From positions 14,504 to 78,503 of IMG/VR virus record IMGVR_UViG_3300031952_000007: 64,000 bases of DNA. One strand, 5' to 3'. The stretch is from a virus (Duplodnaviria; Heunggongvirae; Uroviricota; Caudoviricetes; Crassvirales). Position numbers and translations under genes: made by a program. The notes under the pieces were generated by a model. That model ran no database searches. It saw only the letters and a list, made by a program, of their open reading frames with translations, and was not told where the DNA came from. The stretch's first letter is position 1, and the number at the start of each line of letters is the position of its first letter. This document shows positions 1-64,000 of this stretch, one piece after another.

Positions 1-179
1 CAATTTATATCTAATACAAACGCTTTGTAATCATCTTCATCTATGTCTATACCCCAATGATCAATTAATGCTTTCCACATTACAGAATATTCTTCTAAAT
101 GTAATTTTGGAATAACATACGAATCTTGGAACATGCCATAAATAACTTTGCTTAATACATCTAAATTCTTCTGTGCCAT
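1..179 (-). CDS. hypothetical protein, N-terminal part (ATG at 179; gene continues past window start)
   Basis: Open minus-strand frame from ATG at 179 (MAQKNLDVLSKVIYGMFQDSYVIP...) running off the window edge; not in ORF track because truncated. Confidence 0.4.
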   Translation of the reverse strand, partial: MAQKNLDVLSKVIYGMFQDSYVIPKLHLEEYSVMWKALIDHWGIDIDEDDYKAFVLDIN

Positions 180-190
180 ATTACAAATTT

Positions 191-218
191 AAGAAAAAAG
201 AGGGACATTTAGTCCCCC
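191..218 (-). terminator. rho-independent terminator after GHKL ATPase gene
   Basis: Hairpin gagggac-attta-gtccccc followed on the minus strand by TTTTTTCTT, immediately 3' of the stop at 227. Confidence 0.5.
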
Positions 219-226
219 TTTTATAG

Positions 227-2500
227 TTAATTTTCTACTAATTCTTTAACAGTTTCTTCTGTTATTGCCATTGTGTTATATCTATCTAGATTTACTTTCT
301 GTTTGTGATATTTAAATAGATCACTCATTGCATCAAGAAATTCTTTAGATGGAGTGGTATATGCTGTAAATAATCCAAGCATAGTGTTTATGAACGGAAG
401 TCTTTCAAGAGTGCTCTTCACTTCTACATAAAAAGAATATATTTCTGGATCAAATAGATTTTGCTGTTCTGCTATTTCAATCATTGCTATATAAATAGCT
501 GACTCACCTCTAGTGTAATTATCATCAGCATATTTATCTAGTGTTTGTAACTTGTGATACAACTCTGAAGAAACATCTGATAATACATTCATTTTATCAA
601 ATGTTGATCTGTGCTTAGTTCTTAACTCAGCAATCAATTTACCAGTGACTATTCTTCTAAATGCTTTGTGTGTTCCGTCCATAAATTTATCTAATTTAAT
701 CCAATTGTGTACATTGATTTTTTCTAAGTTCTTAAGTTCTCTATCAGAAAACTGAACAAATCTAATTTTATCACTTTTTACAGTGGTGAACAAAAGATCC
801 ATTCTTTTAGCATCTTCTGATCCACCATAAACTGTAAGTTGTTTGGTTTTATGAAGATCCTCAAGATTATACACTTCACTCACCCATTTACAATTAGAAC
901 CAGAAACATCTCTTAACAACTTTGTAGCCTCTTTACCAATAATCTGTCCTTTCAATTTAACTCTTCTATCTTTAGATATGGAAACTTTAACTTTCTTTCT
1001 AGCATCAATAAAAGATTGAGGAACAACTAGTGCATCAAGATCTATCCATGTTTTTGTGTACATTTCTATAATAGCATGAAACTCCTTAATTGCAGCTCTC
1101 CACAAACTCTTGTTAATTTTCTCAAGTCCCAATAGAGTTACATAAGTGCTGTAATTAGATAGTCTTCTCAAACTACCAAGAGTGAAATTAGAAGATTTCT
1201 TCATAAATAATGTCTTCTTAGACCATCCCATAGGAGCTATACTCTTAGTGTATTCCTTCTTAGTTACAGGAACCCTATCAGTGTATTTGTATACAGAACT
1301 AACAGAATTATTATCCTGATACCTATCTATACTAGTTTCCCAACTACCTCTACATTCTTTGAACTTACCGTTCTCAATTTTAAAATTAACAGTGTATTCT
1401 CCCAAGATCCACTCTCTATTTCTATAGATTGTTTTCATATCAAGAATGTTAATTCCCTTAAGTTTTGGTTCTGTAAATTTAACTGTAGCATAATTATCTA
1501 TTTCTCCTGCATCAAATTTTACATCTCCAACAGTGACAAACTTCTTTTTATTAGCATAGAAGTTCATAACCGCCTGGATATCTTCTGTATCTTGAGAGAG
1601 TTCATTGTATTTATTTACAAAGAAATCAGCCACCTTTGCTATTTTATCAAGAATCAATGCTTTAGCCTCTTTGGTATATCTAATACTTTCCCTATTTGGT
1701 GTAGGAAACAATCCATCCATAAGACTAAATCTCAATGCTACAGGAAACTCTATTGTATCAATCCCAATCTTCTCGAAATCAATAGGATAGTAGACATTAT
1801 CAAGACAAAGATGTAATTTATCTGTACTAGATAATTCTGAATACTGAAAATGCTCACTTCTGAATATCTTAAATTTATTATCAACTTGACAATCAAAATA
1901 TACATTCTCGAAATAAGCAAGTTGCTCTGGTATCTTTGCATTAAAATAACTTCTATCAGAATAAGTTACAGGAACAATAACTTTAACACCATTCTCTTCA
2001 AGGGTGGTTTGTTGGTACAATAGATCAATGCTGTTTGTGTCTTCTCCTTCGTACATCATATACTTGCGTTCAACACCATCCTTACGACATACAAAATAGA
2101 AACTAGAACTATAAGCTAGAGGAGCTTTAAAGCCCAAGCCCATCATACCTAGTTCTGTGTTACTGTTACGCTTTGTACTCTTACCATACTTACTAATAAT
2201 ATTTCTAACATCATCTGCATCTAAGCCAATACCAAAATCCTCAACACTAAATTCATAATTGTCTTCTTTGTTAATACCAAATTTTACAACTATAGGTTTG
2301 TCAACCCCAGCTCTTCTATGACTATCAAGTGCATTAGATGCACATTCTCTGATAGTGGAGCCTATTGAATCTGAATAGAGATTCTTACTTAACATCTGCA
2401 TCAATATCTGAGCAGAATCTAAGTCTAATGACATTCCAATTGAATCTTGTGATGTTCCTTCCTCAAGGATGGTGGCTTCTGTTTGTTTTTCTAAAATCAT
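227..2500 (-). CDS. Hsp90/HtpG-like GHKL-family ATPase domain protein (757 aa)
   Basis: N-terminal Bergerat-fold motifs in Hsp90-like order and spacing: N-box ECASNALDS, G1 box DFGIGLD followed by ...NIISKYGKSTK, G2 box GMMGLGFKA. The remaining ~550 aa have no recognisable motifs. Confidence 0.6.
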   Translation of the reverse strand: MILEKQTEATILEEGTSQDSIGMSLDLDSAQILMQMLSKNLYSDSIGSTIRECASNALDSHRRAGVDKPIVVKFGINKEDNYEFSVEDFGIGLDADDVRNIISKYGKSTKRNSNTELGMMGLGFKAPLAYSSSFYFVCRKDGVERKYMMYEGEDTNSIDLLYQQTTLEENGVKVIVPVTYSDRSYFNAKIPEQLAYFENVYFDCQVDNKFKIFRSEHFQYSELSSTDKLHLCLDNVYYPIDFEKIGIDTIEFPVALRFSLMDGLFPTPNRESIRYTKEAKALILDKIAKVADFFVNKYNELSQDTEDIQAVMNFYANKKKFVTVGDVKFDAGEIDNYATVKFTEPKLKGINILDMKTIYRNREWILGEYTVNFKIENGKFKECRGSWETSIDRYQDNNSVSSVYKYTDRVPVTKKEYTKSIAPMGWSKKTLFMKKSSNFTLGSLRRLSNYSTYVTLLGLEKINKSLWRAAIKEFHAIIEMYTKTWIDLDALVVPQSFIDARKKVKVSISKDRRVKLKGQIIGKEATKLLRDVSGSNCKWVSEVYNLEDLHKTKQLTVYGGSEDAKRMDLLFTTVKSDKIRFVQFSDRELKNLEKINVHNWIKLDKFMDGTHKAFRRIVTGKLIAELRTKHRSTFDKMNVLSDVSSELYHKLQTLDKYADDNYTRGESAIYIAMIEIAEQQNLFDPEIYSFYVEVKSTLERLPFINTMLGLFTAYTTPSKEFLDAMSDLFKYHKQKVNLDRYNTMAITEETVKELVEN

Positions 2501-2505
2501 AATTT

Positions 2506-2853
2506 CTAGTTTTTCTTTATTAAAATAATTTGTCTGTGTTCTAAATCATAAAATCTTGTATGATTATGATCCTCTGGAGTAAATAGATAAACTGTTTCTT
2601 TGTACGTACGAGTTGCACCATTATATACGTATGTTACATTTTCTTCTTCTCTTCTTGTAGAACATTTTACAGCTTTATATATTGGTTGCTGTGTTCTCCA
2701 ATGTAATTTATCACCAGTGACTGGTTTCTTTATTACTCTCAAATATTTAAAATGAGATTGGCAGGAGATTAATATTTCATCTCCCACCTCCAAATCTTGA
2801 ATTTTTACTTCCTGCATAATTTTTAATTTTAGAATGGTAGTTTTTCTAACCAA
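2506..2853 (-). CDS. hypothetical protein
   Basis: 115-aa ORF, co-oriented, overlaps the UDG-like gene start by 25 nt. Confidence 0.4.
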   Translation of the reverse strand: MVRKTTILKLKIMQEVKIQDLEVGDEILISCQSHFKYLRVIKKPVTGDKLHWRTQQPIYKAVKCSTRREEENVTYVYNGATRTYKETVYLFTPEDHNHTRFYDLEHRQIILIKKN

Positions 2854-3545
2854 TCTATGTGAAAATTATTATTACCTTTTAAAATCTTGTTCACTTTACC
2901 AAATACACCCTCTGTATCCCATTCTGCACCTTTGTATGAAGCAGAAGCTGGATGACTTACAGCAAATGACCAACTCATTGGTTGTACATATTTCTGATAT
3001 TTAGCAGCATCTTTACCAAGAAAGATAATAGGAGCTCCTGTATATGCCAAAACTTCTTCTAATAGATATTTGGTAAATGGTTCCCAGAGATCAATATGTG
3101 AACCTGCTTTGTTTATTTCTGTTGTCAGTGCTGCATTAAGCATAAGTACACCTTGTGATGCCAAATAACTAACATTAGCACTCTTGAATGTTTCTAGAGA
3201 TAATCCTTCATACAATTCTCTTTCTATACCTCCATAAAATTGTTGTAATGATGGTTGTAATTCTCCTGTATTACTACAGCCCATTAACAATCCATCAGCT
3301 ACAGGTTCTCCATGCTTCATTGAGTGATAGGGGCACATACCCATAATAATCACTTTAACCTCATCTAGTGGTGTCGCTTTGAAACATTTATATACATTAC
3401 ATGAAAGAGGAGCAATTGTCTTGCCCCTCTTACTTTCATGCTTCAGAAATTTATAGATGTTATCACAAGCTTCACTCTCAATGAATGGCTGTATTTTATT
3501 ATGCCAGCTCTCATGAAACTGATCTTTAAACTTCTCAAAATCCAT
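2829..3545 (-). CDS. family-1 uracil-DNA glycosylase (UNG) homolog with non-canonical active-site residues
   Basis: Colinear with UNG over its whole length: VKVIIMGMCPYH vs VKVVILGQDPYH, GVLMLNAALT vs GVLLLNAVLT, IIFLGKDAAKY vs VFLLWGSYAQKK, VSHPASAS vs TAHPSPLS, FHIDW vs PIDW. Catalytic Gln-Asp is replaced by Met-Cys and the wedge Leu by Ala, while the Asn and His are kept. Confidence 0.75.
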   Translation of the reverse strand: MDFEKFKDQFHESWHNKIQPFIESEACDNIYKFLKHESKRGKTIAPLSCNVYKCFKATPLDEVKVIIMGMCPYHSMKHGEPVADGLLMGCSNTGELQPSLQQFYGGIERELYEGLSLETFKSANVSYLASQGVLMLNAALTTEINKAGSHIDLWEPFTKYLLEEVLAYTGAPIIFLGKDAAKYQKYVQPMSWSFAVSHPASASYKGAEWDTEGVFGKVNKILKGNNNFHIDWLEKLPF

Positions 3546-3546
3546 A

Positions 3547-4353
3547 TTACATTATATTTTCTTGATCAAAACTCATTTCTAATTGACTGAATCTTGATGG
3601 GTTAAAACTTATTTCTAACTCTTGTTGAGGAGAAACTAAAATACCACTCTCATTAACAAAGAATTTGTGTGCATCAATATGACTATTCATCCAGAATATA
3701 GGACTTGTATCCTTCATAGCATAGGTTGTATAGTTATACAGTTCCCATAAGCTATCTGGAGCATTGTAATCATGTGTAGGAGCTTGTAATTCTTTCTTAA
3801 CAACACTTAATTGATGAGAGTTAATAAGACCTTCTTCAATATACATTCTACCAATCAACTCTGCTCTAGTACGCTTAGTGATTTCAATCTGCTTCATTGC
3901 TTCTCTTTCACCTTGCATTCTTGTAAATGCATCACCAGCTTCTTTGATGTATTCAGAGATTGCATTAGGAGTAAATTCTTGAATACCACCCATATGCTTC
4001 TTCTTGAATGCTCCCATATCACCTGATACAGAACCATTTTGACAAATGAATATACGTGTACCAATAGCAAACTTCAATGTAAGTTTCTTATTGTAGCTAT
4101 TCTGCCAGCCAATCTGCAATTGCATTTCTTGATCAGCTACATTACCAATACTAAATCTACCATTAGCAATCTGTCCAGCATCACAAGCTGAATAAGTTTC
4201 TTTGTCTAATTTAAACCCAGCTTTCTCAATACCATTTAATGTAAGATCTATTAGCTGAGAATGGCTAATTGGTTTGTAGGTTCTTGTCTGTGTAGGAACT
4301 TCTGTTGATGTAAGTAATTCCTTAGTTGTGTTGTACGTTCTTTTTAAGTCCAT
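3547..4353 (-). CDS. hypothetical protein (268 aa)
   Basis: Long co-oriented ORF with a stop/start overlap with the next gene; no motif recognised. Confidence 0.5.
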   Translation of the reverse strand: MDLKRTYNTTKELLTSTEVPTQTRTYKPISHSQLIDLTLNGIEKAGFKLDKETYSACDAGQIANGRFSIGNVADQEMQLQIGWQNSYNKKLTLKFAIGTRIFICQNGSVSGDMGAFKKKHMGGIQEFTPNAISEYIKEAGDAFTRMQGEREAMKQIEITKRTRAELIGRMYIEEGLINSHQLSVVKKELQAPTHDYNAPDSLWELYNYTTYAMKDTSPIFWMNSHIDAHKFFVNESGILVSPQQELEISFNPSRFSQLEMSFDQENIM

Positions 4354-5351
4354 TAAATTAATTTTTTGTGTTTTAAATAATTTTCAATTGCATCCATTCC
4401 ATGAGCTTTTGCAAGATCAGCCCAATCTTTGATTCCTTCTATTAGATACTTACGGGGAACGTTAGCATAATCAAATTCAAATATCTTAGTTATTTGTTGT
4501 GAATTTGCAACACCTGTAACATCAGAATCAAAGCTTAAGATTTGTCTATTAGAGTTTGCTTTAATATAATCAACATTATCTTTAGAGAAGCAACCAATGC
4601 CTTCATTTTGAACTGCACAGGTACAAGGAAATAGCTTTTTGATCACCATATAATCCTTCTTACTCTTATTGATAAATGCTACATCACAATCTTTTATATC
4701 TGACATGCCATCCATTGTTGTGATGGGAACATTATTTGGTACCCATTTATTCTTCTTATCAGCAAATGGTCTGTAAATCTTCCAATGGCCATTGTAATAA
4801 TAACCAAATCTCAATTCATTTTCCTTTAATGCAAACAAACTCTTGTTCAAATATAGCTTCTTTATAGCATATACATTATTGTCTCTAAGATCTTGTATGT
4901 CTTGATGATAGGTATTCCAATAGGCAAGTTCTTCATTAGTAAACTTTCTTGTAATTGCTTGAATCAATGAATATCTCTTCTCTACGTTCTCTGGTTGTTT
5001 GTATTCAGCAATTATCTTCTTGTAATCCTTCTCACTACTATTTGTAAAACCCAACCCAAAATCCCTATCAATCATCTCCATAGCTTCTACAAAAGAAATA
5101 TTGTATAATAGCTGTACAAAATCAAAGCAACCACCTCTCTTGTTTGTGTCTGAGAAATCAATAAATGATATATAACCATTCTTATTACCTATAATGAAAG
5201 AAGGATTGTTTTCATTCCTGAATGGAGAATAAGTTATCCTATTCAGCTTCCAATCTTTATTAGGCATATACCATCTGAATATGTCATACTCACTAATCTT
5301 AGTGAGGATTTCTTCTGGTGAAAGTCTACATTTCTTTTTTCCTGCTATCAT
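4353..5351 (-). CDS. primase-like protein (TOPRIM-type) with degenerate CHC2 zinc-finger region
   Basis: Residues ~40-95 (ITYSPFRNENNPSFIIG...GGCFDFVQLL) are colinear with the DnaG CHC2 finger (CPFHxExTPSF...CFGCGxxGxxIDF) but lack the Zn ligands. C-terminal region has a TOPRIM-like E..G (AVQNEGIG) and DxD (ILSFDSDVTG). Confidence 0.45.
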   Translation of the reverse strand: MIAGKKKCRLSPEEILTKISEYDIFRWYMPNKDWKLNRITYSPFRNENNPSFIIGNKNGYISFIDFSDTNKRGGCFDFVQLLYNISFVEAMEMIDRDFGLGFTNSSEKDYKKIIAEYKQPENVEKRYSLIQAITRKFTNEELAYWNTYHQDIQDLRDNNVYAIKKLYLNKSLFALKENELRFGYYYNGHWKIYRPFADKKNKWVPNNVPITTMDGMSDIKDCDVAFINKSKKDYMVIKKLFPCTCAVQNEGIGCFSKDNVDYIKANSNRQILSFDSDVTGVANSQQITKIFEFDYANVPRKYLIEGIKDWADLAKAHGMDAIENYLKHKKLI

Positions 5352-5416
5352 AATTGCAAATATAAAAAATCCCCTACCAAATTAATGATAGGGGACTCAT
5401 TTATTTTTTCTCTGAA

Positions 5417-6286
5417 TTAGAAATCAGAACCATCTGTAGAAAATGTTTCATCAGATGCTACTAAATTATCTTCAGCGTTATAGTCTTTCAAGTCTTTCAG
5501 AATGTAAAACTCTTTACATCCATATTCACCTGTAATACCTTTAACAAACCTTTCTACACCTTTGAGATCTTTAGAAGTTTTGTTTTGGATTGACTTAAGA
5601 ACATTACTGTTACTGTAGTCAACCAATCTAAATTGCTTCAAGAAATAAGAAGGAAGAAAGTCTTTGTTATACACTCCCTGGTATTCTTTAATCTCATCAT
5701 CTTTTGTAACAGTTTTAATTGTTGCAAGAGCTATGAAAGTAACATCATAACCACCAGTGATTTGTTCTTTAAGATCTTTAGTGTTACCTTTCATCAACCT
5801 TTTCCAATCAAGTTCTAAAGTTGTTTCAGCATCACTGTAATCAAGACCACCTAACCATGTGCGTAAGAAGTTGTACAAATCATCTTCACCAACATGAGCT
5901 TCACGATAATCTCTTTTAGCAAACCATGTAGGTAGAGCTTCTTCATTCTCTGCCCAAGAACTTACACCAACATTATTGATGTATTGTTTCTTAGTAAGAT
6001 CTTTGTTCTTCCTAACCTTGTTCTCTAGATAGAAAGTCATCTTGAACTTATCTTTGTTCTTAACTTCTTCTAGCCAAATGTCTACACGAAGTTTTGCATC
6101 TCCTGTATCATTTGTTGTTAAATACTCAAGTGTCTTACTGTCTTCTTTCAACTCAATGTTTAGAAGATCTTTGTAATCTTCTGCATCAGGATTGATAGCA
6201 ATCACTCTGCTTTCAAACAATCCTACCTTTTTACTAAACTCAGGTAGTTGCTTACTTTCTCTTTTTTTACCTCCAATGTTACTCAT
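5417..6286 (-). CDS. hypothetical protein; possible ssDNA-binding protein
   Basis: 289-aa ORF ending in an acidic tail ...ASDETFSTDGSDF, reminiscent of SSB C-terminal acidic tails; otherwise no motif. Confidence 0.45.
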   Translation of the reverse strand: MSNIGGKKRESKQLPEFSKKVGLFESRVIAINPDAEDYKDLLNIELKEDSKTLEYLTTNDTGDAKLRVDIWLEEVKNKDKFKMTFYLENKVRKNKDLTKKQYINNVGVSSWAENEEALPTWFAKRDYREAHVGEDDLYNFLRTWLGGLDYSDAETTLELDWKRLMKGNTKDLKEQITGGYDVTFIALATIKTVTKDDEIKEYQGVYNKDFLPSYFLKQFRLVDYSNSNVLKSIQNKTSKDLKGVERFVKGITGEYGCKEFYILKDLKDYNAEDNLVASDETFSTDGSDF

Positions 6287-6306
6287 TGTTTTCTGTGTTT
6301 TAATTG

Positions 6307-6978
6307 TTAATTATAATATGCGTCAACTGTATCTACAACTAATTGTAAATTATTTGGAATTTTTACTTCTTCAAACATTCCTGAAGGACTCTTTGCTGGA
6401 AACTTTTTAAACCTGTTTGTTACAAAACTGTACGTACAAACACCATCCTTAGCTTCTTCTACAAATGTGTACAAACACACTGTAAGAAGTCCTTCTAAAA
6501 CAATCTGATTATCAATCAGCTTACCTGCTGTTTTAATCTTATATCCTACAATCTCTCCACCATCTTCAATAGTTTCAGGATGCGTAAAGTAGAACACTTT
6601 AATATCATCTCTAAGTTTACGAGCTTCTCTAAACACTCCCACAATATCTCTAGCCATAAGAGTAAATTTGGCATAACCAACCTCTGTAGCTTTAGCTATC
6701 ATGTTAAAACCCATGATGTAATTACTGTCCTCGATGATGATGTTCTTGATGTGAGGAGCATTCTTTGAAATCTTCTGAAGATGTAGAGCAATGTCAATAG
6801 CATCATCCATTTCTTTGTAATTCTTGTTCTCTTCATTATAGAGCTTTTCTGCTCCTTTGAAGGGAAGTTCTTTCTTTGCTACGTTAATAATATACGTAGT
6901 TTTTGGATCTAAATGCTTGATAGAGGTTGACTTACCTGTACCTGAAGCACCAACAATCCCAATTAATTTACTTGCCAT
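6307..6978 (-). CDS. P-loop NTPase (small Sak4/AAA_24-like recombination ATPase or nucleotide kinase)
   Basis: N-terminal Walker A IGIVGASGTGKST; Walker B-like hydrophobic stretch ending in D (IIIEDS); 223 aa. Confidence 0.55.
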   Translation of the reverse strand: MASKLIGIVGASGTGKSTSIKHLDPKTTYIINVAKKELPFKGAEKLYNEENKNYKEMDDAIDIALHLQKISKNAPHIKNIIIEDSNYIMGFNMIAKATEVGYAKFTLMARDIVGVFREARKLRDDIKVFYFTHPETIEDGGEIVGYKIKTAGKLIDNQIVLEGLLTVCLYTFVEEAKDGVCTYSFVTNRFKKFPAKSPSGMFEEVKIPNNLQLVVDTVDAYYN

Positions 6979-7000
6979 GTTTTAAATTTTAGTTTATTAT

Positions 7001-7213
7001 TTAATCCTTCGAAGATACAACAATTTTGTCAGATTTCAAAATTGTTGTCTTAGTATCCATAAGGTTTGGATCTTTAATAAGTTGCTCATAAAGATACTGC
7101 ACTTCATCAAGATTTTTACCAAAACTACTGTCAATCATCTTACCACCTATAGTGACATAATAATAAGCTGGCTCATTAAATTCTTCTCTTTTAACTAATT
7201 CAATTTTCTTCAT
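7001..7213 (-). CDS. hypothetical protein (70 aa)
   Basis: Small co-oriented ORF with a 4-nt overlap with the helicase exon. Confidence 0.4.
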   Translation of the reverse strand: MKKIELVKREEFNEPAYYYVTIGGKMIDSSFGKNLDEVQYLYEQLIKDPNLMDTKTTILKSDKIVVSSKD

Positions 7214-7983
7214 ACATACTTAATTTTTGATTGATTTAACATTGATAGACTCTCTACAATTTTCTTTAGTTCTGGTTTCTCATTCAAACATAAAATGTGC
7301 AAGTCAGCAATCTTTCCATGATAGTCTAATTTAATAGCTCTATTTAGGATTTGAGAACTCTCTTCAGCATTATATGTAAAGTTGGTGAGGATTACAGAAT
7401 CAAGATCTGGATAGGTTACACCAATCTTTCCCATTGCTGCTAATGCAAGATGATTTATCTCTCCATTCTTGAAGTCTTGAAAATTACCATCATTCTTAGA
7501 CTTACTATGATAGGAAGGACAACCAACCTCATCAGCAACCTTTGCAAGACCTGTGAACACTAACACTCGTTTATCTGACAAATCGTTTAGAAGAGCCTTT
7601 AAATAGCTCATTTTGGCAATTGATGATTGAGAGAGTCTGTTTCTAGCTAATGCTAAATGCATAAAGTTTCTACCTTCTCTTTTCAACTTTTCAATCACCC
7701 AAGAATAACCATCATATTTCTGTTTCTCTGTCTTTTCTTTACCATTCTTGTCTATTGTAACTTTCTTTGTGTCTAGATTGATAAGATGTACAGAGATTTG
7801 ATAGTCTGCTAATATACCATCCTCAATTCCTTGATCTGTGGTGTAGCTTCCTATCTCTTTAATCTCTTCCCATTGCTCAATAGTTTCTGATGATACAGTT
7901 CCTGATAGACACAATGTGTACGTACAATTATCAATTATCTCTTTACACAATTCTCTTTCATTCTCACTTGCACTGTGGAATTC
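7210..7983 (-). CDS. SF2 helicase, 3' exon (helicase C-terminal domain)
   Basis: Frame is open upstream of the annotated TTG 'start' (7950) back to 7983, giving EFHSASENERE-LCKEIID... Carries helicase motifs III (LSGT), IV (VLVFTGL) and V/VI (ILTNFTYNAEESSQILNRAIKL). Joins exon 1 to restore the DExH box. Confidence 0.65.
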   Translation of the reverse strand, partial: EFHSASENERELCKEIIDNCTYTLCLSGTVSSETIEQWEEIKEIGSYTTDQGIEDGILADYQISVHLINLDTKKVTIDKNGKEKTEKQKYDGYSWVIEKLKREGRNFMHLALARNRLSQSSIAKMSYLKALLNDLSDKRVLVFTGLAKVADEVGCPSYHSKSKNDGNFQDFKNGEINHLALAAMGKIGVTYPDLDSVILTNFTYNAEESSQILNRAIKLDYHGKIADLHILCLNEKPELKKIVESLSMLNQSKIKYV

Positions 7984-9044
7984 CGTTTATGTTAACTTTT
8001 AGTTTCCTAAAAGACCAGACTATATCTTATTACTAAATTAAAATTTTTTGTCAGACCAATAATAACCTCCACATTTACCTTTTCTTTTAATAGCCTCAAA
8101 AATTCCTGATGGATATTTACAAGGATTTATTATATTAAAAGCTTCAGTAACAGAAGAAAAAACTTGTAATAAATTTTTATTGCAATCATACATATATACA
8201 ATTTTAGATTTATTTATATAACTCTTGTTATAATTATTAGATAAATAATCTTTTTCATATAAAATTATATGATTTCCTGCAGTTATATTTGTCATCTTTT
8301 TTGAAAGAACATTGCTAATACTAGTGATTTTAACATTAAGGTTTTTAGCACACTCCCCTATAGATGAGAAAGTGTTTATATAATCATAATTTAAAGATAA
8401 TACTACAACTTTTTTTTTATGACCATCCGAAGATCTTTGTAAACTATCTTTAGTGCGATCTACTATTAATCCTTTTCCACCTTCTCTAATATTAGTTAAA
8501 TTATTATAGTTATTTATCCAGTATTTTTCTTTTTCTTCCCAATTGTTTTTATCACATTCTTCAATTAATGTAATAATAGGATACAAGTTTTGTTTTTTAA
8601 GAGTTTTTATCCAATTACAAACATGAGTTTTTACATTTTTTGTAAAAGCTGCACATTTATGTTGACTTAATCTTTGAGACAACCTTGATACTGTAACACC
8701 AACATATCTAATTTCCTTTGTTATAGGATTAGATAAACTATAAATTTTATATGTTCTTTCCATAATAGTATTATAATGAATTTCACTACAATACTACATA
8801 AATTAATTTAATAATCCAAGCGTTTCATGTTAAATAATTATTAACATTACTCTACTCCCTTTATACAAAATATTGTATAGGTTTCGATAGTCGTTGAACC
8901 TTATTCCCATTAGGAATCTTGGCTGCTGATTGTCCAATTCTTATCTCTTTTACTATAATATAGTCATTACTGCTATATGGAGTGTATAAGACTCTAAGGA
9001 GTTTCCAGTCAATTAACTTGGTTTAAAGTGAACTTATATAATCA
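7984..9044 (-). mobile_element. group I intron (IA2-like) inside the SF2 helicase gene, carrying a GIY-YIG HEG
   Basis: Minus-strand core elements: P-like AAUUGACUGGAAACUCC (+8992..9017), Q AAUCAGCAGCCAAG (+8920..8938), R GUUCAACGACUA (+8888..8903), S AAGAUAUAGUCUGG (+8010..8030). P6 and P9 hairpins present. The internal guide sequence GUUCAC can pair with the exon end GUGGAU with a U.G wobble at the 5' splice site. The 3' end is a G in ...ACG|GAAUUC. Confidence 0.7.
8038..8763 (-). CDS. GIY-YIG homing endonuclease (intron-encoded)
   Basis: N-terminal YKIYSLSNPITKEIRYVGVT (GIY...YVG), then R..H, EKYWINNY and NIREGG motifs. Lies between R and S of intron 1 (P8 position). Confidence 0.8.
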   Translation of the reverse strand: MERTYKIYSLSNPITKEIRYVGVTVSRLSQRLSQHKCAAFTKNVKTHVCNWIKTLKKQNLYPIITLIEECDKNNWEEKEKYWINNYNNLTNIREGGKGLIVDRTKDSLQRSSDGHKKKVVVLSLNYDYINTFSSIGECAKNLNVKITSISNVLSKKMTNITAGNHIILYEKDYLSNNYNKSYINKSKIVYMYDCNKNLLQVFSSVTEAFNIINPCKYPSGIFEAIKRKGKCGGYYWSDKKF

Positions 9045-9350
9045 ATCCACTATAAAGAAATCAAACTCGTATTCTGTATATTTCTTTACAGAACTAAAGT
9101 TTACATATGTAATGTTGGGATTATTATATCCCCACAGCTCACATTCATTCATCCAGGTATCTCTAAGCTTGTTGTCTGGATAGGCAATTAGTAATGTACA
9201 ATCATAATCAAACTTCTTTTTAAGAATCTCAATTGTGGTTTTACATTTACCAAACCTCATTGCAAGATTTAGATATCCAGACTTATTCTTTTTGTAGAAT
9301 GTCAATGATTTCTTTACAAATTCATCCTGCAGTTTGTCTTGTACATTCAT
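9045..9350 (-). CDS. SF2 helicase, 5' exon (motifs I-II)
   Basis: Walker A-like AMRFGKCKTT; ends ...DFFIVD immediately before the intron. Spliced product reads ...FFIVD|EFHSAS..., i.e. the DExH box is completed across the junction. Confidence 0.65.
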
Positions 9351-9610
9351 TATACGTATTTTATAACATTACCTTCTGCATCTTTTAATGCAGTTACACT
9401 AAACAAACCATCATAATGCGTCATGATATTAGCATGAATACCATTTAAATCTGCTCCTGTTTGTACTCCCCACATCTGTAAGAACATATAGAATTCCTGT
9501 TGCCCTAACATTTGTTTATGTTTAGAAGCATCAAAGTTCTCTCTATAATGTTCATAGAGAATATTCGTGGGTGCATTACCTTTTAAGTGTATATAAGTTT
9601 CTTTGTCCAT
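9350..9610 (-). CDS. hypothetical protein (86 aa)
   Basis: Co-oriented ORF; ATGA overlap with helicase exon 1. Confidence 0.45.
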   Translation of the reverse strand: MDKETYIHLKGNAPTNILYEHYRENFDASKHKQMLGQQEFYMFLQMWGVQTGADLNGIHANIMTHYDGLFSVTALKDAEGNVIKYV

Positions 9611-9782
9611 TGTTAGTTATTATAAATGTAGCTGACCAAAATAACCATTCGAAATTCACAGCAATATAATCATCCACTCTATCTATGTTGTTAAGGATGC
9701 TAATTGTTGGAATTAATACCACTTGCCAAAATTTATCATTTTTACTTGGGAGGGTATTAAATGTTCCTACTTCTAATTTCAT
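9576..9782 (-). CDS. hypothetical protein (68 aa)
   Basis: Small ORF overlapping the previous one by 35 nt; hydrophobic centre. Confidence 0.35.
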   Translation of the reverse strand: MKLEVGTFNTLPSKNDKFWQVVLIPTISILNNIDRVDDYIAVNFEWLFWSATFIITNNGQRNLYTLKR

Positions 9783-9789
9783 ATTCTTT

Positions 9790-10854
9790 TTATTTGTTTA
9801 GAAAAAATGTTTTGTTTGTTACAGATGCATAATATGAATCTGTCATGTCCTTCTTTTTAGGTAGTTCTTTGAATATACCTAGTTGACCAAGAAAACCAAG
9901 TCCCACTCTAAGATCATCTGATCCATAAGAGTTCTTAATTAGTCTTAATGAACGAAAGTATTTAGCACCGAATTCATCTCTAAGCTTGTTAAGATCATAT
10001 CCAGAAGGATCTGGAACCTTATATCTCATAGGATCAAATAGAGCTAATACAACATCTGCGTCATTTTGTGTAGAAGAACTCTCACTGAAATCCTCTAGCT
10101 GTGGTTCTACATCACCATTTTTTATCCTAATAGGATTAGATATAGATCTGTTAAACTGACTCACAACAACAGGAGTGTAACCAAAGAAATCTCTTGCATA
10201 TCTGAGCTCATCACTCATCTTATCAATAGCTTCCTTCTTAGTTGGTTGATCTTTTGTTGTTTTCAATAGACCAATGTGATCTATAACAACAATAGTAACT
10301 TCGTTCTCATTATTGGGAATATAACGTTTGTTGTATTTGTCTATCTCTTCTATACGACCATTCTGTAAAGCGTGTTCTTTTAGCTCTTTAGCTATACCTA
10401 CAGGATTCTCTGGACCATCTATTACAGTGATCACCTCTTTCATTTGATTAGCATAATCTTCATACATAAGAAATAAGTCATGTTCATCACTAGTCATCTT
10501 ATCTGTCCAACCCAACAGCTTGTTCACTGGAATAATCACACCATGATCTATAAAGATCTTACGAGATATCCACTTTGCAAGCTTATAAGTTCCACTTCTC
10601 TCCATAGAGCGATAGATGATCCTTAGCTTAACATCAGATTTATTCTTATCAGAGATGTACCAATCAAATGGATTAAGAACATAAGCATCATCAATAAAAG
10701 ATGTTTTGCCTGAACCAGTGTTACCACCTATAAGAGTGTACATACCTTTTCTAATACCTATGTGCTTATCAAGTCTATTGAATCCCATAGGAACACTATC
10801 GTTTCTACCAGCAATACCTTTTGCTACTTCTGCTTTTAATTGTTCAAAACTCAT
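9790..10854 (-). CDS. DnaB-family replicative DNA helicase (RecA-fold C-terminal domain)
   Basis: Walker A GGNTGSGKTSF, Walker B VIDHIGLL, SQFNR and DADVVLALF motifs in DnaB/T7 gp4-helicase order. Confidence 0.7.
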   Translation of the reverse strand: MSFEQLKAEVAKGIAGRNDSVPMGFNRLDKHIGIRKGMYTLIGGNTGSGKTSFIDDAYVLNPFDWYISDKNKSDVKLRIIYRSMERSGTYKLAKWISRKIFIDHGVIIPVNKLLGWTDKMTSDEHDLFLMYEDYANQMKEVITVIDGPENPVGIAKELKEHALQNGRIEEIDKYNKRYIPNNENEVTIVVIDHIGLLKTTKDQPTKKEAIDKMSDELRYARDFFGYTPVVVSQFNRSISNPIRIKNGDVEPQLEDFSESSSTQNDADVVLALFDPMRYKVPDPSGYDLNKLRDEFGAKYFRSLRLIKNSYGSDDLRVGLGFLGQLGIFKELPKKKDMTDSYYASVTNKTFFLNK

Positions 10855-10864
10855 AATGTTAATG

Positions 10865-11497
10865 TTAAATGTCTGTACTGCCTTCTATTATTTGATGTGT
10901 CTCAATTTTAACACCCTCTTTAATCAACTCAATAAATGGCTCAAAAGTTCTTTGATTAAGATAGGTGAGTGAATTCTGCATGTATGTCATTCTATTCACT
11001 CCTGTCTTTACAGAACTTTCTTTCTTCTGAACCACCTCATAAGCCAATGCTTCAACCAATTCTTCAATGGTGTATTCACCCTCTTCAAGAATCTTATCAA
11101 GTTTAATCTTACAGTCATCTTTCTTTGCTCTTAGATTTCTACTACCTGAAAATGATTTACCACTATGTACAAAAGTATCAGTGCCTGGATATGTCTTCCA
11201 CCAGAGAGAGAATGCATCATCAGTTGGTTTTTTCTTGATGATGACATCCTCTTCATCTTGTGTTTCTAGAAACTTAATAAGCTCTTTACCAGACAATGTA
11301 AGCTTTCCTTCTGTTGTAACTAACCCCTTTCTATATATTCCCTGATAGATCGCTTCTATCTTAGGAACCTCTTGACATAACACTTTTACATCTGCTTGTT
11401 CCTCAACAATCAAGTTAAGGATAAATAACATGTCTAAGGTATATCCTTTTCTTTGAATTTCTCTAAAATGGGAGAACGTTAGCTTTGATAGATCCAT
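10865..11497 (-). CDS. hypothetical protein (210 aa)
   Basis: Co-oriented ORF directly downstream of the DnaB-like gene. Confidence 0.5.
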   Translation of the reverse strand: MDLSKLTFSHFREIQRKGYTLDMLFILNLIVEEQADVKVLCQEVPKIEAIYQGIYRKGLVTTEGKLTLSGKELIKFLETQDEEDVIIKKKPTDDAFSLWWKTYPGTDTFVHSGKSFSGSRNLRAKKDDCKIKLDKILEEGEYTIEELVEALAYEVVQKKESSVKTGVNRMTYMQNSLTYLNQRTFEPFIELIKEGVKIETHQIIEGSTDI

Positions 11498-11678
11498 TTT
11501 CTAATATTTTATCCTTGTCTATTACTATAATCTTTGCAGGTTTTCTATTTATGTAATCGTAATGCTCCTGCTCAATCCTTAATTGCTCTTCTAGCAAATA
11601 CATCTCATACTTTAGGTGTTCATGTTCCCAATCTTCATTTCTCATCTTCTTTGTAATTTTCATTAAATAAATCTTCAC
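11463..11678 (-). CDS. hypothetical protein (71 aa)
   Basis: Small ORF, 35-nt overlap with the downstream gene. Confidence 0.35.
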   Translation of the reverse strand: MKIYLMKITKKMRNEDWEHEHLKYEMYLLEEQLRIEQEHYDYINRKPAKIIVIDKDKILENGSIKANVLPF

Positions 11679-11805
11679 CTTTGTAATCTGGATGTTCTTT
11701 TTGCATCTTATCTATTCCTCTTACCCATAATGCTGCTATTGGTGCTGTAATCACCACTATTATTCCTATCACTTGTAATTTGTTTAAAATTGTTAATAAC
11801 ATAAT

Positions 11806-12057
11806 TTAATCTTTTACTCTTAAACCAAACTGAAGATCGAACCAGTCGAATGTACTTCTTGCTTTGGTTTTGTTAAACTTAAATACTTTTTGTAACACAG
11901 GAATAGCATAAGCTTTGAATTGGTCATGCTGTTCCTGTGTAAGTGTCCAATTGAAGAACCACATGTCATCTTTGAGAGCTTCTGCCATAGTTTTACCAAC
12001 CATTTTTAGTTGGTATTCCATTAAATGATCTGAAACGTTTAATCTGTTAATTGCCAT
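11806..12057 (-). CDS. hypothetical protein (83 aa)
   Basis: Small co-oriented ORF. Confidence 0.45.
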   Translation of the reverse strand: MAINRLNVSDHLMEYQLKMVGKTMAEALKDDMWFFNWTLTQEQHDQFKAYAIPVLQKVFKFNKTKARSTFDWFDLQFGLRVKD

Positions 12058-12102
12058 TGTATATATATTTTATATACAAAGATACGACAATTAATTATTT
12101 TA

Positions 12103-13083
12103 TTAAAACATGGAGATTTGATTTGGATTTACAACCACTTTTCTCTTCTTACCTTCTGTCTGAATCTTACTAACTATTGTATTACACTTCTCAATGTAAT
12201 ATTCATAATTGATATTATCCATAGGATGATCTTTAGTTAAGTGGTTACAAACTGTGCACATCCACTCACCAGCTTCCACTTGTGATATTGGTGGAGCATT
12301 AGTTACACAGCTATCGTTTTTTACTTTAAGAAGCTTCACTCCTTTATTTGATACATAATAACGAATGAGTTTATTATAGATAAACTTCTCACCTGTGCCT
12401 CTAACTATACCCTCATAATGGAAATCTCTCGAAGCTTTTTGTCTTAACGCAAAGTCATAGATGTTAGAATGATTCCTAACAGTATGCTCAATAGGTATAT
12501 TATTAACAAAATATTGTTCGAGAGCCAATGGTACAATCCTGGCTGATTTGTTTTTATGTAATTCAAAATCTGTGAGGAAATCCCCTTTCTTTTTAATTTC
12601 GCCATCTGTTTTAATTGCTAAGTAGTCATTAACTGTTGAGAATATAATCTTTTGATAGTCTGTTCTTTCCAATTCATAACTTGTCAGCTCTTGCCACCAA
12701 GTATTAATTGAATTCATTAGAGCTAAGTCTGTCTTTTTAACCATTATAGTTACACCATCTGTATTAGCAGATATAACATGAATATTATTAGTTTCATACT
12801 TCTCAATCAACATCATTAGACTCAACTCACCAGTGATACAAGTGAACATTGTAAGTTGCTTATCATAAATCCAGCTCTGCATGTCAGAACTCTTGCCATA
12901 AACACTGTTTACAGCTAATTTAAGAGCACCTACAATACCCTTGATCTTCTTATCCTTCTTAGCTAATGGTTTAAGCTCCAACCTCTTATCAAACATTTGC
13001 TTGTATCCATTAAGAAACTCTTTACCTAGATGTCCTGGATATTGCTCATTGTTAATGATGATGGCTGGATAGTATGCATCCCA
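12103..13083 (-). CDS. family-B DNA polymerase, 3' exon (polymerase motifs A-part, B, C)
   Basis: KLAVNSVYGK (Kx3NSxYG, motif B) and ISANTDGVTIM (DTD-type motif C). The annotated start is a TTG; the sequence WDAYYPAIII at the exon start completes motif A. Exon boundary is approximate (+/-7 nt). Confidence 0.7.
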   Translation of the reverse strand, partial: WDAYYPAIIINNEQYPGHLGKEFLNGYKQMFDKRLELKPLAKKDKKIKGIVGALKLAVNSVYGKSSDMQSWIYDKQLTMFTCITGELSLMMLIEKYETNNIHVISANTDGVTIMVKKTDLALMNSINTWWQELTSYELERTDYQKIIFSTVNDYLAIKTDGEIKKKGDFLTDFELHKNKSARIVPLALEQYFVNNIPIEHTVRNHSNIYDFALRQKASRDFHYEGIVRGTGEKFIYNKLIRYYVSNKGVKLLKVKNDSCVTNAPPISQVEAGEWMCTVCNHLTKDHPMDNINYEYYIEKCNTIVSKIQTEGKKRKVVVNPNQISMF

Positions 13084-14041
13084 GCCTCTGTAATCTTTCA
13101 ATTACAGCTGGACTATATCATCATTTAACTTTTAATTCTTTTTCCCAAATAAACCCATACATTGAAGGTTTGTTACCTGAACACACTGAATATATTTGTT
13201 GCCATTTATAAGAAGGATTTATTTCAGTTATTTCTTTTACTGAACCCCATTTTCTTATAAACTGTCTATCTTTTGTGTACTGATTGATATAATATTTAAC
13301 AGTTGCTTCTGAAACTTTTTTTGCCATTTCTTTAGTAGCCTCTGGATTATCTTTCCAATAAGTATGACTAACTTTTAGTCTTTCTTTTGGATCTTTATAT
13401 CTATTAATCTGAGCTTCACTGAGTTTTTTTCTTGTTTCTTTTGAAACAATGCAACTAGTTTCTGAATCTAATCTAATATTATATCCTTTGTCTCTATTAG
13501 TACATTTATAAACTCTTTGCCAATATAATTCTCGTTCCTTTAACTGGTCTAATTGTACAAATTCTATTACAAAATATTCAAAGTTTTCTCTTCCGTATTT
13601 ATGCCAAGCATTTATAAAATGGTCATTTTCATCTTTACTTCTTTTATTAAGAAGATTAATGTGTTGTCTGATTCTTCTATAAATACATTTAGCTTTTCCA
13701 ATATAAACTTTGCTATTTGTTTTATTTCTTATACAATATATTCCACTTTGGTCTAAATGTTCTTTTCTATTCAATTTCATGCTACAAATATATGTAATTA
13801 CATGGATAGAACCAAGACACTTATATTAATTAATTGTTAAATGTTCCCTGTTTAGTCTCTGAACCTTGATCTATTTCACTATAGACCCTTGGCTGCGGAT
13901 TGTCCAATCTTAATCTTTTTTACCATACCTGAGTAATTACTTCAGCCATTATATGTATTTCTACTATAACTTGGTAGATTAAGCTCTAAGGAGATCCCCG
14001 TCAATTTAAGGAATTTTAGTTACGCCATAGTATTAACGAAA
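13084..14041 (-). mobile_element. group I intron inside the DNA polymerase gene, carrying a GIY-YIG HEG
   Basis: Minus-strand P AAAUUGACGGGGAUCUCC (+13985..14010), Q AAUCCGCAGCCAAGGG, R GUUCAGAGACUA, S GAUGAUAUAGUCCAG (+13110..13123) and a P9 hairpin (+13088..13107). The heptamer TGGGATG occurs at both exon edges, so the exact splice point is ambiguous within 7 nt. Confidence 0.65.
13121..13780 (-). CDS. GIY-YIG homing endonuclease (intron-encoded)
   Basis: SGIYCIRNKTNSKVYIGKA (GIY...YIG), then R..H, FEYFVIE and ELYW motifs. The stop codon overlaps the S element of intron 2. Confidence 0.8.
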   Translation of the reverse strand: MKLNRKEHLDQSGIYCIRNKTNSKVYIGKAKCIYRRIRQHINLLNKRSKDENDHFINAWHKYGRENFEYFVIEFVQLDQLKERELYWQRVYKCTNRDKGYNIRLDSETSCIVSKETRKKLSEAQINRYKDPKERLKVSHTYWKDNPEATKEMAKKVSEATVKYYINQYTKDRQFIRKWGSVKEITEINPSYKWQQIYSVCSGNKPSMYGFIWEKELKVK

Positions 14042-15020
14042 CATCCCAATCAATGATTTCATACTCATCATCAGCATCAAATGTTTTAGGCTTGTTCTCT
14101 GTATGAAGACCACCTTTCATGAAAGAATACACATTATTATAAAAGTTTATGCTCTCTTTAAAATCATCCATCATCTTAAGCTTAACCTTCTTAATCTTTT
14201 TCAAGAAGTCTTTTAGCTGTGGAGTTTCAAACACTACATAATCAGCAATACAATGTCTAACGAAGATTTCCTTCCTGAACTTACCTTTTTTTGGTAATTG
14301 ACTGTATTTGATGTTCCTCTCTTGACAATAGAACTTCTTAATCATCTCATCACCAATCTTACTGTCAGAATAATTCAAACATGGAATATTAAACTCTTCT
14401 TGAATGTCCTGTCTAAGTTGTATCTGATTGTTTCCTTTGTATAAAGGATGTTCACAGTCACCAATAGTAATCTTGTAGAACTCATAAGTGGCCATAACAT
14501 CATTCCTACAATAGTCTTTAGTCATTTGAATTTCTTCATCTGTCATATCAACCTTTGTATGATGAATAGGCATCTCTTCAATGTTCTCAAGATCCATCTC
14601 AAACTCCAGTCTCTTTAGACTCACCATACGATTCTTATTATCGTAGTGGTTCACCTTGAATACATCAATTTGTTTAAGACTAAGATCAGCTTCTCTGTAT
14701 TTAGGCATTACATCATAATTAGCATCATGAATAACATCTCCTGCATTAACAGCAATCTTAGCACAAATATCAAGATAGCTTAAAGAACCCCATTCTTCAT
14801 AGCTTTTAAGGATGAATTCAATCACTTGACTGTCAAACCTAAGATTGTTATACCCAACCCAATAATGGTCCTTATAAGCCTCTGTGAACCTCACAAAGCT
14901 ATCAAGATTATTAGCAAGCTTACTCACTTCAAACTCAAAATATATGTCTGTTTTTACATCATAAACTCCTACAAGAAATAGTTCTTGCATAGTTTCTATG
15001 TCAAATATTAATACTTTCAT
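14042..15020 (-). CDS. family-B DNA polymerase, 5' exon (3'-5' exonuclease domain)
   Basis: Exo I LIFDIET, Exo II YNNLRFDSQVIEF, Exo III YCRNDVMATYEFY. Ends ...YEIIDW(D) at the intron; inferred spliced junction is ...EIIDWDAYYPAIII (motif A, DxxSLYPSII-like). Confidence 0.7.
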
Positions 15021-15213
15021 AACTTTTCTTACTTGGGTCTACAAAGGTAACACCTTTTGTGATAATTTCAACTAATGTTGAGTATTCTTTTGAACGTAAA
15101 ACACCTTCTAAATTCTCGTTATTCCAATAGTCTACATAAAGTTCTCTTGGAATCGCATTCCATAATCCCTTATAGAAATTATAATGAAATACATAGCCAT
15201 ACAATTTATCCAT
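15001..15213 (-). CDS. hypothetical protein (70 aa)
   Basis: Small co-oriented ORF. Confidence 0.4.
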   Translation of the reverse strand: MDKLYGYVFHYNFYKGLWNAIPRELYVDYWNNENLEGVLRSKEYSTLVEIITKGVTFVDPSKKSYESINI

Positions 15214-15224
15214 ATTAATTTGTT

Positions 15225-15527
15225 TTATAAAGTTTCCTTATTTGGAAACTCTTTTTTATAATCTACTTCCCAAACATTTGCTTTTTGTACAGTTGGAATA
15301 CCTTCCAAACCCATAAAACTCTTAACTTCATATGAAATTGTTCCAACAAAATCACTGCCTCCATATTTATGTTCATAAGGCTTCCATTCTAATCTTTTAC
15401 CAGTGTTATTGTATTCTATTGTTGCTCCATAATAATTATCAGTGATGTAAAACACACCTTCTAATGTATCTGCTGCACCTATTGGTTGATTATCATCAGC
15501 ATCTGTAATTACATATACTACTTGCAT
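15225..15527 (-). CDS. hypothetical protein (100 aa)
   Basis: Co-oriented ORF. Confidence 0.5.
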   Translation of the reverse strand: MQVVYVITDADDNQPIGAADTLEGVFYITDNYYGATIEYNNTGKRLEWKPYEHKYGGSDFVGTISYEVKSFMGLEGIPTVQKANVWEVDYKKEFPNKETL

Positions 15528-15546
15528 TATTTCTTGTTTTTGTTAA

Positions 15547-15879
15547 TTATAATTTTCTTTCTGATTCCCATTCTGATATAACAAATTCTAATTTAAGCTT
15601 TGCCAAATTCCATTTCTTAGTTCTCCATGCTTGAGCTTGAAATCCACCACTACCAGAAATCCATCCTATATCTGCATGTTCTGTGTTGTCTGGATCTGTA
15701 GCTTGTTCAATAGCACTGTGTAAGTTACGAGTGGCACATTGTACTAATTCTTTACGAGTGGGTGTGTCTTTACTTCCAGCCCATCTCCAATTTAAATCAT
15801 ACATTACTTTTACCACCTTATCAAAATCAAAATTCTCAATGATTTGATCTATCATTTCTTGCTGTGTGTATTTCTTCAT
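15547..15879 (-). CDS. hypothetical protein (110 aa)
   Basis: Co-oriented ORF. Confidence 0.5.
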   Translation of the reverse strand: MKKYTQQEMIDQIIENFDFDKVVKVMYDLNWRWAGSKDTPTRKELVQCATRNLHSAIEQATDPDNTEHADIGWISGSGGFQAQAWRTKKWNLAKLKLEFVISEWESERKL

Positions 15880-16070
15880 AAGTTTTCTATCTCTTGTTTT
15901 ACATCAAACCAATAATCATCATTAATAACATAACCACTCTCTGGAATTGCTTTTATTATCTCATCTATTGCTATCAATACACAATCTTTGGCTTTTCTCT
16001 TGCTTTCTATGTATGTAAGAAGCTCATCGTATTTTATTAATAGTTCTACTGCTTTCTCTTTTGCTGTCAT
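15876..16070 (-). CDS. hypothetical protein (64 aa)
   Basis: ATGA overlap with the upstream gene. Confidence 0.45.
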   Translation of the reverse strand: MTAKEKAVELLIKYDELLTYIESKRKAKDCVLIAIDEIIKAIPESGYVINDDYWFDVKQEIENL

Positions 16071-16072
16071 AA

Positions 16073-16312
16073 CTAATCTTTTTTAAATGTTTCTTGATAA
16101 AACTGTTCTCCACAATTTTCTTCATCAATCATTGGAGATTGATTAATATATCCATTATACCAAGCATTTATTATCTCTTGATTGTGCATTACTTTTGCTT
16201 GCTCAAATATATTAAATTGAACTATTGTGCTTTTTCTTTCTATATCTTTAATAAGACGGTAATAGTGTATTGATTTTTTTAATTCATTTTCTAACCATTC
16301 TACTGATGTCAT
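16073..16312 (-). CDS. hypothetical protein (79 aa), paralog of 16309..16488
   Basis: N-terminus MTSVEWLENELKK matches the neighbouring small ORF (MTAIEWLEEQL). Confidence 0.5.
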   Translation of the reverse strand: MTSVEWLENELKKSIHYYRLIKDIERKSTIVQFNIFEQAKVMHNQEIINAWYNGYINQSPMIDEENCGEQFYQETFKKD

Positions 16313-16488
16313 AATTCTTTTTTATATTTCAGTTTATAATATTGTTCACCTGTTTCTGCTAAAAATCCCCATGTAGCAGCATCTGTTATCTGTTCTTTTT
16401 CTTTCTCTTTAGCTTCTTTGATTTCACTGTACATACTATTCTTAATACGTATAGGTAATTGTTCTTCTAACCATTCAATTGCTGTCAT
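16309..16488 (-). CDS. hypothetical protein (59 aa), tandem paralog
   Basis: Unlisted ORF (below the 60-aa cutoff): ATG at 16488, MTAIEWLEEQLPIRIKNSMYSEIKEAKEKEKEQITDAATWGFLAETGEQYYKLKYKKEL, stop overlapping the ATG of 16312 (ATGA). Confidence 0.4.
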   Translation of the reverse strand: MTAIEWLEEQLPIRIKNSMYSEIKEAKEKEKEQITDAATWGFLAETGEQYYKLKYKKEL

Positions 16489-16507
16489 GTTTTTATATTT
16501 TAATTTT

Positions 16508-16551
16508 AACTTGGTCCCAACTTAGTCCCAACTTGGTGCCAACTTAGTGCT
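16508..16551. repeat. four tandem 11-bp direct repeats AACTT(G/A)GT(C/G)CC
   Basis: aacttggtccc / aacttagtccc / aacttggtgcc / aacttagtgc read directly in the sequence, in the intergenic region between 16488 and 16647. Confidence 0.8.
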
Positions 16552-16646
16552 TTATACTTCATAGTAAGAATGTAAGATTGAAACTAACTGGAAGTATAGA
16601 AAACCATACTAACACTTAAAGGCTTAAGTGAAAATATAACTGGTAA

Positions 16647-16847
16647 TTAGCTACTCAAATTGTCTTGTTTTGCTACTTTTAAAGAACAATCTTCACAATA
16701 TTGTGGATCTAGATGTCCATTACCTCTTGCAAAATTAGCTTCTTCATCTGTAAATTCAAACCCCACCTTAATTATCTTACTGCATTTTATGTTGGAGCAT
16801 AAAATTGCTAAATGTCCACTATTCCATTTCACTCTTGCTTTCTCCAT
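16647..16847 (-). CDS. small zinc-ribbon protein (66 aa)
   Basis: Two Cys pairs, CSNIKC and CEDC, in a 66-aa ORF. Confidence 0.45.
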   Translation of the reverse strand: MEKARVKWNSGHLAILCSNIKCSKIIKVGFEFTDEEANFARGNGHLDPQYCEDCSLKVAKQDNLSS

Positions 16848-16932
16848 AACTTATAAGTTTAAAATGTTAATTAATTAGTTAACCCAAAAGATAACAAAAA
16901 TGGGTTACATCTTTACGATATAACTTAAAATG

Positions 16933-17002
16933 CAGTTAGGATGTGAATCGAACACACTATCTCCCTTATGATCAGTTGCATTATCCAACATGCTCCCTAA
17001 CT
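16933..17002 (-). ncRNA. tRNA-like element (possible degenerate tRNA)
   Basis: Minus strand has a perfect 7-bp acceptor pairing (AGUUAGG / CCUAACU), a D-arm GCAU-GUUGGAUA-AUGC, and a canonical T-arm GUGUG-UUCGAUU-CACAU. No canonical anticodon stem could be built by eye. Confidence 0.2.
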
Positions 17003-17144
17003 ATATGCAACTAATACCCCTGTAGTTGCCACATGCTAACTTACGATTTAGCGAGATAAGTGTGCTTCGTAATCCTTTTTGATTAGCTATCTCAAGGCAA
17101 TTAGAGAGGCATTCTCTGTCTTTCGATCCTCTGGCCAATAGAGG

Positions 17145-17405
17145 CTAATTTATTCCAAATAGAAACTTAAAACATGATTTATAAATAAACCATTTACCTT
17201 TTAATGGTTTATCCCAATTGTAATTTCTATCTAGCTTATGATATGATGTTTCTAAGAAATCATCTTCCCATGCTTCTTTAGAAACAGCAAAATCTATAAA
17301 TGCCATTTCTAATATTACTTCATAATGGAAATAATATCCCAAAAACCATCCTTCAGCTTCATAAGGAGATTCAACAGTTGGTTTTTTTCTCCAATATATA
17401 ATCAT
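17145..17405 (-). CDS. hypothetical protein (86 aa)
   Basis: Co-oriented ORF, ATGA overlap with the upstream ORF. Confidence 0.45.
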   Translation of the reverse strand: MIIYWRKKPTVESPYEAEGWFLGYYFHYEVILEMAFIDFAVSKEAWEDDFLETSYHKLDRNYNWDKPLKGKWFIYKSCFKFLFGIN

Positions 17406-17680
17406 TTTGTTTCTTTTACAAATCTGAATGCAACAAGTCTATTGTTGTATTCAAATCTACGTTTATTAATAGGGTTTAAACTGTTCATCATCACTTCATA
17501 ACTAACCTTTACAGTTTTCATAGCTGAAGTGATAGATGGTAGGACAATCTCCTCTTTAGTATCTATAAAGATCATTCTGATCTCTCTAGAATTGTCATAA
17601 GTCACTTTGTTCATTGCTTCTAGTTTTAAATTAATAATGTGGAGGTGCAGGGAGTCGCATAATGTGGATATCTTAAACAA
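17402..17680 (-). CDS. hypothetical protein; probably the 3' exon of an intron-interrupted gene
   Basis: Annotated start is TTG. The frame stays open upstream to 17716, immediately after the S element of intron 3. Confidence 0.4.
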   Translation of the reverse strand: MFKISTLCDSLHLHIINLKLEAMNKVTYDNSREIRMIFIDTKEEIVLPSITSAMKTVKVSYEVMMNSLNPINKRRFEYNNRLVAFRFVKETK

Positions 17681-17716
17681 ACTTACAAAGAACCACTGCC
17701 CATGTTGCCATGAGGA

Positions 17717-17880
17717 TTAGACTATATCATCACCTGTTCTAGGTGCTGGACGCTTATTCCTGTTATTAAGAAGACTTTACTTCTCAGGTAGTCGTTGAAC
17801 CTTCTTAGAATGTATTCTAAGCTTGGCTGCTGATTGTCCTAACTTCACTGTTAGGAGTTCCAGCAATTCATCCAGTTTTT
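17717..17880 (-). mobile_element. group I intron core (third copy), no homing-endonuclease ORF
   Basis: Minus-strand P GAUGAAUUGCUGGAACUCC (+17854..17873), Q AAUCAGCAGCCAAGC (+17822..17839), P6 hairpin cuuagaaugcauucuaag, R GUUCAACGACUAC (+17789..17804), S GAUGAUAUAGUCUAAUC (+17720..17732). Elements are in the same order and near-identical in sequence to introns 1 and 2. Confidence 0.5.
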
Positions 17881-17966
17881 AATTAAGTATTCCTACTTAA
17901 TGGGTCCAATTCCCAAACCCTGGTCTTTTCAAGACCCAATAAATCCATTTTTACAAGCTTAGATCT

Positions 17967-17994
17967 TGTCACAATTATTTTAAAAATTGTGACA
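17967..17994. repeat. perfect 10-bp inverted repeat TGTCACAATT-n8-AATTGTGACA
   Basis: Read directly in the sequence; AT-only 8-bp spacer attttaaa; sits in the ~700-bp noncoding stretch between intron 3 and the terminator at 18346. Confidence 0.8.
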
Positions 17995-18345
17995 TAATCA
18001 GTAAGGGAAACTAACCAGTGGTATAAAAGCCACCAGCTCCACCATCTAGTTTATGAACTAGAAAACTAACTTTCTTTTTACACCATATAGTCTTAGGTGG
18101 TAGAATTCTCAAGATGTCTCAAGCTCTTACGATTGTAACTATTATGTTCCTTGGACAGTTACCATCCAGAGAACTACGCTGCTACAGCAACATTAGCAAA
18201 AGCCATGTTGATGATCATTGCACCTTCGTTCTGACGTACTAACTTAGAGTTGTCGTTTGATTGTTAATCAGTGTCTTTGAGTACTGACTGCCTCTTGCTT
18301 GTGAACCTACCTGATACATGAAAATCAAATGCCATACCACCCCCA

Positions 18346-18380
18346 TTTGAAAAAATATTTGCAGAGAATTTCTCCTCTGC
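18346..18380 (-). terminator. rho-independent terminator
   Basis: Minus strand: TTGCAGAG-gagaaatt-CTCTGCAA followed by atATTTTTTC, directly 3' of the stop at 18401. Confidence 0.6.
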
Positions 18381-18400
18381 AAATATAATCATTCTTGTTA

Positions 18401-18613
18401 TTACTTTCTAACAAATTTATGTCTAACAAAAATATTCTTAAATTCTCCTGATGGAGAATAATAATATCTGTTATTAGATATAACTATGCGTTCTTCTTTT
18501 GATGGAGCAAATATAGCTTCCATCAATTTCCTACAATTGTCATTAGGTGTATACACCTGAATGTGTTCCCTTGAGTGCATTCTTGATGAATACACTAATG
18601 TGTAATTTGCCAT
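18401..18613 (-). CDS. hypothetical protein (70 aa)
   Basis: Co-oriented ORF followed by a terminator. Confidence 0.45.
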   Translation of the reverse strand: MANYTLVYSSRMHSREHIQVYTPNDNCRKLMEAIFAPSKEERIVISNNRYYYSPSGEFKNIFVRHKFVRK

Positions 18614-18633
18614 TTGTGTGTGGTTTTTGATTG

Positions 18634-19047
18634 TTAGAAATATAATTTGATGTGATCGTTAAACATTTCTGCTTTTGTAGGCTTAAAATCAAATGAGAAA
18701 CCTTGTGGAAATGAAATAGATTCTTTCTTTACAATATCTATATCAACTCTTTTCTCAATGTTGTCCTTTGGGGCAACTCTATCACTTATTTTTACATAAC
18801 AAGAAGTTTTTTTAACAATCCAAACAATTTCATTATTGTCAATTATAACTTCATTATTCTTAATACTATACATTCTACTTCTAACATTGCTAAATGATCT
18901 ATTTAGTTTAGGAGCTAAATATTCTGCTGCTTTATATATGGTGCTAAATTTTTCCATACATGTAATTGCTGCTTTCATTTCTGATACTGTCCAAAATTTA
19001 AATGCTCTCATAATTTTTTTTTTAAAATGATTAGTTAATTTTTGCAA
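18634..19047 (-). CDS. hypothetical protein (137 aa)
   Basis: Co-oriented ORF. Confidence 0.5.
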   Translation of the reverse strand: MQKLTNHFKKKIMRAFKFWTVSEMKAAITCMEKFSTIYKAAEYLAPKLNRSFSNVRSRMYSIKNNEVIIDNNEIVWIVKKTSCYVKISDRVAPKDNIEKRVDIDIVKKESISFPQGFSFDFKPTKAEMFNDHIKLYF

Positions 19048-19648
19048 TACAACACATACACGATGTGTCTTTGTAATTTAAATAAATGTACTCGTTACCC
19101 TTGTCTGTGTGATAAACTTTATACTCTCTAGGAGAGAATTTAGTTACCACTGATACAATCTCTTCTCCTTTTGCTTTAAAGAACGTTGATATTGTTTCAA
19201 TGTCTTTAATTCTTCTAGAGAATGTCATTATAAAGTTCTTATTAAACTTCTTGATATGTTCTTTCATATATCTAACTGTAGAACAATAATCAAGATCGTA
19301 GAGAACATCATCTCTATCAGCATCAGCACTTAATATGTTTCCATATCTTAATGCAACAGTAGAATCTACTTCTCTCATTTGTTTCATTAGAACACCCATG
19401 TCTGATTCAAAGATTTCAAAATGATTAAAACCTTTCGATTTACAATATTGTAAATAGGCTTTAATATCTGGACCAGCTAGTCCTATGATTTTATTAAATT
19501 GCTTTAACACAAAGAAAGAGAACAAGAACTCTCTCACTGCTCTCTTTTCAGGTGAATCTTCATAACTTACTTTTGTTGCCATGATTTCTAGTTTTGAATT
19601 ATTGTATATCTGATTTATCGTTATCAATAAAATATCTATATAATACAT
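19031..19648 (-). CDS. hypothetical protein (true start probably the internal Met at 19582)
   Basis: The ORF's first 22 codons overlap the upstream secreted-protein gene; MATKVSYED... is the likely start. No reliable motif. Confidence 0.45.
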   Translation of the reverse strand: MYYIDILLITINQIYNNSKLEIMATKVSYEDSPEKRAVREFLFSFFVLKQFNKIIGLAGPDIKAYLQYCKSKGFNHFEIFESDMGVLMKQMREVDSTVALRYGNILSADADRDDVLYDLDYCSTVRYMKEHIKKFNKNFIMTFSRRIKDIETISTFFKAKGEEIVSVVTKFSPREYKVYHTDKGNEYIYLNYKDTSCMCCIAKIN

Positions 19649-20000
19649 TTTTATATATCACACAGAACACTCTTGACTTATCGTCATCATCCATTGTTAT
19701 GATGGCTATATTACATTTTCTACCTTTTTCATCCTTTACTACATCATAATGTAATGTTGAATAATCACTTCCATACTCAATTTTTCCTTTTCCATAAATT
19801 CTATATCTTGAATATGCTCTATCAGTAACATAAAAGTTTACACCATCAAACACAATTCTAACATTGAGATCATAAAGTTGACCATATGTCCATTTATTTG
19901 ATACTAATATACCTTTTTGACCATAGTCAGCTATTAAGACTTGTGCATTAACGCACACAGATGTAATAACAATTGTTATCACTAATAATAATTTTTTCAT
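19599..20000 (-). CDS. secreted protein with N-terminal signal peptide (133 aa)
   Basis: MKKLLLVITIVITSVCVNAQ is a typical Bacteroidetes signal peptide. Confidence 0.55.
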   Translation of the reverse strand: MKKLLLVITIVITSVCVNAQVLIADYGQKGILVSNKWTYGQLYDLNVRIVFDGVNFYVTDRAYSRYRIYGKGKIEYGSDYSTLHYDVVKDEKGRKCNIAIITMDDDDKSRVFCVIYKNVLYRYFIDNDKSDIQ

Positions 20001-20007
20001 ATAAGTT

Positions 20008-20619
20008 TTATTTAAAATTAATTACGCATATATAATACCCAAGGTTGTGCTTTTGTATTGATACTCCAGCTTGTGTATAATTTGGTGATGTTATAGCTAA
20101 TCTATGGCCATATTTGGGATTGCCTATATCAATAAGAAAATCCATAATAATATCTACAGCTTCATAGCTGTCATAAGATATAACCTCACACAAATACGAC
20201 ATTCCTTGAATATCCTCTTTTGTAACTCTATCGTGTCCAAATTTATTATAACTTGCAAAAGCATGTACTAATGCACTATTGTAAGCTATAGCATCTGGAT
20301 ATATGAGTCCTAATGGTTGAACAGTTTGCATATAAGGAATTAGATTTTTATACTCTATTGTATTCCTTACAGTCTTCCATCTCTTAGGAAAATCATATTG
20401 CTTAATAACTGTATTTCTAAATAGATTAGGACTTGTACGCATACAATTTAACACCCATATAACATCTCTTTCTCTTTGTGTCATGTACAAATCATCTTTA
20501 GCTGTATTACATGTATTATATTTAACATCATCCCATTGAGCGTCATAAAGACTCAATGGATTCTGAGCAGATGTATATAATGAAACAATAAGAGCACATA
20601 ACAATAAACGGTATTTCAT
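20008..20619 (-). CDS. secreted CAP/SCP/PR-1-superfamily protein
   Basis: Signal peptide MKYRLLLCALIVSLYTSAQ. C-terminal GHRLAITSPNYTQAGVS...YYICVINF resembles the CAP signatures GHYTQVVW and YYVCNY. Confidence 0.55.
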   Translation of the reverse strand: MKYRLLLCALIVSLYTSAQNPLSLYDAQWDDVKYNTCNTAKDDLYMTQRERDVIWVLNCMRTSPNLFRNTVIKQYDFPKRWKTVRNTIEYKNLIPYMQTVQPLGLIYPDAIAYNSALVHAFASYNKFGHDRVTKEDIQGMSYLCEVISYDSYEAVDIIMDFLIDIGNPKYGHRLAITSPNYTQAGVSIQKHNLGYYICVINFK

Positions 20620-20635
20620 AAAATTGGGTTTAATA

Positions 20636-20671
20636 ATTAAAAATAGCCTCTAACAAATTAATGTTAGAGGC
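20636..20671 (-). terminator. rho-independent terminator
   Basis: Perfect 10-bp stem gcctctaaca / tgttagaggc with loop aattaa; on the minus strand it is followed by TATTTTTAA. Confidence 0.5.
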
Positions 20672-20702
20672 TCATTTCCAAATCCACACACCTGAATTAG
20701 CT

Positions 20703-20876
20703 CATGTGAACAATACGCCTGTCGTACATCATGCTCACTCTAAATTCTCTACACCATTCTTCGTAGGTTATATTTTCATTTGGTCTCACAGTTTTAAACC
20801 TGCAAGTTATTCTGTCTCTTGATACTTCGTTTCTGAGAACAAAAGCGTTAATCTTTTCAATAATGCTCATATAAAA
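20703..20876 (-). CDS. small hypothetical protein (57 aa)
   Basis: Unlisted ORF MSIIEKINAFVLRNEVSRDRITCRFKTVRPNENITYEEWCREFRVSMMYDRRIVHMS, lying between two terminator hairpins. Confidence 0.25.
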
Positions 20877-20882
20877 TAGTTT

Positions 20883-21458
20883 TTAATCATAATCAAAATC
20901 ATCACCTGAACTTTTAGCTTCACCAGATCCTCCACAACTCATGCATCTTGTATGAGGAAAAGGTCCTTCACCTGTTCCACTGCACAAACTGCACATGTTT
21001 TCATCACTCTCCTCTTCATTCTCCTCATTATCAAAACTTGCATTTTTTACAAGTTTCGCTATTTCAGATCTAATTACAACTTTGTTATTATATAATAAAG
21101 GCTCTATTCCCTCATCATCAAATTCAACCTCAATGTCTCCATCATCAGCTAGAATTTTATTGATTTGGCCAATAGTGATGTCTGATAGTTCTTCATGCTC
21201 ATCACCTTCATCAAACCAACCTATTTGATCATGAAGAGCAACTTCCTCCATCTCATCAAGATTAGGATTACCTTCCCATATAATGTTCAAGTGAACAGGA
21301 AATCCATTATCAACTATATAACCTCTTTGATCATTAGAAACCTTATTTAATTCATACACCTGATGTGCATCATTTACAATCCTACTAAACAACATACCAA
21401 CAATGAGCTCATCATCAGGCATATAGTTCTTTAGAACTAGTTTACAATCTATAAACAT
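20883..21458 (-). CDS. highly acidic protein with C-terminal DnaJ-type zinc finger (2x CxxCxGxG)
   Basis: C-terminus CSLCSGTGEGP...CMSCGGSGE; long Asp/Glu-rich stretches (DEGDEHEELSD, DNEENEEESDEN). Confidence 0.55.
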   Translation of the reverse strand: MFIDCKLVLKNYMPDDELIVGMLFSRIVNDAHQVYELNKVSNDQRGYIVDNGFPVHLNIIWEGNPNLDEMEEVALHDQIGWFDEGDEHEELSDITIGQINKILADDGDIEVEFDDEGIEPLLYNNKVVIRSEIAKLVKNASFDNEENEEESDENMCSLCSGTGEGPFPHTRCMSCGGSGEAKSSGDDFDYD

Positions 21459-21479
21459 ATAATTATTTTTTAATGTTAA

Positions 21480-21692
21480 TTAAGATTTTTTTAATTTAGC
21501 AAGCAATCTATCTTTTACACTAGATTCATCATTATAGAAATTATAATTTAAATTAGAAGCTTCAACAATATATGAATATATCAATTCTCCATAAGAAGAA
21601 TAAAATTGTTTTAATGCTTCTACTTTGTTATCAGCTTCTATTATTGCTGTATTAGATCCATTTTCTCCTTCGTAACCTATTCTGTATACCAT
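21480..21692 (-). CDS. hypothetical protein (70 aa)
   Basis: Co-oriented small ORF. Confidence 0.4.
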   Translation of the reverse strand: MVYRIGYEGENGSNTAIIEADNKVEALKQFYSSYGELIYSYIVEASNLNYNFYNDESSVKDRLLAKLKKS

Positions 21693-21712
21693 AATAATTA
21701 TTTTTGTGTGTG

Positions 21713-21745
21713 TGGAAAAAGAGCTCTCTAATTAAAGAGAGCTCT
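21713..21745 (-). terminator. rho-independent terminator
   Basis: Perfect stem agagctctct / agagagctct with loop aattaa; T-run on the minus strand (ttttt). Confidence 0.5.
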
Positions 21746-21910
21746 ATGTTGGTTGGTTTTTCAATAGCCTAAAGCGGCTAAATCATCTGTAGAAGCTGTA
21801 ACAAATACAACTCCTATTTTAATGTAGTAATCAAAAAAGAAATTGCTAATATCTTTAAACATTACAAATTCTATTGGTGTCATTGTTATTTCTGACATGG
21901 TTTCTAGTTT

Positions 21911-22276
21911 TTAATTATTAAAATAATATTTGTTCAATTCATATTGCTCATAGTCCCTACTAATACCCCAGATATATTCAGGATTAAGAATGCACACATT
22001 AAGTTGTACATATCCTGAAAATACTACCTCGTCTGTTAATGTTACAATATCATTAACTAATAGAAAATGAAGAACACCTTCATTCTCTGCATAGTCTTTG
22101 ATTAACACTTCATCCATCTTAATATCTATTTCAGGCATATTTACAGTGCATACAGTAAATAGCAAATCTGAATCAACTTGAATCAGTTCAATACAATGCC
22201 TACAATTTTCATATTGTGTAATTTTAACACGTACTTCATAGCTTCTATTGTCTTCGGTAATAATGAATGTTTTCAT
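21911..22276 (-). CDS. hypothetical protein (121 aa)
   Basis: Co-oriented ORF. Confidence 0.5.
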   Translation of the reverse strand: MKTFIITEDNRSYEVRVKITQYENCRHCIELIQVDSDLLFTVCTVNMPEIDIKMDEVLIKDYAENEGVLHFLLVNDIVTLTDEVVFSGYVQLNVCILNPEYIWGISRDYEQYELNKYYFNN

Positions 22277-22299
22277 TTTAATTTTTTTGTGTGTGAATA

Positions 22300-22340
22300 A
22301 TAATAAAATAAAATAGGCTCATGTATAGAAATACACGAGC
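22300..22340 (-). terminator. rho-independent terminator
   Basis: Stem gctcgtgta / tacatgagc (one mismatch), followed on the minus strand by a T-rich run tattttattttatt. Confidence 0.45.
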
Positions 22341-22358
22341 TCTGTCCCTAAACCCTAA

Positions 22359-22520
22359 TTATTTTCTAACATTACCAAAACTAAATCTTGTTGTTCCAGC
22401 TTGTTTGTACCAAAAATCTTTTTCTTGAGCTGGACAGCCCATTCCTCTTGATGAAGCACAAGAGGTGAATAAAATAGCAACCATAGCTACTAATACGATT
22501 GATAAGAATGTTTTTTTCAT
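22359..22520 (-). CDS. small lipoprotein (53 aa)
   Basis: Unlisted ORF MKKTFLSIVLVAMVAILFTSCASSRGMGCP... with signal peptide plus lipobox-like FTSC; followed by a terminator. Confidence 0.4.
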   Translation of the reverse strand: MKKTFLSIVLVAMVAILFTSCASSRGMGCPAQEKDFWYKQAGTTRFSFGNVRK

Positions 22521-22533
22521 TGTGTGTGGTTTT

Positions 22534-22752
22534 TTATTTGTTTCTGTAATAATTATCTATAAATATCCATGCTACCATATATCCAACGAAGGATATTGCT
22601 GATAATAGAATGGCATTATTTGTGGATGGTGGAAGATAAACAATCACTAACCACAATAACAATGTGGTTAGTAATATCATTATTATTCCAAATCCTAAGC
22701 TGATTATATTCCTCATAGTTTTATTTTTTATAAGATGATGAATTAAAATCAT
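22534..22752 (-). CDS. small membrane protein (2 TM helices)
   Basis: Two long hydrophobic segments in 72 aa. Confidence 0.5.
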   Translation of the reverse strand: MILIHHLIKNKTMRNIISLGFGIIMILLTTLLLWLVIVYLPPSTNNAILLSAISFVGYMVAWIFIDNYYRNK

Positions 22753-22927
22753 CTACTATATAACCACATAAAATACCACCAAACATCATGTACATAACGT
22801 CCCATCCTACACAACTCACTACTTCATTCCATGATACAGGGAATATTAGCACTATAAGAGAAGTGAGGATTGTATATAGTCCAAAGAATGAACCTATATA
22901 TAACAAAATTGATTTAATAAACATCAT
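22721..22927 (-). CDS. small membrane protein (2 TM helices)
   Basis: Two hydrophobic segments in 68 aa; overlaps the downstream TM-protein gene. Confidence 0.5.
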   Translation of the reverse strand: MMFIKSILLYIGSFFGLYTILTSLIVLIFPVSWNEVVSCVGWDVMYMMFGGILCGYIVDDFNSSSYKK

Positions 22928-23207
22928 AATAAATAGTTTTTAATTGTTTAACATATAAATTACCAAATAAGTACTTGCTGCAAGCATTACAAGAATGCCA
23001 TAAATTTTAATTGCTATTTCTTTTTTCATTTTTTAAGTTTTAAATATTGATTAATAATAATATAACACATACATAAGAAGATGATTGGCTCAATAATACA
23101 AAAGATCCATACATTAATTTCTTTATATGTTATGTTAAATGAATTGGCTAATTGTTCTAACGTTAATTCACATTTATAGAATACAACGTTTGCAAATTCT
23201 TTCATAG

Positions 23208-23450
23208 TTATTGATTATCTGAAATGATGAGACTATCTAATTGATTTTGTCTCACTGTACCAACTAAATGATAAGCTTTATCAAACACACCATATACTAA
23301 TCCATTAGGAGTGTCAATCACTATAAATACATATTCATAATCATGTATTATCATAACTTTCTTTGTTGGTTCAGAATTACAAGATGATAGAGCAATGACG
23401 ATTAATGCTATTACCAACACTACAATTTTAATCTTTAATAACTGTTTCAT
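23208..23450 (-). CDS. small lipoprotein (80 aa)
   Basis: Signal peptide followed by LSSC lipobox (MKQLLKIKIVVLVIALIVIALSSCNSE). Confidence 0.5.
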   Translation of the reverse strand: MKQLLKIKIVVLVIALIVIALSSCNSEPTKKVMIIHDYEYVFIVIDTPNGLVYGVFDKAYHLVGTVRQNQLDSLIISDNQ

Positions 23451-24008
23451 TTTAATTTGTTTTAGGTGTGTAAAGAAATAAAAAATAAGCAGTTTAATGA
23501 CATGTTCAGGTCTTTGGCCTAATTCATTGCATCAGAGTACAATGAACCATAATGGCCTGGGGATGGAATACATTCATCTTTAACCATATAGGTATAAATC
23601 CAGACAAAGATCCTTAAATGAAAGGCTTGGTTACCCTCTCTCACCGTTTAGCAGGTTGAAGCTGAAGATTATTTCATATCTACAAATATATTAGAGCATA
23701 CGTTCCCTAATAATGTTGTTTTATCCCTTCTGCATTTAAACCATAATAGAAAAGTCAAAAACTATTATAAATTTAATTATCCCTTAGGAGAATAAAATGA
23801 TGCATTAGATAATACAATTACACTTTATGCCATATATATTGCATGAATATACAATTACAGCTGTTAAAAATTAACGTAATAATCCAAAGAGGGTTACACA
23901 CCATCTCTCAAATCATTGTAAATCAATTAGTTCTACAATATTTCCCACCCCAAAGAAGCAAATGCATCCCACCCATATATATACAATGCAATTAAACGCA
24001 CTGTAACA

Positions 24009-24048
24009 ATAAGAAAAGACTCTCCCCTATTGTAAGGAGAGAGTCTTT
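24009..24048 (-). terminator. rho-independent terminator
   Basis: Stem aaagactctcc / ggagagagtcttt; on the minus strand followed by TTTTCTT. Lies 5 nt after the stop of 24053..24451. Confidence 0.55.
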
Positions 24049-24052
24049 AGTG

Positions 24053-24451
24053 TTAAGCAAGCTCTAACAAGCTGTTAATAGCAGCCTCGTTTAAACCAGC
24101 AGCAGTAGCACTGGTCTTGATTGCAGCTTTAATCTCAATGTCTAAGGTTGCTGTGTCTACATGCGCAGCAGTGATTGCTTCTTTGGTAGCAAACACGCTC
24201 AATGCTGACAATCGCTGAGTTTCTACGAGTGTACCATCCGCGTTAAGCTGTGGTTTACCCTCAGCATCGTAAGGATTGATTGTTTTTAAATCACCAATGA
24301 TGTAGAATGGGAATGCAGGCATTGCACCATCCTCAAGGTTTAAGCCAGCCATTTGAGCTTTACCAATAAAGATTTTCTCGCCTAATGCAGTGTAAGCTGT
24401 AAAGTTACCTGCTTTGCTAAAAGAGCCTGAGTTGATTGAATAATTCTTCAT
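24053..24451 (-). CDS. hypothetical protein (132 aa); compositionally atypical, probably highly expressed
   Basis: GC- and Ala/Gly-rich codon usage (gct, gca, ggt), unlike its neighbours. GC-rich leader directly upstream and a strong terminator downstream. Confidence 0.55.
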   Translation of the reverse strand: MKNYSINSGSFSKAGNFTAYTALGEKIFIGKAQMAGLNLEDGAMPAFPFYIIGDLKTINPYDAEGKPQLNADGTLVETQRLSALSVFATKEAITAAHVDTATLDIEIKAAIKTSATAAGLNEAAINSLLELA

Positions 24452-24764
24452 AACGTAGTATTTAATAATGAGGTTGTGCGTTACATCGAATGGGGAGTAC
24501 CCCCAACCGCACCAACTCCCGTAGGGGATTCAGCATGGAGTAACCTCCCCCCTCATCTATATAAAAAATTTTTCAATCACCATAGATAGCACACCCCCTA
24601 GTTTTGGAAAAAAATTTTATTGTTCCACATGAAACAATTTCCCCTCTTACAGCTTAATTTATTCACACATGTTAATATGTATTTTTGTTGTATGTTATTT
24701 ATCCCTATCTTTAGGGCGTGTGGGTGGGGAAGGACTAATACACATTTCAATATAAATCGTTCAT

Positions 24765-25004
24765 ATGGTAGAATCAATATTGTTCTTTATAGGTTTCTTG
24801 ATTGGATTTAATATCTATTGGGGTTTTAGAAGATGTGATGAATTACACATAGTGTTTGAATGGAATTTGCTCACTAGTCCATTTTATAATATAGGACCAT
24901 CGTTCAATCTATACAAAAACCCAGATGGTAGTATAGAAGAAGAATTAAAAATTGGTTTATTCTTTCTTACAGTGATGTTCATATTCTGGAAAGAAAATGA
25001 ATAA
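24765..25004 (+). CDS. small membrane protein (79 aa)
   Basis: Two hydrophobic segments; first rightward ORF after the divergent intergenic region. Confidence 0.3.
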   Translation: MVESILFFIGFLIGFNIYWGFRRCDELHIVFEWNLLTSPFYNIGPSFNLYKNPDGSIEEELKIGLFFLTVMFIFWKENE

Positions 25005-25085
25005 ATTGCATAATATAGCAATGTATTAAATAAAGGTATTTGTGTATATTGTTATTATATATATCTTTGCTCTAATTAACTAAAT

Positions 25086-25433
25086 ATGGAAAAGACTATT
25101 GTTCAAAAACTTAAACGTCCAGAGAAGGATAATTATGCTGTAGCTGAGAAGTATTACAGTGTGCTTTCTGCTATTAATAATTTGAAGCTTACACAGAGAG
25201 AGATTCAGCTTGTAGCATTTACAGCTATTAAGGGTAATATTTCTTATGCTAATAATAGAGATGAATTTTGTACAAAGTATAAAACCACGTCTCCTACAAT
25301 TAATAATATTATTAGTAAGCTTAAGAAGATTGGGGTGTTTATTAAGGATGGTAGTAAGGTGAAAGTTAATCCTGTTATTATTCTTCCATTTGAGAATGAT
25401 GTACAGTTACAAATAAACATAGTACATGGATAA
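25086..25433 (+). CDS. hypothetical protein (115 aa)
   Basis: Co-oriented ORF overlapping the next gene by 8 nt. Confidence 0.5.
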   Translation: MEKTIVQKLKRPEKDNYAVAEKYYSVLSAINNLKLTQREIQLVAFTAIKGNISYANNRDEFCTKYKTTSPTINNIISKLKKIGVFIKDGSKVKVNPVIILPFENDVQLQINIVHG

Positions 25434-25788
25434 GCCACAATCAATGTCCATTAAGGACTATTTAATTAGGCTGCTTGCTATAAAGATGCTTACAAGTGAA
25501 AAGACAATTGAGGCTGTTGTTAATCATCAGTTTAATTCTGCTAATGATGCTCTTAAACAAAATTATAGTGTAGAGCTGGCAGGGTTTGGAAAGTTTTATT
25601 TTAATTACAAGAAGGCTGCTAAGAGATTGGCTGCTTATACAAATAATTTAAAGGATCTTAATGAAGCAATATTAGACCCTTCTATTACAGAAGCTAAAAG
25701 AAGCAAACTGGAAGAGAAGATATATAACGTTACACAAGCTATTTTAGAATTAAAACCAAGAGTAGATGAATTTCAAGCAAATTTATGA
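25426..25788 (+). CDS. HU/IHF-like DNA-binding protein
   Basis: SIKDYLIRLLAIKMLTSEKTIEAVVNHQFNSANDALKQNYSVELAGFGKFY is colinear with the HU fold (dimerisation helices, then V.L.GFG.F at the start of the beta-arm). Confidence 0.6.
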   Translation: MDKPQSMSIKDYLIRLLAIKMLTSEKTIEAVVNHQFNSANDALKQNYSVELAGFGKFYFNYKKAAKRLAAYTNNLKDLNEAILDPSITEAKRSKLEEKIYNVTQAILELKPRVDEFQANL

Positions 25789-26065
25789 AGGTTGGAGAAA
25801 CAATTTAGTTCCTCCTGCTCATATGAAAGAAGCAATTGAAACAGTTTCCAAAGAAAGAATGGACATATGCAGAAATTGTGTATGGTTCTCTGGGAATAGA
25901 AAGCTTATAGATGGATATAAGTCTATGAGACCTGATGAGCATTGTACGGATTGTGGATGTACATTGTCAGCTAAAACAAAATGCCTATCTTGCAGTTGTC
26001 CTAAAAGCAAATGGCTTGAGATAGCAGAAGATAGTATTGATGACGAGTTAAATGATTTAAAATGA
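25766..26065 (+). CDS. Cys-rich zinc-binding protein (99 aa)
   Basis: Cys clusters CRNC...HC, CTDCGC and CLSCSC. Confidence 0.45.
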   Translation: MNFKQIYEGWRNNLVPPAHMKEAIETVSKERMDICRNCVWFSGNRKLIDGYKSMRPDEHCTDCGCTLSAKTKCLSCSCPKSKWLEIAEDSIDDELNDLK

Positions 26066-26319
26066 TACATTCAGAAGGCAAGAACGAAGTAAGACTTCAA
26101 AAAATTCCCATTGGTGTTTTATTAGAAACTTTACAGGAGTTTTATGATAATGGCCTTGAGTATGTGGATATTATAGGAGTTCCTGGACAAGATCAAGATG
26201 TAATAGGTTTAGCCTTTACAGAAGATTATATGATGAAGGAAGAAGATATGCTTGAAGAAGAAGAAGATGATAATATAAACCCCGATTTGTCTGATGAAGA
26301 CTTAAACCAACTATTATGA
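26062..26319 (+). CDS. acidic hypothetical protein (85 aa)
   Basis: ATGA overlap; acidic C-terminus EEDMLEEEEDDNINPDLSDEDL. Confidence 0.45.
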   Translation: MIHSEGKNEVRLQKIPIGVLLETLQEFYDNGLEYVDIIGVPGQDQDVIGLAFTEDYMMKEEDMLEEEEDDNINPDLSDEDLNQLL

Positions 26320-26504
26320 ACCCAAACCAAACAACACAAGACGCATTTATGACAATTGAAAGGCTTGCTGCCTTATGTGCCACTCCTGGAATTACAGAAG
26401 ATACACAAGCAATTGCCAATACACAAATTCAAGCTCTCCTATCATCTGTGATAAAAGGAGCTGTAACAAAACTAACAGCAGCAGGAGCTGGAATTATTTC
26501 TTAA
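26316..26504 (+). CDS. hypothetical protein (62 aa)
   Basis: Small ORF, ATGA overlap. Confidence 0.35.
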   Translation: MNPNQTTQDAFMTIERLAALCATPGITEDTQAIANTQIQALLSSVIKGAVTKLTAAGAGIIS

Positions 26505-26514
26505 ATAGAAGAGA

Positions 26515-26796
26515 ATGAAGAGTACACATTATAATCAGGTGATACATATTCTCAATGAACTAAATAAAGCCTATCCTACATATAATGTAGGTAGACATTT
26601 ATCAACAGCATTGGATGGATATGGAGATGTATGGGGAATGACTAACAAAGAATTAGTATTTGCTTTAACAAAATATAAAAGTCAATTAGATGCAGATATT
26701 CCCCATAATGATGAATCTGATATAGATGATATTATTAAACAAGGAATGGATCTTGATAATATATTAAAGGAGGAGGATACAGATGGCTACAGCTAA
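26515..26796 (+). CDS. hypothetical protein (93 aa)
   Basis: Co-oriented ORF. Confidence 0.45.
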   Translation: MKSTHYNQVIHILNELNKAYPTYNVGRHLSTALDGYGDVWGMTNKELVFALTKYKSQLDADIPHNDESDIDDIIKQGMDLDNILKEEDTDGYS

Positions 26797-27115
26797 AAAA
26801 ACTACATACATTAATACAGAGCTTGATTGGGCAGAAGAACAATTGACATCATGGAGAGCATATGTCACTGCTAATCAACTACATGAATTAAAAGATAGGA
26901 TTGAATGGAAACCTACAGCTAAAGGAGGAATGCTTCCAATGGTGATAGCTTCTATTGAGTCTCAAGGTAAGTTTGTACAGGAAACAATGAAGAACTATCT
27001 ATCACTATTAGAAGTGGTGGAAAAGCTCAGAAGCTTAGAAGAGGCTAAAGTGGAGATTAGAGGTAAGGGAGAGATGAGCTCTATGGCTGAAGATTTCCTT
27101 AAAAACAGAAAATGA
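26783..27115 (+). CDS. hypothetical protein; possible small terminase subunit
   Basis: 110-aa ORF immediately upstream of, and translationally coupled (ATGA) to, the large terminase gene. Assigned by position only. Confidence 0.4.
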   Translation: MATAKKTTYINTELDWAEEQLTSWRAYVTANQLHELKDRIEWKPTAKGGMLPMVIASIESQGKFVQETMKNYLSLLEVVEKLRSLEEAKVEIRGKGEMSSMAEDFLKNRK

Positions 27116-29151
27116 TAGAACTACAAAGTATAGATTACAAGGATTGGTTTATAAATCAAAAGCGTATTCCTGACAAGGAAAGCCAAGAGCATAAACAATT
27201 CTTTGATTTTCATAAAGACCTGTGTATGAATGGGGCTATGATGGATGGGGTGTATATTAACCCTTTCCTATATTGGCATTTAAACATATGGCATACAGAG
27301 GTGGATATTATAGATGATAGGGGAAGGATTAATCAGAAGTATGCCAATCCCTATCTTAGAGATAATGAATGGGTGGTAACAAATGAAATTGACAGGGCAC
27401 AACAAGAAAGAAAAGGTTTAGTTATTCTTGGTATACGAAGGTTTGCTAAGAGTGTTATTGAAGCATCTTATATAGGACTTGGGGCAACATTTGATGAGAA
27501 CTCCCAGAACATCATTGCAGGCTTAAATGCGCCCGATATTAAGTTGATTACAGATAAGATCGATAAGGGATTAAACTTTCTTCCTGAGGCTTGGAGGTGG
27601 CAAAGAATTGAAGATAACTGGAAGAACCAGGTTACATTAGGAATTAAGACAAGAGCAGGTGAAAGGATTCCCTTTTCACAGATTCTAATACGAAATTTAG
27701 ACGAGGGTAATAATGAAGAGGCTATCGCAGGTACCAAGCCTCGTAGGCTTATTATAGATGAGATCGGTAAGGGTAACTTTTTAAGAGGTTTACAAGCTGC
27801 CACTCCAGGTTTTACCACACCATTTGGATGGGGTTGTTCTCCAATCCTTACAGGTACAGGTGGTGATATGAAGAAGTTTATGGATGCAAAGAGCTTGATG
27901 TTCGATGTGGACAACTTTAACTTTCTTACATATAATAATGAGAAGGATGATAAGAGAATCCATGGACTGTTTATATCACATAAATATAGAATGGAAGCTA
28001 AAGAATCTTCCACTCTTGGAGCGTTCCTAGACAAGCCGAAAGATTCTGATCTACATAATATAGCAATGCTTGTTAGTAATCAGGAAAAAGCTGATAAAAT
28101 AACAAATGAGAACCTGGCCAGACTTAAAAAAGCTGGAGATAGAGTGGCTTATTTAAAAGAGAAGATGTACTACCCACAAGAGGTAGATGATATCTTCTTG
28201 AACGAAGACACAAACATCTTTGATATAGAATCTGCCAAGAGACAGAAAACAAGGCTCTTACAGCAGGAAAGAACAGGCACACCTGTTATTCTATTTCATG
28301 ATGGTGAAAAGATCTCTCATGAGTTTACAGATAAACAAGCTATATCAAACTTCCCTTTAAAAAATAGTGATCTTAAAGATGCTCCTGTAATTGTATATGA
28401 ATTCCCTGTAGAAAATCCTCCTTATGGATTGTATGTAGCTGGAGTCGATCCTTACAGACAAGGTAAGGCTGCATATAGTTCTTCATTAGGATCTGTATAT
28501 GTATATAAGAGAATGCATGATCTCACTGGTGAGAAATATCAAGATATGTTTGTAGCTTCTTATTGTGCAAGACCTGATAAGAAGGAAGTGTGGGAAGAAC
28601 AAGCTAGATTTCTTATTAAGTTCTTTAATGCTAGAACACTTTGTGAGAATGATGATATATCCTTTATTGAATATATGAAAGCTAAGGGTGATGCGCATTA
28701 TCTTGAGAAACAACCTCAATGGCTAATGGAGATTGTTCCCAACACCACTGTAAAAAGAGAATATGGTGTACATAGAAGTTCTTCCAAGATAATTGATTAT
28801 CTTCACAACTGTTTGAAGAAGTATATGGAGGAAATTATATATACAGAGAAGGATGATGCTGGTAATATTATAAGAGAACAAGCAGGAGTGAGTAAGATAT
28901 TTGATCCTGTACTACTTGAAGAGATTATACAATATAACGATTCAGGTAACTTTGATAGAATTGTAGCAGCAGAACTAGCTATTGCTCAAGCACTTAGGAT
29001 GGACCCTATTATGGGTAGAGTTGGAGGAAGTGGGGATGATAGAGTGACATCCTTATATTCAGGTAAACGAAAAGGTAATACACTATTTTCTGAATCATCA
29101 ACAGGTTTGTTTGGTGGAAATAATAAACAAAAAAGTAAACTTTTTTTATAA
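27112..29151 (+). CDS. terminase large subunit
   Basis: Deviant Walker A GLVILGIRRFAKSV, Walker B RRLIIDEIG, and a C-terminal RNase H-like nuclease region (VAGVDPYRQGKAAYSSSLGSVYVY); 679 aa. Confidence 0.65.
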   Translation: MIELQSIDYKDWFINQKRIPDKESQEHKQFFDFHKDLCMNGAMMDGVYINPFLYWHLNIWHTEVDIIDDRGRINQKYANPYLRDNEWVVTNEIDRAQQERKGLVILGIRRFAKSVIEASYIGLGATFDENSQNIIAGLNAPDIKLITDKIDKGLNFLPEAWRWQRIEDNWKNQVTLGIKTRAGERIPFSQILIRNLDEGNNEEAIAGTKPRRLIIDEIGKGNFLRGLQAATPGFTTPFGWGCSPILTGTGGDMKKFMDAKSLMFDVDNFNFLTYNNEKDDKRIHGLFISHKYRMEAKESSTLGAFLDKPKDSDLHNIAMLVSNQEKADKITNENLARLKKAGDRVAYLKEKMYYPQEVDDIFLNEDTNIFDIESAKRQKTRLLQQERTGTPVILFHDGEKISHEFTDKQAISNFPLKNSDLKDAPVIVYEFPVENPPYGLYVAGVDPYRQGKAAYSSSLGSVYVYKRMHDLTGEKYQDMFVASYCARPDKKEVWEEQARFLIKFFNARTLCENDDISFIEYMKAKGDAHYLEKQPQWLMEIVPNTTVKREYGVHRSSSKIIDYLHNCLKKYMEEIIYTEKDDAGNIIREQAGVSKIFDPVLLEEIIQYNDSGNFDRIVAAELAIAQALRMDPIMGRVGGSGDDRVTSLYSGKRKGNTLFSESSTGLFGGNNKQKSKLFL

Positions 29152-31739
29152 TGGCAATAATTAGATATACAAAAGATGCTACGATACGGTATGCCTACCT
29201 TAACATCTTTCCAGATCAATTCAAAACTGATAAAGAAAAACAAGATGAGAGTTGGGTTAAGAATACAATGGATTATTTTGCGAATAAAGCTTATGCTGAA
29301 TATGTAAAGAGTAGAGATACGTTTGTAAAAAACTATGATCTTGTGAAAGGTATTCTTCGTATGGAGGATTTCTATCAAGAGCCACAGGTTAAGAGTTTTA
29401 CACAAATGCTAGAAACTGATCTTAAGCTTCCAGCTCACGTCAAACATTATTCTATTCTCACTACCCCTATTAATGAATTAGTAGGAGAGATATCCAAAAG
29501 ACCTGATGCATTTAGAGTGAAAGCTTTTGATGATGATAGTCAAGCTGAAGAGTTACAGTTTAAGACAGAACTCTTACAGAAATACGTATTACAAGAAGCC
29601 AAAGAAAAGATATTACAGAAAGCTGCAATGGATGGTCAGGAAATTTCTGAAGAGGATTTGCAGAAGATGACTATGGAAGAAGTGAAGGATGAATTAGATG
29701 ATTATACATCTGTAGCTGAAAAATGGGCTAATCATATCCTTACATGTCAAAAAGCTGAATTTAATTTAAAAGAAAAAAGTGAAGATGCCTTCAGAGATAT
29801 GCTAATCTCTGCAAGAGAATTTTATCATATATATGAAGACAACTCAAAACTTGGATTTAACATCGAAGTTGCTAATCCAAAGAATACATGGTTTCTCACA
29901 ACTCCTGATAGAAAGTACATCTCTGATCCTACAGGTAGAGCTCAAGGAGCCTATGCAGCTGGTACAGTGCAAGTTATGGAACTTTCAGAAATCATTGAAA
30001 GCATTCCAGACCTCTCAAAAGAAGAAATAGATCATCTTAGATCTTCACTTCAAGATTATGGATTGATTAATGTACGTGAATCTAATCTTGGTAATCCAGA
30101 TGTTACTCCTGGTAATGACTCTGTACAATATGACACTTTTGATCCTCTTGTGTTACAGACACGTATGATTATTGAAAGTGAAATGAAAAATAACGATGAT
30201 GGTCTTCAAGATTTCTTGGGATTAACATCTAACGTTTCTTCTTTTGGTTATAAGTATGTAGTGGTAAGATGTTATTGGATTTCTAAGAAGAAGATTGGTA
30301 AACTCATTTACATAGATGAAATGGGTAATGAACAATCTCTTATTGTAGATGAAACATATAAGTCTAATACAATCCCTACACAACAATCATTAGAATGGGG
30401 ATGGGTTAATGAATGGTATCAAGGAACAAAGATTGGTCCAGACATCTACTTTATCAAACCATATAAATTATTAAACTATTGCCCTATTATAGGCATTACA
30501 CATGAGATTAAGAATACAGAAGCTAAGTCTTTGGTAGATCTTATGAAACCTTTCCAAGTGTTGTATAATGTTTGTATGAATCAACTTTATAAATTACTTG
30601 AGAAAGAAGTTGGTAAGGTTTATCTTACATCTATCAGACACATTCCTATTCCTAAAGATGGTGATTCACAAGATGCATTAGATGTATGGGAAATGGAAGC
30701 ACGTAACAGAGGTGTGATGTTTATTGATGACTCTCCAGAGAATCTTAAGAGTCCTTCTTCATTTAACCAGTTTAGAGATATTGATCTTACAAGAACCCAA
30801 GAAATTCAATCTCGTTATCAATTAGCTATGCAATTGAAGAATGAGTGTTGGGAATTAGTTGGTATGTCTAAGCAAAGAATGGGATCTGTATCAGCTAGTG
30901 AGTCTGCTACAGGAACAAATACAGCAATACAACAAAGTTATTCTCAAACAGAACCTTTGTTTGTTGCTCACGAATATGTATTAGGCCAGCTCTATCAAGC
31001 AATTATTGATGCTGCTTTATATACAGAAAGTAAAAAACCACAATCAACTTTGTCTTATATTACAAACGCAGGAGAATCTGCATTTGTACAAGTGAATGGT
31101 GATGATCTTAAGTTTAGAGATCTTAAAGTGTTCTTAACTAATAGACCAGAAGATAAGAAAGCATTTGATGAAATCAGAGCTCTGTCACAAGCTGTTATTC
31201 AAAATGGTGGAAGTCTTCATGATGTTATTGAATTGTATTCTACAAACTCTATTAGACAAATGAAGAAAGTGTTTAAGACACTTAAAGAAAGACAAGAGGA
31301 AATGCAAGAGAGACAACAGCAAATGCAAGAACAACAGCAACAAGCTGCTCAAGAGCAACAACAACAACAAATTGCCCAAGCTCAACAAATACATGAACAA
31401 CAACTAGCTCATGATGATTACCAAGCAGAGCTTGACAGAATTAATAAAAAAGAGATTGCTCTTATTAATGCTGAATCAAAAGGTGTAGGTCTTCCTGATG
31501 TTGATCAGAATGCTGTACCAGATGTTTTAGAAATGACAAAGATTTCTAATGATCAATCTAAAGCTGCCAAGGATTATCAAATGAAGATGATGGATATTCA
31601 ATCTAAGAGCAAACAAGCTATGGATAAAATGTCATTAGAAAGAGAAAAGTTACAAGTGGCTAGAGAGAATCAAGCTAATGATCTTGCTGTTGCTAAAGAG
31701 AATGCCAAAGGGCGTAATTCATCTAAAAAATCTAAATAA
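29151..31739 (+). CDS. putative portal protein (862 aa) with Gln-rich coiled-coil C-terminus
   Basis: Follows the large terminase with a TAATG overlap. C-terminus reads QEEMQERQQQMQEQQQQAAQEQQQQQIAQAQQIHEQQ. Assigned by position and size only. Confidence 0.45.
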   Translation: MAIIRYTKDATIRYAYLNIFPDQFKTDKEKQDESWVKNTMDYFANKAYAEYVKSRDTFVKNYDLVKGILRMEDFYQEPQVKSFTQMLETDLKLPAHVKHYSILTTPINELVGEISKRPDAFRVKAFDDDSQAEELQFKTELLQKYVLQEAKEKILQKAAMDGQEISEEDLQKMTMEEVKDELDDYTSVAEKWANHILTCQKAEFNLKEKSEDAFRDMLISAREFYHIYEDNSKLGFNIEVANPKNTWFLTTPDRKYISDPTGRAQGAYAAGTVQVMELSEIIESIPDLSKEEIDHLRSSLQDYGLINVRESNLGNPDVTPGNDSVQYDTFDPLVLQTRMIIESEMKNNDDGLQDFLGLTSNVSSFGYKYVVVRCYWISKKKIGKLIYIDEMGNEQSLIVDETYKSNTIPTQQSLEWGWVNEWYQGTKIGPDIYFIKPYKLLNYCPIIGITHEIKNTEAKSLVDLMKPFQVLYNVCMNQLYKLLEKEVGKVYLTSIRHIPIPKDGDSQDALDVWEMEARNRGVMFIDDSPENLKSPSSFNQFRDIDLTRTQEIQSRYQLAMQLKNECWELVGMSKQRMGSVSASESATGTNTAIQQSYSQTEPLFVAHEYVLGQLYQAIIDAALYTESKKPQSTLSYITNAGESAFVQVNGDDLKFRDLKVFLTNRPEDKKAFDEIRALSQAVIQNGGSLHDVIELYSTNSIRQMKKVFKTLKERQEEMQERQQQMQEQQQQAAQEQQQQQIAQAQQIHEQQLAHDDYQAELDRINKKEIALINAESKGVGLPDVDQNAVPDVLEMTKISNDQSKAAKDYQMKMMDIQSKSKQAMDKMSLEREKLQVARENQANDLAVAKENAKGRNSSKKSK

Positions 31740-32269
31740 TGTTTGATAAGCTAATTGATTTTATAATAAAGTTTTGGGAAGATCTTCTCCCTGTCATAAT
31801 TATTCCTTCTTATGAGGAAGCAGTTATGCTTAGGTGTGGAAAATTTAAAAAAATCTTATATTCAGGAATGCATTTCAAAGCTCCCTTTGTAGATGAGATT
31901 ATAAGACAACATGTTGTAACTACAACACTTAGTCTTCCTTCACAATCTTTATATACAATTGATAAACAAAACATTGTAGTAAAAGGGGTTATTAAATATA
32001 AGATTGCTGATGTTAAAACATTTCTATTGGAAGTATTTGATGCTACAGATGCTTTATCAGACATGACAACAAGCATTATAAAAAATGTTATTATGTCTAA
32101 ATCTCTTGAAGATTGTGTAGATCCAGATATAGATAACCTTCTTACAAAAAAAGTTAGAGTGGAAGCAAGGAAATGGGGAGTGGATGTTCAACAGTTAACG
32201 CTTACAGATATTGCACCAATTAGGACATATAGACTGATTAGTGACTATTATAATAACCTTCTTGGTTAA
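31739..32269 (+). CDS. hypothetical protein (176 aa)
   Basis: TAATG-coupled to the portal candidate. Confidence 0.5.
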   Translation: MFDKLIDFIIKFWEDLLPVIIIPSYEEAVMLRCGKFKKILYSGMHFKAPFVDEIIRQHVVTTTLSLPSQSLYTIDKQNIVVKGVIKYKIADVKTFLLEVFDATDALSDMTTSIIKNVIMSKSLEDCVDPDIDNLLTKKVRVEARKWGVDVQQLTLTDIAPIRTYRLISDYYNNLLG

Positions 32270-32392
32270 TGTAGGAAATGTTAATGCTATATTATCCACA
32301 ATATTAGACTATATAGTGCATTATCTCTTTGCTAGTAATATATTATAATATACTTTTACACCACTAATAAACCAATAAAAATACAACTACAT

Positions 32393-33631
32393 ATGGCTGA
32401 CAATTTAGAAACTCCATCATTTGGAAACTTTAGTATTGAAAATACTATGGGAATGGGAAGCTCAGAACTACTAAGTGATCTGATGTCTCCTGAAACTTCA
32501 ACAAGTAGTCCTGAAGATATTAAAGATTTAACACCAGAAGATAAAGCTCCAAAAGCTGAATCTAAGAAAGCTCCTATAGCTTCTGAAGAAGAAACTGAAA
32601 AAGCTGAACCTACTTTATCTATTCAAGATTTTTTATCAGGTGGTGCAGATGATGATGATGAAGAAGAGGAAACAATAACTCCTACTAAAACAAAAACTCC
32701 AACTGCTGAACAACAATCTTCTGATAATGAAGAAGAAGAAGTTGAAGTTAGTAGATTTGAAGCTCTTTCAAATGATTTATTTAAACTTGGAGTTTTCTCT
32801 AAGGATGAAGATGATGAGGATGAAGTAGCAATCACTACCCCTGAAGAGTTTCTAGAAAGATTTAATGCTGAGAAGAAGAAGGGAGCAATTGAAGTGGTAA
32901 ATAACTTCATTGGTCAATTTGGAGAAGATTATCAACAAGCATTTGATGCCATATTTGTAAAAGGAGTTGATCCAAAAGAATATTTTGGTACATACAATAA
33001 TATAGAAAGCTTTACAAACCTTGATCTTTCTGAAGAGAATAATCAAGTGGCAATTTTAAAGCAAGCATTAACAGATCAAGGTTTTGATCCAGAAGATGTA
33101 ACAACTGAAATTGAAAGACTTAAGAACTACGGTGATCTTGAAAGTGTAGCTGCTAAACATCATAAAGTTCTAATTAAGAAAGAAGCTGCAAAGCTTCAGA
33201 AATTAGAACAAGATAATGAAAAAGCATTGCAACAAAAAGCAGCCATTAAGAACCAATACGTAAGTAATGTTCAAAATGTTCTTCAAGAAAAATTAAAGAC
33301 AAAAGAATTTGATGGTATTCCCATCAATCCAAAATTAGCTAGTGAGTTACAAGATTTTTTACTAGTTGATAAATATAAAACACCATCAGGTGAAACACTT
33401 ACAGACTTTGATAGAACTATTTTAGATCTTAAAAGACCTGAGAATCACGAATCAAAAGTAAAGGTTGCTTTACTATTGAAGATTTTAGAAAAAGATCCTA
33501 CACTTTCTACTATACAGAAAACAGGACTCTCTAAAAAATCTAATGATTTATTTAGTGAAGTAGCAAGACAAGTAAGTAAAAGTTCAAACAAGTCAGGAGG
33601 TAAGTCTCAACCTACTTCTTGGTTCTCATAA
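32393..33631 (+). CDS. acidic protein, probable scaffolding protein
   Basis: Very acidic with low-complexity N-terminal half (GGADDDDEEEETITP..., DNEEEEVEV) and Lys/Glu-rich helical C-terminal half; sits immediately upstream of the capsid gene. Confidence 0.45.
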   Translation: MADNLETPSFGNFSIENTMGMGSSELLSDLMSPETSTSSPEDIKDLTPEDKAPKAESKKAPIASEEETEKAEPTLSIQDFLSGGADDDDEEEETITPTKTKTPTAEQQSSDNEEEEVEVSRFEALSNDLFKLGVFSKDEDDEDEVAITTPEEFLERFNAEKKKGAIEVVNNFIGQFGEDYQQAFDAIFVKGVDPKEYFGTYNNIESFTNLDLSEENNQVAILKQALTDQGFDPEDVTTEIERLKNYGDLESVAAKHHKVLIKKEAAKLQKLEQDNEKALQQKAAIKNQYVSNVQNVLQEKLKTKEFDGIPINPKLASELQDFLLVDKYKTPSGETLTDFDRTILDLKRPENHESKVKVALLLKILEKDPTLSTIQKTGLSKKSNDLFSEVARQVSKSSNKSGGKSQPTSWFS

Positions 33632-33663
33632 ACATTTAAATAATAATTTAAACTATAACAAAA

Positions 33664-35217
33664 ATGGCAATTCAAACAGTTCCAGGTTTAACTGGATTTA
33701 CCTATGCAAGGGTAGCATCTATGGACAAACGTGCTGTAGGTAAGTTGACTGATTCCAATCACTTGGAAAGCTTTCACTCTACTGAACCAGCAGATTATGA
33801 TAAGAAAATTATCAGTCTATATACCCAAAGTTCTTTGTACAGCAATGACTTCTTGGACATGATTAACAAGAGCACTCCTTATTACATTGATAATAATAGT
33901 GACGCTTGGAAATGGCAAGTTGCAGTTCCTTACAAATTTCCTAAGATTATTGACATTCCTAACACTACTATTGCTTTGAACAAGCCTGGTATTGATGGTC
34001 AAGAGTTTTCTCTTGTTCTTGATACTAACGAGTTCTCTAAGAATGCAATTGTTTCTGTAGGTTCTCGTCAATACGGTCCTCGTTTTTATGTAATTAAAGA
34101 TCCTCAACCTTGGAATGCAGGTTTCTTGTATACCTTCACTTTAGTTACTGATAACCCCACTGTTGATTTCGTAAGTTCTACTTTCTTACAACATGGTATT
34201 GAATTAGAATTAGTTGATGCTGCTATTGGTGAATTCGATCAAGATCTTTTGGGTCTTCCTCGTTTGGGTGAACAAATCACAATGTTTGAATCTTTGGGTT
34301 CTGCATATGGTTATGAGCACAAGATCACTGAATGGGCTGATGATAAAATGATGGTTGATGCTTCTGGCAAACCTCTTGATATTTTGGTATATGCTCCTCA
34401 ACGTAGAGGTCAATTACCTTTAACTCGTAATGATGTTAAATGGGAACCATTCATTGAGTTCTGGATGCGTAAATCAATGTTGGAATTAAAAGTTAAACGT
34501 ATGATCTGGAGTAAACCAGGTACCGTTAAAACTAATGGTGGTAAACAAGAATTGAAGCGTACATCTGCTGGTGTTTACCACAGAATGCGTAACAATGGTA
34601 ACTTGGTACAATACAATCGTGGTGAGTTCTCTGCTAACTTGATTCGTTCTGTATTTGGTGATCTTTTCTATCGCAGGGTAGATGTTAAAGATCGTAAGGT
34701 TAAAATGTACACTAATGAAGCTGGGTTTGATGTATTTCAACAAGCTTTGAAGAATGATGCATTGAACAGTGGTCTTACTTTCATGGCTGATTCTGGTAAT
34801 CGTTACATGCAAGGTGAAGGTCAACATATTACTTATAACTTTGCATTTGATGCAATGGTTACTCGTGAGACTGGTCGTGTTGAATTGATTCACTTGAAAG
34901 AGTTGGATCTTCCACAATCAAATCTTGAATTTGGTCAAAACAAAAAATCAACTCCAGTATTTATGGTGTTTGATGTTAGTCCAATGAGTGATGGTTCAAT
35001 GATCAACAACATTCGTGAAGTAAGAATGAAAGGTGCTCCTTCAATGACTTGGGGTTATATTGATGGTACTCGTCATCACTTAGGTTTTGCTAAATCTCAA
35101 GGTATGTCTAGTGCTAACAAATTCCCTGGATATGAAATTTGGATGAAAGATCGTTGTGATGTATTCATCGAAGATTTATCTCGCACAGTTTTGATCGAAG
35201 AGATTCCTCAATTCTAA
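33664..35217 (+). CDS. major capsid protein (517 aa)
   Basis: Strongly biased codon usage (cgt, ggt, gct, tct, act) unlike its neighbours, as for a very highly expressed gene; follows the scaffold-like gene; strong terminator directly downstream. Confidence 0.55.
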   Translation: MAIQTVPGLTGFTYARVASMDKRAVGKLTDSNHLESFHSTEPADYDKKIISLYTQSSLYSNDFLDMINKSTPYYIDNNSDAWKWQVAVPYKFPKIIDIPNTTIALNKPGIDGQEFSLVLDTNEFSKNAIVSVGSRQYGPRFYVIKDPQPWNAGFLYTFTLVTDNPTVDFVSSTFLQHGIELELVDAAIGEFDQDLLGLPRLGEQITMFESLGSAYGYEHKITEWADDKMMVDASGKPLDILVYAPQRRGQLPLTRNDVKWEPFIEFWMRKSMLELKVKRMIWSKPGTVKTNGGKQELKRTSAGVYHRMRNNGNLVQYNRGEFSANLIRSVFGDLFYRRVDVKDRKVKMYTNEAGFDVFQQALKNDALNSGLTFMADSGNRYMQGEGQHITYNFAFDAMVTRETGRVELIHLKELDLPQSNLEFGQNKKSTPVFMVFDVSPMSDGSMINNIREVRMKGAPSMTWGYIDGTRHHLGFAKSQGMSSANKFPGYEIWMKDRCDVFIEDLSRTVLIEEIPQF

Positions 35218-35232
35218 TAACAAAATCCTACC

Positions 35233-35280
35233 AAGAAGGGCTTCCTTTATCTCCTACCTTAGGAAGCCCTTCTTAAATTA
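35233..35280 (+). terminator. strong stem-loop terminator after the capsid gene
   Basis: Perfect 13-bp stem aagaagggcttcc / ggaagcccttctt followed by an A/T-rich run. Confidence 0.6.
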
Positions 35281-35370
35281 TACCTACAGATGATTGGATT
35301 GGGGTGTCTCCCAATTGCTGGTCTTTCAATAGACATTCATCTGCTAATAAAACCAAAAAAATAACTACAT

Positions 35371-36339
35371 ATGGGCAAGCTTGGAAAAATTTCCACATTA
35401 AAGAAAGAGTATAATAACTCTCAGTTACAAACTATGCAAGGTGGACTTGCAACTAAAGGTTTAACTAGAATTCCTGGTACAGGTGTATTTAAATATCCAT
35501 ATAAAGAATTGGATGGTCAATACAGGACTGGATTAGATCCTCATGCTAATTATATTAGAAGAATTCAAGATCCTCTTGAAAAAGAAATGGAAATTGAAAG
35601 GGTTACAGAATTACGTAAGAAACTTGAATATGCTCTTGGAGGAGTTGATCTTGGACCACGTTCTTTATTTTGGAACTATGGTTTATCTAAATCAACAGAT
35701 GATCAAATGCATGTACAACCAGTTAAATTATTAGATGGTGATAACTACTTTGATTTAGCTATTCCTTTTCAAGAATTAGCTTTTGCATGGCTTAGGGTAA
35801 ATCCAACAATTGCATCTTCCTATCAAGCATGGGAAAGAGGTGATTTTCCTGCAGATACTCAATTCTATGTAGCAGATGATGAAATTGAAAATGCAGTTAT
35901 ATTTAAAAAGAAACAATTGATCAATAAAGCAATTAGCAAATTTGATTCAATGACACCAGAGAAGAAGAAAAAAGTTGCAAGACTTTTAGGTCTTCCTGTT
36001 ACAGATAATAGTAAAGAAGAAGTTGTTTACAATTTAGTAGATAACATGCTTAAAGAAACTGAATTTAAAGGTGGTAAATACCAAGGTCTTTCAACTGTAG
36101 AAGTATTTAATAGATTTGCAGACATGAAAGAAAACTTGCTCCATATTAAAGATCTTGTTAAACAAGCAATTACACATTCTGTATATAGAGTAAAACCAAA
36201 TGGTAGAATCTATGAAGGTGAATTTGAAATTGCTGTTGATGAAGATGCATTAATTAAGTTCCTTGCTGATGATGATAACCAAGATGAATTATTAACATTA
36301 GAAGGAAAATTGAAAACTAAAAAAATTGCTTCTGTATGA
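35371..36339 (+). CDS. structural-module hypothetical protein (322 aa)
   Basis: Co-oriented ORF; its start context AACTACATATG is shared with 32393. Confidence 0.55.
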   Translation: MGKLGKISTLKKEYNNSQLQTMQGGLATKGLTRIPGTGVFKYPYKELDGQYRTGLDPHANYIRRIQDPLEKEMEIERVTELRKKLEYALGGVDLGPRSLFWNYGLSKSTDDQMHVQPVKLLDGDNYFDLAIPFQELAFAWLRVNPTIASSYQAWERGDFPADTQFYVADDEIENAVIFKKKQLINKAISKFDSMTPEKKKKVARLLGLPVTDNSKEEVVYNLVDNMLKETEFKGGKYQGLSTVEVFNRFADMKENLLHIKDLVKQAITHSVYRVKPNGRIYEGEFEIAVDEDALIKFLADDDNQDELLTLEGKLKTKKIASV

Positions 36340-37067
36340 TACCCGTAGATAGTTTGTTATATAAGATCGATCAGAAATTAAATAAACTATCAACTAACGA
36401 ACATCAACAAATTCAATTAGAAGACAAAATCTTAGCCCTTAATGAAGCTCAGATAAAGTTGATAAAGCAAAAAATTGATGGTTCAAATACAGTTTCTGGA
36501 TTAGGTCTTGATGCTTTTAAAAAGAGATATGAAGATTTACAAAGTCTTGTTGTAAACTATGCTCATCAACCTTTGGATTTAACTTTAAAGAATACACAGT
36601 TAAATCAATGGTTTGCATATTTAGATGAGTTAGATCCCAAATACATGTTCTATATAGATAGTTATGTATTGGCTGATAAAGGTAGATGTAAAGATAGAAA
36701 GTTATGGATTAATCAAGAGCTGGCAAAACATGGGGATCTTCAATTTCTATTTAACAACACCCATTATGCTCCTTCTTTTGAATACCAAGAAACATTCAAC
36801 TTTATTTCATCTGATGAAATAAGTATATTTACAGATGGAACATTTACACCAACTAAACTCTATCTATCATACATGAGATATCCTGTATATATAGATAAGG
36901 TTGGATATATAAAGTTTGATGGTACAGAATCAATAGATCAAGATTGCGAACTAGCAACTTATCTAGAAGATGAAATTTTAGATCTTGCTGTACAAAATCT
37001 TGCAATGTATACAGAAAATGCTACTGCTGTTCAAAATGCAGCATATAGAATAAAAACAAACGAATAA
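36336..37067 (+). CDS. structural-module hypothetical protein (243 aa)
   Basis: ATGA overlap with the upstream gene. Confidence 0.55.
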   Translation: MIPVDSLLYKIDQKLNKLSTNEHQQIQLEDKILALNEAQIKLIKQKIDGSNTVSGLGLDAFKKRYEDLQSLVVNYAHQPLDLTLKNTQLNQWFAYLDELDPKYMFYIDSYVLADKGRCKDRKLWINQELAKHGDLQFLFNNTHYAPSFEYQETFNFISSDEISIFTDGTFTPTKLYLSYMRYPVYIDKVGYIKFDGTESIDQDCELATYLEDEILDLAVQNLAMYTENATAVQNAAYRIKTNE

Positions 37068-37094
37068 ATTACGTAACAATTAAATTTAAATAAA

Positions 37095-38270
37095 ATGGCT
37101 GATTTTTCATTAACTACCCTATTTGTAGTACCATCCACGCAAAGTGCTTTGCCTGCTGGTAGCTCTACAGATTCGTTGACTGCTGGTCAATTTGGTATTT
37201 TCACAAGTGCCTATGTTGCAAGTGCAACTGCTGCAACCCTCTCTGCTTCACCTTATATTTACTTTGCTCAAGGAAGAACAAACACCTACTTACAAGGTAG
37301 TAAACGTTCTGACAAAGTCTCTGGTAAAAATAATGCTGGTGCAGGAAGTAATGTAACTGAATGGTATAAAGTTGTAGGCTCTGCTACTGCTGCTACTCAA
37401 GTAACCGATGTTTCTGCTTTTCATGTAAAAGCTGGTGATGTTATTACATTAACCTTACGTGCTCACTCTTCTTACATTGACACTTTGTATTTCAATGGTT
37501 TTACACGTAGTGTAACTGTTGTTGCTCCTTGTCTTGCTTGTGGTGGTGATCCATGTGCTGAAGTTGATGTTCCTGCATTAATTGATAGCTTAATTGCTAA
37601 ATTGCAAACTCAATCTCCAGGCATTAACCCTGACAATATTAGCTTGAACAATTTTTATCAATTCCAAAGAGTTGGTACTGATGAGAATGCAATCTTGCGT
37701 ATTTCTGGTAAGGCTTTAACTAGATATGGTCAACCATGTGATGTTGCTGCTTTCCCTTATGAATATGACAGAATGTACTTCCGTACTTTTGTTTATTCTG
37801 GTCCTGCAACCACTGCTGACTTTATTGTTGCTGATTCTTGTAACATTGTTGCTACTGCTACCATCACTCAACGTGCTTCTTATGTTGCAGGTTCTTCTGA
37901 TGAGATTAAGCAATTAGAAAAGAATTTCTATAGCTACCAAGCTGGTTATTTGAAGCATCTTTACAGAATGGTTGGTTATAACGGAAACTTTGAAAGTTGG
38001 GTTAATGATGGTTCTACTTACAGCACCTACTATGTTAAATTTAATGATTATGATAAATCTGCTTATCAGTGGGGTGATTATATTTATGAAGATAGCACAG
38101 TGATTATTGCTGCTGTTACTGATAGTGCAATTGATACAGCTATTTCAGCTGCATTAGTTTCAACAGGTCCATTAGGAAATCCTATTGATAATAGTGCTCC
38201 AGCTAACACTACAACTTCTACAACAACCGTAGTTTACACAACTACTACCACTTCTACTTTAATTCCTTAA
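37095..38270 (+). CDS. abundant structural protein (391 aa) with Ser/Thr-rich C-terminus
   Basis: Same highly biased codon usage as the capsid gene; C-terminal TTTSTTTVVYTTTTTSTLIP; terminator downstream. Confidence 0.55.
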   Translation: MADFSLTTLFVVPSTQSALPAGSSTDSLTAGQFGIFTSAYVASATAATLSASPYIYFAQGRTNTYLQGSKRSDKVSGKNNAGAGSNVTEWYKVVGSATAATQVTDVSAFHVKAGDVITLTLRAHSSYIDTLYFNGFTRSVTVVAPCLACGGDPCAEVDVPALIDSLIAKLQTQSPGINPDNISLNNFYQFQRVGTDENAILRISGKALTRYGQPCDVAAFPYEYDRMYFRTFVYSGPATTADFIVADSCNIVATATITQRASYVAGSSDEIKQLEKNFYSYQAGYLKHLYRMVGYNGNFESWVNDGSTYSTYYVKFNDYDKSAYQWGDYIYEDSTVIIAAVTDSAIDTAISAALVSTGPLGNPIDNSAPANTTTSTTTVVYTTTTTSTLIP

Positions 38271-38302
38271 TTGAATAGAGGTAAATAATATCATATAACC
38301 TA

Positions 38303-38348
38303 TGCCAGAGGGTGAGAGGATTCTCAAGTCCTCTGGCATTTTTATTTT
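38303..38348 (+). terminator. rho-independent terminator
   Basis: Stem tgccagagg / cctctggca followed by TTTTTATTTT; overlaps the ORF-track start at 38302. Confidence 0.55.
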
Positions 38349-38355
38349 AATAAAC

Positions 38356-38919
38356 ATGGCAGATCTTAAATTAGACATATTAGTAATTCCTACTTATAAT
38401 TCTTTAACATTAGGTATTGCTGATGCATCAACATATCCTGATAGTCCTGCTGTAGAATCACCAACAATTGAAATTGATGTTCCAGGATTTGGTGTGGTTT
38501 TTCTTCCATTCAATATAAATGATTTTAATATTTTTAATTCTACATCATTAGGGATTACAAGTGTTGGAGATAATTTATTACCTTTACCAGATGGTGTATA
38601 TTCTTTGAAGTACACTGTAGCACCTGCTTATTTAAACTTTGTAGATAAATCAATTATTCGAGTTGAGCAACTTCAAGAAAAGTTTGATAATGCTTTTATG
38701 CAATTAGATATGATGCAATGTGATCTTGCAATTAAAAGGCAAAGCAAGGTTGAATTAAATAGCATATATTATTTTATACAAGGAGCAATTGCTGCAGCAA
38801 ATAATTGTGCTGTAGACACCGCTAATAAATTGTATAATCAAGCAAACAAAATGTTAACTAATTTTATAAACCAAGGATGTGGTTGTTCTGGTAATAATTA
38901 CATCAATAATAATTATTAA
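38356..38919 (+). CDS. hypothetical structural protein (start re-assigned to ATG at 38356)
   Basis: The ORF-track start at 38302 lies inside the terminator hairpin; MADLKLDILVIPTYNS... begins just after the T-run. Confidence 0.5.
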   Translation: MADLKLDILVIPTYNSLTLGIADASTYPDSPAVESPTIEIDVPGFGVVFLPFNINDFNIFNSTSLGITSVGDNLLPLPDGVYSLKYTVAPAYLNFVDKSIIRVEQLQEKFDNAFMQLDMMQCDLAIKRQSKVELNSIYYFIQGAIAAANNCAVDTANKLYNQANKMLTNFINQGCGCSGNNYINNNY

Positions 38920-38976
38920 TTATGGCTAGTTGTTCAAGTTGTAATGTTAATGTTGGCTGTGGATGCCAATTAACTA

Positions 38977-39300
38977 ATGGACTTTGTGCATATTGTTACG
39001 GTCTTACTAAACAAGCAAAACAAAAACTTTATCATGTTATCACCCAGACTTACAAATTGTGTAGATTGTTCTAGTATTCCTGCATTATTAAATGATATTG
39101 ACTGTAGGCTTACAACATTAGCAAACAATCAATTTAATAATATTGTATTCTCATTAAACAAAAATACATCTAATGATGTAATAGGTGATCTTTTAAACTA
39201 TAAAAGAATACTCACTTATAAATACTGCAATGCAGATTATACTTCTAGATATAGTGTACAAATGATTGCTAGTAGAATCAAAATTTTAATTCATAAATAA
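38977..39300 (+). CDS. hypothetical protein (107 aa)
   Basis: Co-oriented ORF. Confidence 0.4.
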   Translation: MDFVHIVTVLLNKQNKNFIMLSPRLTNCVDCSSIPALLNDIDCRLTTLANNQFNNIVFSLNKNTSNDVIGDLLNYKRILTYKYCNADYTSRYSVQMIASRIKILIHK

Positions 39301-39308
39301 TAAATATA

Positions 39309-40409
39309 ATGTCACAATCTTGTTCTAATTGTTTCAATGGATGTGCTGAAATTGTTTCAGATAAATGTGTAAGATATACAGGAATTGATATTCCTTTATT
39401 AGGTATTCAAAGTGGAGATTCTCTTTCATATGTTGAACAGACATTGATAGGATTTTTATCATCTACACTTGATGGAACTGGAATTAAAATCACTCTTCCT
39501 GCAGGAACTTATTGTACTTTAGTTAATACATATCTTCCTACGTGTGGAGATATTACAGTGGTTGATATTCTTACAGCAGTTGTTAAATCTGCATGTGATT
39601 TACAAACACAAGTTGATGCAATTAATGCAACTCTAACAACTCTTAATGCAGATTACACTATTGGATGTTTAACTGGTGTTACAGCTTCCACTGATACACA
39701 TGCAATGTTGCAAGCAGTTATAACAAAACTTTGTGCTGTAGATAGTACATTAACGTTATTAGCAAACAGTCTTCCTATTACATATGTAAAACGTGCTGAT
39801 CTTAATTCTCTCATTGCTGCTTATTTAGCATCACAAGCTCCAGTAATTACACAGCAGTATCAAAAAATGGTTCCTTATACAGTGGTTGAATATTATGGAT
39901 CTTTAACTAATTTTAGTGCTACAACAGGTATAGGTAAACCAGAGTTAGGTTGGGATAAAGTTTATTTATGCAATGGTGCTAATGGCACCCCAGATAAAAG
40001 AGGAAGAGTTGCGGTAGGAGCTATATTAGATGTTCCTGGTGGTCCAGCATTAAATTCTGCAGTGAACCCTTCTTCAAACCCACTTAATAAAAACTATGCT
40101 TTAAATCAAATTTATGGAACTAACTCAGTTGCACTAACCACATTAGAAATACCTTCTCATAATCATAGTGCTCTTTCAGTAGTAAATGAACATGGTGGTC
40201 ATTTCCATAACTTACTTGCAATTACTAGTATTGGAGGATCGGTAAATGGATATGAACATATTAATACTGGAACAGTAACTACTTTACCAACTAGTACAAA
40301 TCTTACAGGTATAACTGTAGATACAACTATTGGACAAACTGGTCAAGGAGTAGAACATACAAATACTCAACCTGTTCTTGCTTGTTATTATATTATGTAC
40401 ATCCCTTAA
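39309..40409 (+). CDS. tail fibre protein with C-terminal phage tail-collar domain
   Basis: C-terminal EIPSHNHS...GGHFHNL...HTNTQPVLACYYIMYIP matches the tail-collar pattern (HxH...NxQP..yyI.y). Confidence 0.6.
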   Translation: MSQSCSNCFNGCAEIVSDKCVRYTGIDIPLLGIQSGDSLSYVEQTLIGFLSSTLDGTGIKITLPAGTYCTLVNTYLPTCGDITVVDILTAVVKSACDLQTQVDAINATLTTLNADYTIGCLTGVTASTDTHAMLQAVITKLCAVDSTLTLLANSLPITYVKRADLNSLIAAYLASQAPVITQQYQKMVPYTVVEYYGSLTNFSATTGIGKPELGWDKVYLCNGANGTPDKRGRVAVGAILDVPGGPALNSAVNPSSNPLNKNYALNQIYGTNSVALTTLEIPSHNHSALSVVNEHGGHFHNLLAITSIGGSVNGYEHINTGTVTTLPTSTNLTGITVDTTIGQTGQGVEHTNTQPVLACYYIMYIP

Positions 40410-40420
40410 TTAATATTTAT

Positions 40421-40705
40421 ATGTCTTGTCTTCCAGGAATGCCTTGTTATACAACAATCACCTATCCATCAACTTGCGGTGTAAATCGTGCGTTTTATGG
40501 ATATCCTATTACATCTGATTTATTATGTTATAGTGGGCCTACATTACCAAATACAGGTATTGCTTCATCAAATAGTATAACTCTATCATTACAAAAAATA
40601 GATGCTAAATTAAGCCCTACAGCATTGCTAGAGGCTATTGTATTAGCATTAGATAATAACCCCACACTCAAAGCAGCTTTATGCAGTGCTTTAAGTGATT
40701 GTTAA
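40421..40705 (+). CDS. hypothetical protein (start re-assigned to ATG at 40421)
   Basis: The listed ORF start overlaps the fibre gene; the internal Met (MSCLPGMPCY...) follows its stop. Confidence 0.4.
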   Translation: MSCLPGMPCYTTITYPSTCGVNRAFYGYPITSDLLCYSGPTLPNTGIASSNSITLSLQKIDAKLSPTALLEAIVLALDNNPTLKAALCSALSDC

Positions 40706-41595
40706 TAATAAAACCAAAACCAATGACCGTATTAATTACATTAACAAGTGCAGGAGCTGATACAGGAAACTTTGATTTATATTCCGATGTAGATGGATAT
40801 ACTACACCATTTGAAACTGGAATTCCTAAATACAATTTAGTAAGTGGATATATAAGTACTATAGTTCCATTAGGAACTACAATTGTAAGAGTTAAATCAA
40901 ATACCACTTACGACTCTACATGTACAAATTATACAAATATTCAAGTTGTATTAACTACTAGTTCATCAACAACTCTTCCTCCTGATCCAGCAACGTCTAC
41001 ATTATCATTTACTTATAGTGCAGGGGTATTTACATTTAGTTTATCTAATGCTATTCCATCGACAGATATTAGAATACTTAGTGCTACAGTAAATGGTAGC
41101 ACTAGTAGTGGTGCATGCGCATCTAATACTTTTATACAAAGTGATACATTAACAGACTTAGTGATTATTGGAGGAACTACCACTAATTCTGCAAGAGGAA
41201 TTTCTCCAATGACTTGTAATGTAACTGATTGGAAAAGAGAAGATGGTATTTTACTTCTTGGACGTGGTACACTTTATAATGGTAATGTTATTACAATAGG
41301 AAGCACCACAGTTACTATATCTATACCTTCAACTTGTGTAAGCTCTTATGTTTGTACTCCTGGTGATGCAATTGTAATATCTGGTGGTGCATTATTGGTA
41401 GATGCTTGCGGTATAGGTGTAGTTATGTTTACTCAATTAGGAGCAGATATTATAACAGGAACTATAATATATACAAATAATACATTAACTACTCCAATCA
41501 CTGGATGGAATTATGTATCAGATAATGCTGGACAAATCTACAATATAGATAGTGTTACAGGAGTTATAGGAATCTACACAGGATCAAATTGTTAA
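40699..41595 (+). CDS. fibre-like protein, paralog A of a three-member family (likely start at Met 40723)
   Basis: N-terminal domain MTVLITLTSAGADTGNFDLYSDVDGYTTPFETGIPKYNLVSGYISTIVPLGTTIVRVKSNTTYDSTC is shared with 50556..51344 and 54043..54912; Ser/Thr-rich linker. Confidence 0.55.
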   Translation: MLIIKPKPMTVLITLTSAGADTGNFDLYSDVDGYTTPFETGIPKYNLVSGYISTIVPLGTTIVRVKSNTTYDSTCTNYTNIQVVLTTSSSTTLPPDPATSTLSFTYSAGVFTFSLSNAIPSTDIRILSATVNGSTSSGACASNTFIQSDTLTDLVIIGGTTTNSARGISPMTCNVTDWKREDGILLLGRGTLYNGNVITIGSTTVTISIPSTCVSSYVCTPGDAIVISGGALLVDACGIGVVMFTQLGADIITGTIIYTNNTLTTPITGWNYVSDNAGQIYNIDSVTGVIGIYTGSNC

Positions 41596-41636
41596 CTTTA
41601 TAAAAAATCCTGTTTTGTTGGTTTTACAGGGTGTGT

Positions 41637-41668
41637 CCCCAAGTATTTCTATACTTGGGGTTTTTTAT
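41637..41668 (+). terminator. rho-independent terminator
   Basis: Stem ccccaagtat / atacttgggg with loop ttct, followed by TTTTTT. Confidence 0.65.
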
Positions 41669-41771
41669 AACCAATCTAGTTAAACTATATAATTAAAAAA
41701 GTTAAATTAATTTGGTAAATATAAAACTAAAGTATTATCTTTACAGCAATTTTAACTAAATCAAGCCAACT

Positions 41772-43007
41772 ATGTCAGAAAATCAATCGTTGTTACAACA
41801 ACTTGAAGTACTATTGGGATGGAAAAAAAGTAAAAGTTTCTACGCTAAGAAACTAGGAATTACAGAATTTGAAGTAGATGATCTTTTAAAAGAATTAAAA
41901 GAATCAAAAGATATTAGAAATGAAGCAGAAGTTGCTACATACATTGGAGAACTAGAACAATGTCTTATTGAAATTAACAATGACAAGGGTACGTTAAAAT
42001 CTACATTAGAATCTACCTTTGAACCTAAGAGTGATATAGAATTAGCTAAGCTACATAAGATTGATTTAAACAAATACAAAATCTCTACTTATTGGAGCAA
42101 GTTAAAATCTAATGGTAAGTTTACATCTTCTGTATTCTGTATGTTAAAGAAACCTACAGATTATACAATGGAAGATTTCTCAAAGTTCTTAAACAGCTAT
42201 GTTCCAAAGACTTTACCCATTGCAAACATTCTAACACATGATGAGAATGAAGAGCTTGTAGATGTTGAAATATCAATCTCTGATTTTCATTTAGCTAAAA
42301 AAACTTTAGAGAAAGAATCAATCTTAGATAAAAAGATACAGTACATTCAAACGATTGATCAATTACTAAGTAGAGTTACAAGAACATTTGATATAAATAA
42401 AATTGTATTTCCAATATCAAATGATTTCTTTCATACAGATAATTACCAAAATCAAACAACAGCAGGTACACCACAAGATGTGTTAATATCTTATGATAAT
42501 GAATATGAAGAAGGGTTTGATCTTTTAGTTGAAGCTATTCGTATTTTGAAATCAGTGTGTAATGTTGTAGAAGTTGTATTAGTTCAAGGTAACCATGATA
42601 GAACTAAATCATTTTATTTAGCACATGCATTAGAAGTGTTCTTCAAGAATGATAAATCAATCATATTTCAAAGAGAACATTCTTCTACAAAAACTGTAGT
42701 GTTGGGAAATACATTTATTGGTTACCATCATGGGAACTGTAAAATAGAAACCCTACCATTATTATTTGCTACAGGAAAAAACAGCATTGATTTTGGTAAT
42801 GCTAAATACAGAGAAATCCATACAGGCGATAAACATCACTACATGGCTAAAGAAATTAAAGGTGTTAGAATTCAACAGATGCCTTCTCTTTCTGGTACAG
42901 ATAGATGGCATGAAGATAATCTTTATGTAAACAATATAAGAGCAGGACTTGCATTAGTTTATCATTATATAGATGGTAAGATTGCAGAGTACGAAAGTCG
43001 CATATGA
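41772..43007 (+). CDS. calcineurin-like metallophosphoesterase
   Basis: SDFH (DxH), LVQGNHDRT (GNHD), GYHHGN (GH) and HTGDKHH motifs in metallophosphatase order. Confidence 0.5.
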   Translation: MSENQSLLQQLEVLLGWKKSKSFYAKKLGITEFEVDDLLKELKESKDIRNEAEVATYIGELEQCLIEINNDKGTLKSTLESTFEPKSDIELAKLHKIDLNKYKISTYWSKLKSNGKFTSSVFCMLKKPTDYTMEDFSKFLNSYVPKTLPIANILTHDENEELVDVEISISDFHLAKKTLEKESILDKKIQYIQTIDQLLSRVTRTFDINKIVFPISNDFFHTDNYQNQTTAGTPQDVLISYDNEYEEGFDLLVEAIRILKSVCNVVEVVLVQGNHDRTKSFYLAHALEVFFKNDKSIIFQREHSSTKTVVLGNTFIGYHHGNCKIETLPLLFATGKNSIDFGNAKYREIHTGDKHHYMAKEIKGVRIQQMPSLSGTDRWHEDNLYVNNIRAGLALVYHYIDGKIAEYESRI

Positions 43008-43636
43008 AAAAATATTACTTATATAGACACATCAGACTTGATAAAAATGAACCTTTTTACATTGGTATAGGTAAAGTTTTAACTGAAGTAAAAGATTATT
43101 CAATAGATTCAGAACATTATAGAAGAGCATATTCTAAAAGAAATAGAAATAAATATTGGAACCATGTAGTAAATTTAACTAAATATTCTATAGAAATTTT
43201 ATTTGAATCGAATAATAAAAATTTAATAATACAAAAAGAAATTGAGTTTATAAAATTATATGGTAGAAAAGATTTAAAGTTAGGAACTTTAGTTAATATG
43301 ACAGACGGTGGAGAAGGAATAGAAGGAAATGTAAGATCAGAAGCTACGAAATTAAAACAATCTATTTCTGCAAAAATTGGTATGGTTGGTAAAAGAAAAG
43401 AAGAATGTATCAAAAGGTTAAGTGATTATCATTCTACAAAAGGAAGATTTGGTAAAGATCATCCTAGAACTTTTATGATTTATCAATATGATTTACAAAA
43501 TAATTTTATAAAAGAATGGGAAAGTTTATCTGATGTAAAAAGAATTTTAAATTATAATATACCTCATATATCTAATTGTATAAACAATAAAAGAAAAACA
43601 GCCTTTGGATTTAAGTGGTATAAAGAAAGAATATAA
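43004..43636 (+). CDS. free-standing GIY-YIG homing endonuclease
   Basis: YYLYRHIRLDKNEPFYIGIG (GIY...YIG), then R..Y and NMTDGGEG motifs, and a C-terminal AFGFKWY DNA-binding-like tail; ATGA overlap with the upstream gene. Confidence 0.75.
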   Translation: MKKYYLYRHIRLDKNEPFYIGIGKVLTEVKDYSIDSEHYRRAYSKRNRNKYWNHVVNLTKYSIEILFESNNKNLIIQKEIEFIKLYGRKDLKLGTLVNMTDGGEGIEGNVRSEATKLKQSISAKIGMVGKRKEECIKRLSDYHSTKGRFGKDHPRTFMIYQYDLQNNFIKEWESLSDVKRILNYNIPHISNCINNKRKTAFGFKWYKERI

Positions 43637-43641
43637 ATAAC

Positions 43642-44358
43642 ATGGCAACATTAAGAAAATTAGTTTCAGACGTTAGATCAATGCACAAGCTATTGTCTAC
43701 AGATAACCTTATCACTGATAGGGTTGTTGCTGCTGAAATTAGAAACAATACATTATTACTAGTTAAGAGAGAAACTAATCTTAGAAAGCTCTGGGCTACT
43801 GATACAGTGTTTACTACTATTCCATGTTTAGAAATGGAAGAGGTAAGTATTTCTGAATGTTGTGATTATGTAGATCCTTGTACTATTGGTAGAACTAAAT
43901 ATAAACTTCCACGCATATGCGAGGGTAACTACCAATATCTTATACAAGGTGTGTATTCAATTAATGCATTGAGTGGAACAGGTAAGAAGTTTAAAGAAAT
44001 TACCATCAATAGATATGTAAATCTTTTAAAACTTCCTGTTATAAAAAATGAGGAATATTATTGGATTCAAAATGGATATTTATATATTAACAATCCATTA
44101 ATACAAGCAATTAGAATATCTGCATTTTTTGAAGAAGATATTCCTAATGAGATTATGTTTCCATCTTGTGGTTGTGGAGGAGTAGAATATACAGATGATG
44201 AGTATTGTAAAAATCCATTAGATAAAAACTATGGTCTTCCTGGATATTTACAAAGTCAAGTTTTAACACTAACTTCTCAAAAATTAATATCTACTTATTT
44301 TAAAATTGATGATGATAAAACTTCCGACAATAAAGATGATCAAGTAAGTAAAGTATAA
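43642..44358 (+). CDS. structural-module hypothetical protein (238 aa)
   Basis: Co-oriented ORF. Confidence 0.5.
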   Translation: MATLRKLVSDVRSMHKLLSTDNLITDRVVAAEIRNNTLLLVKRETNLRKLWATDTVFTTIPCLEMEEVSISECCDYVDPCTIGRTKYKLPRICEGNYQYLIQGVYSINALSGTGKKFKEITINRYVNLLKLPVIKNEEYYWIQNGYLYINNPLIQAIRISAFFEEDIPNEIMFPSCGCGGVEYTDDEYCKNPLDKNYGLPGYLQSQVLTLTSQKLISTYFKIDDDKTSDNKDDQVSKV

Positions 44359-44359
44359 C

Positions 44360-44839
44360 ATGAGTAGGACTAAAATAGACTGGAGAAGTTCCAGCAAAGA
44401 AAACTATATAAACTTTTGCAAAAAGAATCCATCAGTTAAATTAACATTTGATGAGTGGAAAAATATTGTTTATTCTTTTAATGAGTCCTATAAAAATTAT
44501 ATATTAGAAACTGGAGAGAAAGCAAAACTTCCTTTTGGATTTGGAGAATTTTCAATTAATAAAAAGAAGAGAAGAAAGATAAAAGGAATAAATGGTCAAG
44601 AGTTCATAAATCTTCCAATAGATTGGCCAAAGACAAAATTAAAAGGAAAAGTTATTTACAACTTTAACTATCATACAGAAGGATACTTTTTTGGATGGGT
44701 TTGGTTTAAAGATACAGCAAGACTAAAACATTCAGACTTTTGGTACTTCAAACCTACTAGAATAACTTCAAGACTACTAGCACACTACCTCAAAACCAAT
44801 GACAAATATCAACATATTTATCATGAATGGATTAAATAA
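44360..44839 (+). CDS. hypothetical protein (159 aa)
   Basis: Co-oriented ORF. Confidence 0.5.
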   Translation: MSRTKIDWRSSSKENYINFCKKNPSVKLTFDEWKNIVYSFNESYKNYILETGEKAKLPFGFGEFSINKKKRRKIKGINGQEFINLPIDWPKTKLKGKVIYNFNYHTEGYFFGWVWFKDTARLKHSDFWYFKPTRITSRLLAHYLKTNDKYQHIYHEWIK

Positions 44840-44844
44840 TTAAA

Positions 44845-45813
44845 ATGTCATACTACTACAAGTACAATTTTACATCCCCAGAAATAGTTTATTCTACCAT
44901 AAAGGAAGAACTCAAAAGCTATTTTGATACAGGTGCTGTGGATGACTTAATGTTTCCTACTTATACAGATAAGTGTTTAAGGAAGTTAGGTAGAAGTTCT
45001 TATGTTATTACAGAAGCAATTTTACATATTGAAGATTTTCAAGCAAGACTTCCAGACAATTTTTTTGCTGTAAGAGAAGCTTGGCTTTGTGCTGAGATGC
45101 CTCAACATCCTTATCAAACAGCTAATTCATTTTATTCTCAAGCAGCTTCTGAAACAACTATACAAGTTAGTCCTGTAATTTCTGGTGGAGTTCCTTGTAC
45201 AAATGCTGAATGTACAACAGGTTGTCCTTCATGTATGCCTGAATTAATTCAGTCTGTATATAAAACAAATAACTCTGTAGCAAGATCTTATGAAAATTCA
45301 TATCTTCTTAAGCCAGGAAATATATCTGTAAGATCACATTGTGATGTTAACTATAACGATAACTCAGAATTTTATGGATATGATGGAGTAGCTAATGGAT
45401 TATCAAATCCTCGTTCTTCTTCTTACGATAGTTTTGATATTAGAGATAATAAATTTGTTACAAACTTTAGAAGAGGTGTGGTAAGATTAATATTCTATGT
45501 TATAGAATATGATGGAGGTGGTAATCAAATGATTCCTGATAATTATCGTATAAGAGAATTTATTGAAGCATTCATTAAGTTTAAAGTATTTGAAACTTTG
45601 GCTAATCAAGTGAATGATGAAACATTCCAACAATTACAACAGAAGTTAGTTTATTATAAACAGCTATCTGAAGAAGCCTTTATTATGGCTGATATTGAAG
45701 TGAAGAAACAAGATGTCTATACCAAGCAAAGAAGAATTACACAAGACTTGAATAGATTAAACATGTACGAATTACCAAATAGAACTAATAGATATGGCAG
45801 GAGAGGATACTAA
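44845..45813 (+). CDS. structural-module hypothetical protein (322 aa)
   Basis: Co-oriented ORF overlapping the next gene by 20 nt. Confidence 0.5.
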   Translation: MSYYYKYNFTSPEIVYSTIKEELKSYFDTGAVDDLMFPTYTDKCLRKLGRSSYVITEAILHIEDFQARLPDNFFAVREAWLCAEMPQHPYQTANSFYSQAASETTIQVSPVISGGVPCTNAECTTGCPSCMPELIQSVYKTNNSVARSYENSYLLKPGNISVRSHCDVNYNDNSEFYGYDGVANGLSNPRSSSYDSFDIRDNKFVTNFRRGVVRLIFYVIEYDGGGNQMIPDNYRIREFIEAFIKFKVFETLANQVNDETFQQLQQKLVYYKQLSEEAFIMADIEVKKQDVYTKQRRITQDLNRLNMYELPNRTNRYGRRGY

Positions 45814-48800
45814 CCAAGGTGGTAATGTAAAACCAGAATATAATGTTGCACAAGCAGGTTTAAATTTAGATCAATCTATAGCACAGATTCCTAAAGGTAA
45901 ACTCACTTATGCATTAAATGCTGTTTTAGAAAACTTTGACTCAAATTCTATAAGTTATCAGAATGAGCAGGGTAATGAGTTATGCTTACAATTTCCTGTA
46001 GATCATCATTTGATTGGAACACATTTTATTCCTGAAAAAAATAAACATGTATTCTTCTTAACCAACCCCAACACTGGAGCTTCTCAAATTGGGTATATGG
46101 ACAATAATGATTGTGTTTATCGTACTTATATAGAAGCAACATGTCTTAATTTTAATATAGACAATCCAATACATAAAGTTGTACATAAAATTACAAATTG
46201 TACTACAGAGATTTATTGGACAGATGGTTTAAATTCTAGAAGATATTTAGATCTTAATCCTGAAAATCTTCCTCTTGTAGTAAAACCTGGAACAGATGTT
46301 TGTGACAATGAAACAATTAATGTAATTGATTGTAACAAATTAAAAATACAACCTGATTTCCAAATTCCAAGTCTTACTGTTAGTGATATAACAACAGGTG
46401 GGGCACTTAAAGCTGGAACCTATCAATTTGCAATTCAATACTGTGATGCATCTGGAGATGGATATACATCGTATTATTCTGTAACAAATCCTACACCAAT
46501 ATCTGATAAACGTGTAACTACTCTTAATTTTGATTATGAGGTGGGTAAATCTATTGTTGTAAATATTGACAATATTGATATTACAGGATATTTTAGTTAC
46601 TATAACATTGCTGTAATTAAATCAATCAATGCAATTACATCTGTTGAGTTGATTGGTACATTTTCTATTGATAAAAGATTTAAACAAGTCACCTATACAG
46701 GTCAGAATGAAACACAAATCAAACTGACAATCAATGATATATTTGAAAAGTTTCCCTATTATGATGTAGCTAAAGATCTTACATCAGTTCAAGACATTCT
46801 TGTATGGGATAACCTCATCTCTATAGATAGAATTAACTATCAACAAATTGCCAATCAAATTCAACTTCAGTGGCAAACCTATAAAATACCTTCTACAGAA
46901 AATTATTCAGATGAATTAAATGCTACAAATCTAAGAGGTTATCTTAGAGATGAAGTGTATGCATTTGAGATTGTATTTCTATTAAAGAATGGTAAACAAA
47001 CAGATGGTTTTCATATTCCAGGTAGAGAAATCAGTTTACAAGATTTACAATATTCAGATGTTCCTGATACAAATCCAGATTTTATTGGCGTACCAAAATA
47101 TGTGGACACTGTAACAGGAATAGGATATAGTCCTTATTGGAAAATATATAATACAGCTACAGTTATTGGTAATGGTGATGGATATCCTATTAATAATGCT
47201 GTTCCTTATAAATATGGAGATTTTGCATATTGGGAATCTACAGAAGTATATCCTTGTAATACAGATGTATGGGGAGAACTATCGAATACACCAATTAGGC
47301 ATCATAAATTTCCAGATGTATTAGTTAGTCCTATATTTGAAACTCCTACAATACTATATTCAAATAATCAAATTGCACCAGTGATGCAAAATGATGCTGT
47401 ATTTCCTATTGGTGTAAAAATAGATTCTTCAAGAGTTGCACAATTAATAAAAAATTCAAATCTTACAACAGATCAAAAAGATAACATTGCTGCATTTAAA
47501 ATTGTAAGAGGTGATAGAAGTACAAATAAATCAATTGTAGCAAAAGGTATTCTTAGGAATGTTGGTAAATATGAAAAGGAAGGGACAAGTTACTACTACC
47601 CAAATTATCCATATAATGATCTTAAAGCAGATCCCTTTATCTTAAGTAAAAATAATGCATATACAGTTGATACCAATATTGATTCTGTAGACGGTGCTTG
47701 TAGAAAATTTAAGGTAACAGTTTATATATCAGGAACCATAGAATATGTAGATTGTTTTACAAATGTAACAGCAACGTATACAACGACTGCTGGGGTAGAT
47801 CTTAGTTTTTGTGCATTAGGAATTCCTAAAGTTTTAACAGGCAGCGCATTTGTACAATCTTTAACTTATAAAACATACTCATTAACATTAAATGATTTAA
47901 CTCCGTATGTTTTTGTTAAAGTAAAATATGTTGCTCCAGGTGGATGTTTTCCAGGAACAAATGCAAGCTGTAGAAAAGGATATGATCCTGGACCTGTATG
48001 TGCAACTAGTAGCACTCCAAGTAATTATACTTGTTTAACTGGAAATTATGCTACTAGACAAGTATTACTTATAGCAACACCAAGAACACTAACATTTACT
48101 TCTATTATTGTACCAATTTTTGTTAGTGGTAGTACAAATTATGAATTAAAAGAAATAAGTTCTAGTGGATATGATTCTACTTGTATAGCATTACCATTAG
48201 AAGGATTTACAAAAAATAATGGGGCTAATTACAGACAAGTATTTAATTCTCCAGAAACTTCTTTTGGACAACCCTTTTTAGGAGATGTTATTAAATTAGA
48301 AAGTGCAATATTTGGTGCAGGAAAAGCACATTTTACACAAGTAAAGAAAAATGCTTTTTATAAATTATTATCCAAAGAGGCACAACAAGATGCATTTAAA
48401 TCTAGTTCTGATTTAGGAAGTATCACTGCTCCTTATAATGCAGCAGCAATGATGGCAGCTTACCAAGCATATTTAACTATTTATGTGAACGGTATTACAA
48501 GAAGAAACTATGCTTATTCATTTAATTCTATAGCTAGTTATGATTATGCTTCTAGTATAGATAACAATATTCAAAAGAAACAAAGAAGTCTTGATATTGC
48601 ACAATATCTTATTCCTGGAGTACAGTCAGTAGGAGAATCTGAAGGAATAAATGTAAATAACTATCAAAGAGAATCTTCTGTTTATTTAAAGACAAAAGAA
48701 AGTTACACACCTCTTCCCTTTCCTAATGAAACTCCAAGTCTTACTCCTGGAGGAACTAGTATTATTTCTGATACTTCAAGATTTTTAATATCTGAAAATT

Positions 48801-50551
48801 TAAATTGTAATAATCCTGGACAAAATAGAAATATAAGTGTTGTTTCATATTATGCATCATTAAAAAATACATTTGTTAATCAATGGGGACAAATATATTC
48901 ATATGATACGATTGATACAGGATTTCAAAGAAATATTGAACAAGCAAATTTATCAAACAATCAACTTTCTTCAGTAGCAACAGTTTTTGGTGGAGATACA
49001 TTTATATCAAGATTTGCATTTAAAACAAAACTTCCTTTCTTTATAGACAATCGTGTGGGTGCTCCAGATGATTCTGATATATTTTATGATGAAATTGGTA
49101 ATGTTGCCTATCCACGATATTGGCATTCATCAAGATCTATATTAAGTAATGCTACTGCTCAATCAAAGACTCTTATAAATTTTATATCATTCAAAGCTCA
49201 TAATTTTGATTGTCCAAATAGTCAAGGAACATCTTCAAATAATCCTGGAAGAACTTTTTATGATGGTAAATTTTATTTATTTGCATATGGAATTCCTTCA
49301 TTTTATTGTGAGTCTTCTATAAATACAGATCTTAGACAAGCATTTAATAATAAAGAAGGAGATTTTTGGCCTCACGTGAGCACAGGTATTCCTGATGATT
49401 GGTTTCAAGAAAGTTATGTTTCAATAGCATTTGATAATACTTATCATTACAATGTAAGTTTCTCTAAACAAAATAGAGAAAACTTTTTTACTCATCTTCC
49501 TGTAGATTGGCAAGCACAACTTTGTTTTACAAACTTTCCATTTAGAGCAATTTATTCTGATGCTCAACAAAGTTTTAGTGATAATAGAATTAACAGTTGG
49601 TTGATCTATCGTCCAATATCCAATTTTGATTTTCCTCAAAATTATGGTAAGTTGGTGTCATTAGATGGTATTCAGAATAAGGCCATTCTAGCCAGATTTG
49701 AGAACAAATCTTTGTTATACAATACAATGCTCACTATTAATACAAGTAACCCACAAGCGGCTTATTTGGGCAATAGCACACTGTTTAAATCAGCACCTCC
49801 AATTGATTTTGCTGAAACAGATCTTGGTTATGTAGGAAGTCAAAATAAGTTCTTATTAAAAATACCTCAAGGACAAATCACTGTAGATGCTAAGAGAGGA
49901 CAAGTATTTTTAATATCTGGAGGTCAAGCACAAGATCTTTCTGCTTTTGGATCTGGAATGAACAGATTCTTTACAGATCATTTAGCATTTGAAATTCTTA
50001 GATACTTTTCAAATGTTGACATAGATAATCATTTTAGTGGTGTGGGACTGCATGGTGTATATGATTCTAAATTTGATAGGGTGATTATAACAAAACTTGA
50101 TTATATTCCACTTTTTGATAATATTAAATATGAAGAATCAACCAGAGAGTTTTATTATATTGACACACTTGGTATAAGAAGAAATATCTTACTTACAGAT
50201 CCTGAATTTTTCTGTAGTAAATCATGGACTCTTTCTTATAATGTAAATACACAAAGCTGGACAAGTTTTCATAGTTATATTCCTAATTTTTATATTGCTG
50301 AAAACAATTTCTTTTACTCAGGATTAAATGATGGATGTGATTTTGATGCAGCAATTGCAGCTTATTTAATTCCTACACCATCAACATCAAGTACATCAAC
50401 AACTATACGTCCACCAGATCCTACAACTACTAGTACAACAACTACGTTATATTGTGATTTTACAGTGGTTACATTAGCACTTGGATGTGAATTAGATGGG
50501 GAAGCTACAGAAAAATATTGTCAAATAATAGGAACAGCAACTGAACAATAA
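45794..50551 (+). CDS. very large virion/tail protein (1585 aa)
   Basis: Uninterrupted 4.76-kb ORF ending in a Ser/Thr-rich linker (PTPSTSSTSTTIRPPDPTTTSTTTTLY) of the kind seen in the fibre proteins. Confidence 0.6.
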   Translation: MAGEDTNQGGNVKPEYNVAQAGLNLDQSIAQIPKGKLTYALNAVLENFDSNSISYQNEQGNELCLQFPVDHHLIGTHFIPEKNKHVFFLTNPNTGASQIGYMDNNDCVYRTYIEATCLNFNIDNPIHKVVHKITNCTTEIYWTDGLNSRRYLDLNPENLPLVVKPGTDVCDNETINVIDCNKLKIQPDFQIPSLTVSDITTGGALKAGTYQFAIQYCDASGDGYTSYYSVTNPTPISDKRVTTLNFDYEVGKSIVVNIDNIDITGYFSYYNIAVIKSINAITSVELIGTFSIDKRFKQVTYTGQNETQIKLTINDIFEKFPYYDVAKDLTSVQDILVWDNLISIDRINYQQIANQIQLQWQTYKIPSTENYSDELNATNLRGYLRDEVYAFEIVFLLKNGKQTDGFHIPGREISLQDLQYSDVPDTNPDFIGVPKYVDTVTGIGYSPYWKIYNTATVIGNGDGYPINNAVPYKYGDFAYWESTEVYPCNTDVWGELSNTPIRHHKFPDVLVSPIFETPTILYSNNQIAPVMQNDAVFPIGVKIDSSRVAQLIKNSNLTTDQKDNIAAFKIVRGDRSTNKSIVAKGILRNVGKYEKEGTSYYYPNYPYNDLKADPFILSKNNAYTVDTNIDSVDGACRKFKVTVYISGTIEYVDCFTNVTATYTTTAGVDLSFCALGIPKVLTGSAFVQSLTYKTYSLTLNDLTPYVFVKVKYVAPGGCFPGTNASCRKGYDPGPVCATSSTPSNYTCLTGNYATRQVLLIATPRTLTFTSIIVPIFVSGSTNYELKEISSSGYDSTCIALPLEGFTKNNGANYRQVFNSPETSFGQPFLGDVIKLESAIFGAGKAHFTQVKKNAFYKLLSKEAQQDAFKSSSDLGSITAPYNAAAMMAAYQAYLTIYVNGITRRNYAYSFNSIASYDYASSIDNNIQKKQRSLDIAQYLIPGVQSVGESEGINVNNYQRESSVYLKTKESYTPLPFPNETPSLTPGGTSIISDTSRFLISENLNCNNPGQNRNISVVSYYASLKNTFVNQWGQIYSYDTIDTGFQRNIEQANLSNNQLSSVATVFGGDTFISRFAFKTKLPFFIDNRVGAPDDSDIFYDEIGNVAYPRYWHSSRSILSNATAQSKTLINFISFKAHNFDCPNSQGTSSNNPGRTFYDGKFYLFAYGIPSFYCESSINTDLRQAFNNKEGDFWPHVSTGIPDDWFQESYVSIAFDNTYHYNVSFSKQNRENFFTHLPVDWQAQLCFTNFPFRAIYSDAQQSFSDNRINSWLIYRPISNFDFPQNYGKLVSLDGIQNKAILARFENKSLLYNTMLTINTSNPQAAYLGNSTLFKSAPPIDFAETDLGYVGSQNKFLLKIPQGQITVDAKRGQVFLISGGQAQDLSAFGSGMNRFFTDHLAFEILRYFSNVDIDNHFSGVGLHGVYDSKFDRVIITKLDYIPLFDNIKYEESTREFYYIDTLGIRRNILLTDPEFFCSKSWTLSYNVNTQSWTSFHSYIPNFYIAENNFFYSGLNDGCDFDAAIAAYLIPTPSTSSTSTTIRPPDPTTTSTTTTLYCDFTVVTLALGCELDGEATEKYCQIIGTATEQ

Positions 50552-50555
50552 TATC

Positions 50556-51344
50556 ATGGCAAAAACAGTAAAAATAACAACATCATCAGTGGGGGCAGAT
50601 TCTGGTCCTTATAATTTATTTTCAGATGCAACAGGATTTACATCAGCATTTGAAACTAATATTTCTAAGGCTGCATTAATAGCAGGATTTGTATCATACA
50701 ATGTTCCAGATGCTACAACAATAATTCGTGTGCGTTCTCTTGCTCCATGTAATAATTATGTTGATTCAACAGTTCCAGTTGTATTAGCTGGAACATGGTA
50801 TAGTATGCAAGAACAACCTGGATTTGCAATTACATATACATCAGGTACATGTGGTGGTGAATACAGACCTTCTATAACACTTACTATTAATAGTATTGCT
50901 ATAAATCAAGTAGAAAAAATAATAGGAGCTCCTTATACCAAAACATTTACTCATGATTCAATGAATATTATTCCTGCAGATAATACAGTACCTCTAACTT
51001 GTTTATTAGGTGCTCCCACAGGATATACATATACAGATTTTGTAGATCTTTTAAATGAAGCTTTTACAGATCTTGGACTTACACAATATAAGGCACAAGT
51101 ATCATTAATAGATAAACCAGGACCATTTACCATCACTCCAATTGAACCTGCTTACGGATTTTATATAGTAAGACCTAGAACAGATGTTTTTAGTATTAAG
51201 ACCACTACAAATGGAGGAATAGCAAACTTAATATATACTAATAATTATTTAACAAAGTGGGATGGTACTGTAAACCCTTATAAAGGAATAACAGAATCAG
51301 GAATCACTATTGTTGGAGGAGTTGTAATAGAACCTACACCATAA
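50556..51344 (+). CDS. fibre-like protein, paralog B
   Basis: N-terminus VKITTSSVGADSGPYNLFSDATGFTSAFETNISKAALIAGFVSYNVPDATTIIRVRSLAPCNNY matches paralogs A and C. Confidence 0.55.
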   Translation: MAKTVKITTSSVGADSGPYNLFSDATGFTSAFETNISKAALIAGFVSYNVPDATTIIRVRSLAPCNNYVDSTVPVVLAGTWYSMQEQPGFAITYTSGTCGGEYRPSITLTINSIAINQVEKIIGAPYTKTFTHDSMNIIPADNTVPLTCLLGAPTGYTYTDFVDLLNEAFTDLGLTQYKAQVSLIDKPGPFTITPIEPAYGFYIVRPRTDVFSIKTTTNGGIANLIYTNNYLTKWDGTVNPYKGITESGITIVGGVVIEPTP

Positions 51345-51664
51345 TGGAATATGAACAAATAGTTTGGAAGAGAAGAATAAGAAATAAAAGAGGTTCATTA
51401 AAATCTTTTGAAGATCTTCCTATAAAAGCACAAGAAGATTTTAAAAGTATTAAAAAGTTTTTAGAAATAAGTTTTAATAAACCTGTACAAGCATATGTTT
51501 TTGGAAGTTATTTACATGGTTTTTGGGATGAATTTTCTGATTACGATGTTATAATAAATGAAATGTGTGGAAGAAGAAAACTAGATGAATTAATTTTAGA
51601 AAGATTAAATTTAAAAGTAAATATACTTTGTGTAGAAGAAGTAGGTAAAATATCAATCCCTTAA
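51344..51664 (+). CDS. minimal nucleotidyltransferase (Pol-beta-like fold) domain protein (106 aa)
   Basis: VFGSYLHGFWDEFSDYDVII fits the hG[GS]x9-13DhDh nucleotidyltransferase signature; TAATG-coupled to paralog B. Confidence 0.45.
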   Translation: MEYEQIVWKRRIRNKRGSLKSFEDLPIKAQEDFKSIKKFLEISFNKPVQAYVFGSYLHGFWDEFSDYDVIINEMCGRRKLDELILERLNLKVNILCVEEVGKISIP

Positions 51665-51673
51665 AATAAAAAT

Positions 51674-54028
51674 ATGGCAGCAACATTAGCAAGTGTAACA
51701 ACAGGACTCATCACCCCAATTGATGCAACATTAACAGGTAATTTATTTTCAGTCACGTGCGAAGGTGCTGTAACAAACATTGGTGGATCTGCTGTTACAG
51801 AACGTGGTGTATGTTATGGAACTATAGCAAATCCTACTATTACAAATAGTAAAGTTGCAACAGGATCTGGAATAGGATCTTTTAGCACTACAATAACATC
51901 ATTGGCTCCAAATGTAATATATTATATTAGAGCATATGCCACTAATAGTTTTGGAACTTTTTATGGAATTGGTAAAACTTATAAAAGAGTAGTCACTGCT
52001 CCAAAAGTTACTACTCCTACATTAATTAATTTTTCAAAAACTGGTGATTTAATATCTGTAACAATTAATAACACTATCACCAATGATGGTGGTAGCACAT
52101 TATTAACAAAAGGAATATGTTGGGCAACAACCCTTAGTCCAACTATTGCTAATAATAATTTACCAAGCACTGGAAATTCTAATACTTTTATTTTTGAATT
52201 ACAAAATTTACTTCCAAATACAAATTATTATATTAGGACATACGCTTCTAACTTTTTTGGAATAACTTATAGCACTGCATTTATTTATAAAAATACAGTG
52301 GAACTCCCACAAATAAATACTTCTAAAACATATAGTTATAGAAATATTGAGTGCACTGGAGTATTTTCAATTCCTGGAGGATTACAAATTATACAAAAAG
52401 GATTTGTTATATCAACACTTAAATCTCCAACATTTGCTACAGCACTAAGCACAACTGTAAATGGTCCTGGAACTTCTGATTTTACTTCAACTATTTCTGC
52501 ACTTACTCCAAACACTACATATTATATAAGACCATACTTTACTACTGTTTTAGGAACAAGTTATGGTACAGGAATTGCAACTAAAACAAAAACATTAGCT
52601 GCTCCTACACTATCTCCTATTACAATTACTCCAATACATAATGTTGGAATTAATAATCAAATAGAACATTTTGAAGTGAGTGCCACTATTACTAGTAATG
52701 GAGGTGCTCCTATTTACGAAGCTGGTATTATATGGGCTCCTGAGTGGATGCCAAATCAAGGTAGTCCAGGTCAATTTATTACACTAACATCTGATGTTCC
52801 TGTGGGAGTAACCACTGACCAAGATTCACCAGGATTATTAAATGGAACTGTTGTCACTGGAAAAATTGCTGCAACAAAAGCATTTACCAATTGGTATAAT
52901 GAAAATGTTTCAGATGAAGGATATACTAATCCAGTTATTCCAGGAGTTTTTAATGAACTAGATGATAATGAAGGAAGTATTTATGCAAAAGTTTATGCAA
53001 AAAATTATGTTGGTGTAGGATATAGTTCAGAAACATATTGGCAAAGAACTCCTTTAGCATATAAAATAGGTATACAACCTGCAACAAGTTTTGTTACAGT
53101 GGTAAATTCTACTAACTGTACTGTTAAAACTAAAATGAAATATCATAGCTCACATACAATTTTAAATAAAGGAGTTTGTTGGAGTCTTAATTATAATCCT
53201 ACAACTAGTGATTCTTATACAAATGTAAGAACTAAACCAACTATAACTACATCTCCTACTGCAGGAGGTTGGAGTTTTGCAGAAGATACATATAACATCA
53301 CTGGAATAATTGAAGGACTCAATTATTATGTTAGATCTTATGTTGTAGATCAATTTGGAATTAGTTATGGCACAACATGTTCTGGTTTTAATACCAGTGT
53401 TTCAACATTGCAAGAAGTTACAATAGGGACTATGAAATGGGCAGATAAAGATCTTGATGTATCTACTTATAAAAATGGAAACATTATTCCTCAAGTGCAA
53501 GATGAAGATGCGTTTAAATATATTCAATATGGAGCTTGGTGTTATGTTAATAACGACCCTCTTTTAGGAAAACTTTATAATGGATATGCAATAACTGATT
53601 CTAGGGGATTGGCTCCTACAGGCTGGAGAATTCCTACAGATGCTGATTGGACAAAATTAGGAACAGCATTAGGAGGCAACGCAGTTGCTGGAGGTAAAAT
53701 GAAACATACTGGAACTAGAATAGTTAATGGTAAATCTGGTAATGTTTCTACTTATTGGCTTAGTCCTAATACTGGTGCTACAAATAGTTCTGGTCTTGGT
53801 GTAAGAGGTTTACCAAAACCAGGAAGAGGACCAGAGTTTTGGAAAGAGTTATATTATACAAATACATACAAAAATTATGCATCTTCCACTAAGTCTACAA
53901 AAACAATTATGGTGGAGATAACTAGGACTTCTTATTTATGGAGTAGATCTTTAGCTTATAATAGTGCAGCACTAACTGTTTCTGACATCCAATTTAATTG
54001 TGGATTTTCAGTAAGATGTATTAAATAA
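51674..54028 (+). CDS. tail/receptor-binding protein with repeated ~90-aa domains and a C-terminal FISUMP-like domain
   Basis: At least four repeats of the pattern G.CW...P.......G.G.F...I..L.PNT.YYIR.Y..N..G..YG. C-terminal region ...YNGYAITDSRGLAPTGWRIPTDADWTKLGTALGGNAVAGGKMK resembles the Fibrobacter succinogenes major paralogous domain consensus. Confidence 0.55.
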   Translation: MAATLASVTTGLITPIDATLTGNLFSVTCEGAVTNIGGSAVTERGVCYGTIANPTITNSKVATGSGIGSFSTTITSLAPNVIYYIRAYATNSFGTFYGIGKTYKRVVTAPKVTTPTLINFSKTGDLISVTINNTITNDGGSTLLTKGICWATTLSPTIANNNLPSTGNSNTFIFELQNLLPNTNYYIRTYASNFFGITYSTAFIYKNTVELPQINTSKTYSYRNIECTGVFSIPGGLQIIQKGFVISTLKSPTFATALSTTVNGPGTSDFTSTISALTPNTTYYIRPYFTTVLGTSYGTGIATKTKTLAAPTLSPITITPIHNVGINNQIEHFEVSATITSNGGAPIYEAGIIWAPEWMPNQGSPGQFITLTSDVPVGVTTDQDSPGLLNGTVVTGKIAATKAFTNWYNENVSDEGYTNPVIPGVFNELDDNEGSIYAKVYAKNYVGVGYSSETYWQRTPLAYKIGIQPATSFVTVVNSTNCTVKTKMKYHSSHTILNKGVCWSLNYNPTTSDSYTNVRTKPTITTSPTAGGWSFAEDTYNITGIIEGLNYYVRSYVVDQFGISYGTTCSGFNTSVSTLQEVTIGTMKWADKDLDVSTYKNGNIIPQVQDEDAFKYIQYGAWCYVNNDPLLGKLYNGYAITDSRGLAPTGWRIPTDADWTKLGTALGGNAVAGGKMKHTGTRIVNGKSGNVSTYWLSPNTGATNSSGLGVRGLPKPGRGPEFWKELYYTNTYKNYASSTKSTKTIMVEITRTSYLWSRSLAYNSAALTVSDIQFNCGFSVRCIK

Positions 54029-54042
54029 TAAATTCAACAAGA

Positions 54043-54912
54043 ATGTCAAAAGCAATAGTAATAAAATTAACAAAGATTGGTAGTAGGGTTACAGGACCAT
54101 TTGTTATAAAAGATAATTTTGAAACTGTCTTGGGAACTAATGTTTCCAAGGCAGCTCTTGTTTCTGGAACATCATATATAGTTAATGATGCTGCTACATC
54201 TATTATTATTGAATCGAAAGGTAGATGTAATGTTATAAAAACAATTCTTATTACAGAAATTACTATAGAACAACTAGCAGCAACTACTCTTCAATATTCT
54301 GATACATCTTCTCTATGGAGACATTTAACAAATATACAATTATATAATAATTATTATGGAACTACAGAACCATACGTAATTGAATATCCATTCTCTTATC
54401 AATTCCAAGATGAGATTTTACAAAATGTAAAAGACTATACAAAAGCATTTAAATATCTTTCTATACCAGATGGTGTATTTAATTATAACACTAGAATAGA
54501 AACAGACGATGTGTGGTTTAATAAAGCTATTGTATATAATGGACAACAAAACTCTGGTCTTCTAGAACTGGTTCCAAAGCCTCTTAATAACTTAAGAGAC
54601 TATATGAAATATCCAATATATAATGTTGACAGTAAAACCATTACCTTTACAAAATCTGATAACTTCTATCAATACAATACATTCTGGAGCTTGTTAAAAA
54701 ATAAACAACAAGTGATGTTTAATACATCATGTGAAAGTCTTTCTATTGATAGAGTGTTAAATCAATCTAATATGGATTATGGAAAGAGATCTTTCAAGAA
54801 AGAACCTCTGAGGGCTAAAGATTTAAAAGTGAGACATATATTAGATAATAGAAGCGATAGTCACTTAGTAAGTCAATTTATTTTAACACCTGCTCAAATA
54901 TCTTATAAATAA
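54043..54912 (+). CDS. fibre-like protein, paralog C
   Basis: N-terminus IVIKLTKIGSRVTGPFVIKDNFETVLGTNVSKAALVSGTSYIVNDAATSIIIESKGRCN matches paralogs A and B. Confidence 0.55.
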   Translation: MSKAIVIKLTKIGSRVTGPFVIKDNFETVLGTNVSKAALVSGTSYIVNDAATSIIIESKGRCNVIKTILITEITIEQLAATTLQYSDTSSLWRHLTNIQLYNNYYGTTEPYVIEYPFSYQFQDEILQNVKDYTKAFKYLSIPDGVFNYNTRIETDDVWFNKAIVYNGQQNSGLLELVPKPLNNLRDYMKYPIYNVDSKTITFTKSDNFYQYNTFWSLLKNKQQVMFNTSCESLSIDRVLNQSNMDYGKRSFKKEPLRAKDLKVRHILDNRSDSHLVSQFILTPAQISYK

Positions 54913-57557
54913 TGAAAGGTAAAGTAACATGTTCTAGTTGTGGTCATTCATGGGATAAATCTGATTCCAGTAAAAAAGATGTGTACGTATGTCACAACTG
55001 TGGAAAAGACAACACTATGAAAGATGGAGGTTGGTTAGATAAGTATGATGGTGGTGGAATGCAAGAATACCAAGAAAACTATAATGATGCATCAGCATCC
55101 TATCCTCCAGGATTTGTAGGAATGGGATATGATATAACAGGCAGAGATTATTCTCCAGCATGGGGAGGACAATTTAAAGATGGTGGTAAAAAGAAAAAGA
55201 AAAAAGAAACTAAAACAATTGATACAAGTAACACTGTTGTTGTAGATGGAAAAAAATATGACAGATCAACTGAAGAATATAAAGATCTTTATAGATTTGG
55301 ACCAGGTTCTAAAGGTGCTGTAGGATTTATGTACGCGCGTACGCAGGGAATTCCTTCTAATGGAAAATATGCAAAGAAAACATTGGCCTCTGCACAGAAT
55401 GGACAAGAGATGTCCTACTACCAACATGGACTTGATTTCAAGACAAAGGGAATGAAAAATGGTGGATGGTTAGATAAATATGAAACTCCACAAGCACAGC
55501 CTGGAATTAACGTAGATGAAGCTCAAAAAGGAAAAAAGGTTAAAGGAAAAGTTAATAACACAACTACAAACACCACAACTAAAGCACCTTCATTTTCTAT
55601 TTATAAACCATATGCACCCAACTTTGTAACAAATCCAGTTTCTTCTACACATGTTAAGAAACCAGCAACTCCACTTTCTGATGTACAGATAAGTAAAAAT
55701 AAATTTAATAATCAAGCACGTAGAGCTAAGTCAAAAGATATATTACCTATTGTAGGAAATGCTATATTGAATCCTGTACAAACTTTGGCTAATCAAGAAT
55801 TAAAAACTCTTGCAAAAAATTTAGATCCATATCAATATAGCACTATGGATTCAGAAGGAAATTTAGTTTCACCATTTAAACGAATACTTAATGCAGGAAT
55901 TTTTGGTAATAAAGAAGGATCAAGATTAGGTGTAGATGATGACATTCGTAATAATGTTAAAAGCGAGAAGGCATTAAGAAGTGATCTTTTACAGTTATAC
56001 GCAGGGTTACCTCAACAAGGTAATTCAGTAGAACCATCTGATTATGTTCCTACAACTGGACATAAAAGAGGAAATCAATATGTTAAATCTAAACATATAG
56101 AAGATTATATAATTAACAAATATTTAAACCCTGGTGATCAATACGCCACTCAACCAAATATTCGTAATCAAGCAGATGCTCAAAAGTACATTGAAGGGTT
56201 AACTGATTTAATAGAAGGAAAAGGTAAGAAAACTAATTCGGTAATGGGCTACTTACCAGCATTAGGAACATCAACAATAAGTGCAGGTGATGACAATGGT
56301 ATGCCATACATTAGTTATAATGATACTTGGGATCTTAATCCATTTACAGGAATTAATGCTACTGTTTCTGAAGATCAACAATCTTCAACTTTTAATAATA
56401 TAAAGAAATCATTAGTTGATGTTGCAACAGGATTTGCTGGTGCTGCTCCTCCAAAAGTATATGGAAGAGTTTATTTTGATCCTAAAACAGGACAGCCTAT
56501 TAAAAAGAAACAAGGTGGAGTTGTAAAAGATGATATGGGTTATTGGAATCCTGGCAATCATGGAAAGGTTGTAGAGATAGGCAGTAATGATATTACAATG
56601 CAAGGAGTAGATCAAGACTTGATAGGAATCTCTGATCAAGGTGATATGCAATACATGACTCCTGGTAATGATTATAAATTCAAAGGAAAGAAGGTGAGAG
56701 AATATCCTGTAGCAGATGAAGGAACTAGTATTACTCAAACAACTACAGCAACAGAAACTACAAAGCCACTTACAAAACCAATTAAGAAAAAAGTTGTTCC
56801 ATATGACATGGATTCAGAAATTCCATTGGTTATGAAAGCAACTTCTGAATTTGATGAAGGCAGAAGTTTTAATGAGATAACTAAACGTGCAGCACAAAGA
56901 GGTGGTATAGATCCTAAATTATTATTCTCTTCATCAATGCAAGAGGGAATGAATAAAGCAGCACTTAAGCAAGATGAGATTGGCGAAGAGTATGGTAAGG
57001 TTTATAATGAGAAATTTCCTATAGATGGATTCTTAAACTATGGTCTTGATACATTTAGTGACATAGCTCCAAACTTAATTGAGAAGGGTTATTTACCAAA
57101 AGACTTTTCATATAATCCATATAACGCAACTAATGAAAAGTATAAAAAAGTACACACAGCATCATTTGCAAATAATGAAGATGCTATGGTTGCTAAAGCT
57201 GCAATGTTGAGAAATGAAAGTGATACTGTTAGTGATTATGCAAAAAAGAATAATATAGAATTAACTCCAGAGCTTAATAATTATTTTACAATGGCATCCT
57301 ACAATAGTGGGTTTGGCAATGCTAAAATGATGATGAATGATTATTTAAAATCTAAAGCCTCAGGCCAAGATTTTATAAGTAAAGGAATGACTACAAGAAA
57401 AGGAGTTCATAAAAATGTACTTCCAAGATACAATAGAATGAGTAAGCTTTCTAGTTATTTCAAATCTGGTGGACAATTGGAGAAATTAGATCAATTAACT
57501 AACTTTACAAATTACAATAAACCAACATCTGGTGGATGGCTGGATAAATACAATTAA
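54912..57557 (+). CDS. large virion protein (881 aa) with N-terminal zinc ribbon and three GGWLDKY repeats
   Basis: CSSCGHSW...CHNCG, then KDGGWLDKYD (~res 39), NGGWLDKYE (~res 183) and the C-terminal SGGWLDKYN*; poly-Lys stretch. Confidence 0.6.
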   Translation: MKGKVTCSSCGHSWDKSDSSKKDVYVCHNCGKDNTMKDGGWLDKYDGGGMQEYQENYNDASASYPPGFVGMGYDITGRDYSPAWGGQFKDGGKKKKKKETKTIDTSNTVVVDGKKYDRSTEEYKDLYRFGPGSKGAVGFMYARTQGIPSNGKYAKKTLASAQNGQEMSYYQHGLDFKTKGMKNGGWLDKYETPQAQPGINVDEAQKGKKVKGKVNNTTTNTTTKAPSFSIYKPYAPNFVTNPVSSTHVKKPATPLSDVQISKNKFNNQARRAKSKDILPIVGNAILNPVQTLANQELKTLAKNLDPYQYSTMDSEGNLVSPFKRILNAGIFGNKEGSRLGVDDDIRNNVKSEKALRSDLLQLYAGLPQQGNSVEPSDYVPTTGHKRGNQYVKSKHIEDYIINKYLNPGDQYATQPNIRNQADAQKYIEGLTDLIEGKGKKTNSVMGYLPALGTSTISAGDDNGMPYISYNDTWDLNPFTGINATVSEDQQSSTFNNIKKSLVDVATGFAGAAPPKVYGRVYFDPKTGQPIKKKQGGVVKDDMGYWNPGNHGKVVEIGSNDITMQGVDQDLIGISDQGDMQYMTPGNDYKFKGKKVREYPVADEGTSITQTTTATETTKPLTKPIKKKVVPYDMDSEIPLVMKATSEFDEGRSFNEITKRAAQRGGIDPKLLFSSSMQEGMNKAALKQDEIGEEYGKVYNEKFPIDGFLNYGLDTFSDIAPNLIEKGYLPKDFSYNPYNATNEKYKKVHTASFANNEDAMVAKAAMLRNESDTVSDYAKKNNIELTPELNNYFTMASYNSGFGNAKMMMNDYLKSKASGQDFISKGMTTRKGVHKNVLPRYNRMSKLSSYFKSGGQLEKLDQLTNFTNYNKPTSGGWLDKYN

Positions 57558-57567
57558 AATTTAAAAG

Positions 57568-60366
57568 ATGAAAGATAAGATTTTAAAAATTGCAGGAGTT
57601 AAAAGCGAAACTGCTTTCTACAAAAAGTTCCCAACAGAAGAAGCTTTCATAAAAGCTCATGGTAAAGAGTTGAAGAAAGCTAAATTGGGTGATGCTATTC
57701 CTAAAGCCCAAACTGGAACATATAGTTTTGATCCAAGTCTAACCAAATTAAAATCATTTGGAGGAGGGACAAAACCTACTTTACAAGGTAAAATTAATGT
57801 AGGTCAAGGAGGAGCACAAGGTGGTGCATCTGCTGCAGCAGGAGGGGCTGGTAAACTTGGTGGGTATATGGATGCTGCTGGTGGAGTTATTGAAGGTATT
57901 GGTATGTTACAAGAAGCTGGAAAAGCACAAGATCTTGCTGAACAACAATCTAAGGTTACAGATGTACAAAGAAGAGCTGCTGAATCTACACCTAAAGATA
58001 GAGCTCGTCATATGTACGACATGCCTTGGGATAATCCAGTTAATCCTGGTGAATTAGGTTCTCCACAAGGACAAGGTACAAATTACCTATCTGCAGAATA
58101 CGGAACTTCAATTGGAGGTAACCCTACAGAAATACAAAATACATTTGCTCCTAATGATATTTATACAGATGGAGGATATGAACCATTAGAGGATAGTGAA
58201 ATGGTTAAGCAATATAAAAGAGGTGGATATATTCCACAGGCGCAAGCTGGATTTGGTGGAGGAGGATATAGTAAAATAGGAAGTTCATTAGGTGGACTAT
58301 TAGGACCAGTTGGTGGTGTTGCTGGATCAGTTTTAGGAGGTATGGCTGATGAAATTGCTGGTGCTAAAACTAGAGGATTTCAAGACATAACTAATAGAAA
58401 TGTGTCAGCAATACAAGGACAATTAGCTGGACAAAATATTCAATCACAGAATGCTAATGTAATGAGAGAAGGTGGGCTTATACAATATGAAGAAGGTGGA
58501 TGGATGAATCCTAACTATAATCCACAACTTATTACAAAGTTTGGTGATATGGATGTAACTGATATGCATAACTTTGCTAGTGAAGGAATGGATGTGTTGA
58601 GAGCAGGTGGTCATGTTAAGAATTACAGAAATCCAAGTGAACGTTCATTGCAAACATATGTTATGGGTGGTGAATTGCAAACCACTTGGGGTGGACATGC
58701 TGAATCTATTTCTAAAAATCCATATCTTCCAGGTACAGGAGAAACTGTAATGTTTAGAGGAAAGAGTCATGAGGAAGGTGATGGTAATGGACATACAGGA
58801 ATTGGTGTTACGTATGGTAAGAGTTCTCCAGACTCATATACAGATTATGCTGAATATGGAACACAAGAAGCTGATGCTGATGTAGAAGTTGAAAGAGGTG
58901 AACCAGCTACAGAATTAAATGATGAGAATGGAGAAAAGAGTTTAGTAGTATATGGTAATTTAAAAATATCTAAAGATGCTGCAAAACATATAGGTGATGC
59001 AAAAGCTATGAATATGAAATATAAAAACTATATAAACAGTAAAAGCAAAGAAGAAGCTAGACAAAATAAAATTATAGAGAAAGCATTAGAGGCTATTGAT
59101 AGTAATGAGGATGATAATACAGTGATGGGTAAAATGAATTTAACAACTAATCAAGCAATACTTGATGGTGCTAATATGAAATTAAAACAAATAGCTGATA
59201 TAAAAATTAAAGCTTCTCAATATCAAAATGCTGTTAATGATACAGCAGCTGAATATGGTGTAGATGCTGATGCATTAGCTAAAGGAAAGATTAAGATTGA
59301 TAAGCAGAACAATGAGATGGCTAAGTTTGGTAAAAATCTTAAGAAAGAACAATATGGCGTAGAGAAAGACGCTTCTTCATATTTTACAGAATACGATAAA
59401 GAAGATCCATTTGGATTAGCAGCTAAACTTTATGATTTGCAAACATCACGTCCATCTGATGTAAAGATTCCTTATGATCCTAATAATATAAATTCTCCTA
59501 GGAATTTAAAATCAGTTACAGTAAAATCTAAAAAAGAAAAACAAGCTGGTCCAAAATCTATTGCAAGTGCTGAACCAACAGAGAAAGAAGAAAAAAAGAA
59601 AAAGAAACTTAGTATTAAAGATTTAATGATGGCATATAATGAAATTCTTCCTTATATCAGACCAAGTGACCAAGAAGAACTTGACCCTAGTCAACTCTAT
59701 CCTGAATTGATGGCAGCTGGGATGAATCAACAAGAACCTGTACAAGCACAATTGTTTAATCCACAATTAGGCGGTACATATAATATTTCTTTACAAGATC
59801 AATTAAATGCTAACCAAGCTGACTTTAATGCATTGCAAAGACAAACAGGATATAATCCTGAAGCACAATCAATGTTGGCTGCTCAGAAGTATTCTGCTAA
59901 TAGCAAAGTCTTAGGAGATCAATTTAAAATGAATCAAGCTAATGAGGCTGATACATATGCTAAGAATAGACAAGCTCTAGATCAAGCTAAATTAACTAAT
60001 ATGGGTATATTAGATAAGCAATACGAAAGACAAGAAACAGCTAAATCTAAAACTAAACAACAAGCTATTGAGATTGCTAAATCAATGGTTGATAAAGTTG
60101 CTCAAAATAAATTGGAAAATAGAAAGCTTGGTATTATGGAAAATATGTATAACTACAGATTTGATGATAAGGGTAGAGCTGTTAATATGAATCCTTTAGC
60201 TATGTTTAATGTAGATGGTTCTGGTGATGGAGCAACAAGTGAGTTAGAAGCTTATGAAAAAGCAATGGATCTTGTTGATGATTACAAAGACAAAAGAAAA
60301 GCAGCTAGAAAAACTAAGACTACATCTAGAAACGGTTCAATTGTTAAAGCAATCAAAAATTTATAA
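57568..60366 (+). CDS. large virion protein (932 aa), Gly-rich (tape-measure/ejection-protein-like)
   Basis: Gly-rich segments (GGAQGGASAAAGGAGKLGG, GFGGGGY) and Lys/Glu-rich coiled regions. Confidence 0.55.
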   Translation: MKDKILKIAGVKSETAFYKKFPTEEAFIKAHGKELKKAKLGDAIPKAQTGTYSFDPSLTKLKSFGGGTKPTLQGKINVGQGGAQGGASAAAGGAGKLGGYMDAAGGVIEGIGMLQEAGKAQDLAEQQSKVTDVQRRAAESTPKDRARHMYDMPWDNPVNPGELGSPQGQGTNYLSAEYGTSIGGNPTEIQNTFAPNDIYTDGGYEPLEDSEMVKQYKRGGYIPQAQAGFGGGGYSKIGSSLGGLLGPVGGVAGSVLGGMADEIAGAKTRGFQDITNRNVSAIQGQLAGQNIQSQNANVMREGGLIQYEEGGWMNPNYNPQLITKFGDMDVTDMHNFASEGMDVLRAGGHVKNYRNPSERSLQTYVMGGELQTTWGGHAESISKNPYLPGTGETVMFRGKSHEEGDGNGHTGIGVTYGKSSPDSYTDYAEYGTQEADADVEVERGEPATELNDENGEKSLVVYGNLKISKDAAKHIGDAKAMNMKYKNYINSKSKEEARQNKIIEKALEAIDSNEDDNTVMGKMNLTTNQAILDGANMKLKQIADIKIKASQYQNAVNDTAAEYGVDADALAKGKIKIDKQNNEMAKFGKNLKKEQYGVEKDASSYFTEYDKEDPFGLAAKLYDLQTSRPSDVKIPYDPNNINSPRNLKSVTVKSKKEKQAGPKSIASAEPTEKEEKKKKKLSIKDLMMAYNEILPYIRPSDQEELDPSQLYPELMAAGMNQQEPVQAQLFNPQLGGTYNISLQDQLNANQADFNALQRQTGYNPEAQSMLAAQKYSANSKVLGDQFKMNQANEADTYAKNRQALDQAKLTNMGILDKQYERQETAKSKTKQQAIEIAKSMVDKVAQNKLENRKLGIMENMYNYRFDDKGRAVNMNPLAMFNVDGSGDGATSELEAYEKAMDLVDDYKDKRKAARKTKTTSRNGSIVKAIKNL

Positions 60367-60453
60367 CTAATCATATTATAGCAGATTACTAAAAATCATT
60401 AGATGTTTTGGTTGTTATAATATATTCAATTACATTTGCTAACTTAATTTACT

Positions 60454-63039
60454 ATGGCAAGTTTTACAGACGCAATATCAACATTCAATCCTTACGTAGC
60501 TCAACTCCCCGTTGAGCTCATGGCCCAAGTGGGTATGCAGAAGCAAGCTCAATATGATGCTGGTGTACAAAAAATCCAAACCAATATAGATAATATTGCT
60601 GGTTTGGATATTATGAAAGATGTTGATAAAACATATTTAAAATCAAAACTTAATCAACTAGGTTCCAATTTAACAAAAGTAGCAGCAGCAGATTTCTCTA
60701 ATGCCCAATTAGTTAACTCTGTTGGTGGTATGGCTACACAGATTGGTAAAGATTCTTCAATACAATCTGCTGTAGGTTCCACTGCTTGGTATAGAAAACA
60801 AGCAGCTGAAATGGAAAAGGCTAGAACAGAAGGAAAATCCTCTGAAGCAAATGTTTATGATTTTAATCGAAAAGCAAATGCGTGGATGGAATCAGATAAA
60901 GTTGGTGAAAAGTTTGATGGTAGATATGTTCCATATACAGATGTAAAGAAAAAAGCAATGGAAGCAATTAAAGGATTGCATCCAAATTTACAACAGTATG
61001 ATATCCCTTTTGAAATAAAAGATGGTAAAATAGATCAAACAAAAATTGCTGATGCACTAAAACGTTATAAAATAGAAGGTGTTGATGAAGGACAAATTGG
61101 TGCTGCTATCACTGCATCTTTATCTTCAGAAGATCTTAATCAATTATCTATTGAGGGAAATTATCAATTTAGAGGAGTTTCTTCAGAGCAGCTTGTAGGT
61201 ATAGCTCAAACTAATTATAAAAATGATAAAGATGAAGCTATTACAACTCTTAAATTTTTAACAGAGAAAAAAGCAATTACAGTAGATCCCACTCTAAGTG
61301 CTAAAATAGATGAACGAATTGAGGCTGTACAGAAACAAATAGGTGATGATAAAGTTCCTGGTACATTAGATTCTCAATTAAAAGACGCTATAGAATTAGC
61401 AACTAAAAATCCAGAACAAGTTAAAGCCTCTTTGTATAAAGATGGATTTATAAAAGAATTTGCAAATGCCTTCACTTGGAAAAACCAAGAAGAAAGTTAT
61501 GAAACCAATCCTCTTAAAGAGCAAGAGAATTTTAGAACAGAGATGGTACATAAACAACAAGTAGAAAATAGACAACGTTACGAGTTTGGTGTTACTACAA
61601 ATTTAAGAAGACAAGAAATTGCAATGTCAGCAGAAACTCTATTGCTTAAAAAACAAGAACTTGCATTAAAAAATGCAGAGCTTTATGGAGTAGATGCTCC
61701 TTGGATAACTTTAGGAAATGAAACAGATGATAAGTTACATGCAAATGATAAATTTGTAGATCATGTCTCTTCTGTTCTAGGTGGTATTAATGGAAATGTT
61801 CAAAGACTAATGAATGCTGGATATACTAAAGAACAAGTAAACATGATGTTGACTAAAAAATTAGATATCCCAGCAAAAGCAGCAGGCACTATTCAAGCAA
61901 TATTAAAAGATCAAAATTATTTAAAATCATTACAATCAAAAGAAGCTACACTAAGAGCTGAATCAGATAAAGAAGCAGGTGTTACTGGTTTGAAAGCACA
62001 GCTATTAACAAACAAGCCTGGATTAGATATAACATTTAAAGGTACTAAATTACAATTAAGTCCTGAAGAAATATTAGGAATACAATCAGCAACAAAAACA
62101 ACTACACAAGCTTCAAAAGGAGGAAACAGACGTACAGTGACAGTTGACACTCAAGGATTTAACCAAAGACAATTAAATTTTGTAAATTCAATGAAGGGTG
62201 TAATGTATGGTAGTTTTGAACCAGGTCCAAAACCTGCTGGTTATGATGCTGTTATAGGACAAGTTAATGCAGTAACTGGACAATATGCTAATGCTGTTAC
62301 TAAATTATCATCTGCAGTACGTAAGTCGGGTGAGATATATAATCAAAAACTTGCACCTCTTGTTACAGCATTTGTTCCACAAATTAAAGCTTTGGGATCA
62401 GATAAGAATGGTTCTCCAACAGCTACTACATTAGGTCAAGTTAGCGGACTTATAACTGCTACTATTGCAAGAGGAGTTAAAGCTGATAATGTATATGATC
62501 CTCCTGTTGCTTCTGAAATGTTACTAGAAAAAAATTCAAAAGACACAAGAATATTTATACAACAGTCTGGAGATAATTTTGAAGTGATTCTTAAAAGTGA
62601 ATCAGATCCTTCAAAGCTTCAAAGAATCAAAGCTACAAAAGAAGAAGTGGTGGCTAACTTTGGTGCTAAGTATGTAAATAATAATACTCAAGAATCAACA
62701 AGACTTAAACTTGGTAGAGGAAATACAAATATTACTGGAAATGCAGAAAACTCAATGATGCAAAAATCATTTGGCGATTTCCCAGGAATTACAAAAATGA
62801 ATATAACTGCTGATCTTGATCAAGATATTAGTAATCCAGATTTATATGTTCCTATGATTAACGTAATGAAGAAAAATGGAAGATGGCAAACTTTTGCTCT
62901 TTCTGGAACAAATAGTTTATCAAGAGTTGGATTTGATCAAGGTAAAACAAATTTAAATGCATTAACAAATGATGTTTTATTAAAAGCTTTAAAAAGAGAA
63001 TACCCAAATTACGATTACTCTCAATTAGATATTAAATAA
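60454..63039 (+). CDS. large virion protein (861 aa)
   Basis: Uninterrupted 2.6-kb co-oriented ORF. Confidence 0.6.
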   Translation: MASFTDAISTFNPYVAQLPVELMAQVGMQKQAQYDAGVQKIQTNIDNIAGLDIMKDVDKTYLKSKLNQLGSNLTKVAAADFSNAQLVNSVGGMATQIGKDSSIQSAVGSTAWYRKQAAEMEKARTEGKSSEANVYDFNRKANAWMESDKVGEKFDGRYVPYTDVKKKAMEAIKGLHPNLQQYDIPFEIKDGKIDQTKIADALKRYKIEGVDEGQIGAAITASLSSEDLNQLSIEGNYQFRGVSSEQLVGIAQTNYKNDKDEAITTLKFLTEKKAITVDPTLSAKIDERIEAVQKQIGDDKVPGTLDSQLKDAIELATKNPEQVKASLYKDGFIKEFANAFTWKNQEESYETNPLKEQENFRTEMVHKQQVENRQRYEFGVTTNLRRQEIAMSAETLLLKKQELALKNAELYGVDAPWITLGNETDDKLHANDKFVDHVSSVLGGINGNVQRLMNAGYTKEQVNMMLTKKLDIPAKAAGTIQAILKDQNYLKSLQSKEATLRAESDKEAGVTGLKAQLLTNKPGLDITFKGTKLQLSPEEILGIQSATKTTTQASKGGNRRTVTVDTQGFNQRQLNFVNSMKGVMYGSFEPGPKPAGYDAVIGQVNAVTGQYANAVTKLSSAVRKSGEIYNQKLAPLVTAFVPQIKALGSDKNGSPTATTLGQVSGLITATIARGVKADNVYDPPVASEMLLEKNSKDTRIFIQQSGDNFEVILKSESDPSKLQRIKATKEEVVANFGAKYVNNNTQESTRLKLGRGNTNITGNAENSMMQKSFGDFPGITKMNITADLDQDISNPDLYVPMINVMKKNGRWQTFALSGTNSLSRVGFDQGKTNLNALTNDVLLKALKREYPNYDYSQLDIK

Positions 63040-63046
63040 TAATATT

Positions 63047-64000
63047 ATGCCAGATTTTGATAAAGATCTAAATCCAATTTTTAGAAATGCTGAAAAAGGT
63101 AAAACACCTAATTTAGATAATCCATCAAATCGTACTCCTAATAATTATGCTCCTTTAACTGATGGTGGAGGTGGTGATGGTAATTTAATGAGAGCTAGTT
63201 CAGATCCTATTTTTGGAAATGGACCTGTTGTATCAAAAATGTTACCCACTGTAACTGCAGGAGAATTATATGATAATAGAAGATACAAAACATATGATGC
63301 TAATATTGTAGACATCGAGGATCAAAAAGCTTATGCTCAATCTAATTGGGACAAAGCTGCTAATGGAGTTTTAAAAGGATTGAATCTTGCAGGTACAACA
63401 ATTGCTGGAAGTTTTGCAATGTTAGGAGGAATAGCAGTTGCTGCTACTACAGGAAGACTTGCTGATATATGGGATAACCAAGCTACACAAGATTTAGATG
63501 AATGGAATAATAAAGTAGATAATGAATATCTTCCAAACTATTACACTAATGTAGAAAAAAATGCAAGATGGTATTCAACAGATAACTGGTTTAAAACAAA
63601 TTTCTTATTTGATAAATTAGTTAAAAATTCTGGATTTGCTGTAGGCGCAATGGTTACAGGTAATATTGCTAATGCAGGATTATTAAGAGCTGGTGCAGCT
63701 ATTGGTGAAGCTGTAATGGCAGGAGCTACTGCTGCAGAAGCATCTGAAGCGTTTAGATTATTTACACCATTACTAAGAAATACAGCCAGAGCATTTTCTG
63801 CTGGTAAGAATATAGAAGTTGCTAATATATTAGAAACAGAACTTTCATCAATTGCTGATGTAACTGCAAAGTCATCAAAGATTGCAGACCTTGCAAAATC
63901 TAGAGTTGGATTTGCAAACTTTGGAGATGAGGCTAGGAGAACAATTGTTGCTACATATTCATCTGCTGGAGAAGCTTCATTTGAAGCTCTTAGTACAGGT
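63047..64000 (+). CDS. large virion protein, 5' part (runs off window end); Gly/Ala-rich hydrophobic segments
   Basis: ATG at 63047 (MPDFDKDLNPIFRNAEKG...) open to the window end; AGTTIAGSFAMLGGIAVAATTG and VGAMVTGNIANAGLLRAGAAIGEAVMAGATAAEA look membrane-inserting. Confidence 0.5.
   Translation, partial: MPDFDKDLNPIFRNAEKGKTPNLDNPSNRTPNNYAPLTDGGGGDGNLMRASSDPIFGNGPVVSKMLPTVTAGELYDNRRYKTYDANIVDIEDQKAYAQSNWDKAANGVLKGLNLAGTTIAGSFAMLGGIAVAATTGRLADIWDNQATQDLDEWNNKVDNEYLPNYYTNVEKNARWYSTDNWFKTNFLFDKLVKNSGFAVGAMVTGNIANAGLLRAGAAIGEAVMAGATAAEASEAFRLFTPLLRNTARAFSAGKNIEVANILETELSSIADVTAKSSKIADLAKSRVGFANFGDEARRTIVATYSSAGEASFEALSTG

Follow-up and report, generated by a model that had tools for sequence, protein, structure and literature searches.

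We conclude that the 64-kb stretch of DNA analysed here (the window) encodes, with a probability of roughly 85%, an intron-form tmRNA (ssrA) of a phage, the T-loop of which would be split by a 258-nt, HEG-less group I intron. Judged by the predicted splice sites, the intron occupies the subsite termed position 3 in the numbering of PMC11915505, between T-loop nucleotides 2 and 3. Support at the sequence level comes from the match to the intron model, the geometry of the splice sites, the reconstitution of the exons, covariation and family context. What had looked like an "orphan" ribozyme in 700 bp of seemingly non-coding DNA would thereby become an annotated gene. The window is part of a phage genome, as it encodes a terminase, a portal protein, a major head protein, rIIA and a split DNA polymerase. 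Relatives of the terminase are mostly found in crAss-like and other phages of Bacteroidota hosts (Cellulophaga, Flavobacterium, Bacteroides), the single best match being that of a Leptolyngbya phage (39.5%). The predicted parts of the tmRNA gene are as follows.

18344..17916 + 17657..17640, minus strand: putative tmRNA gene, 447 nt when spliced (from exon reconstitution)
17916..18344, minus strand: predicted exon 1 (429 nt), beginning with the acceptor 5' strand and ending with T-loop nucleotides 1-2
17640..17657, minus strand: predicted exon 2, with T-loop nucleotides 3-7 (CGACU), T-stem CCCUG, acceptor strand CACCUCC and discriminator A
18338..18344, minus strand: acceptor-stem 5' strand GGGGGUG (7 of 7 pairs with 17647..17641)
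17916..17922, minus strand: T-stem 5' strand CAGGG and T-loop nucleotides UU, preceded by a conserved GAC (17925..17923)
18325..18333, minus strand: D-loop analogue GGCAUUUGA, tmRNA positions 12-20 (motif GG.AUUUGA)
18297..18302, minus strand: 5' strand ACAAGC of tmRNA helix P2, tmRNA positions 43-48 (6 of 6 pairs with GCUUGU)
17953..17958, minus strand: 3' strand GCUUGU of tmRNA helix P2, tmRNA positions 387-392, inside the conserved block CUAAGCUUGUA
18266..18294, minus strand: candidate pseudoknot PK1, with S1 GAG/CUC and S2 AGUCAGU/ACUGAUU (derived by hand)
18174..18254, minus strand: putative tag frame DNSKLVRQNEGAMIINMAFANVAVAA followed by UAG, the frame being open from 18263

When positions 17915..17658 were removed in silico, a T-arm of the sequence CAGGG-UUCGACU-CCCUG resulted, which has a stem of 5 bp and a loop of 7 nt in agreement with UUCRANY and directly abuts the acceptor strand. 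This T-arm forms only once the intron is removed. The predicted ligated junction is ...CAGGGUU followed by CGACUCCCUG, and across the spliced exons it reads GACCAGGGUU followed by CGACUCCCUGCACCUCCA; the exon boundaries obey the rules of a U at position -1 and a G at the omega position. The acceptor stem GGGGGUG/CACCUCC comprises 7 bp, including the G3:U70 pair of alanine, and is accompanied by a discriminator A, while CCA is not encoded at the end of exon 2. When the 800 nt upstream were shuffled, an acceptor partner of this quality arose in 169 of 20000 cases, and the combined signature of T-arm and acceptor occurs once when both strands of the 64-kb window are considered. The GC content amounts to 0.36-0.41 over approximately 17600..18350 versus 0.24-0.33 in the adjoining genes.

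Further elements of the predicted tmRNA are shared with the related tmRNAs described below. The motif of the D-loop analogue is present at the same place in the loci L232 (GGAUUUGAC), L056 (GGCUUUGAC) and L071 (GGAAUUGAU). The block CUAAGCUUGUA can be aligned in all seven tmRNAs, and in six of them the 5' strand of tmRNA helix P2 begins at position 42-44, with its 3' strand about 60 nt from the 3' end. Across the seven, among them the RF00023-positive L232, the location and pairing of the D-loop analogue and of this helix are conserved, and the helix covaries (GCAUGC/GCAUGU, ACAAGC/GCUUGU and GCAAGU/ACUUGU), and it has the same coordinates in the window and in L232, with a compensatory change from CAUG/CAUG to CAAG/CUUG. 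Of the pseudoknots PK1-PK4 that surround the tag frame in tmRNAs, a candidate of the PK1 type can be drawn by hand at 18294..18266; folding by minimum free energy cannot represent pseudoknots. A long-range pairing between 18320..18306 and about 18010..17996 was dropped, as it would cross the conserved P2 helix.

The putative tag frame reads ...GAMIINMAFANVAVAA-UAG and would give a peptide with the C-terminus ...NMAFANVAVAA, which has the hydrophobic end in AA that is typical of tmRNA tags; GAC at 18254 is the likely resume codon. In the sister contig L010, GCG UAG is replaced by GCC UAA, a synonymous change combined with a swap of the stop codon that keeps the peptide. The tag is unusually long (approximately 26 residues), and the window tmRNA contains extra hairpins.

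The intron itself was analysed with the Rfam model RF00028 (Intron_gpI) and with a consensus fold of the six same-site introns, from which the viral L056 intron was excluded. Its predicted elements are listed here.

17915..17658, minus strand: group I intron, 258 nt, no ORF (RF00028 and six-intron consensus fold)
17916, minus strand: U at position -1 of the predicted 5' splice site, in a U-G wobble with G17906
17902..17914, minus strand: internal guide sequence (P1 and P10 pairing)
17882..17901, minus strand: intron P2 hairpin AUUAAGUA-GGAA-UACUUAAU (6 of 6 predicted pairs with compensatory changes among six introns)
17698..17876, minus strand: catalytic core P3-P9 (RF00028, consensus fold)
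17793..17789 and 17724..17720, minus strand: P7 strands GACUA and UAGUC
17658, minus strand: omega G, the last intron nucleotide

RF00028 matched 17698..17972 on the minus strand with 96.1 bits (E 1.5e-23; gathering score 50 bits), and this was the sole Rfam match at gathering level in the 64-kb window. In P1, exon nucleotides GGGUU pair with the guide GACCC (17906..17902), and the U-G pair at the splice site is found in six of six same-site introns. In P10, the guide GGGAAUUG (17914..17907) faces CGACUCCC of exon 2 with 7 of 8 pairs; across the family, this part of the guide changes in step with the exon 2 sequence. Covariation was seen in P1, P2, P3, P5, P6, P8 and P9, and 22 of the 49 consensus pairs were compensatory among the six same-site introns. 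No ORF of at least 30 amino acids is present within the intron. These results bear out the claims of an earlier note on this DNA, made from the sequence alone, that a third group I intron core is present in the window, that it is related to the other two and that it lacks an endonuclease ORF. The intron (17915..17658) reaches about 30 nt beyond the lower coordinate given there.

The same note had drawn attention to three strings shared with the other two intron-like regions of the window, which lie around 8.9 kb and at 13.1-13.9 kb. Reverse complements of these strings are located at 17788-17803, 17822-17839 and 17720-17732. Both other introns contain the first two as well, and for either string the matches outnumber those in any of 100 shuffles; to this extent the observation holds. 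For the third, a 13-mer, exact copies are limited to 13111-13123 and 17720-17732, and its matches do not exceed chance when two mismatches are allowed.

Two genes encoding small proteins of 70 amino acids flank the putative tmRNA gene, and the relevant features are these.

18355..18386, minus strand: intrinsic terminator of the upstream 70-aa gene (18401..18613), a stem of 14 pairs followed by TTTTTT
17402..17614, minus strand: independent 70-aa gene with ATG at 17614, 25 nt downstream of the tmRNA

The 5' end of the predicted tmRNA lies 11 nt downstream of the terminator, and the hairpin and T-run at 18386..18355 agree with the terminator that had been noticed upstream of the region before. 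For the neighbouring small ORFs, including the 70-aa product, Pfam and PHROG gave no match. A longer version of the downstream ORF that begins with TTG (17402..17680) overlaps the last 23 nt of the intron, exon 2 (17657..17640) and the spacer. Homologues of the 70-aa product from L002, L008 and L009 are stand-alone proteins of 68-70 amino acids with an ATG of their own, and their genes have no intron beside them. The L002 gene (44% identity) is situated on an unrelated viral contig, and its locus is free of group I introns; for the L008 (91%) and L009 (84%) genes, the neighbour on the upstream side runs in the opposite direction. TAA, TAG and TGA occur in each of the three frames of 17963..18400. 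A recoded gene is excluded because all three stop codons close every upstream frame, and an alternative genetic code upstream was ruled out on the same grounds. The earlier description of some 700 bp without protein-coding capacity is correct.

Two sister contigs, L010 and L011, have the intron and the "non-coding" block upstream of it in common with the window and contain a 78%-identical 70-aa gene. Two tRNA genes, and not a protein gene with a terminator, precede the tmRNA block of L010. The T-stem of L010/L011 is GAGGG...CCCUC versus CAGGG...CCCUG in the window, that is, a compensatory change from C-G to G-C that spans the intron and is present in two independent assemblies. Between the window and L010, which stands for the one informative sister lineage, identity amounts to 97.7% for exon 1 and 99.2% for the intron versus 84-85% (DNA) for the two adjoining protein genes. 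Since the RNA is conserved well above the flanking genes, it is probably either under purifying selection or the product of a recent cassette transfer. Contigs L003-L005 were considered for comparison and set aside as uninformative, being identical to the window. A metagenome scan for the exon/intron junction returned a source-like contig only, close phage relatives in INPHARED yielded intron-core matches only, and searches of IMG/VR with the flanking proteins led to one distant locus each, neither of which was informative for the RNA. The tmRNA gene has been lost from L008 and L009, with about 38 nt kept in L009 (the last 20 nt or so of the intron and about 18 nt after it). The gene is dispensable, as these relatives lost it, and the L009 remnant gave the first hint that the 18 nt belong to the host gene of the intron and not to the ORF.

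Other explanations of the intron and its surroundings have to be weighed against the tmRNA. In its first alignment, Rfam placed P1 at the hairpin 17968..17932 (CAAGAU, then the splice site, then CUA...UGGGUCUUG), with a U-G wobble and a score 0.3 bits above the alternative; of two hairpins further downstream, it took one for a poor P2 and the other for an insertion. Taken at face value, the 5' splice site would then follow U17963, and the 380 nt upstream would be a structured leader or sensor for the 70-aa gene. The tandem of a c-di-GMP riboswitch and a group I ribozyme in Clostridioides difficile is an analogue of this leader type, and the upstream region does fold somewhat better than shuffles (z = -2.5). 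However, no riboswitch or other family was detected upstream (E<=10 in 17900..18360), nor any riboswitch at E<=1 in 6000..20000, and the U17963 site has no convincing P10 or omega G partner. The hairpin mis-assigned as P1 is the conserved tmRNA block CUAAGC(A/U)UGUA, the CUAAGCUUGUA of the window, which pairs with ACAAGC at position 43, and the hairpin called an insertion is the covarying P2 of the intron. Moreover, when only 17636..17930 was offered, RF00028 scored 95.8 bits with P1 at CAGGGUU...GGACCC and the break after CAGGGUU, and in L010 (97.3 bits) and L007 (96.1 bits) the model itself chooses P1 at the T-loop. Taken together, we regard a leader intron as very improbable. The 5' splice site at 17963 was rejected on the exon evidence; among 2160 in-silico junctions around it, ARAGORN detected no tmRNA. 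tRNA exons were likewise discarded, as ARAGORN finds no tRNA in the window and what precedes U17963 does not resemble a tRNA. A protein gene split by the intron, with the TTG ORF 17402..17680 as 3' exon behind a very short 5' exon, had been favoured in the earlier note, and the frame is indeed open from 17680, inside the 3' tail of the intron. Nevertheless, we give this proposal next to no credence: the homologues begin at their own ATG, align from residue 1 of the 70-aa product and have no adjacent intron, the upstream frames are all closed by all three stops, and the extended frame would read through the acceptor strand of the tmRNA.

A further explanation is that the region is a relic or pseudogene, in which tmRNA-like exons and the intron, for example from a captured host ssrA, are decaying and, whether transcribed or not, no longer function in ribosome rescue. 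It would account for the failure of general tmRNA finders on the window gene and for the absence of the gene from the close relatives L008 and L009, the latter retaining only the short remnant. The length of the tag and the extra hairpins can be counted in its favour as well, as can the omega A in L007, which indicates that some member of the family may be impaired in splicing. On the other hand, the T-stem change is compensatory, the changes in the tag are limited to a synonymous one and a stop swap, and the RNA is 98-99% conserved versus 84-85% for the flanking genes; purifying selection or recent transfer does not fit a decaying relic. The canonical elements (U-G wobble, omega G, P10, G3:U70 and the T-loop consensus) are all intact. 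We therefore consider decay improbable. The related suggestion that the intron is a degenerate remainder after loss of its HEG is contradicted by a core scoring 96 bits and by the 99.2% identity of the intron versus 84-85% for the flanking genes. Among the options raised before, that of a part of a longer structured RNA came closest, since the flanks are probably tmRNA exons, but neither the RNA nor the splice sites had been recognized.

The tmRNA reading is further supported by its family context. IMG/VR and GTDB genomes were scanned for the P4-P6 signature of the intron, and the flanks of the 254 matched introns were screened for reconstitution of the T-loop and a G3:U70 acceptor. This screen recovered L232, the viral loci L071 and L073 with the same subsite, and viral L056 with subsite position 7. 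On L232 (CAVVMO010000004.1), a contig of 3.1 Mb that belongs to a Bacteroidales MAG, an RF00023 match of 113.8 bits abuts an RF00028 match of 90.2 bits. When the L232 RNA is spliced at the same site, ARAGORN recognizes it as a standard tmRNA, the tag of which is GETNYALAA as in Bacteroidales, and it has the 3' block CUAAGC(A/U)UGUA...GAC and the T-arm in common with the window. This Bacteroidia position-3 form resembles the window gene in the insertion between UU and CGA.U, the intron subfamily (68% identity), the -1 U, the omega G, the P10 pairing onto T-loop and T-stem and the lack of a HEG, and it shares the same TLD, P2 and 3' block. The two differ in that the L232 gene is chromosomal, 398 nt long when spliced and found by both RF00023 and ARAGORN, whereas the window gene is located on a phage, has 447 nt and an unrelated 26-residue tag, and is missed by both tools. 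L007 (LR756501), an uncultured 735-kb phage, carries a sub-threshold RF00023 match (21 bits, E 1.5e-5) that abuts a 70%-identical intron with the same insertion point and 5' site in the T-loop, but it has A and not G before exon 2 and differs from the window gene in its tmRNA body and acceptor sequence. Because of the A at the omega position, at least one family member may be splicing-impaired. Introns of the same subfamily interrupt the T-loops of the tmRNA genes of L071, L073, L056 and L007, and the subfamily is also present in the T-loop of a viral tRNA-Ala.

The results obtained with tmRNA finders stand against a tmRNA, as does the great length of the RNA (447 nt). RF00023 did not match the window, nor did it match exon 1 when this was searched by itself at E<=10. 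ARAGORN reported neither tRNA nor tmRNA in the unspliced window and, with default settings, no tmRNA on the in-silico spliced RNA; at -ps80 or lower, only spurious "permuted" calls were returned for the latter. A faint match of exon 1 to wcaG RNA (17 bits, E 0.9) is regarded as chance. This negative outcome stands, but its weight is small: three viral RNAs with tmRNA-like bodies, those of L071, L073 and L056, likewise escape both tools, which points to a limit of sensitivity, and the dedicated tmRNA_intron covariance model is not included in Rfam 15 (PMC11915505). That model has been used with a conservative search cut-off of 150 bits plus 500 bp, and the lowest-scoring known intron form reaches 225 (PMC11915505). 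The standard finders have a blind spot here: ARAGORN and Rfam miss the tmRNA and two of the three introns of the window. A survey of phages in which tmRNAs were scored by ARAGORN, as one-piece or two-piece forms only, counted 402 genomes with a tmRNA gene among 18,146 (133 unique tmRNA structures; PMC9004378), and the window gene would escape such a survey.

From the sequence, we infer that the window tmRNA is spliced, processed, charged and used in trans-translation, with GAC as the resume codon, and that the intron splices itself with guanosine. After transcription of the precursor, the intron would fold such that exon GGGUU and guide GACCC form P1, in which U17916 is paired to G17906. An external guanosine would then attack after U17916, P10 (CGACUCCC with GGGAAUUG) would align the 3' exon, and the step would end with displacement of omega G17658 and ligation of the exons. 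Ligation would create the T-arm CAGGG-UUCGACU-CCCUG and leave the 5' and 3' ends free to form the acceptor stem. Maturation would be completed by host RNase P, 3' trimming and CCA addition, followed by charging by AlaRS via G3:U70. Together with host SmpB, the tmRNA would finally enter stalled ribosomes and add the phage-specific tag of about 26 residues that ends in ANVAVAA.

Intron-form tmRNA genes are established, with 883 unique sequences and four T-loop subsites; the position-3 cases all stem from the class Bacteroidia, and a HEG is present in only 4.1% of the intron forms (PMC11915505). Phage tmRNAs are likewise known, though uncommon, among them a two-piece ssrA in the OM43 phage Melnitz (PMC9004378) and a mini-tmRNA in mycobacteriophage DS6A (PMC11915505). 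What is new is the phage-borne example of an intron form; biologically, the addition is incremental, since intron-form tmRNAs and phage tmRNAs were both known already. No published account of an intron-form tmRNA from a phage came up in a literature search, which does not prove that none exists. Subsite 3, so far reported from Bacteroidia chromosomes only, is now seen on viral or phage-like contigs, namely the window, L010, L071 and L073. This opens a concrete route to asking whether introns pass between phage and host ssrA genes. Because several unrelated viral contigs and a Bacteroidales chromosome carry the subfamily at one and the same site, and because it occurs in the T-loop of a viral tRNA-Ala as well, Bacteroidota phages may conceivably act as reservoirs or vehicles that move T-loop group I introns among phage and host ssrA and even tRNA genes, and obligatory self-splicing might also gate the availability of the phage tmRNA for re-tagging proteins of the host or the phage with a 26-residue degron specific to the phage, a proposal that we consider speculative and, on balance, rather unlikely.

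Like the window, the phages Melnitz and DS6A have a complete ssrA on a lytic-type genome near tRNA genes, and for them as for the window the presumed role is to keep or redirect trans-translation of the host; unlike the window gene, their tmRNAs are one-piece or permuted and are detected by ARAGORN. The classical tmRNA intron, known first from Clostridium botulinum (Williams 2002, as cited in PMC11915505) and located at T-loop position 7, resembles the window intron in being of group I, in residing in the T-psi-C loop of the tRNA-like domain and in the need for splicing to form the T-arm. It differs in following loop nucleotide 6 instead of 2 and in occurring mainly in Bacillota. In L056, the viral position-7 example, the intron measures 669 nt. 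The closest counterpart in an isolated phage is the psbA intron of cyanophage S-PM2, which is also compact and ORF-less and exhibits 79% identity over the P3-P8 core, but is inserted in a protein-coding host gene, lacks the P2 hairpin and has a different guide sequence.

The tmRNA gene and its intron are wholly absent from two close relatives of this phage, L008 (170..260) and L009 (575..685), with the exception of a remnant in L009 (575..685) that consists only of exon 2, the 3' piece of the tmRNA, and the final ~20 nt of the intron. L008 carries an additional deletion which is bounded by two CCACAUUAU repeats. The cassette is thus gained and lost inside this phage lineage.

A tmRNA match was also found in LR756501, a 735-kb uncultured phage (L007 1097..1718; RF00023, 21 bits, E 1.5e-5), and its T-loop intron site is identical to that of the window tmRNA. 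Directly 5' of exon 2, LR756501 has A instead of G (CGAAUCCCUG), which reflects either an unusual omega nucleotide, the use of another 3' splice site or an assembly error.

In the 183-kb viral contig IMGVR_UViG_3300043392_000054 (L020), a group I intron splits a tRNA-Ala(UGC) gene at 9088..9392. The intron matches RF00028 with 101 bits and is located in the T-loop, after U54, with the junctions GUGGGU|AGG...GUAAG|UCGAAUCC; once the sequence had been spliced in silico, the tRNA-Ala was called by ARAGORN. The anticodon loop is the only intron site described in a survey of bacterial tRNA introns (bioRxiv 10.1101/2020.01.27.920355). Scanning for the intron signature TGAATTGCTGGAA-N(8-38)-CAATCAGCAGCCAAG showed it to be very common, with at least 120 loci in IMG/VR and at least 120 in GTDB genomes (L012..L251). 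Many of the GTDB genome matches listed stem from Patescibacteria (including Saccharibacteria) and from gammaproteobacterial MAGs, and only a handful of the introns among all matches listed lie in a tmRNA or tRNA T-loop.

The window holds two other introns:

~8020..9045, minus strand, group I intron with a GIY-YIG endonuclease ORF (8038..8763)
~13085..14020, minus strand, group I intron with a GIY-YIG endonuclease ORF (13121..13780)

Neither was matched by RF00028, even at E<=1. The latter splits the DNA polymerase gene, the halves of which match PHROG 1252 profile positions 53-357 and 357-658.

Within the tmRNA pseudoknot region, the segment 17958..18070 (minus strand) weakly resembles the wcaG RNA motif (17 bits versus a gathering score of 42, E 0.9), probably by chance.

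A tRNA-like sequence at 16933..17002 (minus strand), with the acceptor pair AGUUAGG/CCUAACU and the T-arm GUGUG-UUCGAUU-CACAU, is enclosed by a GC-rich non-coding stretch (16848..17144). Neither ARAGORN at default settings nor Rfam (E<=1) called a tRNA here; the homologous sequence in the sister contig L010 (2102..2172) yielded a tRNA call of 41 bits. The sequence at 16933..17002 is possibly a tRNA that has degenerated or is of an unusual type. Located 5' of the two tRNA genes of L010, positions 1..230 have tRNA-like ends (UGUAGGA...T-arm...UCCUACA), separated by ~90 extra nt; a large insertion into a tRNA might account for this, or the locus might be a further split RNA gene.

Follow-up and report, generated by a model that had tools for sequence, protein, structure and literature searches.

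A conserved N-terminal domain of about 72 aa (N-dom), carried by three proteins encoded in a 64-kb stretch of crAss-like phage DNA (hereafter, the window), is on balance best explained as a tail-tip docking module belonging to one clade of crAss-like phages. Two of the N-dom genes (A and B) bear hypervariable knobs and the third (C) bears the C-terminal domain that has become detached from the muzzle protein, and the N-dom therefore probably serves to clip parts onto the tail tip. The window features involved are as follows.

39309..40409, + strand: tail-fiber-like protein, 366 aa, immediately upstream of the slot-1 cluster
40421..40705, + strand: Cys-rich protein g107b, 94 aa, a bare anchor in the window
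40723..41595, + strand: gene A, 290 aa, accessory A/B-type N-dom protein in slot 1
45794..50551, + strand: muzzle core protein, 1585 aa (Pfam crAss_MUZ, E 9e-38)
50327..50551, + strand: C-terminal tail of the muzzle ORF, specific to the clade (aa 1512-1585)
50486..50539, + strand: two CxLxGxA repeats in the muzzle tail, GCELDGEA (C1565-A1571) and YCQIIGTA (C1576-A1582)
50556..51344, + strand: gene B, 262 aa, slot-2 accessory N-dom protein of the A/B type, separated from the muzzle stop by 4 nt
51344..54028, + strand: island between B and C, two ORFs
51344..51664, + strand: nucleotidyltransferase-like ORF of the island, 106 aa
51674..54028, + strand: g784 of the island, 784 aa, Fn3-like repeats and a C-terminal Fib_succ_major domain
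54043..54912, + strand: gene C, 289 aa, core gene

Homology and distribution of the N-dom

The initial annotation of the window reported N-terminal similarity among three predicted products (40699..41595, 50556..51344, and 54043..54912) followed by complete divergence, and both observations hold. All three ORFs are present on the + strand and, with composition adjustment on, BLASTP aligns A and B over 78 aa (46% identity, E 1e-15) and B and C over 67 aa (39% identity, E 6e-8), the pairwise comparison of A and C falling below significance. An HMM built solely from A/B-type sequences of other genomes, excluding window sequence and C-type members, detects the C of the window among 451 six-frame ORFs (E 1.2e-10), HHalign comparison of the A/B-type and C-type profiles yields a probability of 98.9% (E 1.7e-17), and a six-frame HMM scan of the 64 kb returns exactly three N-dom copies, those of A, B, and C. 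Beyond approximately residue 80, pairwise BLASTP detects no mutual similarity among the distal parts. AlphaFold2 predicts the N-dom of B as a small beta-sandwich (pLDDT 81.6) of the Ig/Fn3 type, with the same order of strands and helices in the model of C, which is confident for residues 1-80. The genome is AT-rich (31% GC) and the N-dom proteins are rich in Thr, Ser, and Ile, which could favor a compositional or chance origin of the shared pattern, but the composition-adjusted BLASTP values, the independent profile, the HHalign probability, the common predicted fold of B and C, and the restriction of six-frame matches to three copies rule out this origin, the probability of which is negligible. 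The consensus pattern originally proposed matches A and B, but C represents a divergent subfamily with approximately 31% identity to A/B-type domains.

No relative of the N-dom was found in Pfam, PHROG, or the PDB; the domain lies outside the known Ig, Fn3, BACON, and PKD sequence families (no Pfam match at E<=0.1), and it bears no likeness in sequence or fold to known anchor, fiber, or spike families, such as those of T7 gp17 or crAss001 gp22. It is represented by at least 1772 cluster representatives and by 494 stretches in IMG/VR, and all of the occurrences found belong to a single large clade of environmental crAss-like phages. It was not found in 185,579 bacterial and archaeal species genomes, and tblastn of A and B against 50,697 phage records returned no match. 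Among phages with unsplit muzzles, it was found neither in the 18.6-kb muzzle neighborhoods of the Leptolyngbya phage Lbo-JY46 and the Flavobacterium phage FpV4, nor in a six-frame profile scan of the 49-kb structural region of crAss001, which contains gp21 and gp29. In all of the best 150 of the 1772 cluster representatives the N-dom occupies residues 1-75, and it is strongly conserved beside hypervariable partners. This combination is what marks an anchor as opposed to a distal binding domain, and argues against the notion that the N-dom is a generic spacer of Ig-like fold, or a weak binder of carbohydrates, with no part in docking, with A and B either anchored by other means or freed at lysis as soluble, non-virion decoys or receptor blockers. 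The proteins begin straight with the first beta-strand, with no evident signal peptide by sequence inspection, and this feature, together with the absence of the N-dom from bacterial and archaeal genomes, makes such a spacer role unlikely; it would also leave unexplained the co-occurrence of A/B-type genes with a muzzle-tail motif described below.

Accessory N-dom proteins and their knobs

A/B-type genes are accessory, with 0-3 copies per relative located at two fixed slots, both in a tail context: slot 1 follows a PHROG tail-fiber gene and slot 2 lies directly after the muzzle. Their products range from 74 to 584 aa and comprise the N-dom, usually a Thr-rich linker, and a hypervariable Cys-rich knob. 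Across 95 unique relatives, mean identity in the N-dom is 63%, whereas only 3.5% of distal-domain pairs are alignable, and DNA conservation drops to zero precisely over the distal parts, ending at the domain boundary. A run rich in Thr, Ser, Pro, and Gly directly follows the N-dom in 124 of the 150 listed cluster representatives, with small Cys-rich knobs next, and no Pfam family, fiber-type or other, recurs in these proteins, an organization for which the earlier label of "fiber-like" proteins is inappropriate. A/B-type proteins have knob types in common with the hypervariable tail at the C-terminus of the muzzle ORF: of 233 distal regions of A/B-type proteins, 33 match muzzle tails at E<=1e-6, with up to 78% identity. 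The N-dom harbors a single, invariant Cys, which is also kept in the C-type domain, and the total number of Cys is odd in 62 of 90 A/B-type proteins. The outer tail proteins here are rich in Cys, whereas two large downstream ORFs have no Cys at all. The idea of an attachment module fused to unrelated distal domains thus fits A and B, given their conserved N-dom, divergent distal parts, tail contexts, and knobs in common with the muzzle tail, but does not extend to C.

In slot 1, gene A almost certainly starts at ATG 40723 and not at TTG 40699, because the latter overlaps the upstream stop and all homologues start with MTVLITLT. The gene encodes an N-dom (approximately 40726-40956), a short Ser/Thr/Pro linker, and a 210-aa Cys-rich distal region, with 7 Cys overall. 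The relatives of this distal region are found only among the slot-1 proteins of three related loci (L028, L094, and L100), and there is no DNA conservation over 41000-41600. The product of 39309..40409, upstream of the cluster, matches a PHROG tail protein (phrog_8763, E 1.9e-11) and a tail fiber protein (phrog_8469, E 1e-9). In relatives, the same N-terminal region of g107b (approximately 105 aa) bears a poly-Thr linker and knobs, reaching up to 488 aa, and g107b is therefore a third scaffold for the same knob pool. In slot 2, gene B carries its N-dom at 50556-50789, has no Thr linker, and ends in a 185-aa orphan distal domain that matches only itself among 5.8 billion proteins, a search yielding no functional hint. 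Comparison with the first 163 related loci revealed no counterpart of the island that follows, and a domain of the same type as the Fib_succ_major domain of g784 is found on the muzzle tail of one relative (L148). The claim that each N-dom gene adjoins a large structural gene is accurate for B, which comes immediately after the muzzle ORF of 1585 aa, and for C, which precedes an 881-aa ORF, but not for A, which lies between the 94-aa gene and a 411-aa exonuclease-like gene.

Organization of the muzzle gene

The muzzle protein of crAss001, gp44, comprises PF25731 (crAss_MUZ) and PF25729 (crAss_MUZ_C) domains (Bayfield et al., 2023; PMC10172136). The window ORF at 45794-50551 likewise matches crAss_MUZ and is found in the same gene order (ring 2, ring 1, muzzle), but it is devoid of the usual C-terminal domain, which is supplied by C. 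In gene C, a divergent N-dom (54043-54264) precedes a homologue of the muzzle C-terminal domain (aa 81-289, approximately 54283-54909). Residues 89-289 of C match residues 1766-1961 of the FpV4 muzzle (BLASTP E 3e-15; HMM E 2e-16) and residues 81-276 match residues 1453-1641 of the Lbo-JY46 muzzle (E 2e-22), and in both proteins the matching segments start, collinearly, right where the alignment with the window muzzle ends. The FpV4 segment in turn matches PF25729 (E 2.7e-10, 41 bits against a cut-off of 27), gp44 also matches crAss_MUZ_C, and the best match of an enlarged C profile in the crAss001 region is gp44 1249-1284 (E 0.006 in a small database). C, whether by itself or appended to the window muzzle, has no Pfam match even at E<=10, C has no sequence match in the PDB, and its AlphaFold2 model has a pLDDT below 50 for residues 87-289. 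On the strength of these alignments, residues 81-289 of C are identified as the conserved C-terminal domain of the muzzle, which in this clade has been separated from the core ORF by a split of the muzzle gene, and one N-dom protein is therefore, by homology, a muzzle component. The 2727 homologues of C are constant in length (288-289 aa), as befits a core gene, and its interpretation as a third receptor-binding paralog was consequently rejected.

The clade-specific tail of the core ORF consists of a conserved N.GCD..A motif, a Thr/Ser/Pro linker, and short Cys-containing repeats of the "DCxLxGTA" type. In relatives, this tail is hypervariable, knob-bearing, and 24-806 aa long, minimal tails consisting of a tether and one motif and nothing else. 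Muzzle tails contain CxLxGxA at 16 times the density seen in compositionally similar A/B distal parts, and the motif lies at a median of approximately 25 aa into the tail as extracted, that is, from 15 aa past the conserved core. Among 68 unique complete genomes, 63 have both an A/B-type gene and the motif, four have neither, and one is discordant (Fisher 6e-6, in a test that ignores phylogeny and a sample in part chosen for having an A/B-type gene). In two lineages without either, the tails keep Cys-containing segments of 79 and 159 aa, and the joint loss does not therefore reflect a general loss of distal tail sequence.

These data also bear on the proposal that the A/B-type N-dom docks on the N-dom of C, or on another A/B-type N-dom, with six per hexameric muzzle and the repeats serving some other end, such as the disulfide stapling of the six tails. 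C is always present, its related N-dom has the same invariant Cys, beta-sandwich domains often pair edge-to-edge, and the number of repeats tracks A/B copy number weakly (rho 0.33), all of which would suit such pairing. Four lineages, however, keep C and its N-dom while having neither A/B-type genes nor repeats, a joint loss that fits the repeats, and not C, as the specific partner of A/B-type proteins, and the C-type and A/B-type domains constitute distinct subfamilies (31% identity). Pairing between N-doms is thus considered rather improbable.

Discussion

The small size, accessory nature, and variability of A/B-type proteins invite comparison with capsid decoration proteins. The head fibers of crAss001 (gp21 and gp29) are similarly small, consisting of an anchor of 38-58 aa at the N-terminus and an Ig-like knob at the C-terminus (PMC10172136), and the major capsid protein of the clade is unusually conserved (94-99%) and could offer a constant binding site. 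Under such a scenario, A and B would be head fibers, akin to T4 Hoc, with their N-dom inserted in hexon pockets, and the fold would have been reused independently in C. Yet only one N-dom protein, C, has a partner domain that could be identified, and by homology that domain belongs to the muzzle. Both slots are situated among tail genes and not near the capsid genes, A/B-type proteins and the muzzle tail exchange knobs, the presence of A/B-type genes goes together with that of a muzzle-tail motif, and the N-dom profile has no match in the crAss001 region encoding gp21 and gp29, making a location on the capsid a poor prospect.

In the tail-tip docking model, the ancestral muzzle gene has split, leaving a core ORF that ends in a free hypervariable tail of Thr-rich tethers, "DCxLxGTA" repeats, and variable knobs, and a C-terminal domain made as the separate core protein C, with a divergent N-dom at its front. 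In A and B, the N-dom, usually with a Thr-rich tether, would display one or more small Cys-rich knobs, and the knobs of A/B-type proteins, the muzzle tail, and g107b are drawn from one shuffled pool. The A/B-type N-dom may bind the CxLxGTA peptides of the muzzle tail as putative docking peptides, possibly locked by a disulfide through its single invariant Cys, a type of bond that, between subunits, stabilizes the tails of crAss001 (PMC10172136). In C, the N-dom would fasten the detached domain to the muzzle core, with the conserved N.GCD..A motif as a possible site, and the knobs would function at the tail tip as interchangeable heads for adhesion or receptor binding. A more specific and frankly tentative version of the model casts the N-dom and the "DCxLxGTA" repeats as a plug and socket, possibly disulfide-locked, that would load interchangeable adhesin heads onto tail-tip tethers, as a counterpart of cohesin-dockerin pairs, the same module having allowed the muzzle to split and freed the core C-terminus as a scaffold.

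With respect to gp44, the homology of the C-terminal domain of C is established through FpV4 and Lbo-JY46, but the muzzle here occupies two genes, the core ORF having gained a tail of tethers, repeats, and knobs, and the C-terminal domain an N-terminal beta-sandwich. Neither the split nor these additions are present in the cultured relatives examined (crAss001, FpV4, and Lbo-JY46), and no description of them was found in the literature searched. A conserved N-terminal part that fixes a variable appendage at a defined virion site, as proposed here, is known for the head fibers of crAss001 and for its tail fiber gp22, residues 1-26 of which are held in the THA2-THB hub (PMC10172136). The N-dom has no sequence similarity to these anchors and is a folded 72-aa domain instead of a short peptide; its proposed socket is a muzzle-tail repeat and not a collar around the barrel, and no homologues of a THA2-THB-type hub were identified here. 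The tail fibers and spikes of podoviruses, such as the T7 gp17 N-domain and the dual-spike systems of K1-5/SP6, G7C, and KP32, also join a conserved N-terminal adaptor to exchangeable receptor-binding domains, with several paralogues encoded per genome, a mosaic of distal parts, and exchange of cassettes at the boundary between domains. Those proteins, however, are trimeric fibers or beta-helix spikes with recognizable enzyme or fiber folds, whereas the present ones are small knobs on tethers, probably monomeric, in which no Pfam family recurs and the anchor family is new. In lactococcal siphophages, carbohydrate-binding modules decorate several structural proteins ("evolved" Dit, BppA, and the neck passage structure), in the same manner as one pool of small modules, with a putative binding role, is found here on the muzzle tail, g107b, and the N-dom proteins; phage group, folds, and scaffolds all differ. 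The parallel with the cohesin-dockerin scaffoldins of cellulosomes is one of analogy only, in that a beta-sandwich would bind a short repeated peptide on a tethered scaffold, so that variable heads could be loaded in different combinations; homology is lacking, and the polarity is reversed, since here the cargo would carry the sandwich and the scaffold the peptide.

Environmental viromes contain the clade in great abundance, as evidenced by the 2727 C homologues and by the 494 N-dom stretches in IMG/VR; no member has been cultured, however, and its A, B, and C-type genes all lacked an annotation. If correct, the docking model would name the host-interaction genes of this clade and would imply that the crassvirus muzzle, so far viewed as a single giant conserved protein, can split and become a scaffold. 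A conserved N-dom, a variable head, and two slots would constitute a simple genetic rule with which to predict or engineer host-binding repertoires. The pairing of a compact 72-aa domain with an 8-aa peptide would be a candidate protein-assembly tool.

A conserved N-terminal domain in three genes of the tail region

Three genes of the window share an N-terminal domain of about 72 aa (the N-domain) and are unrelated to each other past approximately residue 80:

40723-41595, plus strand, gene A
50556-51344, plus strand, gene B
54043-54912, plus strand, gene C

In this domain, A and B are 46% identical over 78 aa (E 1e-15), and B and C are 39% identical over 67 aa (E 6e-8). Pairwise comparison of A with C gave no significant similarity; a profile built solely from A/B-type domains of other genomes matches C of the window (E 1.2e-10), and the profiles of the two subfamilies, A/B-type and C-type, align with an HHalign probability of 98.9%. 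AlphaFold2 predicts a six-strand, one-helix beta-sandwich in B (pLDDT 81.6) and the same fold in residues 1-80 of C, and the six-frame translation of the window contains exactly three copies of the domain. The shared N-terminal domain described in the initial annotation is hence borne out. For gene A, the start is moved to ATG 40723, because the TTG at 40699 originally proposed lies over the stop codon of the preceding gene and every homologue begins MTVLITLT.

Neither Pfam nor PHROGs returned a match for A, B, or C, and matches to the N-domain in a viral structure library were limited to uncharacterised proteins from Virus NIOZ-UU157, a metagenomic virus and more distant carrier with five N-domain-like proteins, one of them 287 aa long. 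The N-domain nonetheless defines a large family, with 1772 cluster representatives in an exhaustive HMMER search (E<=0.001); among the best 150 of these, it starts within the first two residues in all but four, where it starts at residues 5-24. Putative tandem domains in four representatives were rejected, the second stretches being insignificant. IMG/VR contains 494 N-domain stretches, and the best 80 loci all belong to one clade and present the same gene order as the window. A profile search of genome contigs did not find the domain in 185,579 bacterial and archaeal species (one genome each), which therefore provide no prophage or host clue, and tblastn searches with A and B yielded no match in 50,697 deposited phage genomes.

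Genomic context

The window (31% GC) carries the structural module of a crAss-like phage on its plus strand, at about 25-63 kb. Near 24 kb the sign of the GC skew flips and so does the coding strand, with genes to the left lying on the minus strand. Besides A, B, and C, the module comprises:

27112-29151, plus strand, terminase (PHROG E 1e-85)
after the terminase, plus strand, P22-like portal
31739-32269, plus strand, SPFH/Band 7 domain protein (E 1e-22), directly 3' of the portal gene
33664-35217, plus strand, Crass_capsid major capsid protein
after the major capsid protein, plus strand, ring protein 3/4, then a block of small structural genes
39309-40409, plus strand, PHROG tail-fibre-like protein of 366 aa, in that block
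40421-40705, plus strand, g107b, a small Cys-rich gene encoding a bare 94-aa anchor
41772-43007, plus strand, metallophosphatase/exonuclease-like gene, 411 aa (phrog_704, E 9e-50), 3' of A
43004-43636, plus strand, NUMOD1 homing-endonuclease-like ORF, between the exonuclease-like gene and ring 2
between the NUMOD1 ORF and the muzzle gene, plus strand, ring 2, an IHF-like gene and ring 1, in that order
45794-50551, plus strand, muzzle (tail-tip) protein, 1585 aa (Pfam crAss_MUZ E 9e-38)
3' of the muzzle gene, plus strand, B, a nucleotidyltransferase-like ORF, a 784-aa Fn3/Fib_succ_major protein and C, in that order
within 51344-54028, plus strand, the nucleotidyltransferase-like ORF, 106 aa (NTP_transf_2, E 1e-5)
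within 51344-54028, plus strand, the 784-aa protein, which has a Fib_succ_major domain (E 8e-28) at its C-terminus besides about six Fn3-like repeats
3' of C, plus strand, three ORFs of 861-932 aa (881, 932, and 861 aa)

The order is that of crAss001 (rings gp34/35, ring 2 gp40, ring 1 gp43, muzzle gp44). HHalign comparison of the window gene families with crAss001 proteins matched only g159 with gp42 and g412 with gp31, and gave nothing significant against gp36 (AUX), gp38 (THA), gp39 (THB), gp22, or gp45. By muzzle sequence, the nearest cultured phages are all distant, namely Leptolyngbya phage Lbo-JY46 (36%), Cellulophaga phages phi17:2 and phi4:1 (29.5%), Flavobacterium phage FpV4, and an epsilon crAss-like phage.

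In the related IMG/VR loci L002-L080, the major capsid protein is conserved at 94-99% identity, which is unusually strong for one gene, the neighboring portal, ring, muzzle, and tail genes being just 50-85% identical. The SPFH/Band 7 gene is present in some relatives only. The exonuclease-like gene is conserved within the tail gene cluster, occurs in relatives as two very different alleles (~60% or ~31% identity), and has at its 5' end the most widely DNA-conserved stretch of the neighborhood (41600-41800, 200 nt). The NUMOD1 ORF has zero DNA coverage in almost all relatives, being present only in L001 and L031, and its position is comparable to those of the crAss001 homing endonucleases gp37 and gp41. 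The ORFs 3' of C, of which those of 932 and 861 aa lie at 57568-63039, correspond in position to the cargo or virion RNA polymerase genes of crAss001; the DxDGD-type RNA polymerase motif is absent from the 881-, 932-, and 861-aa ORFs, for which PDB sequence searches gave nothing useful and no homology was found. Relatives have a single ORF of up to ~1800 aa in which the 881- and 932-aa ORFs are joined.

Gene C and the split muzzle

Homologues of C number 2727, nearly all of 288-289 aa and 65-71% identical, and their position is constant, 3' of the muzzle gene or of the slot-2 gene (the place B occupies here) and 5' of the next large ORF. The C-type gene is a core gene, and its N-domain forms a separate subfamily, 31% identical to the A/B-type. 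When C was searched against phage genomes with tblastn, the matching part was limited to residues 81-289 and fell inside the 3' end of the Lbo-JY46 and FpV4 muzzle ORFs. The two window proteins are collinear with these fused muzzles: residues 33-1511 of the window muzzle correspond to 24-1455 of Lbo-JY46 and C 81-276 to 1453-1641, while window muzzle 1473-1509 corresponds to 1724-1760 of FpV4 and C 89-289 to 1766-1961. The muzzle gene is therefore split in this clade, C being its detached, conserved end. Compared with its fused counterparts, the split muzzle has gained two pieces, namely the final 74 residues of the muzzle ORF in the window and the N-domain of C. The Pfam family PF25729 (Crassvirus muzzle protein C-terminal domain) matches the FpV4 segment and crAss001 gp44 above threshold; C itself does not match the family in a direct search, so its membership is by this transitive link. 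A PDB sequence search with the C family gave nothing useful, and AlphaFold2 modelling of the whole C protein left its muzzle-C-terminal part unfolded, which precluded placing that part in the crAss001 muzzle structure.

Genes A and B and their two slots

A/B-type proteins consist of the N-domain, a Thr/Ser/Pro/Gly-rich run directly after it (124 of the best 150 of the 1772 representatives), and one or several small Cys-rich domains (knobs). Grouping 145 of their distal parts by similarity gave 81 groups with no links between them and no recurrent Pfam family, and a search of 5.8 billion proteins with the distal domain of B returned B only. Among 95 unique proteins from related loci, the N-domain has a mean identity of 63%, whereas only 3.5% of distal pairs are alignable. 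At the DNA level, A has coverage from relatives over its N-domain and none over its distal part; coverage is also zero between 50350 and 54000. For A and B, the proposal of one attachment module shared by proteins with differing distal domains is supported. That of three fibre-like receptor-binding paralogues is not: C is the detached conserved end of the muzzle, and none of the three looks like a fibre. The most fibre-like gene of the region is that of the 784-aa protein, which is devoid of the N-domain and lies in an island (51344-54028) that has no counterpart in the first 163 related loci compared.

A/B-type genes sit in two fixed slots, one 3' of the tail-fibre-like gene and the small g107b (slot 1), the other directly 3' of the muzzle gene (slot 2). 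Both slots can be seen in 68 unique genomes, where the numbers of copies (slot 1, slot 2) were (1,0) in 44, (0,1) in 11, (1,1) in six including the window, (1,2) in one, (2,0) in one, and (0,0) in five. N-domain identity is 59% between slots versus 60-63% within them, so that the slots do not define distinct lineages. A and B are therefore accessory genes, mobile between slots, with a single anchor type.

Complete ORFs of 74-87 aa encoding a bare N-domain with no distal part occur in five loci (L104, L123, L136, L039, and L088), and Virus NIOZ-UU157 likewise has two such proteins of 77 aa; these could be docking-site caps or decayed genes. In a more divergent relative (L164, 1633-3377), slot 1 contains a bare N-domain of 77 aa, another small protein resembling g107b and, ahead of the exonuclease-like gene, two unannotated ORFs (303 and 281 aa) that might, for example, act on the Thr-rich tethers as modifiers.

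Muzzle tails and a shared pool of knobs

In all relatives the muzzle core ends in a conserved ...NFFYSG.N.GCD..A motif, past which the tail is hypervariable (24-806 aa) and made up of poly-Thr tethers, short repeats with the consensus D-C-x-L-x-G-T-A, and Cys-rich knobs; some tails consist of a tether and one repeat, and nothing else. Total muzzle length among relatives is 1525-2229 aa. Muzzle tails and A/B-type proteins draw on a common knob pool, 33 of 233 distal regions having a match among just 74 tails (E<=1e-6; up to 78% identity). A third scaffold follows the same design, since the g107b family in relatives carries poly-Thr and knobs and reaches 488 aa. One relative also carries on its muzzle tail the Fib_succ_major domain seen in the 784-aa protein. 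Elsewhere in the muzzle gene, the segment 47700-48200 has DNA similarity to no relative and probably represents a variable insertion within the distal 'crass' domain.

The CxLxGxA motif is concentrated in muzzle tails, at 10.8 per 1000 aa versus 0.67 in A/B-type distal parts of similar composition (16x), and its first copy lies a median of ~25 aa into the extracted tail, which begins 15 aa past the conserved core. The window has two repeats on its muzzle tail (GCELDGEA and YCQIIGTA) and two A/B-type genes. Of the 68 unique complete genomes, 63 have the repeat together with an A/B-type gene and four have neither (Fisher 6e-6, in a test that ignores phylogeny and on a sample partly retrieved through the A/B-type domain); the one discordant genome shows one motif match but no A/B-type gene, and the reverse case does not occur. 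In two of the four lineages lacking both, the tail retains longer segments with cysteines (79 and 159 aa), and the joint absence is hence not a general loss of the distal tail. Repeat number tracks A/B copy number weakly (rho 0.33).

A proposed tail-tip anchor with exchangeable heads

These observations point to the N-domain as the part that would fix the A, B, and C proteins to the tail tip. In C, it would tie the detached C-terminal domain to the muzzle core; in A/B-type proteins, it may dock on CxLxGTA peptides in the muzzle tail, perhaps locked by a disulfide. The N-domain has one invariant Cys, and the total number of cysteines is odd in 62 of 90 A/B-type proteins, as expected if knob cysteines pair internally and leave that of the N-domain over. 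In crAss001, the tail barrel and fibre hubs are stabilised by inter-subunit disulfides (PMC10172136). The outer tail proteins of the window are Cys-rich (25 in the muzzle, 11 in the tail-fibre-like protein, 7-8 in the rings); the 932- and 861-aa ORFs 3' of C have none.

The N-domain proteins might alternatively decorate the capsid, act as passive Ig-like spacers or be non-virion proteins, or the A/B-type N-domains might pair with the N-domain of C. Each of these three explanations leaves at least one observation unaccounted for among the identity of C as a muzzle component, the tail gene context, and the joint loss of repeats and A/B-type genes. We lean slightly toward the tail-tip anchor as a whole, and regard the specific docking on repeats as a tentative and rather doubtful component of it.

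Phage tail fibres are well known to combine a conserved anchor and exchangeable heads. Pfam, PHROGs, the PDB, deposited phage genomes, and the literature searched did not turn up the anchor family, the split muzzle and its scaffold-like tail, the knob pool spanning three scaffolds, or the co-occurrence of repeat and N-domain. The phage clade concerned is very abundant and uncultured, and in it the knobs would serve as exchangeable adhesin or receptor-binding heads.
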